Below, one piece after another: positions 1 to 41,073 of a stretch of DNA of 41,073 nt (the first letter of the stretch is position 1; each line of letters opens with the position of its first letter). A program made the translations under genes and the position numbers. The notes under the pieces are model-generated. The model was not told the origin of the DNA. It saw nothing but the letters and a program-made list of their open reading frames with translations, and ran no database searches. The DNA comes from Planctomycetaceae bacterium (lineage in GTDB: Bacteria > Planctomycetota > Planctomycetia > Pirellulales > UBA1268). The DNA is taken from contig JBJTIE010000016.1 in the NCBI GenBank assembly GCA_046094845.1, forward strand, positions 1-41,073, given 5' to 3'.

Positions 1-57
1 CCGAATGCCACGGGCCCTGGCTATTCCGCTGTGGGGCGACCTCCTGTAGCGTGGGTC

Positions 58-189
58 GGGGTTGCCCATGCCCCGTCGCCGGACGCTCGCTGCGGACATC
101 CTGTCCTTCGCTCGCTCGATGCCGCCTTCGCTTCGCCATCCGGGCTGCGCTCGGCGGCAACCGCCGGCTCCTGGGGCATGGGCAACCCC
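58..189. repeat. MITE/REP-like palindromic element, family A, copy 1
   Basis: The terminal inverted repeats are GGGGTTGCCCATGCCCC (58-74) and GGGGCATGGGCAACCCC (173-189). The interior aligns by eye with the copies at 2251-2384 (inverted), 8194-8326 and 12148-12277. Confidence 0.8.
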
Positions 190-199
190 TCCGGTCCAT

Positions 200-1249
200 A
201 TGATCAGGCACATGCTTCGCACTCCTCAGATGCCGACGCGGATGTTGGCCGACCTCTTCGGGCGGCTGGCGATCGCGCTCGGGGCGGGCGTCGACCTGCG
301 ACGGGCATGGTCGTCGGAGACATCGCGGGTGCCGGCGCGGTGGCGACCGGCGATGGATCAGGTGGCACGCGGGCTCGCCTGCGGCGATGCACTCGCACCG
401 TCGCTCCGCAATGCCGCGGGAGTGTTTCCGCCACTCGTGTGCAGCGTGGTGGAACTGGGCGATCGCACCGGTCGCGAGCCGGAGATCTTTCGCAACCTTG
501 CCGCATCATTGATGGAGTCGGATCGGGCGACGCGGCAGCTGCGGGCCGCCCTCGTGAAGCCGGCGCTGCAGCTGCTCGCGGCTGCCGCTGCGGTGGGTGT
601 GCTCATCGTCGTGTCGGGATCGATCGGCGATTTGGATGGTCGCCCCGTCGATATTCTTGGACTGGGGCTCACGGGCATGCCGGGGCTCGTGCGCTATCTC
701 GCGATCCTCGGACTGGTGCTGGGCGCCGCATTGATCACCATGCCGCTGGCCGCGCGCAGCTGGCGAGACCGCGGCGTCGTGCGGCAGCTGGCCGCGCGGC
801 TGCCGGTCATCGGGCCGGCGCTGGTGGCCGGCGAGTCGGCCGCCTGGTGTCGGGCGGCGGCGCTCGCTGGCCATGCGGGACTCGACCCCGGCAGGCTCGT
901 GGAACTGGCTGCCGGTGCCGCGCCGGGGCTGCGCATCTCCGCGGCCGAGATCGAATCGCGGCTCCGAGCCGGCGCCACGCTCGATGCGGCGCTCGCGGCC
1001 AGCCGCCGGCTGCCGCCACGGGTGATCGAGGCGGTGGGCGTGGGGGAGTTGACCGGCACCATGCCGGAGACGCTCGATCGGCTGACGCCCCAACTCGACG
1101 AGGAGTCCCGCGCCGGGATGGCCGCTGCCGTCACGCTGGTCGGATGGGCGGTCTGGGCGGCGGTGGCACTGCTCATCGCCCTGATCGTCGTGCGATTCTT
1201 CTCGTTCTACGCCGGCCTCATCGAGGCCGCCGGCCGGCCGCTTCATTGA
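200..1249 (+). CDS. Type II secretion / type IV pilus platform protein, GspF/PilC family
   Basis: The product has two GspF-type helical domains (LADLFGRLAIALGAGVDLRRAW...VELGDRTGREPEIF and LPVIGPALVAGESAAW...GVGELTGTMPETLDRL) plus hydrophobic TM segments. The track ORF starts at 62, but residues 1-46 are a translation of repeat copy 1. I place the start at ATG 200; ATG 212 is an alternative. Confidence 0.75.
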   Translation: MIRHMLRTPQMPTRMLADLFGRLAIALGAGVDLRRAWSSETSRVPARWRPAMDQVARGLACGDALAPSLRNAAGVFPPLVCSVVELGDRTGREPEIFRNLAASLMESDRATRQLRAALVKPALQLLAAAAAVGVLIVVSGSIGDLDGRPVDILGLGLTGMPGLVRYLAILGLVLGAALITMPLAARSWRDRGVVRQLAARLPVIGPALVAGESAAWCRAAALAGHAGLDPGRLVELAAGAAPGLRISAAEIESRLRAGATLDAALAASRRLPPRVIEAVGVGELTGTMPETLDRLTPQLDEESRAGMAAAVTLVGWAVWAAVALLIALIVVRFFSFYAGLIEAAGRPLH

Positions 1250-1340
1250 TCGACGCCCCCGACACCCGATATAAGCCCTGAGCGGAAGCGAGGGGATCGA
1301 GCAGGCGAGAGTCGATGCATCATGACGAGGAGGAACTGAC

Positions 1341-2210
1341 ATGAGCCGCGTGTTCCGAGCGTGTGTGTGGCTGGCCGTGTGTGTGGGCAGCGCGGCGGCG
1401 GTGTGGGCCGACGAGGCGGCCACTGCCCCGACGCATGCCGAGCGGATGGCGAAACTCGGGCTCTCACGGTACGAGGGCGGCTGGCGGACTCGGCAGGAGA
1501 TCGAGCTGCTCGAGCGAGCCGACCGTGAGGCGGCGACTGCGCGAGAATGGAAGGCCCGTGTCGAGAAGCTTCGCGGCCGGCTCGAGCGGCCCGATGACAT
1601 GGAACGGGCCAAAGAAGAGCTCCGCGGGCTCTCCGACCCGGCAGCAGCGCCGGCGGTCGCGACGCTCTTGGCCCAGGAGCAGGTGCAGCGTGTCCGCGGG
1701 CTGCTCGTCGAAGCACTCGGCCGGATGCGGTCGCAGGATGCGTTCGCCACGCTCGTCGCGGTGGCGCTCGATCATCCCGATCCGGAGACCCGCCTCGCCG
1801 CCACGGAGCAGCTCGCGGCCAGCGCGCCGGAGGTGGCCGCCCCGCGACTGGTGGCGGCGCTCGGCAGTGCCGACAACGCGCAGGTGAACCGGGCGGCCGA
1901 GGCACTCGGCCGGCTCGGCGTCGTGTCGGTCGCTCCCGCGCTCGTCGCCAGCCTCGAGACGCAGCACGTCACGATGCCCGGTGCGGGTGGCCAGCCCGGC
2001 TCGATGTCGGTGACGTTCACGCCGTCGGGCGGCGGCCTCTCGATGGGGGGCGGCCCGAAGCCGGTGAAGGTGAAGGCCCGCAACGAGCAGGTGCTCGCCG
2101 CGCTCGTGCAGCTCACGGGCGCCAACTTCCAGTGGGACATCGCCGCCTGGCGCGACTGGCTCGCCACCCAAGCCCGCCCAGCTGCCGACATCGACCTCCG
2201 GCGCGGGTAG
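1341..2210 (+). CDS. Secreted HEAT-repeat protein
   Basis: The N-terminus is a signal peptide (MSRVFRACVWLAVCVGSAAAVWA). HEAT/PBS-lyase-like repeats follow (DPAAAPAVATLL, HPDPETRLAATEQLA, SADNAQVNRAAEALGRLG). A purine-rich GAGGAGGAA lies upstream of the ATG. Confidence 0.6.
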   Translation: MSRVFRACVWLAVCVGSAAAVWADEAATAPTHAERMAKLGLSRYEGGWRTRQEIELLERADREAATAREWKARVEKLRGRLERPDDMERAKEELRGLSDPAAAPAVATLLAQEQVQRVRGLLVEALGRMRSQDAFATLVAVALDHPDPETRLAATEQLAASAPEVAAPRLVAALGSADNAQVNRAAEALGRLGVVSVAPALVASLETQHVTMPGAGGQPGSMSVTFTPSGGGLSMGGGPKPVKVKARNEQVLAALVQLTGANFQWDIAAWRDWLATQARPAADIDLRRG

Positions 2211-2250
2211 CGCCAGCTACTGGCAACGATTGCGAACCAAACCGCCGTGA

Positions 2251-2384
2251 GGGGCTGCCCATGCCCCGAGAGCCGGCGTATGCCGCCGAGCGCAGCCAGG
2301 ATGGCGAAGCGAGGGCGGCATCCGAGCGAGCGGAAGGCATGGATGCCTGTAGCGAGCGTCCGGCGACGGGGCATGGGCAGCCCC
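2251..2384. repeat. MITE/REP-like palindromic element, family A, copy 2 (inverted relative to copy 1)
   Basis: The ends are GGGGCTGCCCATGCCCC (2251-2267) and GGGGCATGGGCAGCCCC (2368-2384). It lies between two convergent genes. Confidence 0.8.
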
Positions 2385-2476
2385 GAACCCACGCCACAGG
2401 AGGTCGCCCCGCTGCGGAATAGTGCGGGCCTGCGGTGTTCAGACCGGGGGCCGCATGCGGAGCATGCGGACTACGG
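2385..2476. repeat. Repeat family B segment, directly abutting family A copy 2
   Basis: The reverse complement of 2419-2476 matches 27658-27715 closely (ccgtagtcc.catgctccgcatg.ggccc.cggtc.gaacaccgcaggcccg). The reverse complement of 2385-2445 matches 1-57. Confidence 0.6.
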
Positions 2477-2495
2477 TCGGACGGTAAGCGAGCCG

Positions 2496-3854
2496 TTATG
2501 CGGCGCGGTCGCTCGTGATGGCGGCGGGGCGGCGGCGTCTGGGGACCCAGGCGGCGTCGAGCACGAGCGTGGCCACGCGGTTCTCGAGGTTGGGTCGAAA
2601 CACCACGAGCAGGAGCACCGGCAGATACCAGGCCATGAACAGGCCGCCGTTGTGGGCCTTCCAGAACTGACTGCCCAAGAGCACCGCTGCCGAGCAGCTC
2701 ATCAGCGTGCCCAGGTTCTTGGGTGCCGGCCAGATCGCGAGCGTGGCGATCATCGCCACGAATGCGGCGAGCACCGGCAGCCGGAACACGGGGTCGTAGG
2801 CCGGCAGCGACCAGAAGCCCTCCAGCAGCACTTCGTTGGGCATGATCCAGCCGAACATCTGCCGCAGCTGGCCGAGAAACACGGTCGTGTCGGGCGACGT
2901 GAACCAGAGCGCCACGACCAGCGCGGCGAGCGCCGTCGCCACACCGAGCGCGAAGCGCCGCACGCCCCGCTCCCAGTAGAAGCTGCACCACAACGGGAGA
3001 AGGAACACGGGATAATAGATGGTGCCGATCGCCAGACCGATGAGGCTGCCCGCGATGAACGGGCTGCGATAGCTGGCCACGGCCCAGACGACGAGCGCGC
3101 CGGGCAGGGAGTGGTCGACGCGGCCGGTCATCGTGGCGGTGGAGGGGAGGAGCAGATAGAGCACGGCCGCCGCGATGCCCAGCCGCACGTTCTCAAAGTG
3201 CCGCCAGGCGATCACGATCATGCCCGAGACGATCGCCAGTTGGGCGATGATCGCCATCGTGCGGGCCGTGGTTTCGTGGGCGGAACGGCGGGTGGCGTCA
3301 CTGGCCGCAGGGGCCGCCGCGTCGTCGGCCGCGAACAGCCGTTGCGTCGAAATCTGGGGCAGGAGGAAGAGCAGGGGATAGCCGGGCCCCAGCTTCGCGA
3401 GCTGGCCGGCATCGACGTTGGCCTCGCCCGCCCGCAGCCGCTCGGCTGTCGCCGCAACGGCCACGTCGTCACGTTGCGGCCGCTTGGTGATCACGTTGGC
3501 CAGCAGGAACACCAGCAGCGCGATGCCGAGAAAGACCAGGCCCCCGGTCGTGAGGTTCGGCTCCAGCATCGGCCGCCGCACCATCGTCGAATCGAAGAGC
3601 ATCCGCAGCAGGAACAGGCCCGTCACGGCGAAGAGCCAGAGAAAGCCCAACTCGAGCGTCGATTCGCTCGCTTTGAAGGTCCCATACTCGACCGCCAGCA
3701 GTCCGGGGGCGAAGAGCAGGAGCCCGAGCAGATCGAGGTTGCGGATGCTCCACACGCGGTTGAACTTGAAGAACAACGCGATCGCCAGGAGCGACGACAG
3801 GTAGAACCACGTCGTGGGATTGACGGCGTAGTACTGGAAAAGGATGTCGCTCAT
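2496..3854 (-). CDS. Polytopic integral membrane protein of unknown function
   Basis: This is a 452-aa ORF with about 10 or more hydrophobic segments (LSSLLAIALFFKF, LLGLLLFAPGLLAV, LWLFAVTGLFLL and others). I recognise no catalytic motif. A GT-C-like fold is only a guess. Confidence 0.55.
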   Translation of the reverse strand: MSDILFQYYAVNPTTWFYLSSLLAIALFFKFNRVWSIRNLDLLGLLLFAPGLLAVEYGTFKASESTLELGFLWLFAVTGLFLLRMLFDSTMVRRPMLEPNLTTGGLVFLGIALLVFLLANVITKRPQRDDVAVAATAERLRAGEANVDAGQLAKLGPGYPLLFLLPQISTQRLFAADDAAAPAASDATRRSAHETTARTMAIIAQLAIVSGMIVIAWRHFENVRLGIAAAVLYLLLPSTATMTGRVDHSLPGALVVWAVASYRSPFIAGSLIGLAIGTIYYPVFLLPLWCSFYWERGVRRFALGVATALAALVVALWFTSPDTTVFLGQLRQMFGWIMPNEVLLEGFWSLPAYDPVFRLPVLAAFVAMIATLAIWPAPKNLGTLMSCSAAVLLGSQFWKAHNGGLFMAWYLPVLLLVVFRPNLENRVATLVLDAAWVPRRRRPAAITSDRAA

Positions 3855-3932
3855 GCCGGGATCGGGCGGAGACGGGGGCGGTCCGGACGAACCCGCCAGC
3901 CTACGGCCGCGACGGCCGGCGGGGAAGTTTGC

Positions 3933-5750
3933 CTACGGACGGAACGGCCAAATAAGGGGCGCGAGGGCGATGGTGATCGCCATCACGATCAGGTTCAGCG
4001 GTCCGCCAAACCGCATGTAATCACTGAATTTGTAGCCGCCGGGGCCGTAGATCATGAGGTTGGTCTGATAGCCCATCGGTGTGGCGAAGCCGCAGCTGGC
4101 TGCCACCGTGACCGCCATCACGAAGGGCATCGGGCTCACGCCGAGGTCGGCCGCGGTCTGCCAGGCGATCGGGAAGGTAAGCACGGCCGCGGCGTTGTTG
4201 CTCATCAGCTCGGTGAACAGCATCGCCACGAAATAGATCGCGGCCAGCACCACCCGCGGGTCGTCGCCCGCGGCCGCGATCGTGGAGTCGGCGATGGCCG
4301 CCGCCAGGCCGGTCTTCTCCAAGGCCCGCGCCAGACCGAAACTCGCCGCGATCAGAAGCAGCGATTCCCATTCGATCGACCGCCGGGCCTCGGTCGACGA
4401 GATGCAGCGGGTGGCCACGACCACGCCGGCCGCGACCAGCGCCGCCGCCACCATCGGCACGAGATTGAGCGTGGCCGCGAGCACCATGGCTGCCAGGACG
4501 GTCAGTGCGATCCAGGCACGGTCGTGCCGCGGCGTCGTCGAGTCGCTCACCTCGCTCACGAGATAAAAATGGCGGCTCGACCGCTGCCGCTCCCGAAACG
4601 TCGGGCCGGCCTCCAGGAGGAGCGTGTCGCCCGGCTGCAGGGCGATGTCGCCGATCTTCATCTGCAGCCGCTCGCCGTTGCGGGCCACCGCGATGACGAC
4701 CGCGCCATACGTGGAGCGGAACTGCCCCTCGCGAATCGTGCGGCCCACGAGCGGGCAGCTGTTCGACACCACCGCCTCGACGAGCTTCCGCTCGCTGCGT
4801 GGGTCGTCGAGCTTGAACACCTGGTCGGTCGCCGGCCGGAGGCCGCGGATCTTCTGCAGCTCGACGACGGAGTCGATCACGCCGACGAACACGAGGCGAT
4901 CCCCCTCCTCGAGCCGCTCCGTCGGCGCGACCGCGGCGATCACGTGGCCGCCACGATCGATCTCCATCAAAAACAGCCCGTCGAGGTGCCGCAGGCCGGC
5001 CGCCTCGATCGTGCGGCCCGCCAGCGGGCTGCCCGGCTCGACGAGCATCTCCAGCGAGTATTGCCGCGGGTCGTCGCTCTGGCTCATCGCCGGCCGTCGG
5101 TCCTTGAGCAGGAACCGGCTCGCCGAAACAAGGTAGATGAGGCCCACGGCGAACAGCGGCACGCCGAGCCAGGTGATGTCGAACATGCCCAGCTCACGGC
5201 CCGTCTTGTCCTCGACGAGGCCGCTCACGACCACGTTGGTGCTCGTGCCGATCAGCGTGCAGAGGCCGCCGAGGACGACCGCGTCGTTCATCGGCATCAG
5301 AAGCTTGGAGACGGCGAGCCGGTGCTTTCTCGCCCAGTCGCGGATCGCGGGCACCATGAGGGCCACGACGGGCGTGTTGTTCATGAAGGCCGAAAGGACG
5401 CCCGGCGCGATCATGGTGCGGAGCTGGGCGGAGGCCAGCGACGTGGGGCGGCCGAGGGCGCGATCGACGATCGCCGCGAGGGCGCCGGTGCGTTCCACAG
5501 CGGCGGCCACCACGAACAGGGCCGCGACGGTGACCATGCCCTCGTTGCTCATGCCCTTGAGGGCCTCGTCGGGCGTGAGCACGCCCGCCGCCATGAGGAG
5601 CACGACGCCGCCGAGCATCACCATGTCGGGCGCCCGCTGCACGAAGAGCAGCATCCCCAGCGACACGACGACCACCAGTGCCGTGAGCGCGGCCTGCCAT
5701 TCGGCCGGCCAGGGGTGCGGGAGTGCGGCGAAGAGATCCATGAGGACCAC
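3933..5750 (-). CDS. SLC13/DASS-family anion transporter with two central TrkA-C (RCK C-terminal) domains
   Basis: It has an N-terminal and a C-terminal permease half (FMNNTPVVALMVP, LFTELMSNNAAAVLTFPI). These flank two TrkA-C-like modules (LVEPGSPLAGRTIEAAGLR...EGDRLVFVG and VSNSCPLVGRTIREGQFR...PGDTLLLEG). Confidence 0.85.
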   Translation of the reverse strand: MVLMDLFAALPHPWPAEWQAALTALVVVVSLGMLLFVQRAPDMVMLGGVVLLMAAGVLTPDEALKGMSNEGMVTVAALFVVAAAVERTGALAAIVDRALGRPTSLASAQLRTMIAPGVLSAFMNNTPVVALMVPAIRDWARKHRLAVSKLLMPMNDAVVLGGLCTLIGTSTNVVVSGLVEDKTGRELGMFDITWLGVPLFAVGLIYLVSASRFLLKDRRPAMSQSDDPRQYSLEMLVEPGSPLAGRTIEAAGLRHLDGLFLMEIDRGGHVIAAVAPTERLEEGDRLVFVGVIDSVVELQKIRGLRPATDQVFKLDDPRSERKLVEAVVSNSCPLVGRTIREGQFRSTYGAVVIAVARNGERLQMKIGDIALQPGDTLLLEAGPTFRERQRSSRHFYLVSEVSDSTTPRHDRAWIALTVLAAMVLAATLNLVPMVAAALVAAGVVVATRCISSTEARRSIEWESLLLIAASFGLARALEKTGLAAAIADSTIAAAGDDPRVVLAAIYFVAMLFTELMSNNAAAVLTFPIAWQTAADLGVSPMPFVMAVTVAASCGFATPMGYQTNLMIYGPGGYKFSDYMRFGGPLNLIVMAITIALAPLIWPFRP

Positions 5751-5876
5751 ACTTTCCCCCGCCTCCGGCCATGACGCAAGGGCAAAGGGATGGGCCGCCG
5801 GCCCCCTCTGATCCGGCCGCCTCTGATAATGGCCGCAGAACTGAGCGGCGCGGTAGCCTGCGGGTGACAGTGAGCC

Positions 5877-6527
5877 GTGATCGCCACAGGAGCCAATTCC
5901 CCCATGTCAGCTGACCGCCAGCCGTTGACGTCCGAAAGATTCACCGAGTACTACGCGCAGCCCAAGGCGCCGTGGGATATCGGCCGGCCGCAGACAGCAT
6001 TCGTGGCGGCGGCAGACCGCATCGGCCAGCGGGTGCTCGACATCGGCTGCGGCACGGGCGATCTGGCGATCTGGCTCGCCGAGCAGGGGCGCGCCGTGAC
6101 GGGGATCGACTTCATCGATCCGCCCCTCGCCGTGGCCCGGCAGAAGGTGGCCGACCGGGGCGTGGCGGTCACCTTCCTGCGGATGGACGCGCTCGCCGTC
6201 GGGGAGATCCCCGAACGGTTCGACGCCGTCACCGACTGTGGGCTCTTTCACACGTTCGACGACACGGGGCGTGCGGCCTACGTGCACGGGCTCACGCGGC
6301 TCCTGGAGCCGGGCGGCCGCCTGTTCCTCCTTTGCATGTCGACGGCCGAGCCGGGGACGCACGGCCCCCGCCGCGTCAGCGAGGCGGAGTTGCGAGATGC
6401 GTTTCGCGCCGGCTGGGAGATCGAATCGCTCGAACCGGCTCGGTTCGAGGTGGTGCCGGGCATCGCTGGAGCGGAGTTCAGTCCGGGGGGCGCGCATGCC
6501 TGGTTCGCCGTCATGCGCAGGGCGTGA
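5877..6527 (+). CDS. Class I SAM-dependent methyltransferase
   Basis: Motif I is VLDIGCGTGDLAIWLAEQG, followed by an acidic post-I residue (GIDF) and motifs II/III (FDAVTDCGLFH, LEPGGRLFL). The track start is GTG 5877. ATG 5904, preceded by AGGAG, is an alternative. Confidence 0.75.
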   Translation: MIATGANSPMSADRQPLTSERFTEYYAQPKAPWDIGRPQTAFVAAADRIGQRVLDIGCGTGDLAIWLAEQGRAVTGIDFIDPPLAVARQKVADRGVAVTFLRMDALAVGEIPERFDAVTDCGLFHTFDDTGRAAYVHGLTRLLEPGGRLFLLCMSTAEPGTHGPRRVSEAELRDAFRAGWEIESLEPARFEVVPGIAGAEFSPGGAHAWFAVMRRA

Positions 6528-6555
6528 CGCCGGCCGGCTGTCGGAGGTCGTGAGG

Positions 6556-7461
6556 ATGCGGCTGTTTCCCTCGGATCGCTATCCGCTTCCGCTGCCCGAC
6601 GGACACCGGTTTCCCGCCGCGAAGTATCGGCTGCTGCGACAGCGGCTCGAGGGGCACGCGGCCGCCGGCGCACCGCTCGAGTTCGTGGAACCGCATGCCG
6701 CCACCGACGACGAGCTGCTCCGCGTCCACGACCGCGGCTACGTCGGCCGCGTGCTCGGGGGACGGCTCTCGCGCGACGAGATCCGCCGCATCGGATTCCC
6801 GTGGAGCCCGCAGCTCGTGGAGAGGTCGCTGCGGAGCACCGGTGCCGCGATCGACGCCGCCGCGGCCGCGCTCGCGGACGGCGTCGCGGCGAGCCTTGCC
6901 GGCGGCACGCATCACGCCGGCACCGACTGGGGCGAGGGCTACTGCGTGTTCAATGACACGGCCGTGGCGGCTCGCGAGATGCAGGCCCGCGGCGCCGTTG
7001 CGCGGGTCTTGATCCTCGACTGCGACGTGCACCAGGGCAACGGCACGGCGGAGATCTTCACGGACGACGACACGGTGTTCACGATGTCGATTCATGGCGA
7101 GAGGAATTTCCCGCTCCGCAAATACGCCAGTTCGCTCGACGTGGGCCTCGACGACGGCACAGGGGACGACGAGTATCTGACGAAGCTCGCCGCTGCGGTC
7201 GACGAGTCGTTCGAACGGGCCCGGGCCGACCTCGTGCTCTACATCGCCGGCGCCGATCCCTATGCCGGCGACCGGCTCGGCCGGCTGGCGGTGACGAAGG
7301 CGGGGCTCGCCGCACGCGATCGAATGGTGTTCGCCGCCGCGTGGGCCGCCGGCGTGCCCGTGGCCATCGTCTGCGGCGGCGGCTACTGCCCCGACCTCGA
7401 TGCAATCGTCGACATCCACGCCGCGACGATGCTCATGGCGGCCGGGATGCCGATCGGCTGA
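6556..7461 (+). CDS. Histone deacetylase-family (AcuC/HDAC-like) amidohydrolase
   Basis: The motifs GGTHHAGTDWGEGYCVFND, LILDCDVHQGNG and GADPYAGDRLG are typical of the arginase/deacetylase fold. The start is ATG 6556, inside the longer track ORF 6238-7461. Confidence 0.85.
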   Translation: MRLFPSDRYPLPLPDGHRFPAAKYRLLRQRLEGHAAAGAPLEFVEPHAATDDELLRVHDRGYVGRVLGGRLSRDEIRRIGFPWSPQLVERSLRSTGAAIDAAAAALADGVAASLAGGTHHAGTDWGEGYCVFNDTAVAAREMQARGAVARVLILDCDVHQGNGTAEIFTDDDTVFTMSIHGERNFPLRKYASSLDVGLDDGTGDDEYLTKLAAAVDESFERARADLVLYIAGADPYAGDRLGRLAVTKAGLAARDRMVFAAAWAAGVPVAIVCGGGYCPDLDAIVDIHAATMLMAAGMPIG

Positions 7462-7470
7462 CGATCGGCC

Positions 7471-8118
7471 TTACGGTGCGAGCCGTTCGAGGATCCAGCC
7501 GCCGCTCGCATCGCGGCGGAACTGCAGCCGATCGTGGAGCCGGCTGGGGCGGCCCTGCCAAAACTCGATCCGCTCGGGCACGAGCCGAAAGCCACCCCAG
7601 TGATCCGGCCGCGGGATCCCGGAATCATCAGGATGCTCCGCGCGAAACCGGGCGAACAGATCCTCCAGCGCCGCACGGCCGGCGATGACCGCGCTCTGCG
7701 GCGAACTCCAGGCGCCGATCCGCGACGTGCTCGGCCGGCTGGCAAAGTAGGCGTCGCTCTCGGCCGAGGTCGTTCGCTCCACCCGGCCCTCGATCCGCAC
7801 CTGCCGCTCGAGATCGGCCCAGTGAAAGGTCAGCGCGGCGTGCGGGTTCGCCGCGAGTTCCCGCCCCTTGCGGCTCTCGTAATTGGTGAAGAAGCAGAAG
7901 CCCTGCGGATCGAAGCCCCGCAGGAGGACGATCCGCGCAGACGGCCGGCCATCGGGCGTCGCGGTGGAGAGCGTCATCGCCTCGGGCTCGGGCACGCCCG
8001 CGGCGACGGCTGCGTCGTACCAGACGGCGAACTGGCGAATCGGATCGGCGGCGACGGTCGCCTCGTCGAGCGCTCCCTGCTCATATTCCTTGCGGGCGTG
8101 TGTGGCTCGGGGTTCCAT
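7471..8118 (-). CDS. pdxH: Pyridoxamine/pyridoxine 5'-phosphate oxidase
   Basis: The product matches the PdxH pattern along its whole length: [47 protein letters not shown] and a C-terminal [15 protein letters not shown]. Confidence 0.9.
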
Positions 8119-8193
8119 GTCGGTAGCTCCGGAGGCAGATCAATAGAGTGCGGATCAACAGAGGGCTGACCACGATAGCGTAGGTGCCGGCCC

Positions 8194-8326
8194 GGGGCTG
8201 CCCATGCCCCGTCGCCGGACGCTCGCTGCGGACATCCTGTCCTCCGCTCGCTCGATGCTGACCGCGCTTCGGCATCCTGCCTACGCTTGTCAGCAAACGC
8301 CGGCTCTCAGGGCATTGGGCAGCCCC
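8194..8326. repeat. MITE/REP-like palindromic element, family A, copy 3
   Basis: The left end is GGGGCTGCCCATGCCCC (8194-8210). The right end is GGGCATTGGGCAGCCCC, finishing at 8326. It lies between the pdxH start and the helicase gene end. Confidence 0.8.
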
Positions 8327-8420
8327 GGGCCTCCGTTTGTGGTGCGCGGGTGGCGACGGCGCGACAGGTGCTTGCCCGTAAGCCGGAGCCGACGCCGGGA
8401 CGGCGGCGACGGCGCGACAG

Positions 8421-9770
8421 TTAGAGCGCGCGGCGGTGCTTCTTCTTTGGCTTCCGGGCCACGGTGGCCGTGGCGTGGGCCTGGTCGCCGCGGCTGGGGC
8501 GGCGGGAGCCTTCCTGGCGGCGCTTGCCCTGCTGCCGGCGCTGCGGGCGGCCGTGGCCGGTGCCCCCGCCGGTGCGCTGGCCTCGAGGTCCGCCTGCGCT
8601 CCGCTGGCCGCGGGCGGGTTCGGCAGGCTCGGGGATCGGGCCGGCGGGCGGGGCGTTGCGCTGCGGGATCGAGCGGCGCAGGAGCCGCTCGATCGCGAGC
8701 AGCCGCGACCGCTCTTCGTTGTCGCAGAGGCTGATCGCCACGCCGGTCTGGCCGGCCCGGCCGGTGCGGCCGATGCGATGGACGTAGGTCTCCGGCTCGT
8801 GCGGCAGTTCGAAGTTGACGACGTGCGTCACCTGATCGACGTCGATGCCGCGGGCCGCGATGTCGGTCGCGATGAGGACCGGGGGGCGGGGAGACTTGAA
8901 GGCGGCGAGGGCCCGCTCCCGCTGGTTCTGCGACTTGTTGCCATGAATGGCCGCGGCCGTGATGCCCGCCTTGTCGAGATCGCGATGGAGCTTGTCGGCG
9001 CCGTGCTTCGTGCGGGTGAACACGATCACGCGGCCGGTCGCCTCCTCACGGAGCAGCTGTACGAGCTTTGCCCGCTTCTCGCTCTTGGCGATGAAGAACA
9101 CCGACTGGCTCACCGTCTCGGCCGGCGTCGCCTGCGGCGTGGTCTTCACCTCGAGCGGATCGTCGAGCATCGACGACGCCAGTTCGCGAACCTCGGCCGG
9201 GAGCGTGGCCGAGAAGAAGAGCGTCTGGCGATCGCGGGGCAGCATCGCCACGATCCGCTTCATGTCGTGGATGAAGCCCATGTCGAGCATCCGATCGGCC
9301 TCGTCGAGCACGAGGAACTCGACCGCGCGGAGGTCGACGAGCCGTTGGCCCACGAGGTCGAGGAGCCGGCCCGGCGTGGCGATCACCACATCGACGCCCT
9401 TCATCAGGGCGGCCGACTGGGGCCGCTGGCTGACGCCGCCGAAAATGACGGCCGCCTTCAAGCCGGCATGGCGGCCGTAGGCCCGGAAGCTGTCGTGGAT
9501 CTGGCTGGCGAGTTCGCGGGTGGGCGCGAGCACGAGCGTGCGGCATCGCCGCGGCGCGGCGGCGCGGCGGTCGGCGAGCATCCGCTCGATGAGCGGCAGG
9601 GCGAAGGCCGCCGTCTTGCCGGTACCCGTCTGGGCGCAGCCGAACAGGTCGCGGCCGGCGAGGACGTGCGGGATGGCCTTGGCCTGGATCGGCGTGGGCA
9701 CCGAGTAGCCCTCGGCGGCGAGGGCGCGGAGCAGCGGGGCGGAGAGCCCCAGGGATTCAAATGTGGTCAT
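8421..9770 (-). CDS. DEAD-box ATP-dependent RNA helicase (RhlE-like) with an Arg/Gly-rich C-terminal tail
   Basis: It has the Q motif (PTPIQ), motif I (AQTGTGKTAAF), motif II (VLDEADRMLDMGF), SAT, and motifs V/VI (ARGIDV, HRIGRTGRAG). Confidence 0.9.
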   Translation of the reverse strand: MTTFESLGLSAPLLRALAAEGYSVPTPIQAKAIPHVLAGRDLFGCAQTGTGKTAAFALPLIERMLADRRAAAPRRCRTLVLAPTRELASQIHDSFRAYGRHAGLKAAVIFGGVSQRPQSAALMKGVDVVIATPGRLLDLVGQRLVDLRAVEFLVLDEADRMLDMGFIHDMKRIVAMLPRDRQTLFFSATLPAEVRELASSMLDDPLEVKTTPQATPAETVSQSVFFIAKSEKRAKLVQLLREEATGRVIVFTRTKHGADKLHRDLDKAGITAAAIHGNKSQNQRERALAAFKSPRPPVLIATDIAARGIDVDQVTHVVNFELPHEPETYVHRIGRTGRAGQTGVAISLCDNEERSRLLAIERLLRRSIPQRNAPPAGPIPEPAEPARGQRSAGGPRGQRTGGGTGHGRPQRRQQGKRRQEGSRRPSRGDQAHATATVARKPKKKHRRAL

Positions 9771-9871
9771 TCACTCACGGAGGGAGTCGAAACCCTACCA
9801 TGCGTTGGTGTGCCGCACAAAAGCGGCCCGTTTCCCCCCTGCACGGCACCGGCTGCGGAGCCGGGCCGGCT

Positions 9872-10840
9872 TCAGTGTCCCGTGCCGCAGAGTTCGGCGA
9901 GCACCGCGTTGGCGTCGGCCTTGGGAATGCCGGGCGTGGAGAGTCGCGACGCCGGCGAGGCGTTGACGAGTCTTCTGCCAGTGCGATGCAAGGAGGCGGC
10001 CACGAGTTCGAACGCCGGCTCGATCGAATTCGACAAGGTGGCGTCGAGTTCGTTCGGCGCAGGGGCCTGCTCCGCGTAAAACCGCGGGCCATCGGTCAGG
10101 TCGACGCCGAACATGCCCAGCTCCTCGTAGCCGATCCCGAATAGCACCTGCACGGCCTTGTAGGCCACCGTACCGGCCGAGCCGAGGCCGCGTGACGGAT
10201 CGAGCGAGAAGACGATGCGACCCGTCGGATGCACGATCAGCTGCGGGTCGGCCGTCAGCGCCTCCAGCGTCGGTCGCGGCTGCTTGAAGGGGCGGAGCAC
10301 ATCCTCGGCCAGATAGACCGTCGTGCCGACGAGGGCGTCGGGCGTGAACTGCAGGGCCGCGAAGGCGGTCATCGGGTCGAGCACGACGGCGTCGGCCAGC
10401 CGCGTGCCGAGTCGAAACAGGTGCGGCTTATCGCGGATGAACCGGGGGTCGCTCACGATCAGATACTCGCAGCGGCATCCCAGGCGGCTTGGCAGCGACA
10501 CCGATCCGTTGACGCAGGCGACCGGCAGCTGAAACAGCCGCTCCGGACGTTCGAGCAGCGACACGCTGGGGCCGGATGCCAGGATCGCGGCCCGTGATCC
10601 ACGGCAGGCGAGGTGCGCGAGGCTGCGGGCATGCACCTCACCCCGGCCCTCCCACCGCACGATGAACCCATCGGTGGTGCGGTCGATGGACTGCCGGGGG
10701 GTGAACGCGCGGTTGTGCCACCAGCGACTGCCACGCAGCCGATACCAGATCGCCCTGGCGGCCACCGAGAGGGGCGAGCCGTCCGTGAACATGACAGACA
10801 CAGCAGAACCGTCTCCCACCGCGCCGCGAACCGCGACCAT
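9872..10840 (-). CDS. DUF115 / MptE-like family protein (putative glycosyl- or nonulosonate-transferase-like)
   Basis: The motifs AAILASGPSVSL and EYLIVSDPRF resemble the GxGPS nucleotide-binding signature of DUF115/Maf-type proteins. The assignment is by eye only. ATG 10792 is an alternative start. Confidence 0.45.
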   Translation of the reverse strand: MVAVRGAVGDGSAVSVMFTDGSPLSVAARAIWYRLRGSRWWHNRAFTPRQSIDRTTDGFIVRWEGRGEVHARSLAHLACRGSRAAILASGPSVSLLERPERLFQLPVACVNGSVSLPSRLGCRCEYLIVSDPRFIRDKPHLFRLGTRLADAVVLDPMTAFAALQFTPDALVGTTVYLAEDVLRPFKQPRPTLEALTADPQLIVHPTGRIVFSLDPSRGLGSAGTVAYKAVQVLFGIGYEELGMFGVDLTDGPRFYAEQAPAPNELDATLSNSIEPAFELVAASLHRTGRRLVNASPASRLSTPGIPKADANAVLAELCGTGH

Positions 10841-10984
10841 CGGTCCGCCGGGGCGTCGTTATATCCGACCGGCGGGGGAGCGGCACGGCGCGAGGTTCGC
10901 CCCGGCCGACATAATGCTGCACCCGGGGCCACGAGATCACATACTGGTGGACCGTTCCTCCTTCCGCCCCCCGAGAACCCCGTC

Positions 10985-11452
10985 ATGCCCGCCTTGGCCG
11001 TCGGCGACGTCGCCCCGCCGTTCACAGCTCTGCTTCAAGACGGCAGCCGCTTCGACTCCGCGAGCGTGATCGGAAAGAAGACCGTCGTCCTCTTCTTCTA
11101 TCCCAAGGACAACACGCCGGTCTGCACGAAGGAGGCCTGCGCCTTCCGCGATTCCTACGAGGCGTTTGCCGCGGCGGGGGCCGAGGTAATCGGCGTGAGC
11201 AGCGACTCGGCCGCCAGCCATCAGGCATTCGCCGCGAAGCACCGCCTGCCCTTCCCGATCATCAGTGACCATGACCGGGCCCTGCGGAAGCTCTTCGGCG
11301 TGCCGAATCCACTGGGTGTGGTTCCGGGCCGCGTGACCTACGTGATCGACAGGCAGGGCGTGATCCGGCTCGTGTTCAGCGCCCTCTTCGCATCCGACGG
11401 CCACGTCCGCAAGGCGCTCGCGGCGGTGCGGGAGGCCGCAGGGTCGCCATGA
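10985..11452 (+). CDS. bcp: Thiol peroxidase / peroxiredoxin, Bcp type
   Basis: The motifs VVLFFYPKDNTPVCTKEACAFRD and GVSSDSAASHQAFAAKHRLPFPIISD are present. The start is ATG 10985, within track ORF 10613-11452. Confidence 0.9.
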   Translation: MPALAVGDVAPPFTALLQDGSRFDSASVIGKKTVVLFFYPKDNTPVCTKEACAFRDSYEAFAAAGAEVIGVSSDSAASHQAFAAKHRLPFPIISDHDRALRKLFGVPNPLGVVPGRVTYVIDRQGVIRLVFSALFASDGHVRKALAAVREAAGSP

Positions 11453-12114
11453 AGCCCACCCGGCTCCTCGATCGATCTGCGACGCCCGACGGCACCCCGA
11501 TCACGCTCCACGAGCACGACGGAGCGCTCTCGATCCGGGTGGGCGGCGTCGAGCTGATGTCGACACGGCAGCATCACTCCGAAGAGCGGCTCGCCGAGCT
11601 CGCCTGCGCCGGCCTTCGCGACCGGCGGCGGGCGACGGTGCTCATCGGCGGCCTCGGGCTCGGGTTCACGCTCCGCGAAACGCTGCGGCACGTGGCGAGC
11701 GATGCCAGCGTCGTCGTCGCCGAGCTCGTGCCGGCGGTGATCGCCTGGAACCGCGATCCCGTTCACCGCCTGGCGGCCGACGTGATCGACGACCCACGGG
11801 TGGAGATCATCACGGGTGACGTGGCCGACGTGCTCGCCGAGAGCCGTGGCCGGTTCGATTGCATCATGCTCGACGTCGACAACGGCGCCAGCGGCCTCAC
11901 GGCGGCGGCAAACGACGCGCTGTACGTGGCGACTGGGCTCGGCGCGGTCCGGGCGGCGCTCAAGCCGCGGGGCCGGCTCGCCGTCTGGTCGGCGGGGGAC
12001 GATCGGCGGTTCGTGGCACGCATGGAGGAGGCCGGCTTCGAGGTCGAGGTCGTGAAGGCCCGCACGCATCCGACAGGCGGAAGCTGGAACTCGATCTTCA
12101 TCGGCACGAAGTAG
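11449..12114 (+). CDS. Spermidine-synthase-like SAM-dependent methyltransferase-fold protein
   Basis: The motifs VLIGGLGLGFTLRE, VVVAELVPAVI and FDCIMLDVDNG fit this fold. The ATGA start/stop overlap with bcp suggests translational coupling. Confidence 0.65.
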   Translation: MKPTRLLDRSATPDGTPITLHEHDGALSIRVGGVELMSTRQHHSEERLAELACAGLRDRRRATVLIGGLGLGFTLRETLRHVASDASVVVAELVPAVIAWNRDPVHRLAADVIDDPRVEIITGDVADVLAESRGRFDCIMLDVDNGASGLTAAANDALYVATGLGAVRAALKPRGRLAVWSAGDDRRFVARMEEAGFEVEVVKARTHPTGGSWNSIFIGTK

Positions 12115-12147
12115 GCTGCGGCTTCCGACCTCCTGTGGTGATAGTTC

Positions 12148-12277
12148 GGGGCTGCCCACGCCCCGTCGCCGGACGCTCGCTTCGGCATCCATGCCTTCGC
12201 TCGCTCGATGCTGACTACGCTTCGGCATCCTGCCTGCGCTTGTCAGCAACGCCGGCTCTCGGGGCATGGGCAGCCCC
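12148..12277. repeat. MITE/REP-like palindromic element, family A, copy 4
   Basis: The ends are GGGGCTGCCCACGCCCC (12148-12164) and GGGGCATGGGCAGCCCC (12261-12277). It lies between convergent genes. Confidence 0.8.
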
Positions 12278-12310
12278 TCACGGCGTATTCGTGGTGGAAC
12301 TGCTAGCCAG

Positions 12311-14134
12311 CTACGCGCCCGCCTCCAGCTCCTCCCAGCGGGTGAAGGCGGCGGCGAGGCGGGCTTCGAGGTCGCGGAGACGGGCCTGGTCGCGGGCCAG
12401 CAGGTCGCCGGGCTGGCGGAAGTACTCGGGCTCCGCCATCGCCGCATGCAGGCTGGCCAGCTCCGTTTCGAGCGCGTCGATCACCGCCGGCAGGCCGTCG
12501 AGCTCTCGCTGCTCCTTGAACGATCGCTTCTTCTTGGAAGCCGTCGCTTCCGTGGGCCGCTCGGGCTGCGGGGCCGCGGCAGGCCGTGGGCGGCTCGCTG
12601 GCGACGTGGACGCGGGCGAGTCCGCCTGAGAACGCTGTCGCAGCCAGTCGGTGTAGCCGCCGACATATTCTTTGACGCGGCATGTGTCGTCGCCCGCCGG
12701 CTCGAAGACGAGCGTGCTCGTCACCACGTTGTCGAGGAACGCGCGGTCGTGGCTCACGACGAGCACCGTGCCGGCGAAGTCCACGAGCCGTTCCTCGAGC
12801 ATCTCGAGCGTCTCCGCGTCGAGGTCGTTGGTGGGCTCGTCGAGCACGATCAGGTTGGCCGGCTTGGCGAAGAGCCGGGCCAGGAGCACGCGGTTGCGTT
12901 CGCCCCCCGAAAGAAACTTGACCTGCGTGCGGGTGCGGTCCGGCGTGAAGAGGAAGTCCTGCAGGTAGCCGATCACGTGTCGCGGCTGGCCGCCGATCTG
13001 CACCGTCTCGTAGCCGTCGGCCACGTTGTCGGCCACGGTCTTCTCGTCGTCGAGCTGGTCGCGGAGCTGGTCGAAGAAGGCGATCCGCAGGTTCGTGCCA
13101 AGCCGCACGGAGCCGGCCGACGGCGCGAGCTCACCGAGCATGAGCCGGAGCAGCGTCGTTTTGCCCGATCCGTTGGGGCCGATGATGCCGATGCGGTCGC
13201 CGCGCATCACCGTGGTGGACAGATCACGGATGATCGGCCGCTCACCCCGCAGGAATGACACGCCCTCCAGCGCCGCCACGAGGGCCCCGCTGCGGTCGGC
13301 CTCCTGGATGTCGAGTTTCACCTTGCCCACCGTCTCGCGGCGTTGGCCGCGTTCACGTCGCATCGCCTCCAGGGCCCGCACGCGGCCTTCGTTGCGGGTG
13401 CGGCGGGCCTTGATGCCGGTGCGGATCCAGATCTCCTCCTGCGCGAGCTTCTTGTCGAAGAGCGCGTTCTGTTTCTCCTCCGCCGCCAGCGCCTCCTCCT
13501 TGCGGACGAGGAACGTGTCGTAGTCACACGACCAGTCGAAGATCCGGCCGCGGTCGATTTCGAGGATGCGATCGGCCATCCGGCGCAGGAACGTGCGGTC
13601 GTGGGTCACGAACATGAGCGTGCCCCGCCAGCGGCCCAGGAACGCCTCGAGCCACTCGACCGCCTCGATGTCGAGGTGATTGGTGGGCTCGTCGAGCAGG
13701 AGCAGGTCGGGCTGCCCGCCCACCGCCCGCGCGAGTAGCACGCGGCGCTTCATGCCCGCCGAGAGCGACTCGAAGGCTGCGCCGCCGTCGAGTTCCATGC
13801 GTGAGAGAATTTGCGCGACGGCTTGGTCGCGCTGCCAGTCCGCCTCGGTGGCCGTCACCGGCAGTCCGGCGGCGACGATCTCGTGCACGCCGCCGGTGAC
13901 GTCCTGCGGCACGTCCTGCTGGAGCAGGGCGACCGTCGCGCCGGGGGCGACGGCCACCTCCCCGGCGTCGGGCCGGACGGCTCCGGCGAGCACCCGCATG
14001 AGCGACGTCTTGCCTGCCCCGTTGCGGCCAAGGAGTCCGATCCGCTGCCCGGCTTCGACGTGACACGTCACGTCGTCGAGGAGCGGCGGACCGCGAAACC
14101 GGAGCGACAGGTTGCGAATGGTGACGAGCGGCAT
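12311..14134 (-). CDS. uup: ABC-F family ATPase (Uup-like) with a C-terminal coiled-coil
   Basis: It has two ABC cassettes: GLLGRNGAGKTSL...LSAGMKRRVLLA...LLLLDEPTNHLD and GIIGPNGSGKTTL...LSGGERNRVLLA...LIVLDEPTNDLD. There is no TM domain. The tail is basic then helical. The likely start is ATG 14134 (MPLVTIRNL); the track ORF begins at 14191. Confidence 0.85.
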   Translation of the reverse strand: MPLVTIRNLSLRFRGPPLLDDVTCHVEAGQRIGLLGRNGAGKTSLMRVLAGAVRPDAGEVAVAPGATVALLQQDVPQDVTGGVHEIVAAGLPVTATEADWQRDQAVAQILSRMELDGGAAFESLSAGMKRRVLLARAVGGQPDLLLLDEPTNHLDIEAVEWLEAFLGRWRGTLMFVTHDRTFLRRMADRILEIDRGRIFDWSCDYDTFLVRKEEALAAEEKQNALFDKKLAQEEIWIRTGIKARRTRNEGRVRALEAMRRERGQRRETVGKVKLDIQEADRSGALVAALEGVSFLRGERPIIRDLSTTVMRGDRIGIIGPNGSGKTTLLRLMLGELAPSAGSVRLGTNLRIAFFDQLRDQLDDEKTVADNVADGYETVQIGGQPRHVIGYLQDFLFTPDRTRTQVKFLSGGERNRVLLARLFAKPANLIVLDEPTNDLDAETLEMLEERLVDFAGTVLVVSHDRAFLDNVVTSTLVFEPAGDDTCRVKEYVGGYTDWLRQRSQADSPASTSPASRPRPAAAPQPERPTEATASKKKRSFKEQRELDGLPAVIDALETELASLHAAMAEPEYFRQPGDLLARDQARLRDLEARLAAAFTRWEELEAGA

Positions 14135-14247
14135 CGAGCCCACCGGGCCGGTTCGGCCAGCCGGGCTCGTCGCTCGGAATCGATACGACACCCGCGTCCC
14201 GCAGGCGTCAGGAGGCGGCGCATGGCCGGGAGAGACAGGAGACCAAA

Positions 14248-14321
<74 letters not shown>

Positions 14322-14434
14322 GAATCGACGCGTTCGATTCTACACGCCGTTCGCCCGCGGCAACAGGCAGCGATCCAGGGCTGCGATGACGCCCATTCCG
14401 GCCATGCCCAGGCCGATTCATCGCCTCGCCCGCT

Positions 14435-15430
14435 TCATGCCGACCGCTTGAGCGGCCGCTGCGCGGTGCGGCGGCCACGCGGACGGACGAGATCATCATG
14501 CGGCTCGTCGATGCGGAGCGTGTGGCCCGACTCTTCGCCGATCGGTGCGTCTCGCAGGTCCCGGAGCTGCCGCAGCCGGTGGACCGTGCTGCCGAACTCC
14601 GCGAGTGCGACGAGGCGGCCTGCGAGCATCGGTAGCGTGCCGAGCGGGAGCCGCGCTACCGCGTCTCGCACGCCCTCCACCAGATGCGCGGCCAATGCGG
14701 CCGTGCGGGAACCGCGGCCCAGCGACCGCCAGAACAACCGCTCCGCATACAGACCCGCGCGGAACGACCGCGGCATGCTCCGCGACGTCCCGCGGATCAC
14801 GCGACATGCCTCTTCGTAGACGACCGGGAGCGGCAGGCAGCCCAGGGCCGCGGCCATGTCGGCGTCGGCCAACGCATCGCCGCAGGCTGTCGAGAAGCCG
14901 GGGCCCGCCATGTGCAAGACGTCCGTGCGCCAGAAGCCGGCCTCGAGGATCGGCCCCGACCCAGCCGCGAGCGGCTCGTCGCCCGGCCGCGGTGCCGACA
15001 GGCCGATGCGTCTGCCGCCGCGGCCGATGCGCACGCCGGCCGGCACGCCCCGATCGTCGTCGCCGCCGGTCACCAGCGCGGGCACCACCGCCGCGATGTC
15101 CTCCGCGGCGAACCGCGCCAGCGGTCGGTCGGTCCAGCCGGGCGTTGCCCGCCAGCCGGCGGCGAGCACGTGCACCACCGGCCCCTTGCTGGCGGCGATC
15201 CCGAGATTGGTGCAGGCGACGAGGCGGGCGGACGGCGGCGCCTGGATGAACACCACCTCCTCGCGAATACCCCACGGATCGTCGTAGGGGCAGGCCAGCG
15301 GCACGATGATCTCGCAGTCGGGCGGCCGGTTTTCCAGCACGCTCACGAGCGTCTCCTCGAGCGCCGCCGTGTCGGCGACCGTCGGAATCACGATGGACAG
15401 CGCAGCCGCGCGCGTCGTCTGCCCGGACAT
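14435..15430 (-). CDS. Glycosyltransferase family 2-like protein
   Basis: From ATG 15430 the product begins MSGQTTRAAALSIVIPTVADTAALEETLVSVLENRPPDCEIIVP, which is a GT-A N-terminal signature. The Arg-rich upstream part of the track ORF is discarded. Confidence 0.55.
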   Translation of the reverse strand: MSGQTTRAAALSIVIPTVADTAALEETLVSVLENRPPDCEIIVPLACPYDDPWGIREEVVFIQAPPSARLVACTNLGIAASKGPVVHVLAAGWRATPGWTDRPLARFAAEDIAAVVPALVTGGDDDRGVPAGVRIGRGGRRIGLSAPRPGDEPLAAGSGPILEAGFWRTDVLHMAGPGFSTACGDALADADMAAALGCLPLPVVYEEACRVIRGTSRSMPRSFRAGLYAERLFWRSLGRGSRTAALAAHLVEGVRDAVARLPLGTLPMLAGRLVALAEFGSTVHRLRQLRDLRDAPIGEESGHTLRIDEPHDDLVRPRGRRTAQRPLKRSA

Positions 15431-15483
15431 GCTGGCTCCCCCCAAGACCCGATCCGCATTGCGTCGCCGCACTCGGCGGCGCG

Positions 15484-15753
15484 TCAGGCAGCGGCCCGCT
15501 GCGGCTGCAGTTCCGTGAACAGGTTCACGGTGTGCAGCATCTCGCCGTCCGCGTCGTAGAACTGCAGCACGCCGACGTCGATCAGCCACATGGCGAACAT
15601 CTCGGCCACCCGGTAGCACCGGGCCACGCACCGGCCGCGATCGATGCGGATGTTCTCCTGGAGATCATCCACCTCCGCCGTCTCGATTCCCAGATTGAGG
15701 AAGTGACGACTGACGAGATCCCGAACATCACCGGCATTCATGTGCAAGCGCAT
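15484..15753 (-). CDS. Small hypothetical protein (89 aa)
   Basis: ATG 15753 is preceded by a perfect AGGAGG 9 nt upstream on the minus strand. The ORF lies immediately upstream of, and in the same direction as, the GT2-like gene. I recognise no family. Confidence 0.45.
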   Translation of the reverse strand: MRLHMNAGDVRDLVSRHFLNLGIETAEVDDLQENIRIDRGRCVARCYRVAEMFAMWLIDVGVLQFYDADGEMLHTVNLFTELQPQRAAA

Positions 15754-16003
15754 GGAAGGCAACCTCCTGTTGCGGGCTGACCGACATCCTGTCGAGCGGG
15801 CCGCGGACGGTAGCCGGGACGTTCGAACGACGAAAGAGAAGTTCGCCGACGTCCCGTATGCCGCCTGCTGCCCAGCGCCTATCGCTGACAGAAATGGCAT
15901 CGGCGGCCGGCCGCGGCGGAAATGACCCCGTCATCCACGGCCGGATCGTTCCACCAAGCCGGCAAGGTCGCCCCAGCTTGCCTGGGCGGCCCGCCCTGTC
16001 TGG

Positions 16004-16759
16004 TCACAGGCGGTTTGTCCAATCGCTGTTCCGGTACCGGTCCCCGACCAGTTGCCTGACACGGTCGAGAGGCACGTCACCGAGGCTCGCCGCACCCGTC
16101 GCGTGAAAGGCTTCCCGGACGGTCAACTCGAGCCGTCGCCGGCCGAGCCCGAGGTTGGCGATGAAGCCCGCATGCGACCGGCCCGCGCGGTACGCCGGCT
16201 CCTGGGGTGGATGCCGGAGCACGCGGCCGATCAGGTCGAGGTCGAAGGCATCGAGCAGCGTGCCGTGGTAGAGCACGCCATGCCGCTTCACCCGCAGCGC
16301 GTTGCCCGACACCTTCCGCTCGACGGCGGCATCGACGATCGCGAGGTCGCTCGTGCCCCGCCGATGAACGTCGCGGCCCGCGGCCCGCAGCGCGGCGGCG
16401 AGAGGCTCGAGCATCGCGGCGTGGATCGCCTCGAGCCCGGGGCTGCCCTCGGGATGGGGCGTGATCACCGACCACATCAGGCAGCCCGGACCGAGCACGA
16501 CCGTCAGTCCGCCGCTCGGCCGGCGCACGAGTCGCACGCCCTCCGCCGCGCAGGCGTCGGAATCGACCTCGGCTGCGATGCGGCTCGACGAACCGAGCAC
16601 CAGCGTGGGAGCCGTGGCCATCCAGGTGCGGACGATAGCGCCAGGGAGCCGTCCCTCGTGAGCCGCCTCGAGCAAGGCCTCGTCGAGGGCGAGGTTGTCC
16701 TCGACCGTGTCGAGTTCCGGGGCGAGCCAGAGCGGGCCGGACAGGTGGGGCGCTGTCAT
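16004..16759 (-). CDS. Lipoate-protein ligase / octanoyltransferase family protein (BPL_LplA_LipB domain)
   Basis: The motifs RRPSGGLTVVLGPG and ERKVSGNALRVKRHGVLYHGTLL match this family, and the Lys in the (K)VSG context is typical of LplA/LipM-type enzymes. Confidence 0.7.
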   Translation of the reverse strand: MTAPHLSGPLWLAPELDTVEDNLALDEALLEAAHEGRLPGAIVRTWMATAPTLVLGSSSRIAAEVDSDACAAEGVRLVRRPSGGLTVVLGPGCLMWSVITPHPEGSPGLEAIHAAMLEPLAAALRAAGRDVHRRGTSDLAIVDAAVERKVSGNALRVKRHGVLYHGTLLDAFDLDLIGRVLRHPPQEPAYRAGRSHAGFIANLGLGRRRLELTVREAFHATGAASLGDVPLDRVRQLVGDRYRNSDWTNRL

Positions 16760-16873
16760 GACGTTGTGTTCGTCAGCCCGGCGGAAAAGCGCGGCCGTTG
16801 GCCGTCGAGCTCTGCAGACCTACACTTCGGAGGCTCCACTCGAGTGCGTCCGCATCCTTCTCCTCGATCCACG

Positions 16874-17893
16874 ATGGCCGAACCCACCCGCCGCACCGTC
16901 ACGCAGGACGACTCGCTGCCGCCCGTCGAGCCACCGAGCGCGGCCTTTCTCGTGCAGCTGTTTCTGGTGCCGGCGATCATCGTGGGCATCATCGTAGCGG
17001 TCTGGCTGGCCTTTCACTGGCTGGCCCAGTTGGGCAACGACCCCGAAGGCTACGTGCGGACGCTGCGGCGTGCCAACGAGGGACGATGGCAGGCGGCCCT
17101 GAATCTGGCCAACGACCTGCGCGGACCCGGCGGCGGCACGTTGAAAGCCGACACGAAGCTGGCTGCCGACCTTGCCGGCATCCTCTCCGACGAGGTCGCG
17201 AGCGGCCGGCTGAAGCTCGGCGGCCATGCCGGCGAGCAGTCGCGAACGCTGTCGGGCTACCTTTGCCGCGCGCTCGGGGAATTCGCCGTGCCCGAGGCCG
17301 CGCCACCGCTCGTCGAACGGGCTCGTGACACGGGCGATCCTGAAACGGCGCGGGCGGCCGTCGAGGCCATCGCCGTGCTGACCACCAATCTCTCCGCCGC
17401 GGGCGCGGCCCTGCCCGACGCAGCCGCCGTGACCGACGCACTGCTCGCCGCCTCGCGGAGCGACGACGCCGGCCTGCGGTCGGCAGCTGCCTTCACGCTC
17501 GGCGTGGTGGGAGGGGCGGCCGCCCACGAGCGGCTGGACGTGCTGGTCGAAGATCCGGCCGACGACGTCCGCTACAACGCCGCGATCGGCCTGGCCCGGC
17601 AGGGCCGCGAGTCCGGCTACGCCACGCTGGCTGAAATGCTCGGCCTGCCGGATGCGCCTGCCGAGCCCGGAGACGAGGCGGCCCAGTCGCAGCGGTATCG
17701 CCGGGCGCTGATCGTCGTCAATGCGCTGAAGGCCGTGGGGCTGCTGGTGGACGCGGGGGCGATGCCGCCGGAGAGCATCACGCAGCCGCTCACGGAGCTC
17801 GCCGCCGATCCCGTGGGCGACGTGCGGGCCGCCGCCGCCGCACTCGCGAAAAAGATCGAGCGTGTCTCGGCCGCCGCAGGGCAGACGCGGTAG
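16874..17893 (+). CDS. Membrane-anchored HEAT-repeat protein
   Basis: From ATG 16874 there is an N-terminal TM helix (FLVQLFLVPAIIVGIIVAVWLAF). HEAT-like repeats follow (DPETARAAVEAIA, DDAGLRSAAAFTLG, DPADDVRYNAAIGLAR, DPVGDVRAAAAALA). Confidence 0.6.
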   Translation: MAEPTRRTVTQDDSLPPVEPPSAAFLVQLFLVPAIIVGIIVAVWLAFHWLAQLGNDPEGYVRTLRRANEGRWQAALNLANDLRGPGGGTLKADTKLAADLAGILSDEVASGRLKLGGHAGEQSRTLSGYLCRALGEFAVPEAAPPLVERARDTGDPETARAAVEAIAVLTTNLSAAGAALPDAAAVTDALLAASRSDDAGLRSAAAFTLGVVGGAAAHERLDVLVEDPADDVRYNAAIGLARQGRESGYATLAEMLGLPDAPAEPGDEAAQSQRYRRALIVVNALKAVGLLVDAGAMPPESITQPLTELAADPVGDVRAAAAALAKKIERVSAAAGQTR

Positions 17894-17954
17894 AATCCCG
17901 CCGCGTGTTCATTTGGTTTCGTCGTGTTTCCCCCGTCCCGATGAGGAGAGTCTG

Positions 17955-18407
17955 ATGGCCGCCACCGTGAAAGAGACGATCGATCTGCTGCTCGAGAGCT
18001 ACAGCATGGAGCTCGAAACGGTGATCAACTACCTCGCCAACAGCGTGAACCTCGACGGGGTGCGGGCGGAGGAGATCAAGAAGTCCCTCGGCGCCGACGT
18101 GCCGGGCGAGATCGCCCACGCCCAGCAGCTCGCCAACCGCATCAAGCAGCTCGGCGGCCACATCCCGGGCTCGAAGTCCCTAACGATCGGCAAGCAGATC
18201 CAGCCCGTCGCCGACACCACCGACGTCGTCGGCGTGATCAAGAGCGTGATCGCCGCCGAGGAGACCGCCTGCGCCCAGTACAAGAAGATCATCAAGGCGG
18301 TCGAAGGCGAGGATTACGTCACGCAGGACCTCTGCATCCGCCTGCTCGCCGACGAGGAAGAGCACCTCGTGCAATTCAAGGGCTTCCTCAAGGAATACAG
18401 CAAGTAG
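17955..18407 (+). CDS. Ferritin-like (Dps/bacterioferritin superfamily) four-helix-bundle protein
   Basis: From ATG 17955 (GAGGAGAG upstream) the product has E..Y, E..H and EE.H type di-iron ligand spacing: SMELETVINY, GEIAHAQQLA, AEETACAQY and DEEEHLVQF. Confidence 0.7.
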   Translation: MAATVKETIDLLLESYSMELETVINYLANSVNLDGVRAEEIKKSLGADVPGEIAHAQQLANRIKQLGGHIPGSKSLTIGKQIQPVADTTDVVGVIKSVIAAEETACAQYKKIIKAVEGEDYVTQDLCIRLLADEEEHLVQFKGFLKEYSK

Positions 18408-18449
18408 GCTGCGAATACAGCAAGTAGGCCGCCCCGTCGCGGCGCGCGT

Positions 18450-19298
18450 CTACGAGAGAAACTCGTCGAGGGCGTCGCGGAGCATGTCGGGATCGGCATC
18501 CACGCCGAGCAGGGTGTGGATGTCGATCGCCGTCCGGGCGGCATGAATCTCCAGGCCGTCCACGATGCACGCTCCGGCCGCGGCGGCCTGCCTGACCACT
18601 GGTGATGGCGACGTGACGAGGGCGAGATCGGCGACCACGAGGTCGGCTCGCAGGCCGGTGAGCGTCGGTCCCTTCATCGCCTGACCATGGCTGCCGGGAT
18701 CGGGGCCCGTCGCGACGAGGATGTCGATGTCGGACGGCACGGCCAGGGAATCGTGCCATTCCAGCGGCGTTGCCGTGGCGGCGGCCGAGAGGCCGCCGAG
18801 TGCCTCGGCCAAGGCGGCGGCCCGGGCGGCGTCGGGATCCGCCACCACGATGCCCGCCGCCCCGGCGAGCGTCAGTTCCAGGGCGGTGGCCCGGCCTCGC
18901 GAGCCGGCGCCCAGCAGGAAAATCTTCGCGCCCGCCGGATCGACATGGCTTCTGACCGCCTCCACCACGCCCCGGCCATCCGTGATGTGGCCGGAGAGCG
19001 GGCCGGACTGCCGTTCCACGAGTGTCACCGCGCCGGCGAACGCGGCAGCCGGGCTCGTCGAGCCGACGAGCGGCAGGGCTGCTTCACGGAGCGGCCCCGA
19101 GAGGAGGCAGCCCTTGAACCCCATGGCGGCGACGCCCGCGAGCGCATCGGCGAGCCGCTCGGTGGCGACTTCCACGGTGAGGAATCGGACGTCGAGGCCA
19201 GCCGCCTCGATCGCCCGCTCGAAGAGGTACTGGGCGGGGTTGCCGGCCGCCGGACAGCCCAGCAGGGCGATGATCTCTTGCAACGCCGCGCTCGTCAT
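18450..19298 (-). CDS. Shikimate dehydrogenase-like protein (divergent AroE family)
   Basis: The overall layout matches AroE, with GFKGCLLSGPLRE, AGAVTLV, HITDGRG and a Rossmann motif FLLGAGSRGRA. Several canonical catalytic or substrate residues are substituted (see findings). Confidence 0.7.
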   Translation of the reverse strand: MTSAALQEIIALLGCPAAGNPAQYLFERAIEAAGLDVRFLTVEVATERLADALAGVAAMGFKGCLLSGPLREAALPLVGSTSPAAAFAGAVTLVERQSGPLSGHITDGRGVVEAVRSHVDPAGAKIFLLGAGSRGRATALELTLAGAAGIVVADPDAARAAALAEALGGLSAAATATPLEWHDSLAVPSDIDILVATGPDPGSHGQAMKGPTLTGLRADLVVADLALVTSPSPVVRQAAAAGACIVDGLEIHAARTAIDIHTLLGVDADPDMLRDALDEFLS

Positions 19299-19328
19299 GA
19301 CTGGCGGGCCCGGCTGCCGAGAAAGGAT

Positions 19329-19934
19329 TCACACGGTGACGCTGGTGGCGGCCACGAACCGCGGGTCACTTCGGATCGCGTCGAAGTCACGTTCATGGCC
19401 GGTGAGATCTCGAAACCGGTCGTCGATCGCGATGGCCCGCGTGAGGTGGTCGATCGCCACGGGCACGTTGCCGGCGAGCGAATGGTAGCAGGCCAGGTTG
19501 TAGTGCAGAACAGGCTGGTTGGGGAACGCCTCGAGTCCCTCGGCCAAGGCCGCGATCGCAGCCTGCAGCCGTTCGAGACGCTTCAGGCACCAGCCGATGC
19601 CGAGCCACGCCTCGAGGTGGGCGGGCGTCGCATGCGCGGCGCGGGTGAGCGGCGGGAGTGCCGCCTCCCACTCACCGAGCGCCCGGAGCGACTCTCCCTC
19701 CAGCAAGGCGGCCGCCGCGTCCCTGCGGTCGGCCTCGTCGAGCTGGCTCAATTCGGTGAGCGCCCGCCGAAAGAGACGGCAGGCCGACGGCGGGGCGGCT
19801 GACTCGCCTTCCAGCAGCAGTTCGCCGAGCTCGAGATAGCCGCTGGCCCGCCGCAGAATGACCCGCGGCTCCGGCACGAGCCGGCCACGGAGGTCGGGCG
19901 ATTGGGAAGGCTGAAGCTCTGGAGTGTGGTTCAT
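19329..19934 (-). CDS. TPR-repeat protein
   Basis: From ATG 19934 the product has TPR-like helical pairs (EAWLGIGWCLKRLERLQAAIAALAEGLEAFPNQPVLHYNLACYHSLAGNVPVAIDHLTRAIAID). Confidence 0.6.
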   Translation of the reverse strand: MNHTPELQPSQSPDLRGRLVPEPRVILRRASGYLELGELLLEGESAAPPSACRLFRRALTELSQLDEADRRDAAAALLEGESLRALGEWEAALPPLTRAAHATPAHLEAWLGIGWCLKRLERLQAAIAALAEGLEAFPNQPVLHYNLACYHSLAGNVPVAIDHLTRAIAIDDRFRDLTGHERDFDAIRSDPRFVAATSVTV

Positions 19935-20134
19935 GGCTGACTCGCCCGAGCGTCTCCGACCGCGGAATCCTAGCCGGATCCGGCCTCCAGCCCAATCCTC
20001 CGGCCGTCTGACTCCCGTGATCAGTACGCGGAGGCGGCCCGAATGGATCGCCACAATCCGGTCTGGCACACCGGAAAAATCCCCGGCACGAAATCTCCCC
20101 CGGCGGGCCACTATTCCCACGAGGAGACCGCCTG

Positions 20135-22375
20135 ATGCGACTGACGCTGCGAACCCTGTTGGCCTGGATGGATGGCGTGCTGCCGGCGGAGTCTGCCGGA
20201 CAGTTGGCCGAGAAAGTGGCCGGCAGTGCGGTCGCGCAGACGCTCGCCAATCGGATTCGTGACGTCGCGACCCGGCCCGCGATCGCCGCAGCTCCGCCCG
20301 AAGGCCGTGGCCTGGCGGCCGATCCGAATGCGGCCGCCGAGTTTCTCGACAACGTGCTGCCGGCCGAGAGGCTGGCCGCGTTCGAACGGGTGTGCATCGA
20401 GTCCGACATGCAACTCGCGGAAGTCGCCGACTGTCACCGGCTGCTTGCCGACCTCACGGCCGGCCGCGCCGTCGTCGGGGGGATCGATGCGTCGCTCGCC
20501 GAGCGGTTGCGGGCGATCGCCCTGTCCGAGCGTGCCGCCCCGGCCGCGCCGCCGACCGGGCGAGCGCCGCTCGACAGTGGGGCCATGCTGCCGGAAGGAT
20601 CGTTCGCCGACACCGTGTTCGTCAGCCCCGCGTCGGGAGACCGGGCGATCATGCCCGCTGCATCAGCCGGCACAGTGACGCGGGCGTGGCTGCTTGCCGG
20701 CTCGGCCGCCGCCGTGCTCATCTGCCTTCTCGGGGTGCTCGGCTGGTCGCTGGCGGGGGGCGGGCGACGGGAGGTGGCGGTGCGTGTTCCAGCCGCCGTC
20801 GCGCCGCCGCTGGTCGGTGAGTCGCTGCCCGAGGAACCGGCGAATCCTGCCGCCGGCGCCGAGGCCCCCGCGGTCGCTGGAGCGCCGCCCGCTGTGACGG
20901 TGGATGGGCCGCCGGTCGAGTCCGCTGCGCCGGCGGCCCCGTCGCCCGCTGACGCGCCTTCGATCGCGGTTCCTGAATCGTCGCCCGATCCCGAGCGGGC
21001 GGCGGCGTCCTCCGCGGAACAGCCGCCGGCAACCGGCCCGCCCCCCATGGCCATCGCCCCTCGTGTGCCGCAAGGGGAGGCGCTCGCGATCGCGGCGGCT
21101 CCAACGCCGGCGGTGCCGGTCGTGCCGCAGCCGACTCCGGAGCAGCCTGCGTCTCCGCCGGCAGCCGGCGAAACGCCGCCAGCGGTGGTCGCGGGGCCAT
21201 TCGTCTTGCTCGTCGGCGCTGGCGCCGCGCCGCAGCAGTCACTGGTGTGGCAGGCGCGAGCCGCGGCGGCGGAGATCCCGCTGCCGGCAGAACTCGTGTC
21301 GCCCCCCTTCAGTCAACCGGAGCTCGTCGTCGGCCGGCTGCGCATCCGGTTCGGGCCGGGCACGCGGGCCGCCGTCATGCCAGATGCCGACGGCACCGTG
21401 CGGCTGGAGGTGTTATTCGGCCGTGCGATCGTGGTGGCGGAGGATCCTGGAGCGCGGCTGGGCATCTCGGCGGCCGGTCTCGTGGGGCGTGTTGGCGATG
21501 GACTGGAGGCGTCACTGGGCGTGGAGGTCGCGCTCGACCGCGAACCCGGCTCCGATCCTGCGGTTGTCGCCGCGACCCGCCGGGCCCGACTCGTGTCGGC
21601 GGGTGACATCGAGTGGGAGCAGACGGCGGAGGATGGCGGGCCTCCGCAGCAGCTGCTCCGTGGCTTCGATCCGGCGGGCCGCGTCCCAGCGGGCACCCTG
21701 GTCGAATGGTCGTCTGCCAACGCCGACACGGCGATGGCGACTCGCGTGGCCGCCCTGCCCGGCTGGGTGGCGGGCAGCGCTGACATCGAGGCCGCCGAGC
21801 GGCAGGCGGCAGTGGCCCTGGCCAGCCGGCTGCCGGCCGATGGGCCGGTGCAGCCCGCACTCGAACGGCTCGCCGCCGATCCGCGGGGCGAACAGCGAGT
21901 TCTGGCGGCTGCGACACTCGCCCTGCTCGGCGACTACGCCGAGGCCGTGCGGCAGCTCTCGGCCGAAGATCGCGGGCGCGAGCTCTATGCGGGCCAGTGG
22001 TCGAAGCTCGAATCGCTCACCGTGCCGCCGGCGCTCGCCCGCGGTGCGAACGCGGCGGCGCGGCTCGCCAAGGCGTTTGCGGACCATGCTCCAGCCGGCA
22101 CTGCAGAGTCGCTCACGCGTCTGGCCCTCGGCTTCTCGCCGACGGATCTTGCCGCGGGGGCCGACGCATGGCTGGTCGACGCGCTCGAGGATCGGCACCT
22201 GGTCGTTCGTCGCTATGCGTTTCAGCGGCTGACGGAGCTCGTGAATCCCGCCGCGGTCGATCGGCTCCGCTATCGGCCCGACGGCCGGCCCGAGCAGCGC
22301 CGCGAAGGCGTCGAGTGGTGGCGGCGGCAGCAGGAGGAGGGGCGGCTCCGCGGAGTGGCACCGGCTCCGCGGTAA
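20135..22375 (+). CDS. Large membrane-anchored protein with an anti-sigma-like N-terminal region, one TM helix, a Pro/Ala-rich linker and a helical-repeat C-terminus
   Basis: The N-terminus carries LRTLLAWMDGVLPAE and FLDNVLPAERLAAFERVCIESDMQLAEVADCHRLL, resembling zf-HC2 anti-sigma N-domains. The TM helix is AWLLAGSAAAVLICLLGVLGW. A long PA-rich stretch follows, and the C-terminus has HEAT-like features (DRHLVVRRYAFQRL). Confidence 0.55.
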   Translation: MRLTLRTLLAWMDGVLPAESAGQLAEKVAGSAVAQTLANRIRDVATRPAIAAAPPEGRGLAADPNAAAEFLDNVLPAERLAAFERVCIESDMQLAEVADCHRLLADLTAGRAVVGGIDASLAERLRAIALSERAAPAAPPTGRAPLDSGAMLPEGSFADTVFVSPASGDRAIMPAASAGTVTRAWLLAGSAAAVLICLLGVLGWSLAGGGRREVAVRVPAAVAPPLVGESLPEEPANPAAGAEAPAVAGAPPAVTVDGPPVESAAPAAPSPADAPSIAVPESSPDPERAAASSAEQPPATGPPPMAIAPRVPQGEALAIAAAPTPAVPVVPQPTPEQPASPPAAGETPPAVVAGPFVLLVGAGAAPQQSLVWQARAAAAEIPLPAELVSPPFSQPELVVGRLRIRFGPGTRAAVMPDADGTVRLEVLFGRAIVVAEDPGARLGISAAGLVGRVGDGLEASLGVEVALDREPGSDPAVVAATRRARLVSAGDIEWEQTAEDGGPPQQLLRGFDPAGRVPAGTLVEWSSANADTAMATRVAALPGWVAGSADIEAAERQAAVALASRLPADGPVQPALERLAADPRGEQRVLAAATLALLGDYAEAVRQLSAEDRGRELYAGQWSKLESLTVPPALARGANAAARLAKAFADHAPAGTAESLTRLALGFSPTDLAAGADAWLVDALEDRHLVVRRYAFQRLTELVNPAAVDRLRYRPDGRPEQRREGVEWWRRQQEEGRLRGVAPAPR

Positions 22376-22548
22376 GGGCTGGCGGCGGTCGGGCAGGCGT
22401 TTCCACCGTGCATGCCGCGCGTGGTTTGTGTGCCTGGAGAGGCCGGTGATATGCTTCGCTCACGATTGTGATCGGGTTCCGGCGATGCCGGTCCGAACCG
22501 GTTTTTCACACAACGCACGACATAATTCCCCGGCGAGGGCTGTTCAGG

Positions 22549-22869
22549 GTGCAAATCAATGTTTCCGCGCGGCACGGGCATTTGAGCCCGGCGTCGCAGT
22601 CGAAGATCGCGAGCAAGGTGTCCCGGCTGAAGCGGTATTTCAACCGCCTGACGGCCCTCAATGTGACCGTCGATCTCGAGAATTCGGCCCTGCCGACCGT
22701 CGAAATCATCGCCTCGGCGGAGCACTTCCACGAGATGGTCGCCAAGGAGCATGCCGCCCAGTTGTGGCGGAGCGTCGATGGGGCGGTGCAGAAGCTGGAG
22801 CAGCAACTCCGCAAGCACAAGGAAAAGACTCGCGACCACAAGCACGTGCACAACACCCGTCGCGACTGA
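22549..22869 (+). CDS. hpf: Ribosome hibernation promoting factor (short HPF/RaiA family)
   Basis: From GTG 22549 the product reads VQINVSARHGHLSPASQSKIASKVSRLKRYFNRL..VTVDLE, the typical sigma54-modulation/S30EA pattern. It is followed by ptsN, as in many bacteria. Confidence 0.8.
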   Translation: MQINVSARHGHLSPASQSKIASKVSRLKRYFNRLTALNVTVDLENSALPTVEIIASAEHFHEMVAKEHAAQLWRSVDGAVQKLEQQLRKHKEKTRDHKHVHNTRRD

Positions 22870-22928
22870 TCGCGTGCCGTCGCACGCCCTGCGTTCCTCC
22901 CGACACGCCTCCCCGACAACCAATTCGT

Positions 22929-23405
22929 ATGAAGTTTTCAGATTTCGTCGCGACCGACGCCATTCGTGCCCAGGTGAAAGCTGGCACCAAGGAGGGCGTG
23001 ATTCGCGAAATGGTGCAGGCCCTCGTGGAAGCCAACCGGATCACGGCCGGCGACCAGGAGAGCATCGTCAAGGCGATCATGAAGCGGGAGGATCTCGGGA
23101 GCACCGGAATCGGCCGTGGCGTGGCGGTGCCCCACACCAAGCACCCGAGCGTGAACCGGCTGGTGGGAACAGTGGCGGTGAGCCCGACGGGCATCGAATT
23201 CGAGAGCCTCGACGGCGATCCTGTGCAGCTCTTCTTTCTGCTCGTTTCGCCCCCCGATCGGCCCGGCGATCACCTGCGGGCACTGGAGAGCATCTCGCGG
23301 CAGCTTCGCGACGAGTCGTTCTGCAAGCTACTGAAGTCGGCCAAGGGGCCTGTGGAGATCCAGCACCTGCTCGAGGAGGCCGACAGCCAGGGAGTGGTGT
23401 CGTGA
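22929..23405 (+). CDS. ptsN: PTS EIIA-Ntr (nitrogen regulatory IIA)
   Basis: It has the PTS_EIIA_2 pattern with active-site context GIGRGVAVPHTKH, and VQLFFLLVSP. Confidence 0.85.
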   Translation: MKFSDFVATDAIRAQVKAGTKEGVIREMVQALVEANRITAGDQESIVKAIMKREDLGSTGIGRGVAVPHTKHPSVNRLVGTVAVSPTGIEFESLDGDPVQLFFLLVSPPDRPGDHLRALESISRQLRDESFCKLLKSAKGPVEIQHLLEEADSQGVVS

Positions 23406-23416
23406 GCGGCTCCGAC

Positions 23417-23716
23417 ATGGCTGGCGCGCAGACGTTGACCCGCGAGGTCGTGGTGGCCAACAGCCAGGGTCTGCATGCTCGGCCTGCCGACATGTTGGCC
23501 CGCGAGGCGCGGAAGTGGCAGTCGCGGATCGAGCTCGTCGGCGAGGCGCAGCGGGTCGACGGCAAGAGCATCCTCGACGTGCTCACGCTCGCGGCCGAGG
23601 CCGGGACGCGGCTGGTGGTCGAGGCGACGGGGCCCGACGCCCACGAGGCCCTCGAGGCCATTGGCGGACTTTTCGAACGCAAATTCAACGAACACGGAAC
23701 CGAGCAGACATCCTGA
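23417..23716 (+). CDS. ptsH: HPr/NPr phosphocarrier protein
   Basis: The active-site His context is NSQGLHARPA, and the regulatory Ser context is DGKSILDVLTL. The product is 99 aa. Confidence 0.85.
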   Translation: MAGAQTLTREVVVANSQGLHARPADMLAREARKWQSRIELVGEAQRVDGKSILDVLTLAAEAGTRLVVEATGPDAHEALEAIGGLFERKFNEHGTEQTS

Positions 23717-23747
23717 CCGACGGCTGCCGGCGGGCGGCACGCGCCCC

Positions 23748-25487
23748 ATGCTGAAACTTCAAGGCATCGCCGTTTCGCCCGGCGTCACGATCGGAGAGGC
23801 GCTCGTCCTCGACAGCGAGGGATTTCGCATCCCCCGACGGTTCGTCGAGCGCAGTGCCGTCGACACGGAGTTGGCCCGCCTCGCCCATGCGATCGGCGAG
23901 ACGGCCCGCGAGATGGAGCGCAACCGCGATGCGATCCGGTCCGAGCTGGGCGAGCAGTATGCCGCCATCTTCGAGGCCCACCTCGCGATGCTGCACGACG
24001 AGAAGCTGCAGCGGGAGCTGCAGACCGCCGTCCGCGATCGCAACTGGTGGCCGGAATACGCTGTGAGCCGCACGCTCCGCCGCTACGCAAAGGTGTTTCA
24101 GAGCCTCGACAACCACATCTCGCAGCGGGCCCACGACATCTACGACATCGAGAAGAGCCTGCTCCGCAACCTTCTCGGTCAGCGGCGGGAAACGCTCGCA
24201 GCGATCTCGCAGCCGGTGATCGTGCTGGCCCACAACCTCACGCCGAGCGAGACGGCCACGCTCGACCGCCGGTTCGTGAAGGGCTTCGCCACCGAGCTCG
24301 GCGGTCCGGGCAGCCATACGGCGATCGTGGCCGAGGGGCTGGAGATTCCGGCCGTCGTGGGCGTGGGGCCGTTTCTCGCCGACGTCTCGGGTGGCGAGCC
24401 GGTGATCCTCGACGGTAATCAGGGGCTCGTCATCCTCCAGCCCGACGAGGAGACGATCGCCCGCTACCGCCAGGAGCTCGAGGCCGCGCAGACCGTGGCG
24501 GACCAGCTCAAGGAGCTCCGCGACCTGCCGGCCGAGACGACCGACGGCGTGCGGATCCAGCTCACGGGGAACATCGAATTTCCCAGCGAGGCCGAGCACT
24601 GCCTTGCCCGAGGCTGCGACGGCATCGGCCTCTACCGCACCGAGTTTCTCTATCTCGCCTCGAAGACCGAGCCGACGGAAGACGACCACTTCGCCGCCTA
24701 CGCGGAGGTGGTGCAGGCCATGGCGGGGCGGCCGGTGGTGATCCGCACGCTCGATCTCGGCGCCGACAAGATGCACGCGCCGCTCAACATCGAGGAGGAG
24801 CGGAATCCCTGTCTCGGCCTGCGGAGCATCCGGCTCTCGCTGCGGCAGCTGCCGATGTTCCGCACGCAGTTGCGGGCGATTCTTCGGGCCAGCGCCCTGG
24901 GCGACGTGCGGGTGATGTTTCCCCTGATCTCGACGATCGTCGAGCTTCGGCAGGCGCGGATGGTGCTCGCCGACGTCATGGAAGACCTCGCCGAGCACGG
25001 CATCGCATTCAACCGCAAGATGCCGGTGGGCATGATGGTGGAGACCCCGGCCGCCGTGATGATGCTCGATACCTTCATCAAGGAGGTCGACTTCGTCTCG
25101 ATCGGCACCAACGATCTGATCCAGTACACGCTGGCGGTCGACCGGGGCAACAAGGACGTGGCGGAACTGTACAACGCCTGCGATCCGGCGGTCTTGCGGC
25201 TGTTGCGCCGCTCGCTGGACGTGGCTCGTGAGGCCGGCGTGCCGGCCAATGTGTGCGGTCAGATGAGCGGCAGCGTGATGTTCACGCAGCTGCTTCTGGG
25301 ACTGGGCCTGCGGCAGCTGAGCGTGCCGCCGAGCGCCATCCCGGAGGTGAAGCAGGTGTGCCGAAGCGTTTCGGTCGCCGAATGCCGCCTGATCGCCGAG
25401 AAGGCGCTGGCGATGGATGGTGCGCGGGAGGTGAAGGCCTACCTGCGCGACCAGTTGCGCCGCCGGCTGGCCCAGGCGGTCGCCTGA
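23748..25487 (+). CDS. ptsI: Phosphoenolpyruvate-protein phosphotransferase (Enzyme I)
   Basis: From ATG 23748 the product has the phospho-His context GGPGSHTAIVAEGLEIPAVVG, plus GIGLYRTEFLY, IRTLDLGADK and FVSIGTNDLIQYTLAVDR. There is no N-terminal GAF domain. Confidence 0.9.
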   Translation: MLKLQGIAVSPGVTIGEALVLDSEGFRIPRRFVERSAVDTELARLAHAIGETAREMERNRDAIRSELGEQYAAIFEAHLAMLHDEKLQRELQTAVRDRNWWPEYAVSRTLRRYAKVFQSLDNHISQRAHDIYDIEKSLLRNLLGQRRETLAAISQPVIVLAHNLTPSETATLDRRFVKGFATELGGPGSHTAIVAEGLEIPAVVGVGPFLADVSGGEPVILDGNQGLVILQPDEETIARYRQELEAAQTVADQLKELRDLPAETTDGVRIQLTGNIEFPSEAEHCLARGCDGIGLYRTEFLYLASKTEPTEDDHFAAYAEVVQAMAGRPVVIRTLDLGADKMHAPLNIEEERNPCLGLRSIRLSLRQLPMFRTQLRAILRASALGDVRVMFPLISTIVELRQARMVLADVMEDLAEHGIAFNRKMPVGMMVETPAAVMMLDTFIKEVDFVSIGTNDLIQYTLAVDRGNKDVAELYNACDPAVLRLLRRSLDVAREAGVPANVCGQMSGSVMFTQLLLGLGLRQLSVPPSAIPEVKQVCRSVSVAECRLIAEKALAMDGAREVKAYLRDQLRRRLAQAVA

Positions 25488-25515
25488 AGGCGGCCCCAAT
25501 CAGGAAGGAAACGAG

Positions 25516-27123
25516 ATGAAACAGGAAATGCTGATCAATGTGTCGCAGCCGGAGGAATGCCGGATCGCGATCATGGAAGACGGGGTGCTGGAGGAGCTCT
25601 ACGTGGAGCGGACCAGCCAGGACAACCTCGTCGGCAACATCTACAAGGGGCGGATCGTCAACATCGAGCCGTCGATCCAGGCGGCATTCGTCGATTTCGG
25701 CGTGGGCCGCAACGGCTTTCTCCATATCAGCGACGTGGAGCCGCAGTACTACCGGCAGGGCGGCCTCGACCCCGACAAGGCCTTCGATGTGGCCGAGCCG
25801 GCCGGCCGTGCCGAGTCGGAGGAAGGGGATGCAGGGCAGCGGACGGCCACCCGGCGGAAGCCCCGGCTCGGCGACCGGCCGCGGGTGAAGCCCCCGATCC
25901 AAGACATCCTCCGTCGCGGTGACGAGGTGCTCGTGCAGGTGATCAAGGAGGGATTCGGCACCAAGGGGCCGACGCTCTCCACCTACATCTCGATCCCCGG
26001 CCGCTACCTCGTGCTCATGCCGCCGCTTGGCCGCGTTGGTATCTCGAAGAAGATCGACGACGAGCGGGACCGCCGCGTGCTCCGCGACATCATGCTCGAC
26101 CTGCAGCCGCCGAAGGGCGTGGGCTTCGTGGTGCGGACCGCCGGCACGGAGCGGACGAAGTCGGAGATGGCCCGCGACATGGCCTACCTCCTCAACCTCT
26201 GGAAGAGCATCGTGCGGCGGATGCGGAAGTATTCCGCGCCGATCGACATCTACCAGGAAAGCGACATGATCATCCGCACGATCCGTGACATGTTCACGGA
26301 GGACGTGGGGCGGATCCTGATCGATGAACCGGCCGCCTATGAGCGGGCCCGCGAGTTCCTCGAGTTGGTGATGCCGAAGTATGCCCCGCGGCTGCAGCTC
26401 TACGAGGGCAAGGAGCCGCTCTTCCACCGCTACGGGCTGGAGGAGGAGATCGGTCGGATCCATCAGCGGAAGGTGCCGCTCAAGGGGGGCGGGTCGATCG
26501 TGATCGACCAGACCGAGGCCCTCGTGGCGATCGACGTCAACTCGGGCAGCTTCCGCACGGAGAAGAGCGCCGAGGAGAACGCGTATCAGATGAATCTGAT
26601 CGCCGCGAAGGAGATCGCCCGGCAGTTGCGGCTCCGCGATCTCGGCGGCGTGATCGTCAACGACTTCATCGACATGCGGAAGGAGAAGTATCGCCGCGGT
26701 GTCGAGAAGGCCCTTCACGACGCGATGAAGCGAGACCGGGCCCGCACGAAGATCCTGCGGACGAGCCCGTTCGGCCTCATCGAGATGACGCGGCAGCGGA
26801 TTCGGCCGTCGCTCCGGAAGAGCATCTTCCGCGACTGCCCCACCTGCACCGGCACGGGCACGGTGAAGACGGCCGAGAGCATGGCGATCGAGGTGATGCG
26901 AACGCTCCACCTCTCCGCCACGCGGGATGACGTGGCCCGGCTCAACATAACCGTCCATGACGAGGTGGCGACCTGGCTCAACAACCGCAAGCGGCGTGAG
27001 ATCACCCAGTTCGAGGACGAGACCCACATCCAGCTGCACGTGGACGGCAAGGACGGCGTATCGCCCGAGCACCTCGTCTTCGAGGCCTGGGACGCCAACG
27101 GCCGCAGCGTGCGTTTTCCGTAG
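25516..27123 (+). CDS. rng: Ribonuclease E/G family endoribonuclease
   Basis: The S1 region reads GNIYKGRIVNIEPSIQAAFVDFG..GFLHISD. The motifs TEALVAIDVNSG and IVNDFIDM are present, along with a Zn-link CPTCTGTG. Confidence 0.9.
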   Translation: MKQEMLINVSQPEECRIAIMEDGVLEELYVERTSQDNLVGNIYKGRIVNIEPSIQAAFVDFGVGRNGFLHISDVEPQYYRQGGLDPDKAFDVAEPAGRAESEEGDAGQRTATRRKPRLGDRPRVKPPIQDILRRGDEVLVQVIKEGFGTKGPTLSTYISIPGRYLVLMPPLGRVGISKKIDDERDRRVLRDIMLDLQPPKGVGFVVRTAGTERTKSEMARDMAYLLNLWKSIVRRMRKYSAPIDIYQESDMIIRTIRDMFTEDVGRILIDEPAAYERAREFLELVMPKYAPRLQLYEGKEPLFHRYGLEEEIGRIHQRKVPLKGGGSIVIDQTEALVAIDVNSGSFRTEKSAEENAYQMNLIAAKEIARQLRLRDLGGVIVNDFIDMRKEKYRRGVEKALHDAMKRDRARTKILRTSPFGLIEMTRQRIRPSLRKSIFRDCPTCTGTGTVKTAESMAIEVMRTLHLSATRDDVARLNITVHDEVATWLNNRKRREITQFEDETHIQLHVDGKDGVSPEHLVFEAWDANGRSVRFP

Positions 27124-27218
27124 GTTTTTCAGACCTCTCGACCGGTGATAACCGGGGAGATATCCTCTGGGGCTCTCCGTTGTCGTCCCCCTCACCCGTT
27201 CCTGACCGGATTCGAATC

Positions 27219-27593
27219 ATGGCCAAGGCCGCTGCCGATACCGCTCCTTCCACCGCCGCCAGCATGCAGGGCGCGGGCCATTCCTACGCCATCGTCGCAG
27301 ACGGTGGTCGGCAGTACCGCGTGATGGAGGGGCAGGAAATCGAGATCGACTTCCGTCATCTTCCCGCCGGCAGTGAGGTCGTGTTCGACGACGTGCTCGC
27401 CGTCAGCAAGGCCGGGGCGCTCACGCTCGGCAAACCGAAGGTGAAGGGAGCGAAGGTGACGGCCGAGGTGCTCTCCTCGGTGCAGGGCGAGAAGATCTAC
27501 GTGCAGAAGTTCAAGCGGCGGAAGAACTACCGCCGCCGCACCGGCCACCGGTCGCTTTCCACGAAGATCCGCATCAGCTCGATCGCCGGCTGA
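27219..27593 (+). CDS. rplU: 50S ribosomal protein L21 (with a short N-terminal extension)
   Basis: The core is YAIVADGGRQYRVMEGQEIEID...KFKRRKNYRRRTGHR. The start is ambiguous between 27219 and 27264. Confidence 0.85.
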   Translation: MAKAAADTAPSTAASMQGAGHSYAIVADGGRQYRVMEGQEIEIDFRHLPAGSEVVFDDVLAVSKAGALTLGKPKVKGAKVTAEVLSSVQGEKIYVQKFKRRKNYRRRTGHRSLSTKIRISSIAG

Positions 27594-27657
27594 TTTGCGT
27601 TTACCCGTTGGTCCGCCCGCGATCGCGCACGCTTCTCGCGTCTTCGCACGCTCCGCG

Positions 27658-27802
27658 CCGTAGTCCACATGCTCCGCATGTGGCCCACGGTCCGAACACC
27701 GCAGGCCCGAGCTATTTGCCTGCAGCTTCGCACACGGCTTGCTGAATAGTCGGCTGTTCGGCCTTCATGCCGTGGGCCGCACACGGAGTGTGCGGACTAC
27801 GG
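27658..27802. repeat. Repeat family B unit with internal inverted arms
   Basis: 27658-27715 matches the reverse complement of 2419-2476. The arm ccgtagtccacatgctccgcatgtggccc (27658-27686) is an imperfect inverted copy of gggccgcacacggagtgtgcggactacgg (27774-27802). Confidence 0.6.
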
Positions 27803-27824
27803 CGCTCCGCAACGGCCCTACGGC

Positions 27825-29717
27825 TCACAAGCCGAGGCCGGCGAGCGGGCCACCTGCGGCACACAGCGCATCGACCCGTGCTGACACGGCTGGGTCTTCC
27901 GCACACGGCGGCGCGTGATGCGGCTTGAGCCGGGCGTCGATGACCAGCGGCCCGTGGCAGCCCCAGTGCTTCTGCTGTGTGAACGCTTCGACGCCATGCA
28001 CGTCGGCGGCCGGATTCGAACGCGTGAACGTGAGCCAGAGGAAGTTTTCCAGGCTCGCCGCCGCGAAGCTGCTGTCGTCGACCACGACGATGAGCGGAAA
28101 CGCCCGCAGCGGATGCTCGGGACCGATCGCCGCGCAGAATCGCTCCACGTCGGCCGACCAGGCTGCACCCGCAGCCGGCGCCCATGTGGCCGCGTCGCCC
28201 GTTGATTCGAGCACTGGCCGCGGCTCAATCCGCGGCCCCTCGACGGCCACGACGCCGGGCAGACAGACCCGTGGATTGGCGAAGCCGGTTGGCAACGAGA
28301 TGCCGCTCCGGAGCTCCGTCGGCAGATTGCGGATCGCCGGCCCGCGGGCCGCGACCACGAGCTTCGAGCCGGCGTTGAAGCCGGAGCCCGAGTAGTCGAG
28401 GGTGTCGATCGTGGTCTGCGTGTGAAAGTGGCAGTCGCGCCGCCAGTCGGCCCGGGCGAGCAGGTGCCCCAGGAACGGACGGATGTCGTGGGCGTCGAGG
28501 CCGGGGGCGTCCTGCTCCGCGACGATGAACAGGTATTTCGCCAGCGACAGCTGCCCCTGACCGAGGATCGCCGAGGCCTGGGTCAGCAGCTCCGCCGGCC
28601 GCGTGGAGGGCTTCCACGGTAGGTAGCGTTCGCTGCCCACCGCGAGCAGCAGGGGATGCACGCCCGAGGCATCGACGGCATGCACGCTCTGCACGCCCGG
28701 CAGCACCGTGGGGATCACGGGCCCCGTGAGCTCGTGCACGAGCCAGCCAAAGAGCGTGTCTTCCTGCGGCGGCCGGCCGACCACCGTGACCGGCCAGATC
28801 GCCCCCTCGCGGTGCCAGACATGTTCGACCCGCATCACGGGAAAGTCGTGCCGCCGGGCGTAGTAGCCGAGGTGATCGCCGAACGGGCCCTCGGGCTTCG
28901 TGTCGCCGGGCATCACGGTGCCCTCGATCACGAAGTCGGCATCGGCGTAGATCGACGGCCGGTCGGGGCGGGCGATCATCGGGATGCGATGACCGGCGAG
29001 CACCCCGGCGAACGTGAGTTCCGAGAGCCCCTCGGGCAACGGCATCACGGCCGACACGGCCATGGCCGGCGAGCCACCGACGAAGATCGCCACCTTCAGC
29101 GCCGCGCCGCGGGCGAGGGCGGCCGCGTGATGCACGCCGATGCCACGATGGAGCTGGTAGTGGAGGCCCACCTCACGGTCGGCCTCGTAGGCGTTTCCCG
29201 CCAACTGCACCCGATACATGCCGAGGTTCGACCGCTTCGTGCCCGGCTCGTTCGGGTCTTCGGTATAGACCGCGGGGAGCGTGATGAACGGCCCGCCATC
29301 GCCGGGCCACGACACGACCTGCGGCAGCATCGAGAGCGGAATGCTGCGGGCCATCACCGGGCCCGACCGCATCCGTCTGGGCAGCATCGACAGGGCATCG
29401 AACGGGCTCCGCCAATACCGCCACGGCTTCTGCAGGGCCGCTGCGGGATCGATCTTCAGTTCGACGAGCCGCTTCACGCGGTCGAGCGTATCGGCGAAGA
29501 TTCTTTCAATCCGGCGCTGGGTGCCGTAGAGATTGATGAGCACCGGAAACGCCGAGCCCTGCGGCCGTGTGAAGAGCACGGCCGGACCGCCCGCGCGAAA
29601 CAGCCGCCGCTGGATCTCCGCGATCTCGAGCCGGGGATCGACCGGATGATCGACCACCACCGCCTGCCCTTCGGCACGCAGCGCCGCGACGCACGTCTGG
29701 AGTGAGCGAAATCCCAT
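27825..29717 (-). CDS. UbiD-family (prenyl-FMN-dependent) decarboxylase, long form
   Basis: The motifs PGDGGPFITLP, GMYR.Q, EGPFGDHLGYY and VVGRPPQED match the UbiD fold. The start is placed at ATG 29717, because the track N-terminus (to 29774) is a translation of the hairpin element. Confidence 0.85.
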   Translation of the reverse strand: MGFRSLQTCVAALRAEGQAVVVDHPVDPRLEIAEIQRRLFRAGGPAVLFTRPQGSAFPVLINLYGTQRRIERIFADTLDRVKRLVELKIDPAAALQKPWRYWRSPFDALSMLPRRMRSGPVMARSIPLSMLPQVVSWPGDGGPFITLPAVYTEDPNEPGTKRSNLGMYRVQLAGNAYEADREVGLHYQLHRGIGVHHAAALARGAALKVAIFVGGSPAMAVSAVMPLPEGLSELTFAGVLAGHRIPMIARPDRPSIYADADFVIEGTVMPGDTKPEGPFGDHLGYYARRHDFPVMRVEHVWHREGAIWPVTVVGRPPQEDTLFGWLVHELTGPVIPTVLPGVQSVHAVDASGVHPLLLAVGSERYLPWKPSTRPAELLTQASAILGQGQLSLAKYLFIVAEQDAPGLDAHDIRPFLGHLLARADWRRDCHFHTQTTIDTLDYSGSGFNAGSKLVVAARGPAIRNLPTELRSGISLPTGFANPRVCLPGVVAVEGPRIEPRPVLESTGDAATWAPAAGAAWSADVERFCAAIGPEHPLRAFPLIVVVDDSSFAAASLENFLWLTFTRSNPAADVHGVEAFTQQKHWGCHGPLVIDARLKPHHAPPCAEDPAVSARVDALCAAGGPLAGLGL

Positions 29718-29720
29718 GCG

Positions 29721-29814
29721 AAAAAGGTGCCAGCCACCAAATCTGGGTAAACTACGCTCCAGAGTTATAGGCAAGCCCCCCAGATTCTCCAGATTTGGTG
29801 GCTGGCACCTTTTT
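29721..29814. repeat. 26-bp perfect inverted repeat (AAAAAGGTGCCAGCCACCAAATCTGG ... CCAGATTTGGTGGCTGGCACCTTTTT) with a 42-nt spacer
   Basis: The arms are at 29721-29746 and 29789-29814. The segment is AT-richer than its surroundings. It has an A-run before the stem and a T-run after it. It lies between the divergent ubiD-like and osmC-like starts. Confidence 0.85.
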
Positions 29815-29830
29815 TTGAGGAGCGGCGGTG

Positions 29831-30241
29831 ATGGTGAAAGTGACGAGTCGGTATGAAGGCGGTCTGCGGTGCCGCGCGGTCCACGGGCCCTCGGGCACGA
29901 CGCTCGTGACCGATGCGCCGGTCGATAATCACGGGAAGGGGGAGAGCTTCTCGCCGACCGATCTCGTGGCGACCGCCCTCGGCGCCTGCATGATGACGAT
30001 CATGGGCATCGTGGCGGAGCGGCACGGCATCGACCTGACGGGTATGACGGCCGAGACGGAGAAGGTGATGACGGCGGCGCCACCCCGGCGGATCGCCTCG
30101 CTCCGCACCCGGATCACGGTGCCGCTGCCGGCCGATCATCCGCAGCGTCAGTCGCTCGAGCAGGCCGCCCACACCTGCCCGGTGCACAAGAGCCTCCATC
30201 CAGAGATCGACGCCGCGATCGAATTCGTCTGGCAGGGCTGA
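29831..30241 (+). CDS. OsmC/Ohr-family peroxiredoxin-like protein
   Basis: The motifs FSPTDLVATALGACMMT and AAHTCPVHKSL carry the two conserved Cys. GAGGAG lies 8 nt upstream of ATG 29831; the track start is GTG 29828. Confidence 0.85.
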   Translation: MVKVTSRYEGGLRCRAVHGPSGTTLVTDAPVDNHGKGESFSPTDLVATALGACMMTIMGIVAERHGIDLTGMTAETEKVMTAAPPRRIASLRTRITVPLPADHPQRQSLEQAAHTCPVHKSLHPEIDAAIEFVWQG

Positions 30242-30244
30242 CCG

Positions 30245-31936
30245 TCAGGGCAGCAGCCGTAGGCCGACGGCGGTGTTGAGTTCCAGCATCGCGCGGCGGT
30301 GCCGGATGACCGCATCGCGATGGCTCTGCGTCACCTCCGCCAGGTCTTCGACCGCGCCGTCGAGATCATCGATCGTGATCTCGCCGGCCTCGAACTGCTG
30401 CCGGCGACGGGACAGCACGGCCTCGGCCCGCGGGAGAATCGCCCGCTCGATGTGGCCGATCGCGTCGAGCGAACGGCGGAACTCGCGGTCCGCGAGCCGC
30501 ACCTCCGCCAACGCCCGGCGCTCGAGCGCCGAGAGTTCGAGCTTCGTTTGGCTGATATTGCTTTCGGCCCGGGCGATGTTGCCCTGGTTGCGGTTGAAGA
30601 TCGGCAAAGCGAACGTGAGGCCGACGGCCCACGAGGCGGCGCTCGGCTGACCGAACGGCGAGTTGTCTTGGAACGTGATCGGGTCATAGAAGAGATAGAC
30701 GTCGTCGAACCGGTTGGCCCGCTGCAAGGAGAGTTCGGCGCCGGCCCGGTTCACGCCCAGCCGGGCCGCATGCAGGTCGGGGCGGCACCGGAGGGCGATC
30801 GACTCGAGTTCGTCGCTGGCCGGCGGTGGCGGGGCGGCATCGCGCAGGCTGCCGGATGGCTCCAATCGCGCGGTCTGCTCGGGGGGCAGGTTGAGCAGCA
30901 GCCCGAGCCCCTCCCGGGCGTCATCGTAGATCTCGATCGCCTCGGCAAGCTCGTTTCGCGACCGCTCCAGGACGAAGGCGACGTGATCGAGCGCGTCGGC
31001 CGCATGATCGCCGGTTCGTTCGGGGGTGCGGCCGAGTTCCTCCAACCGCTCCTCCTGCCGTCGCACCGCGGCGGCGGCGGAGAGCCGGCCGATGCGGGCC
31101 GCCTGAAGCGACACGAACGCCCGGTAGACGTTGTCGATCTGACGCCGGGTGACGTCCTGGAACTGGGCCTCCAGGGTCGAACGGGCCATCCGGGCCACGA
31201 CCGTTCGCGACTGCCGCTTCTTCGAGAGATCCATCGGCAGCGTGACGTTGATGTCGTACTGCGTCGGGCCGCCGGGCCGCTCGTTCGAGAAGGAGCCGTA
31301 GGGAATGAACTGCGTATCCATGTAGATGAGCGGGTTGGTCCGCAGGCCTGCCGTCAGCACGTCGGCATCGGCCTGCGTCAGCTCATGACGCAGCGCGCGG
31401 ACGTCGAGGTTCGCGGCGATCATCCGCTCGATCGCCGCGTCGAGCGTGAGGCCGTCGGCGGGGCCGGGGTCGTCGATGATCGTCGAGGCGATCACCGTCG
31501 TCGTGGCCGCCGGCTCCGGGGCGACGGGCGCGGGCAGCGGCTCCGGCACCTGCATGCCCCGCACGGCGGCGGCGATGCTCGCCATGCCGCGGCCCTTTTT
31601 CGCCTTCGGAATCCGCCCCGTTCGCTGCCGGCCGCCGAGCACGCCCGAGCCCGCGGTCGAGGCCCCCATATCGGCTACCGCGTCGAGTGCGCCGGCCCCC
31701 GGACCGACGGCCGAGGCGCTACCCCCCGGGATCGGCCCGAGATCGGGAAACTCGAGGATCGCATTCGGCCGTGGGGCGGATCCATCCTGCTGGGCATGCA
31801 GCGGCGTGAGGGCGCAGCATGCGATGCCCAGCCCCAGCAGGCCGTGCCAGTTGCATCGCCTCCAGTGCCGCAGTCCGTCCACGCTGATCCCCACCGGGTG
31901 TGCGATCGCTCGGCCCGGCAGGCCGGGGCCGCGCAT
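30245..31936 (-). CDS. TolC-family outer membrane efflux protein
   Basis: It has two OEP-type repeats (LTLDAAIERMIAANLDVRALRHELTQADADVLTAGL... and LHAARLGVNRAGAELSLQRA...). The N-terminus is signal-like (LLGLGIACCALTPLHA). The start codon is uncertain. Confidence 0.7.
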   Translation of the reverse strand: MRGPGLPGRAIAHPVGISVDGLRHWRRCNWHGLLGLGIACCALTPLHAQQDGSAPRPNAILEFPDLGPIPGGSASAVGPGAGALDAVADMGASTAGSGVLGGRQRTGRIPKAKKGRGMASIAAAVRGMQVPEPLPAPVAPEPAATTTVIASTIIDDPGPADGLTLDAAIERMIAANLDVRALRHELTQADADVLTAGLRTNPLIYMDTQFIPYGSFSNERPGGPTQYDINVTLPMDLSKKRQSRTVVARMARSTLEAQFQDVTRRQIDNVYRAFVSLQAARIGRLSAAAAVRRQEERLEELGRTPERTGDHAADALDHVAFVLERSRNELAEAIEIYDDAREGLGLLLNLPPEQTARLEPSGSLRDAAPPPPASDELESIALRCRPDLHAARLGVNRAGAELSLQRANRFDDVYLFYDPITFQDNSPFGQPSAASWAVGLTFALPIFNRNQGNIARAESNISQTKLELSALERRALAEVRLADREFRRSLDAIGHIERAILPRAEAVLSRRRQQFEAGEITIDDLDGAVEDLAEVTQSHRDAVIRHRRAMLELNTAVGLRLLP

Positions 31937-32047
31937 CCGGTATCATCGACAGGAGCCGTGCGACCGCTTCAGGTTCGCCGGCCACCCCCGGCTCCCCGAT
32001 CTCTTCCCCTCTTGCGCCGTCCGCCCGGGCTGCCATCCGCCGACGTC

Positions 32048-33394
32048 ATGGCCGACCTGTTCTCAGTCTCGCGAGCCGCCAACGTCGCCCGAGCGGCTCC
32101 GCTCGCAGCCCGGATGCGGCCGCGGCGGCTGACCGACTACGTCGGGCAGGAGAAGGTCGTCGGCGAGGGGATGCTGCTGCGACGGCTCATCGAGGCTGAC
32201 CGGCTTGGGTCGGTGATCCTGTACGGGCCGCCGGGCGTCGGCAAGACGACGCTCGCCGAGATCATCGCCCACGAGACGAAGCGGCGGTTCGTCGAGCTCT
32301 CGGCGACGGCGTCGGGCGTGAAGGACGTGCGGGATGTGCTGGATGCGGCCCGACGACGGCTCGAGGACGACGGCCAGCGGACCTGCCTGTTCATCGACGA
32401 GATCCACCGCTTTAACAAGGCGCAGCAGGACGTGCTGCTGCCCGACGTCGAGAGCGGGGTGATTGCCCTCATCGGCGCGACGACACAAAACCCCTTCTTC
32501 GCGCTCACGAGCGCCCTGGTGAGCCGGAGCCGCATCTTCGAGCTGGAGAGCCTCGGCCCCGAGCACGTCGCCGCCATTCTCGATCGGGCGATCCACGATC
32601 GCGAGCATGGTCTTGGGCTCGAGCAGGTGACCCTCGATCCTGACGCGCGGGCGTTTCTCGTGGAGACCTCCGACGGCGACGCGCGGCGGGCGCTGGGTGG
32701 GCTCGAGGTCGGCGTGCTCTCGAGCCCCGAGCGGCCGCTCCGCTTCACGCTGGCGCTCGCCCGCGAGAGCGTGCAGCGCAAGGCGATCACCTACGACTCG
32801 GGCGACACCCACTACGACTGCGCCAGCGCCCTGATCAAGAGCATCCGGGGTAGCGACGCCGATGCGGGGCTCTACTGGCTGGCGCGGATGCTCGAGGGGG
32901 GCGAGGACGTGCGGTTCCTGGCCCGACGGCTCGTGATCCTCGCCAGCGAAGACGTCGGCAACGCCGATCCGCGGGCGCTCGTGATCGCGGTGGCCGCGAT
33001 GCAGGCGACCGAGTTCGTGGGCCTGCCCGAATGCCAGCTCACGCTCGCCCAGGCCGTTACCTATCTTGCGCTTGCGCCCAAAAGCAACGCCTGCACCACG
33101 GCCATCGGCGCCGCCCGCCGCGACGTCCGCGAGAAGGCGGTGATCCCCGTGCCGCGGCACCTGCAGGACAAGCACTACGCCGGGGCGAAGCGGCTCGGCC
33201 ACGGACAGGGCTATGAATATGCCCATGACGCGGCCGACGGAATCGCGGCGCAGGATTACCTCGGCGTGGAGAAACGCTATTACGAGCCGACCGACCGCGG
33301 GCTCGAGCGGGACCTGGGCGAGCGGCTCGCCGAGATCAGGCGGCGGCTCGCGGCGGGGCGACGGCCGCCGGAGGCGCGGCCCGCAGGGCCGTGA
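32048..33394 (+). CDS. rarA: Replication-associated recombination protein A (MgsA/RarA AAA+ ATPase)
   Basis: The motifs ILYGPPGVGKTTLA, LFIDEIHRFNKAQQD, IGATTQNP, ALIKSIRGSDADAGLYWLARM and HLQDKHYAGAKRLGHGQGYEYAHD are present. Confidence 0.9.
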   Translation: MADLFSVSRAANVARAAPLAARMRPRRLTDYVGQEKVVGEGMLLRRLIEADRLGSVILYGPPGVGKTTLAEIIAHETKRRFVELSATASGVKDVRDVLDAARRRLEDDGQRTCLFIDEIHRFNKAQQDVLLPDVESGVIALIGATTQNPFFALTSALVSRSRIFELESLGPEHVAAILDRAIHDREHGLGLEQVTLDPDARAFLVETSDGDARRALGGLEVGVLSSPERPLRFTLALARESVQRKAITYDSGDTHYDCASALIKSIRGSDADAGLYWLARMLEGGEDVRFLARRLVILASEDVGNADPRALVIAVAAMQATEFVGLPECQLTLAQAVTYLALAPKSNACTTAIGAARRDVREKAVIPVPRHLQDKHYAGAKRLGHGQGYEYAHDAADGIAAQDYLGVEKRYYEPTDRGLERDLGERLAEIRRRLAAGRRPPEARPAGP

Positions 33395-34121
33395 GCTCGG
33401 CCACGATGTCGGTCTGCAGCGCCTGCTCGAGCCACTGGAGCGCCCGGGCCACGGCGGCCCCGTCGAGCACGCGGTGATCGGCGATGATCGTCGCGGCGCA
33501 GCGGCCGTCGGATTCGAGCGGTGCATACGAGAGGCTCGTCGTGCAGAGCGTGGGATGAAACCGGTTGGAGGCGCCGAGTCCGGCGAGCGTCGACAGGCTG
33601 AACGTCCCGATCCGGTTGGCCCGCTTGGACGAGCGGGAGTTCATGTTCCACCGCAGGATCGTGCGGCGGAGCGGACCGGGAACCATTTCCAACTCCAATT
33701 GCCGCTTGAACATCCTGTCGAGCGGCTCGGTCGTGCAGGCGTGGATGAATCGCTGGATGTCGACCAGGCTCTCGGCTTCCGGCTTTCGCAGCCGGGCGAA
33801 GAGCAGGCGATCGCCGGCGGCGTCGGCGCGATTGACCGCCAGTGTCGCCACGGTGTGTGGCACCGTCACGAGCCGGGGAGCGAGGCCGCCGGAAAACCAG
33901 GTGCGAAGCACCGGCATCTCGCGGGCGACCAGCCCGTAGGCCTTGAGGAAGATCGCGGCCCAGCCGATCCGCACGGGGCACGACTCCCGCGCCTCGGCCA
34001 CGGCGGCGAGATGAAGCTGGCGATCCACCGGGAACAGCGGCACGCGCAGGGCGAGCGTCGCGACGTCGCTCACGCAGCCGCGGGCGCCCGTGAACGGGGT
34101 CGTGCTGACGGAACGGGGCAT
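33336..34121 (-). CDS. Stand-alone 2-oxoacid dehydrogenase E2-type acyltransferase catalytic-domain protein
   Basis: A C-terminal DHRVLDG motif matches the E2/CAT-fold active site DHRxxDG. No lipoyl or subunit-binding domain is present. The 3' end overlaps the rarA 3' end by 59 nt (convergent). Confidence 0.55.
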   Translation of the reverse strand: MPRSVSTTPFTGARGCVSDVATLALRVPLFPVDRQLHLAAVAEARESCPVRIGWAAIFLKAYGLVAREMPVLRTWFSGGLAPRLVTVPHTVATLAVNRADAAGDRLLFARLRKPEAESLVDIQRFIHACTTEPLDRMFKRQLELEMVPGPLRRTILRWNMNSRSSKRANRIGTFSLSTLAGLGASNRFHPTLCTTSLSYAPLESDGRCAATIIADHRVLDGAAVARALQWLEQALQTDIVAELTALRAAPPAAVAPPRAAA

Positions 34122-34325
34122 GGTCGGCCTCCACAGGGGGCGGGATTGAAGCGATTTCGGCCGAGTCGGGGAATGTCAAAATGGGGGGCGTCGCCACAGG
34201 GCTGGATCCCCTCGCTCGCGCTCAGGGCTTGTATGGGCAGATAAAAGCCCCCAGGCGCCAGCCGGGGGATCGGGGCGGGGGATCGGGACGCGACACCTGG
34301 CGGCCCGGAAACGATACTCCTCCTC

Positions 34326-34778
34326 ATGAAAGTCGTCGTGCAGCGGGTGAGCGAGGCGGGCGTGACGGTGGGCGGCGACGTCGTCGGCCAGATCGGCCGT
34401 GGTCTCCTCGTGCTCGTCGGGGTGGAGCAGGGCGACGCGGCCGCCGACGCCGACTGGCTCGCCGCCAAGATCGCGGCCTTGCGAATCTTCGCCGACGCCG
34501 AAGGGAAGATGAACCTCGCCGTCCACGAGGTCGGCGGCGAAACGCTCGTCATCAGCCAGTTCACGCTCCTGGCCGAAGCCGCGTGGGGCAACCGCCCGAG
34601 TTTCGTGCGGGCAGCCCGGCCCGAAGAGGCGGTGCCGCTCTACGAGCGGTTTCTGGCGGTTCTCGAGCCGCTCGTGGGCAAGCCCGTGGCCCGGGGGGTG
34701 TTTGCGGCAGACATGCGGGTGAGCCTGGTCAACGACGGCCCCGTGACGATCGTGATCGATTCCCGGCGGCGGGAGTGA
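34326..34778 (+). CDS. dtd: D-aminoacyl-tRNA deacylase
   Basis: The motifs [24 protein letters not shown] and NDGPVT match Dtd. Confidence 0.9.
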
Positions 34779-34831
34779 GCGGGGGCCTGAAACCGCCCCC
34801 ATGTTTTGGTACCATGATCGGGCTTCAATGC

Positions 34832-34907
34832 GGTGGCTATAGCTCAGCTGGTTAGAGCATCGGTTTGTGGTACCGAGGGTCGCGGGTTCGAGTCCCGTTA
34901 GCCACCC
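34832..34907 (+). tRNA. tRNA-His (anticodon GTG)
   Basis: The sequence is GGTGGCTATAGCTCAGCTGGTTAGAGCATCGGTTTGTGGTACCGAGGGTCGCGGGTTCGAGTCCCGTTAGCCACCC. It has the extra 5' G(-1) typical of tRNA-His and an anticodon loop TTGTGGT. Confidence 0.9.
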
Positions 34908-35050
34908 TGTCTTTCTCTTCCGCGCGGCCAGGCGCCCTGGCGGCTTGTAGCTCGCGTTCGTGCGGACTACGCTTCATCGGTATCGGTCAGGCCGGCGATT
35001 GAAACGCGTCAGTGGCCGGCCGATGCCTGCCCGCCTCGGAGCCTCCCGCC

Positions 35051-36463
35051 ATGCCCCGATCCCGCCGTCCCGAGTCTTGCTCCGCGCCGTATCGCTCGCG
35101 GCGGGATTTTCTCTCGGTCGCCTCCGCCGTTGCCGGCGGCTACTGGATCGCACCCGGCCTACGGGCCGACGAGGCGAAGCCTGCCACGAGCGCGAACGAG
35201 GAGATTCGGTTTGCTTGCATCGGCATCGGCGGCAAGGGGGCGAGCGATTCGGCCGACGCGGCCCGGAGCGGCAAGGTGGTGGCCGTCGCCGATGTGGATG
35301 CCAACCAACTGAAGCGGGCCCAGAAGACGCTCGAAGGGGCCAAACAATACGCCGACTTCCGGAAGATGCTCGACGAGATGGGCAAGGAATTCGACGCCGT
35401 CACTGTCAGCACGCCCGACCACACCCACATCACCGCCGCCGCCATGGCCATGCAGATGGGCAAGCACTGCTTCTGCCAAAAGCCGCTCACGCGGGCGATC
35501 TCCGACGCCAGACTCCTCGGCGAGTTGGCACGGTCGCAGAAGGTGGCCACGCAGATGGGCAATCAGGGCACGGCCGGCGACTCGCTTCGCCGAGTCGCCG
35601 CCCTCATCAAGTCTGGGGCCATCGGCGCGGTGAGCGAGGTGCACATCTGGACCAACCGGCCCGTGTGGCCGCAGGGGGGCGGCCGCCCTGAGGAAAAGCC
35701 GGTGCCACCGAACCTCGACTGGGACTGCTGGCTCGGGCCGGCTCCCGTTCGTCCGTATGCGGCAGGGTATCACCCGTTCGCCTGGCGCGGATTCTGGGAT
35801 TTCGGATCCGGCGCCCTCGGCGACATGGCCTGTCATACGTTCAACATGCCGTTCATGGCGCTCGCGCTTCGCGATCCAGCCAGCGTGCAGGCGGTCACCA
35901 GCGGCCACAACAAAGAAACCTTTCCCAAGTGGTCGATCATCGACTTCGCGTTCCCCGCGCTCGGTGACCGGCCCGCCGTCAAGGTGAAGTGGTATGACGG
36001 CGGCAAACTGCCGGATGCAGCGCTTTTCACAGGATTCCGCGGCGAGGTCGAAAAGGACGCCGATGGCAAGGAGGAGGAGCAGCCGTTCAAGACCGCCGCG
36101 AGCGGCGTGCTCGTCATCGGCGCCACGGACGTGCTCTACGCTCCCGGCGACTACTGCGAGCAGGGCCTGCAACTCAAGAGCGGCGGCACGCCGGCGGACG
36201 TCGCGTTCACGAAGTCGCCCGGTCACTTCGTGGAATTCGTCGATGCGATCAAGGGCGGTCCGGCGGCAGTGAGCAACTTCCCCGACTACGCCGCCCCGCT
36301 GACCGAGACGATCCTGCTCGGCAACCTCGCCGTCTGGGTGGCCGAGACGGCCGACGTGGCCGGCAAGAAGATCGAGTGGGATCCGGTCAAGCTCGTGGCC
36401 ACCAACGCGCCCGAGGTGGAATCGATCATTCGGCCGACGCCGCGCGACGGCTGGAAGGCATGA
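35051..36463 (+). CDS. Gfo/Idh/MocA-family oxidoreductase with a twin-arginine (TAT) signal
   Basis: The TAT-like motif is SRRDFLSVASAVAGG. The Rossmann motif is IRFACIGIGGKGASD. VSTPDHTH and KHCFCQKPL are also present. Confidence 0.8.
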   Translation: MPRSRRPESCSAPYRSRRDFLSVASAVAGGYWIAPGLRADEAKPATSANEEIRFACIGIGGKGASDSADAARSGKVVAVADVDANQLKRAQKTLEGAKQYADFRKMLDEMGKEFDAVTVSTPDHTHITAAAMAMQMGKHCFCQKPLTRAISDARLLGELARSQKVATQMGNQGTAGDSLRRVAALIKSGAIGAVSEVHIWTNRPVWPQGGGRPEEKPVPPNLDWDCWLGPAPVRPYAAGYHPFAWRGFWDFGSGALGDMACHTFNMPFMALALRDPASVQAVTSGHNKETFPKWSIIDFAFPALGDRPAVKVKWYDGGKLPDAALFTGFRGEVEKDADGKEEEQPFKTAASGVLVIGATDVLYAPGDYCEQGLQLKSGGTPADVAFTKSPGHFVEFVDAIKGGPAAVSNFPDYAAPLTETILLGNLAVWVAETADVAGKKIEWDPVKLVATNAPEVESIIRPTPRDGWKA

Positions 36464-37773
36464 GCGAGGAGGTCGTGATAAGGATGCTCCGCCGCACGGA
36501 CGCTCTGCGCACGGTGAGCCGCATCCTCGTGGCGATGCCGCTGGCCGCCGCGCTCTGTGTCCTGCCGGGGGCCGCCCGTGCCATCTCTCCTGCAGCCGCC
36601 GATACCGAAGCGGTTGCCCTGGTCAAGGCCCGCGGCGGAAAAGCATCGCTCGATGCGGCAGGCCATGTGGTGACGGTCGATCTCGCGCAGCGGCCGGCGA
36701 CCGACGCCGATCTCGAAGTGCTGGCGGGGCTCGAGGGCCTGAAGAAGCTCGAGGTCTGGGGGGCGGAGATTTCCGATCGGGGCCTCGCTGCGATCGCGAC
36801 GATGAAGAATCTCGAGCAGCTCGTCCTCGAGAACACCGACGTGACCGACGCCGGAGCAGCCCGGCTCGCGGGGCTCGAGAACCTGCGGGTGCTGAATCTT
36901 CGGCGGTCGTCGAATCTCACCGACGCCGCGCTCGAGGCGGTGGCGTCGATCCGCGGACTCGAGCAGCTGATCCTGCTCTACAACAACTTCACCGACGCCG
37001 GTCTCGCCCATCTCGCACCGCTGGAGAAGCTCCGCGTGCTCGACCTTCGGGGCTGCGCCCTCGTGACGGACTCCGGCCTCGAGCATGTGGCGAAGCTGAC
37101 CAGCCTCGAGCGGGTGAAGCTCCGCTGCCCGAGTGTCACCGACGCCGGCCTCGCGCATGTCGCGATGCTGCCGAAGCTCCGCGGCTTCGCGGTCGAGGAC
37201 GGCCAGGTGACCGACGCGGGGCTCGCGCCGTTCGCCGACAAGACCGAGATCGACGAGATCAACGTCATGCGGACGTTCGTGGGAGACGATGGCCTTGCCC
37301 ACCTCGTGAAGCTCACGAAGCTCAAGCGGCTCGAATTGCGGGGCACGCTCGTGGGCGACGCGGGCCTCGCGCACGTCGGGAAGCTGCCGAACCTCGTGCT
37401 CCTCGATCTTGCCGAGACGAGTGTCGGCGACGCGGGCGTGGCCCAACTGGCCGGCCTGCAGAAGCTCGTGACGCTCGACCTCTGGGACACGAAGGTCGGC
37501 GACGCGGGCATGGAAGTGGTCGGCAGGCTCGCGACCCTCGGCACGCTGAACCTGCAGAACACGGCGGTGACCGACGTCGGCGTCGCGCGGCTGGTCGGCC
37601 TCGGCTCACTCGTCAGCCTCACGCTCACCGGCACCACGATCACCGATGCCGCCCTCGACGCCCTCGCGAAGCTGCCGGCTCTCCGCTCGCTGGCCCTCGC
37701 CTTCACCGCGGTCACCGACGCCGGCGTCGCCCGGTTCTCCCAGGCCCGCCCACAGCTCACCGTCAGTCGGTAG
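36460..37773 (+). CDS. Secreted leucine-rich repeat protein (RNI-like ~24-residue repeats)
   Basis: The signal-like N-terminus reads RILVAMPLAAALCVLPGAARA. At least 14 repeats of the form L..L..L.L....VTDAGLAHLA.L follow. The ATGA overlap with the preceding gene suggests coupling. ATG 36484 is an alternative start. Confidence 0.75.
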   Translation: MSEEVVIRMLRRTDALRTVSRILVAMPLAAALCVLPGAARAISPAAADTEAVALVKARGGKASLDAAGHVVTVDLAQRPATDADLEVLAGLEGLKKLEVWGAEISDRGLAAIATMKNLEQLVLENTDVTDAGAARLAGLENLRVLNLRRSSNLTDAALEAVASIRGLEQLILLYNNFTDAGLAHLAPLEKLRVLDLRGCALVTDSGLEHVAKLTSLERVKLRCPSVTDAGLAHVAMLPKLRGFAVEDGQVTDAGLAPFADKTEIDEINVMRTFVGDDGLAHLVKLTKLKRLELRGTLVGDAGLAHVGKLPNLVLLDLAETSVGDAGVAQLAGLQKLVTLDLWDTKVGDAGMEVVGRLATLGTLNLQNTAVTDVGVARLVGLGSLVSLTLTGTTITDAALDALAKLPALRSLALAFTAVTDAGVARFSQARPQLTVSR

Positions 37774-37782
37774 CGTGGGTGA

Positions 37783-37849
37783 CCTGTAGCCGCAGATTGG
37801 TAATCTGCGGTCAGTGACCGTGTGCAGATTGCCAATCTGCACCTACAGG
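37783..37849. promoter_or_regulatory. Paired palindromes (candidate operator pair or structured terminator)
   Basis: The segment reads CCTGTAG-[CCGCAGATTGGTAATCTGCGG, 37790-37810]-11 nt-[GTGCAGATTGCCAATCTGCAC, 37822-37842]-CTACAGG. Each core, GCAGATT-N3-AATCTGC, is a perfect 7-3-7 palindrome. The centres are 32 bp apart. Confidence 0.6.
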
Positions 37850-37883
37850 CGGGGTAGAGTCTGGCCACGTCTCTGCGGGCTGA

Positions 37884-37912
37884 TTGACGCCGCCCCTCGG
37901 CAGCGGTATCAC
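37884..37912 (+). promoter_or_regulatory. Possible sigma70-type promoter for the pspA operon
   Basis: The pattern is TTGACG-N17-TATCAC, about 70 nt upstream of pspA ATG 37985. This is pattern only, and promoter consensus in this lineage is uncertain. Confidence 0.25.
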
Positions 37913-37984
37913 GACGCAGCAGGCGGCAGTGGTTTCTGGCCGCCGATTCACATTCACCGGCCCGTCCTGCGGAGACTTTGAGCC

Positions 37985-38737
37985 ATGATCCTGGGGAAGC
38001 TGTGGAAGGCCCTTGCGGCCCAGATGAACAAGGTCGCCAACTTCTTCTGGACGGCCGATCCGATCGCCCAGCTCCAGTACGAGTACGACAAGGCCGTCGA
38101 CCAGATGAAGGAAGGCCGCGAGGGGCTCGAGCAGTATCGGGCCCTCGTCGAGCGGGTGACCCGCCAAGTGAACGGCGACCGGCAGCACGTCGAGTCGCTC
38201 GAGGCGAGGATCAAGGCCTATCTCCAGGCGGGCGAGCGGGAAACCGCGTCGAAGTTCGCCCTCGAATTGCAGAAGGCCAAGAAGGAACTGGCCGAGAACG
38301 AGGCCCAGCTCAAGCTGCACGAGACGGCCTACGACAACAACGTCACCAAGATCAAGCACGCCACGAAGAAACTCGCCGACCTCAAGCAGAAGATCCAGAA
38401 GTACGACGCCGAGTTGAAGCTCTCCCGCGCCGAGGCCGAGTTGGCCAAGCTCGCGCAGTCGTTCAACTTCGACATCACGACCGACTTCGGCCAGATCGAG
38501 GACGTGATCCAGGACAAGATCGGACTCAATCGGGCCAAGGTGCGGGTGGCGGCCGACCTCTCGGGCGAGGGCCTGGAGACGATCAAGCAGGAAGCGGCGG
38601 TGGAGAAGGCGATGGCCGACAAGGCGCTCCGCGAGTTCGAGATCGAGATGGGGATGGTGACGCCCGAGACGGCCGGCGTGTCGGCGGACGACAAGGAACT
38701 GGGCACGGAGCGGGCCCGGCAGACCCAGGGCGGCTGA
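37985..38737 (+). CDS. pspA: PspA/IM30 (Vipp1/LiaH) family protein, ESCRT-III fold
   Basis: It has an N-terminal amphipathic helix (MILGKLWKALAAQMNKVANFF) and the PspA_IM30 pattern DPIAQLQYEYDKAVDQMKEGREGL. Long heptad coiled coils run through about residue 200. The product is 250 aa with an acidic C-terminal tail. Confidence 0.85.
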   Translation: MILGKLWKALAAQMNKVANFFWTADPIAQLQYEYDKAVDQMKEGREGLEQYRALVERVTRQVNGDRQHVESLEARIKAYLQAGERETASKFALELQKAKKELAENEAQLKLHETAYDNNVTKIKHATKKLADLKQKIQKYDAELKLSRAEAELAKLAQSFNFDITTDFGQIEDVIQDKIGLNRAKVRVAADLSGEGLETIKQEAAVEKAMADKALREFEIEMGMVTPETAGVSADDKELGTERARQTQGG

Positions 38738-38758
38738 CGTCGCCAGCGAGGGGAGTCC

Positions 38759-40630
38759 GTGACCACACCAGCCAGCCACAATGATGCGGTGCCGGGAGGC
38801 GGGAGCCTGGGCGCTGCTGCGCCCGCTGCGACAGCCTCCGTTGCGCTCCCGGCCGCCGCGCTCCCGGATTGGTGTCCGGCCTGGGCAGAACGCCTCGGCG
38901 ACGCCTACCTCTCCGGCACGAGTTGCGTGTTCATGCTCCACGGCAACGTGCGGGACCTCGTGCCGGTGGCTGCCCCCGCGGCGGCCGGCCGCGACGACGT
39001 GGCCGCCTGGGGCACCGCGCCCGACTTCCTCGCCCGCGAAATGTTCGGCCGCTGGGACATCGTGCTGGCCTACGACGTTGGCAAGGGCCTGCGGCCGCTC
39101 GCCGGGCCCGATCCCGCCCGCCTGCGGACGATGGCCCAGTGGCTGACGGAGCGGCTGGGCAACGCGGCCAACTGGCCGCGGGATCCGGACCAGGCGATCG
39201 CCGCGATCGATGCCATCTTCGAACGCAATCTGATCGACCCGCCCGAGCAGCGGAAGCGGATCGCGGTCGTGCTCGACTACGCCCAGTATCTCGCTCCCGC
39301 AGGTGAGGCCTCGGCCGGGTCGCGGGCAGGGGCGGGGCGGCTCGTGCGGATCCTGGGCTGGGCCTCCAATCCGCTCCTGCGGCGGGTGAACGTGGCCGTC
39401 GTGATGCTCGCCGATACGCTGGCCGAGGTGCACCCGCGGCTGGCGACGAATCCGGCCGTGACCGCCATCGACCTGCCGCTTCCCGATGCGGCCGAGCGGG
39501 AGCGGTTCGCGCTGGCCACGGCGGCCGCAGCCGGGATGCCCGCCGACCGCTTGGATGGTGTCAAACGGGTTGCCGCGCTCTCCGGCGGTCTCACGCTCGA
39601 GAGTCTCCGCGCGGTGATCGCCCTCTCGGCCCGTGAGGGCACACCTCCGGACGGGCCCGAGTTCGCAGCCCGCAAGAAGGACATGATCGAGCGGTCGTGC
39701 CAGGGGCTCGTCGAATTCATCCAGCCGCGGCTCACGCTCGACGCCGTGGCGGGCCATGAGGCGGCGAAGGCCAGACTCCAGGCCGATGCCCGGGCGATTC
39801 AGCGGGGGCAACTCGAAAGCGCTCCGATGGGCTATCTCATCTGCGGCCCCGTGGGCACCGGCAAGAGCTTCATCGCCGAATGCTACTCCGGCAGCGTGGG
39901 GATCCCCTGCGCCGTGCTCAAGAACTTCCGCAGCAAGTACGTCGGCGAGACCGAGGGCAACCTCGAGCACGCCCTCGACGTGCTCCGCAGCCTCGGGCCC
40001 GTGGTCGTGATCATCGACGAGGCCGACGCCGCCCTCGGCAACCGCGACCAGGGGGGCGACTCCGGCACGAGTGCCCGCGTGTTCTCGATGATCGCACGGC
40101 AGATGGGGGACACCCGCTACCGCGGCAAGATCGTGTGGATGCTGCTCACCAGCCGCCCCGATCTCCTGCCGATCGACCTCAAGCGGCAGGGGCGGGCCGA
40201 GGTGCACATTCCGCTCTTTTATCCGCACGACCAGGCCGAGATGGACGCGATGTTCACGGCGATGGCCCGGAAGTGTCGCGTGAAGCTCGCGCCGGGCCTG
40301 CCCGGGCCCGTCGATCTGTCGCTCGGCCTCTCCGGTGCCGACATCGAGAGCGTGGTGCTCGCGGCACGGCGGAAGGGGCTCGAGCGGGCGGCCGACGCGG
40401 GGCAGCCGCCGCCGGATACGATCTCGGCGGAGGACCTGAAGGCGGCCCTCGACGATTTCATGCCCAGCGCCCAGGGTCTCGAGAAGGAGATGCAGGAGAT
40501 CGCGGCGGTGCTCGAGTGCACCGAGAAGCGATTCCTGCCCGACCGCTGGAAAGACAAGGTAAACGAGCCGGGCGGGCGTTCCCGCCTGCAGGAACGGCTC
40601 GCGGCGATTCGCGACGTGATCGGTTCGTGA
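38759..40630 (+). CDS. Two-module classical AAA+ ATPase (degenerate N-terminal module plus active C-terminal module)
   Basis: The C-terminal module has Walker A GPVGTGKS, SKYVGETEGNL, Walker B VVIIDEAD, a sensor-1/SRH region MLLTSRPDLLPIDLKRQGRAEVHIPL and LSGADIE. The N-terminal half has AAA-like strand order, but FMLHGNVRDL replaces the P-loop and VVLDYAQ is Walker-B-like. The start is GTG 38759, 21 nt after the pspA stop. Confidence 0.85.
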   Translation: MTTPASHNDAVPGGGSLGAAAPAATASVALPAAALPDWCPAWAERLGDAYLSGTSCVFMLHGNVRDLVPVAAPAAAGRDDVAAWGTAPDFLAREMFGRWDIVLAYDVGKGLRPLAGPDPARLRTMAQWLTERLGNAANWPRDPDQAIAAIDAIFERNLIDPPEQRKRIAVVLDYAQYLAPAGEASAGSRAGAGRLVRILGWASNPLLRRVNVAVVMLADTLAEVHPRLATNPAVTAIDLPLPDAAERERFALATAAAAGMPADRLDGVKRVAALSGGLTLESLRAVIALSAREGTPPDGPEFAARKKDMIERSCQGLVEFIQPRLTLDAVAGHEAAKARLQADARAIQRGQLESAPMGYLICGPVGTGKSFIAECYSGSVGIPCAVLKNFRSKYVGETEGNLEHALDVLRSLGPVVVIIDEADAALGNRDQGGDSGTSARVFSMIARQMGDTRYRGKIVWMLLTSRPDLLPIDLKRQGRAEVHIPLFYPHDQAEMDAMFTAMARKCRVKLAPGLPGPVDLSLGLSGADIESVVLAARRKGLERAADAGQPPPDTISAEDLKAALDDFMPSAQGLEKEMQEIAAVLECTEKRFLPDRWKDKVNEPGGRSRLQERLAAIRDVIGS

Positions 40631-40653
40631 CGACACCCCTGAAGGAGACACTC

Positions 40654-40959
40654 ATGGCCAAGGCAGCCGCCGGCAAGACCCCCTGGTTCGACGACGCGAG
40701 CGACGCCCCCATGCTCGCGGAGTATGCCCGCAAGCTCGACTCGTTTCTCGACGCCGTCGCCGACGGGCGAATCGATTCGAAGGAACTCGACGCCCAGGAG
40801 AAGCGGGTCGTGAACCTGATGAAGCAGGTCGAGCCGCATCTCTCGGCCGAGGCCCACGAGCTCGTGACGCAGCTCCTGTGCGAAGTGACGGCCTATGACC
40901 TCATGAACGCCATGCACATGGCGGGCAAGGCACGGCCGGCGACGAAGTTTCGCGGCTGA
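40654..40959 (+). CDS. Small helical hypothetical protein (101 aa), third gene of the pspA-AAA operon
   Basis: GAAGGAG lies 6 nt upstream of ATG 40654, and the start is 23 nt after the AAA gene stop. The product is predicted to be all-helical by composition. The motif AVADGRIDSKELDAQEKRVV is faintly TerB-like. Confidence 0.5.
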   Translation: MAKAAAGKTPWFDDASDAPMLAEYARKLDSFLDAVADGRIDSKELDAQEKRVVNLMKQVEPHLSAEAHELVTQLLCEVTAYDLMNAMHMAGKARPATKFRG

Positions 40960-41030
40960 ACCCGCATTCCCCCTATCCCCCGAGGCGAGGCGTTGATCCA
41001 TGGCGAGTGAACCGAAGGCTCCGTTCTGGC

Positions 41031-41073
41031 TGGCGTTCATGAGGTCATAGGCCGTCACTTCGCACAGGAGCTG
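41031..41073. repeat. Right arm of a 43-bp perfect inverted repeat (left arm 40870-40912), reaching the window edge
   Basis: The reverse complement of 41031-41073 is identical to 40870-40912 (CAGCTCCTGTGCGAAGTGACGGCCTATGACCTCATGAACGCCA). The left arm lies inside the small CDS. Confidence 0.85.

Follow-up and report, generated by a model that had tools for sequence, protein, structure and literature searches.

The locus analysed here raises the question of whether a bacterial AAA ATPase encoded directly downstream of PspA may act on PspA polymers as Vps4 does on ESCRT-III. The window (the whole analysed stretch of 41,073 nucleotides) contains near its end three genes with the following features:

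37774..37984, + strand: upstream intergenic region of 211 nt, the presumed promoter region (ORF map and sequence)
37985..38737, + strand: gene 1, PspA/IM30 of the ESCRT-III superfamily, 250 aa, ATG start
38759..40630, + strand: gene 2, tandem (type II) classical AAA ATPase, 623 aa, GTG start
38864..39712, + strand: D1, degenerate AAA domain without a nucleotide site, residues ~36-318
39713..40558, + strand: D2, AAA module active by its motifs, residues ~319-600
39845-39868, + strand: Walker A sequence motif GPVGTGKS of D2
40654..40959, + strand: gene 3 (g3), small conserved partner protein, predicted helical, 101 aa, ATG start
41000..41030, + strand: start of gene 4 (first 10 codons), NMT1/SsuA-like solute-binding protein by N-terminus match
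41031..41073, no strand assigned: artefactual terminal inverted repeat, perfect reverse complement of 40870-40912

The ORF map and direct reading of the sequence placed all three ORFs at these coordinates on the + strand, separated by gaps of 21 nt (PspA/AAA) and 23 nt (AAA/g3), and each start is preceded by a purine-rich stretch (GGAG, GAGGGGAG and GAAGGAG, respectively; the GGAG lies ~11 nt 5′ of the pspA start). This confirmed the compact, co-directional arrangement given in a preliminary description of the locus. An ORF encoding an LRR protein ends at 37773, upstream of the cassette. No sigma-70-like promoter or intrinsic terminator was detected within 37600-41073, by a scan covering canonical promoters only. 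A planctomycete origin, suggested earlier, is likely, since the nearest homologues (80-96% identity) are from Pirellulales or Planctomycetota MAGs.

The assignment of gene 1 to the PspA/IM30 family was borne out by its match to Pfam PF04012 (PspA_IM30; 52.1 bits, gathering score 33.9) and by a comparison of its family profile with solved chains, in which Vipp1/IM30 (sll0617) was matched over residues 2-211 (E 2.8e-6). The N-terminus is amphipathic, as had been proposed (mean hydrophobic moment of 0.475 for residues 2-19, a value reached by 1.65% of shuffles), and the C-terminal tail is indeed acidic, if mildly so (8 D/E vs 4 K/R). PspA proteins of the cassette relatives share 60-90% identity and carry, beyond helix alpha5, a conserved C-terminal tail, whose motif ALxxFExExGxxTPET...KxLGP is retained in the alignment from Planctomycetota to Gemmatimonadota.

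Gene 2 matches the Pfam AAA model at residues 360-485 (72.6 bits), and all of the classical AAA motifs attributed to it at the outset were found: GPVGTGKS, KYVGETEGNL, VVIIDEAD and LKRQGRAEV with its arginines. The first ~330 residues are not an unknown recognition domain, since hhalign and Foldseek revealed a degenerate AAA domain there. The profile of the N-terminal half aligned with that of the C-terminal half with a probability of 96.6% (E 6e-10, 227 columns). D1 carries hLHGNxxDL at the place of the P-loop and VVLDYAQ at the Walker B position, and none of 126 family members has GxxxxGK[ST] at the P-loop position of this domain. Besides its Walker A motif, D2 contains the pore loop KYVG, the Walker B motif IIDEAD and the arginine fingers R476 and R479, located by alignment to Cdc48 D1/D2. 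All 126 members retain the Lys of Walker A, the Asp-Glu of Walker B, the two arginine fingers and the aromatic-x-Gly of the pore loop. The sensor-1 residue of D2 in the window is Ser, not Asn; the canonical Asn occurs in only 17 of the 126 members (Ser in 74, Cys in 18, Ala in 16), and 120 members retain the Thr just before this position. Because sensor-1 is mostly Ser, Cys or Ala, hydrolysis may be slow or otherwise regulated. Judged by its motifs, the ATPase is a tandem AAA protein with a degenerate D1 devoid of a P-loop and a catalytically intact D2. The family comprises 757 representatives (50% clusters) at E<1e-30.

The AlphaFold2 model of the ATPase (mean pLDDT 91.6, pTM 0.88) has a Cdc48-like D1-D2 fold: in Foldseek it aligned over 570-610 columns with D1-D2 of Cdc48, p97, Rix7 and NVL (E ~1e-19 to 1e-20). 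Residues 1-35 are predicted to be disordered. The best sequence matches are of the Cdc48/p97/Rix7 type (E ~1e-29), and the best partial matches to family models are CDC48, PAN, CdvC and FtsH. Membership of the Vps4 or Cdc48 family was rejected (39 bits on the NCBIfam CdvC model against a cut-off of 650; 57 on TIGR01243 against 802). The original designation, Vps4/Cdc48-class AAA, therefore stands as regards the classical clade, but the protein belongs to neither of the two families. A CbbX-type affiliation had been named as evidence that would count against a role with PspA; the CbbX and SpoVK family models gave no match at E <= 0.1. The expected lack of a recognisable MIT domain was upheld by Pfam and Foldseek. 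A Cdc48-type N-domain is also missing, D1 beginning at about residue 40 of the AlphaFold2 model.

The product of gene 3 was correctly described as a 101-aa helical protein; AlphaFold2 predicts helices at residues 22-36, 42-62 and 65-93 (pLDDT 75). Alignments revealed the invariant residues W11 and D13, plus D37, E44 and Q48 in the core of ADGxVDxxELxxQE, as well as a conserved, not invariant, C-terminal RPKTxFRG. The gene lies right after the AAA gene in 69 of 74 loci with enough downstream DNA. None of its more than 5,600 homologues has a Pfam domain, and all are labelled hypothetical protein, bar one JGI FliS-chaperone label. Foldseek found no structural match to the g3 model better than E 4, and no ESCRT-III-binding (MIT) module was recognisable by structure search.

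The three genes make up the 5′ part of a larger, conserved envelope cassette and are not a self-contained operon. In relatives with the gene order of the window, this cassette comprises seven genes, encoding (i) PspA, (ii) the AAA ATPase, (iii) g3, (iv) a solute-binding protein, anchored in the inner membrane and bearing, as the domain content of the complete gene shows, an OmpA-like peptidoglycan-binding domain at its C-terminus, (v) a NitT/TauT-type ABC permease, (vi) its cognate ABC ATPase and (vii) a two-TM protein whose long coiled coil is cytoplasmic. Gene 4 starts at 41000 with MASEPKAPFWLA, and the encoded MASEPKAPFW(LA) matches MA[SG]QPKAPFWLAVW... in relatives; its counterpart in L001 and L003-L024 is a 581-aa gene. 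The window end interrupts gene 4 just past its start codon. From 41031 to the last base of the window, where relatives have the solute-binding-protein gene, the sequence is one arm of a 43-nt, 100% complementary inverted repeat, found by a repeat search, with 118 nt between the arms and the other arm inside g3. As this segment is the reverse complement of 40870-40912, the window end is chimeric or artefactual.

The cassette occurs in two gene orders across Planctomycetota, Myxococcota, Acidobacteriota and Gemmatimonadota. In order A, that of the lineage of the window, the AAA-g3 pair directly follows pspA; in order B (e.g. L076, L077, L078, L082), the AAA gene lies directly next to the gene for the coiled-coil protein, with an overlap in some loci, and not next to pspA. 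The pspA gene lies directly 5′ of the AAA gene in 58 of 67 informative loci, and in 7 further loci the coiled-coil gene takes this position, with PspA at the head of the same cassette. Among relatives at 32-34% identity the PspA-AAA pair is kept in two other operon contexts; L084 has a bare PspA-AAA dyad, and in L088 the pair is in an operon with a coiled-coil protein, a solute-binding/OmpA protein and a VWA protein. The adjacency is thus conserved across phyla and in three operon contexts. More distant members of the ATPase family (28-29% identity) are found without PspA.

We propose that the ATPase may remodel PspA polymers in a Vps4-like manner within the envelope cassette, a reading to which we assign a probability of about 0.5. 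Proteins of the PspA family polymerise on the cytoplasmic face of the inner membrane via their amphipathic N-terminal helix, and gene 1 would encode such a polymer. The ATPase, with its Cdc48-like modelled fold, would form a double-ring hexamer, whose nucleotide-free D1 ring could serve as a structural or docking tier and whose D2 ring would be the motor. D2 would grip an exposed terminus of PspA, for which the conserved C-terminal tail is the best candidate, and thread the subunits through a pore lined by the conserved aromatic pore loop. Such ATP-driven threading is plausible in view of gene linkage and motif conservation. Extraction of the subunits would lead to disassembly of the coat and to its recycling or remodelling, and the ATPase would then be a functional analogue of Vps4 acting on ESCRT-III, drawn from another AAA lineage and devoid of an MIT domain. 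The constant companion of this ATPase subfamily, g3, may be its adaptor or regulator. At the envelope, the system may be positioned or set off by the two-TM coiled-coil protein and by the binding protein tethered to peptidoglycan. A separate motor is not indispensable, because PspA and Vipp1 possess an intrinsic nucleotide hydrolysis that modulates their own polymers (PMC11746142).

The gene arrangement of order B argues against PspA as the substrate, and the coiled-coil protein could be the real one. This leads to a possible, though rather doubtful, alternative, in which the ATPase is an unfoldase for membrane-protein extraction or quality control, resembling Cdc48- or FtsH-type dislocation without a protease. 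It would act on the two-TM coiled-coil protein, on the complex of the ABC transporter or on other membrane proteins that are damaged. The co-expressed PspA would serve only to keep the membrane sealed or stable during extraction, membrane stabilisation being the best-established role of PspA (PMC7619361). The closest fold and sequence matches (Cdc48, p97, Afg2, Rix7) are indeed extractors or segregases, and the coiled-coil protein accompanies the AAA protein in two subfamilies that are ~34% identical. However, PspA is the more constant partner, being found in 29 of the 30 loci with at least 7 kb on both flanks, as against 19 of 30 for the coiled-coil protein; moreover, bare PspA-AAA dyads occur, as do PspA-AAA-g3 loci without the transporter, e.g. 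in Fuerstiella and Singulisphaera.

It is unlikely that the ATPase regulates PspA or chaperones its assembly without threading it, either keeping PspA soluble and assembly-incompetent or loading it on the membrane, by the logic of the PspA-PspF complex of E. coli and not of Vps4-type disassembly. In Proteobacteria the AAA+ protein PspF binds PspA and controls its assembly state (PMC7619361), the non-canonical sensor-1 of most family members would fit slow hydrolysis or a cycle that works like a switch, and the dead D1 tier might be a binding platform. Against this, the universally conserved pore-loop aromatic-x-Gly, Walker B Glu and arginine fingers form the signature of a translocating motor, not of a passive binder, and family-model searches found no DNA-binding or sigma-54 interaction module in the ATPase. 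A role of the module in anti-phage defence or as a mobile-element system, with the AAA ATPase as an IetA-like effector, is highly improbable: the weak partial matches to IetA/IteA models (PADLOC, 41 bits; NCBIfam IteA, 34.9 against a cut-off of 510) involve only the generic AAA core, far under the cut-offs, an IetS-type protease partner is missing, and although one distant homologue (L083, 28% identity) has phage- or plasmid-like neighbours (ParB_N, T5orf172), the cassette is flanked by housekeeping genes, e.g. dtd, rplU and ubiD, in the three neighbourhoods inspected (L001, L002 and the window), and its proteins are strongly conserved among the relatives (PspA 60-90% identical), unlike defence islands.

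The architecture, the extended operon and the Vps4-like idea have already been published by Ravi et al. (mSystems 2024; PMC11237479), which agrees with the earlier belief that surveys had recorded PspA-AAA+ neighbourhoods. These authors described a neighbourhood of PspA, an inactive classical AAA and a classical AAA, e.g. in Clostridium sp. BNL1100 (AEY64320.1/AEY64321.1) and Candidatus Handelsmanbacteria (OGG56892.1), and an extended operon (PspA, SIG+PBPB+OmpA, TM permease, ABC ATPase, SIG+TM+'Snf7', AAA). Compared by description, the ATPase layout (inactive N-terminal AAA plus active classical AAA) and the adjacency to PspA are the same, and their operon corresponds to order B, whereas the lineage of the window has order A. 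Their functional inference, ATP-dependent membrane remodelling comparable to Snf7/Vps4, is alike and was reached independently. Their assignment of the TM coiled-coil protein as a 'divergent Snf7' was not reproduced by sequence methods. In line with the preliminary description, no experimental work on the PspA-tandem AAA cassette was found in the literature.

With Vps4/CdvC and ESCRT-III the locus shares an ESCRT-III-superfamily gene adjoining a classical-clade AAA gene with intact pore loop, Walker motifs and arginine fingers, and the proposed logic, in which subunits would be threaded out of a membrane-bound polymer. The window ATPase differs in having two AAA domains instead of one, no MIT domain, a CdvC score far under the cut-off, and best fold and sequence matches to Cdc48, Rix7 and Afg2; its partner is of the PspA/Vipp1, not the Snf7, type. 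A 2025 review considered a Vps4-like ATPase to be apparently absent in bacteria (PMC7619361). The tandem D1-D2 fold (~570-610 alignable columns) is common to Cdc48/p97/VAT and Rix7/NVL, although D1 of the window ATPase is entirely without a P-loop; compared with Cdc48/p97/VAT, it also has disordered residues 1-35 and no double-psi-barrel N-domain, and it remains far below the Cdc48 cut-off of TIGR01243.

The canonical Psp system (PspA-PspBC-PspF) likewise has PspA as effector and an AAA+ protein coupled to it genetically and functionally. PspF is a divergently encoded sigma-54 enhancer-binding AAA+ protein with an HTH domain, whereas the window ATPase is of the classical clade, without a DNA-binding domain, and is co-directional with pspA. 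The reported absence of PspB and PspC held true in family-model searches of the cassette. The archaeal 'Halo_adaptin' loci (Makarova et al. 2024; PMC11188069/PMC10936438) also contain, by description, a PspA-like gene directly 5′ of an MIT-less classical AAA gene with Cdc48 affinities. These loci are haloarchaeal, and their Vps4-like ATPase has a Cdc48/VAT-type N-domain and falls inside the Vps4 tree; its companions are winged-helix and adaptin-like proteins, whereas those of the cassette described here are an ABC importer and an OmpA-domain protein.

Inspection of the ORF map and nucleotide sequence of the window revealed three co-directional ORFs, separated by 21 and 23 nt, with purine-rich stretches (GGAG, GAGGGGAG and GAAGGAG) located 4-11 nt ahead of the three starts. 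All of this agrees with the preliminary description, which had treated the trio (PspA/IM30, a Vps4/Cdc48-class AAA ATPase and a small protein) as a tight operon and proposed that it may form an ATP-driven membrane-remodelling module. The three genes are as follows:

37985-38737, + strand: gene 1, PspA/IM30 protein, 250 aa, ATG start
38759-40630, + strand: gene 2, tandem AAA ATPase (domains D1 and D2), 623 aa, GTG start
40654-40959, + strand: gene 3 (g3), small helical protein, 101 aa, ATG start

No promoter or terminator was found by a scan of positions 37600-41073, which is uninformative for a planctomycete.

The trio proved not to be a whole operon, but to form the front part of a larger cassette. 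On L001, a longer metagenomic contig whose ATPase homologue is 83% identical to that of the window, seven co-directional, closely spaced genes are present:

gene 1: PspA
gene 2: tandem AAA ATPase
gene 3: 97-aa g3 homologue (73% identity to gene 3 of the window)
gene 4: 581-aa PBP/OmpA protein, which has a TM anchor at its N-terminus and an OmpA-like peptidoglycan-binding domain at its C-terminus, as well as a solute-binding domain of NMT1/SsuA type
gene 5: TauC/SaoP-like ABC permease
gene 6: TauB/SaoA-like ABC ATPase
gene 7: 280-aa protein in which two TM helices at the N-terminus are combined with a long coiled coil

Gene 4 starts within the window, at position 41000, where MASEPKAPFWLA agrees with the sequence MA[SG]QPKAPFWLAVW of ten relatives, and only its first 10 codons are included. 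The adjoining segment (41031-41073) is a perfect 43-nt reverse complement of positions 40870-40912, within gene 3, and extends to the last base of the window; in relatives, this position is occupied by the rest of the solute-binding protein gene. The inverted repeat has the appearance of a fold-back or a chimera introduced by assembly at the contig end, and the operon is thus truncated rather than complete. Upstream of the cassette, the window carries genes for (i) a D-Tyr-tRNA deacylase (dtd; 34326-34778), (ii) a Gfo/Idh/MocA oxidoreductase with a twin-arginine-like N-terminus (35012-36463) and (iii) a 465-aa leucine-rich-repeat protein (36376-37773). Since dtd lies directly upstream of pspA in L001, the latter two genes represent an insertion relative to that contig.

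The distribution of the cassette was examined by scanning one genome per GTDB species with two peptide patterns derived from a 14-sequence alignment, which identified a locus encoding a relative of the ATPase in at least 595 GTDB species. The best 80 of these loci, a sample in which close relatives (48% identity or more) are overrepresented, were analyzed by ORF calling and with iterated HMMs built for the seven cassette proteins. Two gene orders were distinguished. In order A, found in nearly all Planctomycetota loci, the genes are arranged PspA, AAA, g3, PBP/OmpA, permease, ABC ATPase, TM coiled coil. In order B, the arrangement is PspA, PBP/OmpA, permease, ABC ATPase, TM coiled coil, AAA, g3; such loci are labelled Myxococcales, Nannocystaceae, Acidobacteria and Gemmatimonadaceae, with one further example in a Planctomycetota MAG. 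The pspA gene is located directly upstream of the AAA gene in 58 of the 67 loci with at least 1.5 kb of upstream sequence, and in seven others of the same set the coiled-coil gene takes this position, with PspA heading the cassette. The g3 gene follows the AAA gene in 69/74 loci with at least 600 bp downstream. Of the 30 loci flanked on each side by 7 kb or more of sequence, 29 contain PspA, while the transporter and the coiled-coil protein are each present in 19, and the extended operon (PBP/OmpA protein, ABC permease, ABC ATPase and TM-anchored helical protein) was likewise found in 19. In some lineages, Fuerstiella and Singulisphaera among them, the locus comprises PspA-AAA-g3 alone. Five contigs (L006, L011, L013, L014 and L062) are labelled 'Candidatus Kuenenia' or 'Chitinophaga', although the proteins of their cassettes share 79-84% identity with their Pirellulales MAG counterparts; these labels are probably binning or taxonomic errors in the MAGs.

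Because of the bias of the 80-locus sample, distant representatives of the ATPase family were inspected as well. The contexts of four cluster representatives, with their identity to the window ATPase, are listed below.

Genomic context of distant ATPase cluster representatives
P0192 (locus L084), 32% identity: bare PspA-AAA dyad
P0183 (locus L088), 34% identity: operon encoding a 313-aa protein, a TM coiled-coil homologue, PBP/OmpA, VWA, PspA and, as the last gene, AAA
P0243 (locus L083), 28-29% identity: no PspA; phage- or plasmid-like gene string
P0263 (loci L085/L086), 27-29% identity: no PspA; adjoins a ClpB-like gene

The TM coiled-coil homologue of L088 was matched to the corresponding cassette protein by hhalign (99.7%, E 9e-27). 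This variant cassette (2955-9725) contains neither the ABC permease and ABC ATPase nor g3, which suggests that the conserved core consists of PspA, AAA, the TM coiled-coil protein and PBP/OmpA. In L083 (1-9970), the tandem AAA gene lies among about 20 short co-directional genes, including those for ParB_N, a T5orf172/MUG113 nuclease-like protein, a SpoU methylase and an ABC ATPase; from this context without PspA it follows that the ATPase family has been recruited to other systems too. Conservation of the adjacency to pspA beyond this genome, on which the preliminary description had staked its proposal, is evident both from the close relatives and from the distant subfamilies of L084 and L088. 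The pairing of PspA with a motor-competent AAA protein has thus been kept through gene-order shuffling and operon turnover, and PspA is the most constant partner of this ATPase subfamily. No other evidence at hand speaks as strongly for a direct functional link between the two. Both the conserved gene linkage to PspA and the membership of the trio in a seven-gene envelope cassette are established here.

The identity of gene 1 as a PspA/IM30 protein was upheld. Its product matches Pfam PF04012 (PspA_IM30) at 52.1 bits (cut-off 33.9; residues 1-161 on model positions 1-159), and the L001 PspA scores 50.5 bits. The single sequence gave a marginal match to solved Vipp1 chains (E 0.007), and its subfamily profile matched the sll0617/Vipp1 chains of Synechocystis with E 2.8e-6 over residues 2-211, so that the homology to solved members spans helices alpha0-alpha5. 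The N-terminal helix (alpha0), previously described as amphipathic, has a hydrophobic moment of 0.475 over residues 2-19, a value reached by 1.65% of shuffled sequences (mean 0.215). Cassette-type PspA proteins, from Planctomycetota to Gemmatimonadota MAGs, share 53-91% identity; their N-terminal sequence (MIxGKxWxAxxAQxNKLANxFW) is kept across phyla, and the tail past helix alpha5 is also conserved (ALxxFExExGxxTPET...KxLGP). In the MAG locus L038, two ORFs (6425-6841 and 6916-7233) take the place of an intact pspA, reflecting either a frameshift/sequencing error or a pseudogene.

All of the ATPase motifs listed in the preliminary description are present in gene 2, whose Pfam AAA domain covers residues 360-485. 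An exhaustive profile-free search yielded 757 cluster representatives of this family (E<1e-30), with full-length two-part homologues reaching down to about 28% identity. The N-terminal ~320 residues, in which the first reading had recognised no MIT domain, have no MIT match in Pfam and turned out to be a degenerate AAA domain. Profile-profile comparison of the two halves gave a 96.6% probability (E 6e-10, 227 columns), and among 45 diverse members the N-half carries the motifs hLHGNxxDL and hhhDYAE at the P-loop and Walker B positions of an AAA domain, with PxPDxxER preceding a lid-like segment. In all members examined, hLHGNxxDL replaces GxxxxGK[ST] in D1. An AlphaFold2 model built from the 45-member alignment (mean pLDDT 91.6, pTM 0.88) showed residues 1-35 as disordered (pLDDT below 50), with D1 beginning at about residue 40. 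When compared by Foldseek, the model matched D1-D2 of Cdc48, p97, Rix7 and NVL over 570-610 columns (E about 1e-19 to 1e-20), and 8ub4_A (Cdc48) with E 6e-20, 568 aligned columns and TM 0.52/0.58. D2 covers residues ~319-600. All 126 members compared retain its Walker A Lys, its Walker B Asp-Glu (with E421 in the window ATPase), its two arginine fingers and the aromatic-x-Gly of its pore loop (with Y394). A tandem fold with a dead D1 and a live D2, with invariant motor and pore residues, is thereby established, and the model indicates that gene 2 encodes a classical AAA ATPase of type II, whose D1 lacks a nucleotide site and whose D2 is predicted to be active.

The sensor-1 position of D2 is non-canonical. 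The classical motif is ATNRP, with Asn as the canonical residue, which is found in 17 of the 126 members, the others having mostly Ser (74), Cys (18) or Ala (16); the Thr ahead of this position is kept in 120/126 members (T464-S465 in the window ATPase; 40148-40153). This Thr may have taken over the sensor-1 role, or hydrolysis may be unusually regulated.

The g3 protein has over 5,600 homologues. Pfam domains are absent from all of them, and they are named hypothetical proteins in their sources with one exception (a JGI FliS-chaperone label). The g3 of the window gave no above-threshold match in Pfam, NCBIfam or PADLOC, and a profile search of PDB detected no known fold. The helical character first ascribed to it agrees with a model of three predicted helices (pLDDT 75), for which Foldseek returned no significant structural neighbour (best E 4.4) at this medium confidence. 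Invariant residues include W11, D13 and the core of ADGxVDxxELxxQE (D37, E44, Q48), and the C-terminal motif RPKTxFRG is conserved. By eye, ADGxVDxxE resembles EF-hand or TerB-type loops, a likeness without any tool match. The idea that g3 is an MIT domain found no support, there being no MIT-like structural match.

We consider the following mechanism, to which we assign a probability of about 0.5. The ATPase would assemble into a double-ring hexamer, grip a terminus of PspA, for which the conserved C-terminal tail is the obvious candidate, and thread subunits out of the membrane-bound PspA polymer. In this process g3 might act as an adaptor or regulator of the ATPase, and the envelope components as localisers or triggers.

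The TM coiled-coil and PBP/OmpA proteins are, after PspA, the next most persistent partners of the ATPase. It is conceivable, if rather unlikely, that the substrates of the motor are the TM coiled-coil protein or other membrane proteins, which it would extract under the protection given to the membrane by PspA. The TM-anchored protein of the extended operon has been labelled a divergent Snf7 (ESCRT-III) domain by Ravi et al. (mSystems 2024, PMC11237479). Pfam scans of 20 members of the TM coiled-coil family and a profile search of PDB detected no Snf7/PspA signal, and profile-profile comparison (hhalign) revealed no similarity to the PspA family. PspA (ALREFEIEMG in the window, 38627-38656) and the TM coiled-coil protein (in L001, about 14597-14640) resemble each other in a short segment at their C-terminal ends, ALxEFExExGL in PspA and TMxELQxxTGL in the TM coiled-coil protein, with the common pattern [AT][LM]xE[FL][EQ]xxxG[LM]. 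This was the sole segment aligned by hhalign between both families, at an insignificant probability of 0.3%, and it could be due to chance or represent a common ATPase-recognition motif.

It is improbable that the ATPase regulates PspA, or chaperones its assembly, without threading it; the unusual sensor-1 position would be compatible with such a role, and the invariant pore-loop motif speaks against it. A defence or mobile-element function is hardly credible: despite the phage- or plasmid-like surroundings of L083, the match to NCBIfam IteA reaches 34.9 bits against a cut-off of 510, the PADLOC IetA matches are partial and confined to the AAA core, and the cassette, as seen in L001, contains no protease gene that might supply the IetS partner of an IetAS system. 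On these sub-threshold matches the defence reading was rejected.

The threading mechanism may be extended, more tentatively, to a bacterial ESCRT-III machine in which a Cdc48-like AAA protein, recruited independently of Vps4, threads and recycles PspA, a g3 adaptor replaces the MIT domain, and the peptidoglycan-tethered binding protein and the two-TM coiled coil tie the machine to the cell wall and to a solute signal. If this is true, the view that bacteria lack a Vps4-type ESCRT-III partner would not hold for several hundred species at least, from four or more phyla. The question at stake is which factor takes apart or remodels the polymers of bacterial ESCRT-III (PspA/Vipp1). If the ATPase does act on PspA, the ESCRT-III/AAA partnership would have been invented convergently, and PspA, the ATPase and the 100-aa partner would constitute a tractable in vitro system. 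The cassette is suited to such tests, being compact, highly conserved and widespread. Homologous cassettes occur in Myxococcota MAGs, and this phylum includes genetically tractable species.

Comparison with named AAA families placed the ATPase closest to Cdc48, p97, Afg2 and Rix7 among solved sequences. The crude NCBIfam ranking was CDC48 (57 bits), PAN (45), CdvC (39) and FtsH (38), in each case from the AAA core only and far under the cut-offs. At E <= 0.1, the NCBIfam models matched by the ATPase included none of the CbbX/SpoVK type. Vps4/CdvC proteins are type I, with a single AAA cassette, and bind the MIM motifs of ESCRT-III through an MIT domain, whereas the window ATPase has, according to the model, a tandem D1-D2 arrangement without MIT, and reaches 39.1 bits against a cut-off of 650 for NF041006 (CdvC). 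It shares the tandem classical AAA fold of Cdc48/p97/VAT, but lacks their N-terminal double-psi barrel and beta-clam substrate/cofactor domain, for which the disordered residues 1-35 and the start of D1 at ~40 leave no room. Moreover, Cdc48/p97/VAT have a P-loop in both D1 and D2, whereas the D1 of the window ATPase has none; its score against TIGR01243 (CDC48) is 57.1 bits (cut-off 802.65).

Searches of the literature brought up no experimental work on a classical AAA ATPase associated with PspA. According to a 2025 review, a Vps4-like ATPase appears to be absent in bacteria (PMC7619361), and a 2024 structural paper considers remodelling of PspA only by intrinsic ATP hydrolysis, chaperones or PspF (PMC11746142). 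In archaea, a PspA-like gene has been found upstream of an MIT-less Vps4-like ATPase (Makarova et al. 2024; PMC11188069/PMC10936438), which is a parallel to the PspA-AAA cassette. Both the PspA-AAA neighbourhood and the Vps4 analogy drawn in the preliminary description had already been published as computational predictions by Ravi et al. (PMC11237479), who proposed 'ATP-dependent membrane remodeling ... comparable to Snf7 and VPS4'. The value of the locus is therefore that of a further well-defined member, not of a discovery. The window cassette resembles the class of Ravi et al. in (i) the inactive N-terminal AAA domain joined to an active classical one, (ii) the adjacency to pspA and (iii) the extended operon (PBP/OmpA, ABC permease, ABC ATPase and TM-anchored helical protein) of its relatives. 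To this class our analysis adds the seven-gene anatomy with its two orders, g3 as a constant partner, the persistence of the dyad in three different operon contexts, the unusual sensor-1 residue and the artefactual window end. The Handelsmanbacteria example of Ravi et al. has exactly order B, and the window cassette is a further member of this published neighbourhood class, with the same functional hypothesis, from a lineage with a rearranged gene order.
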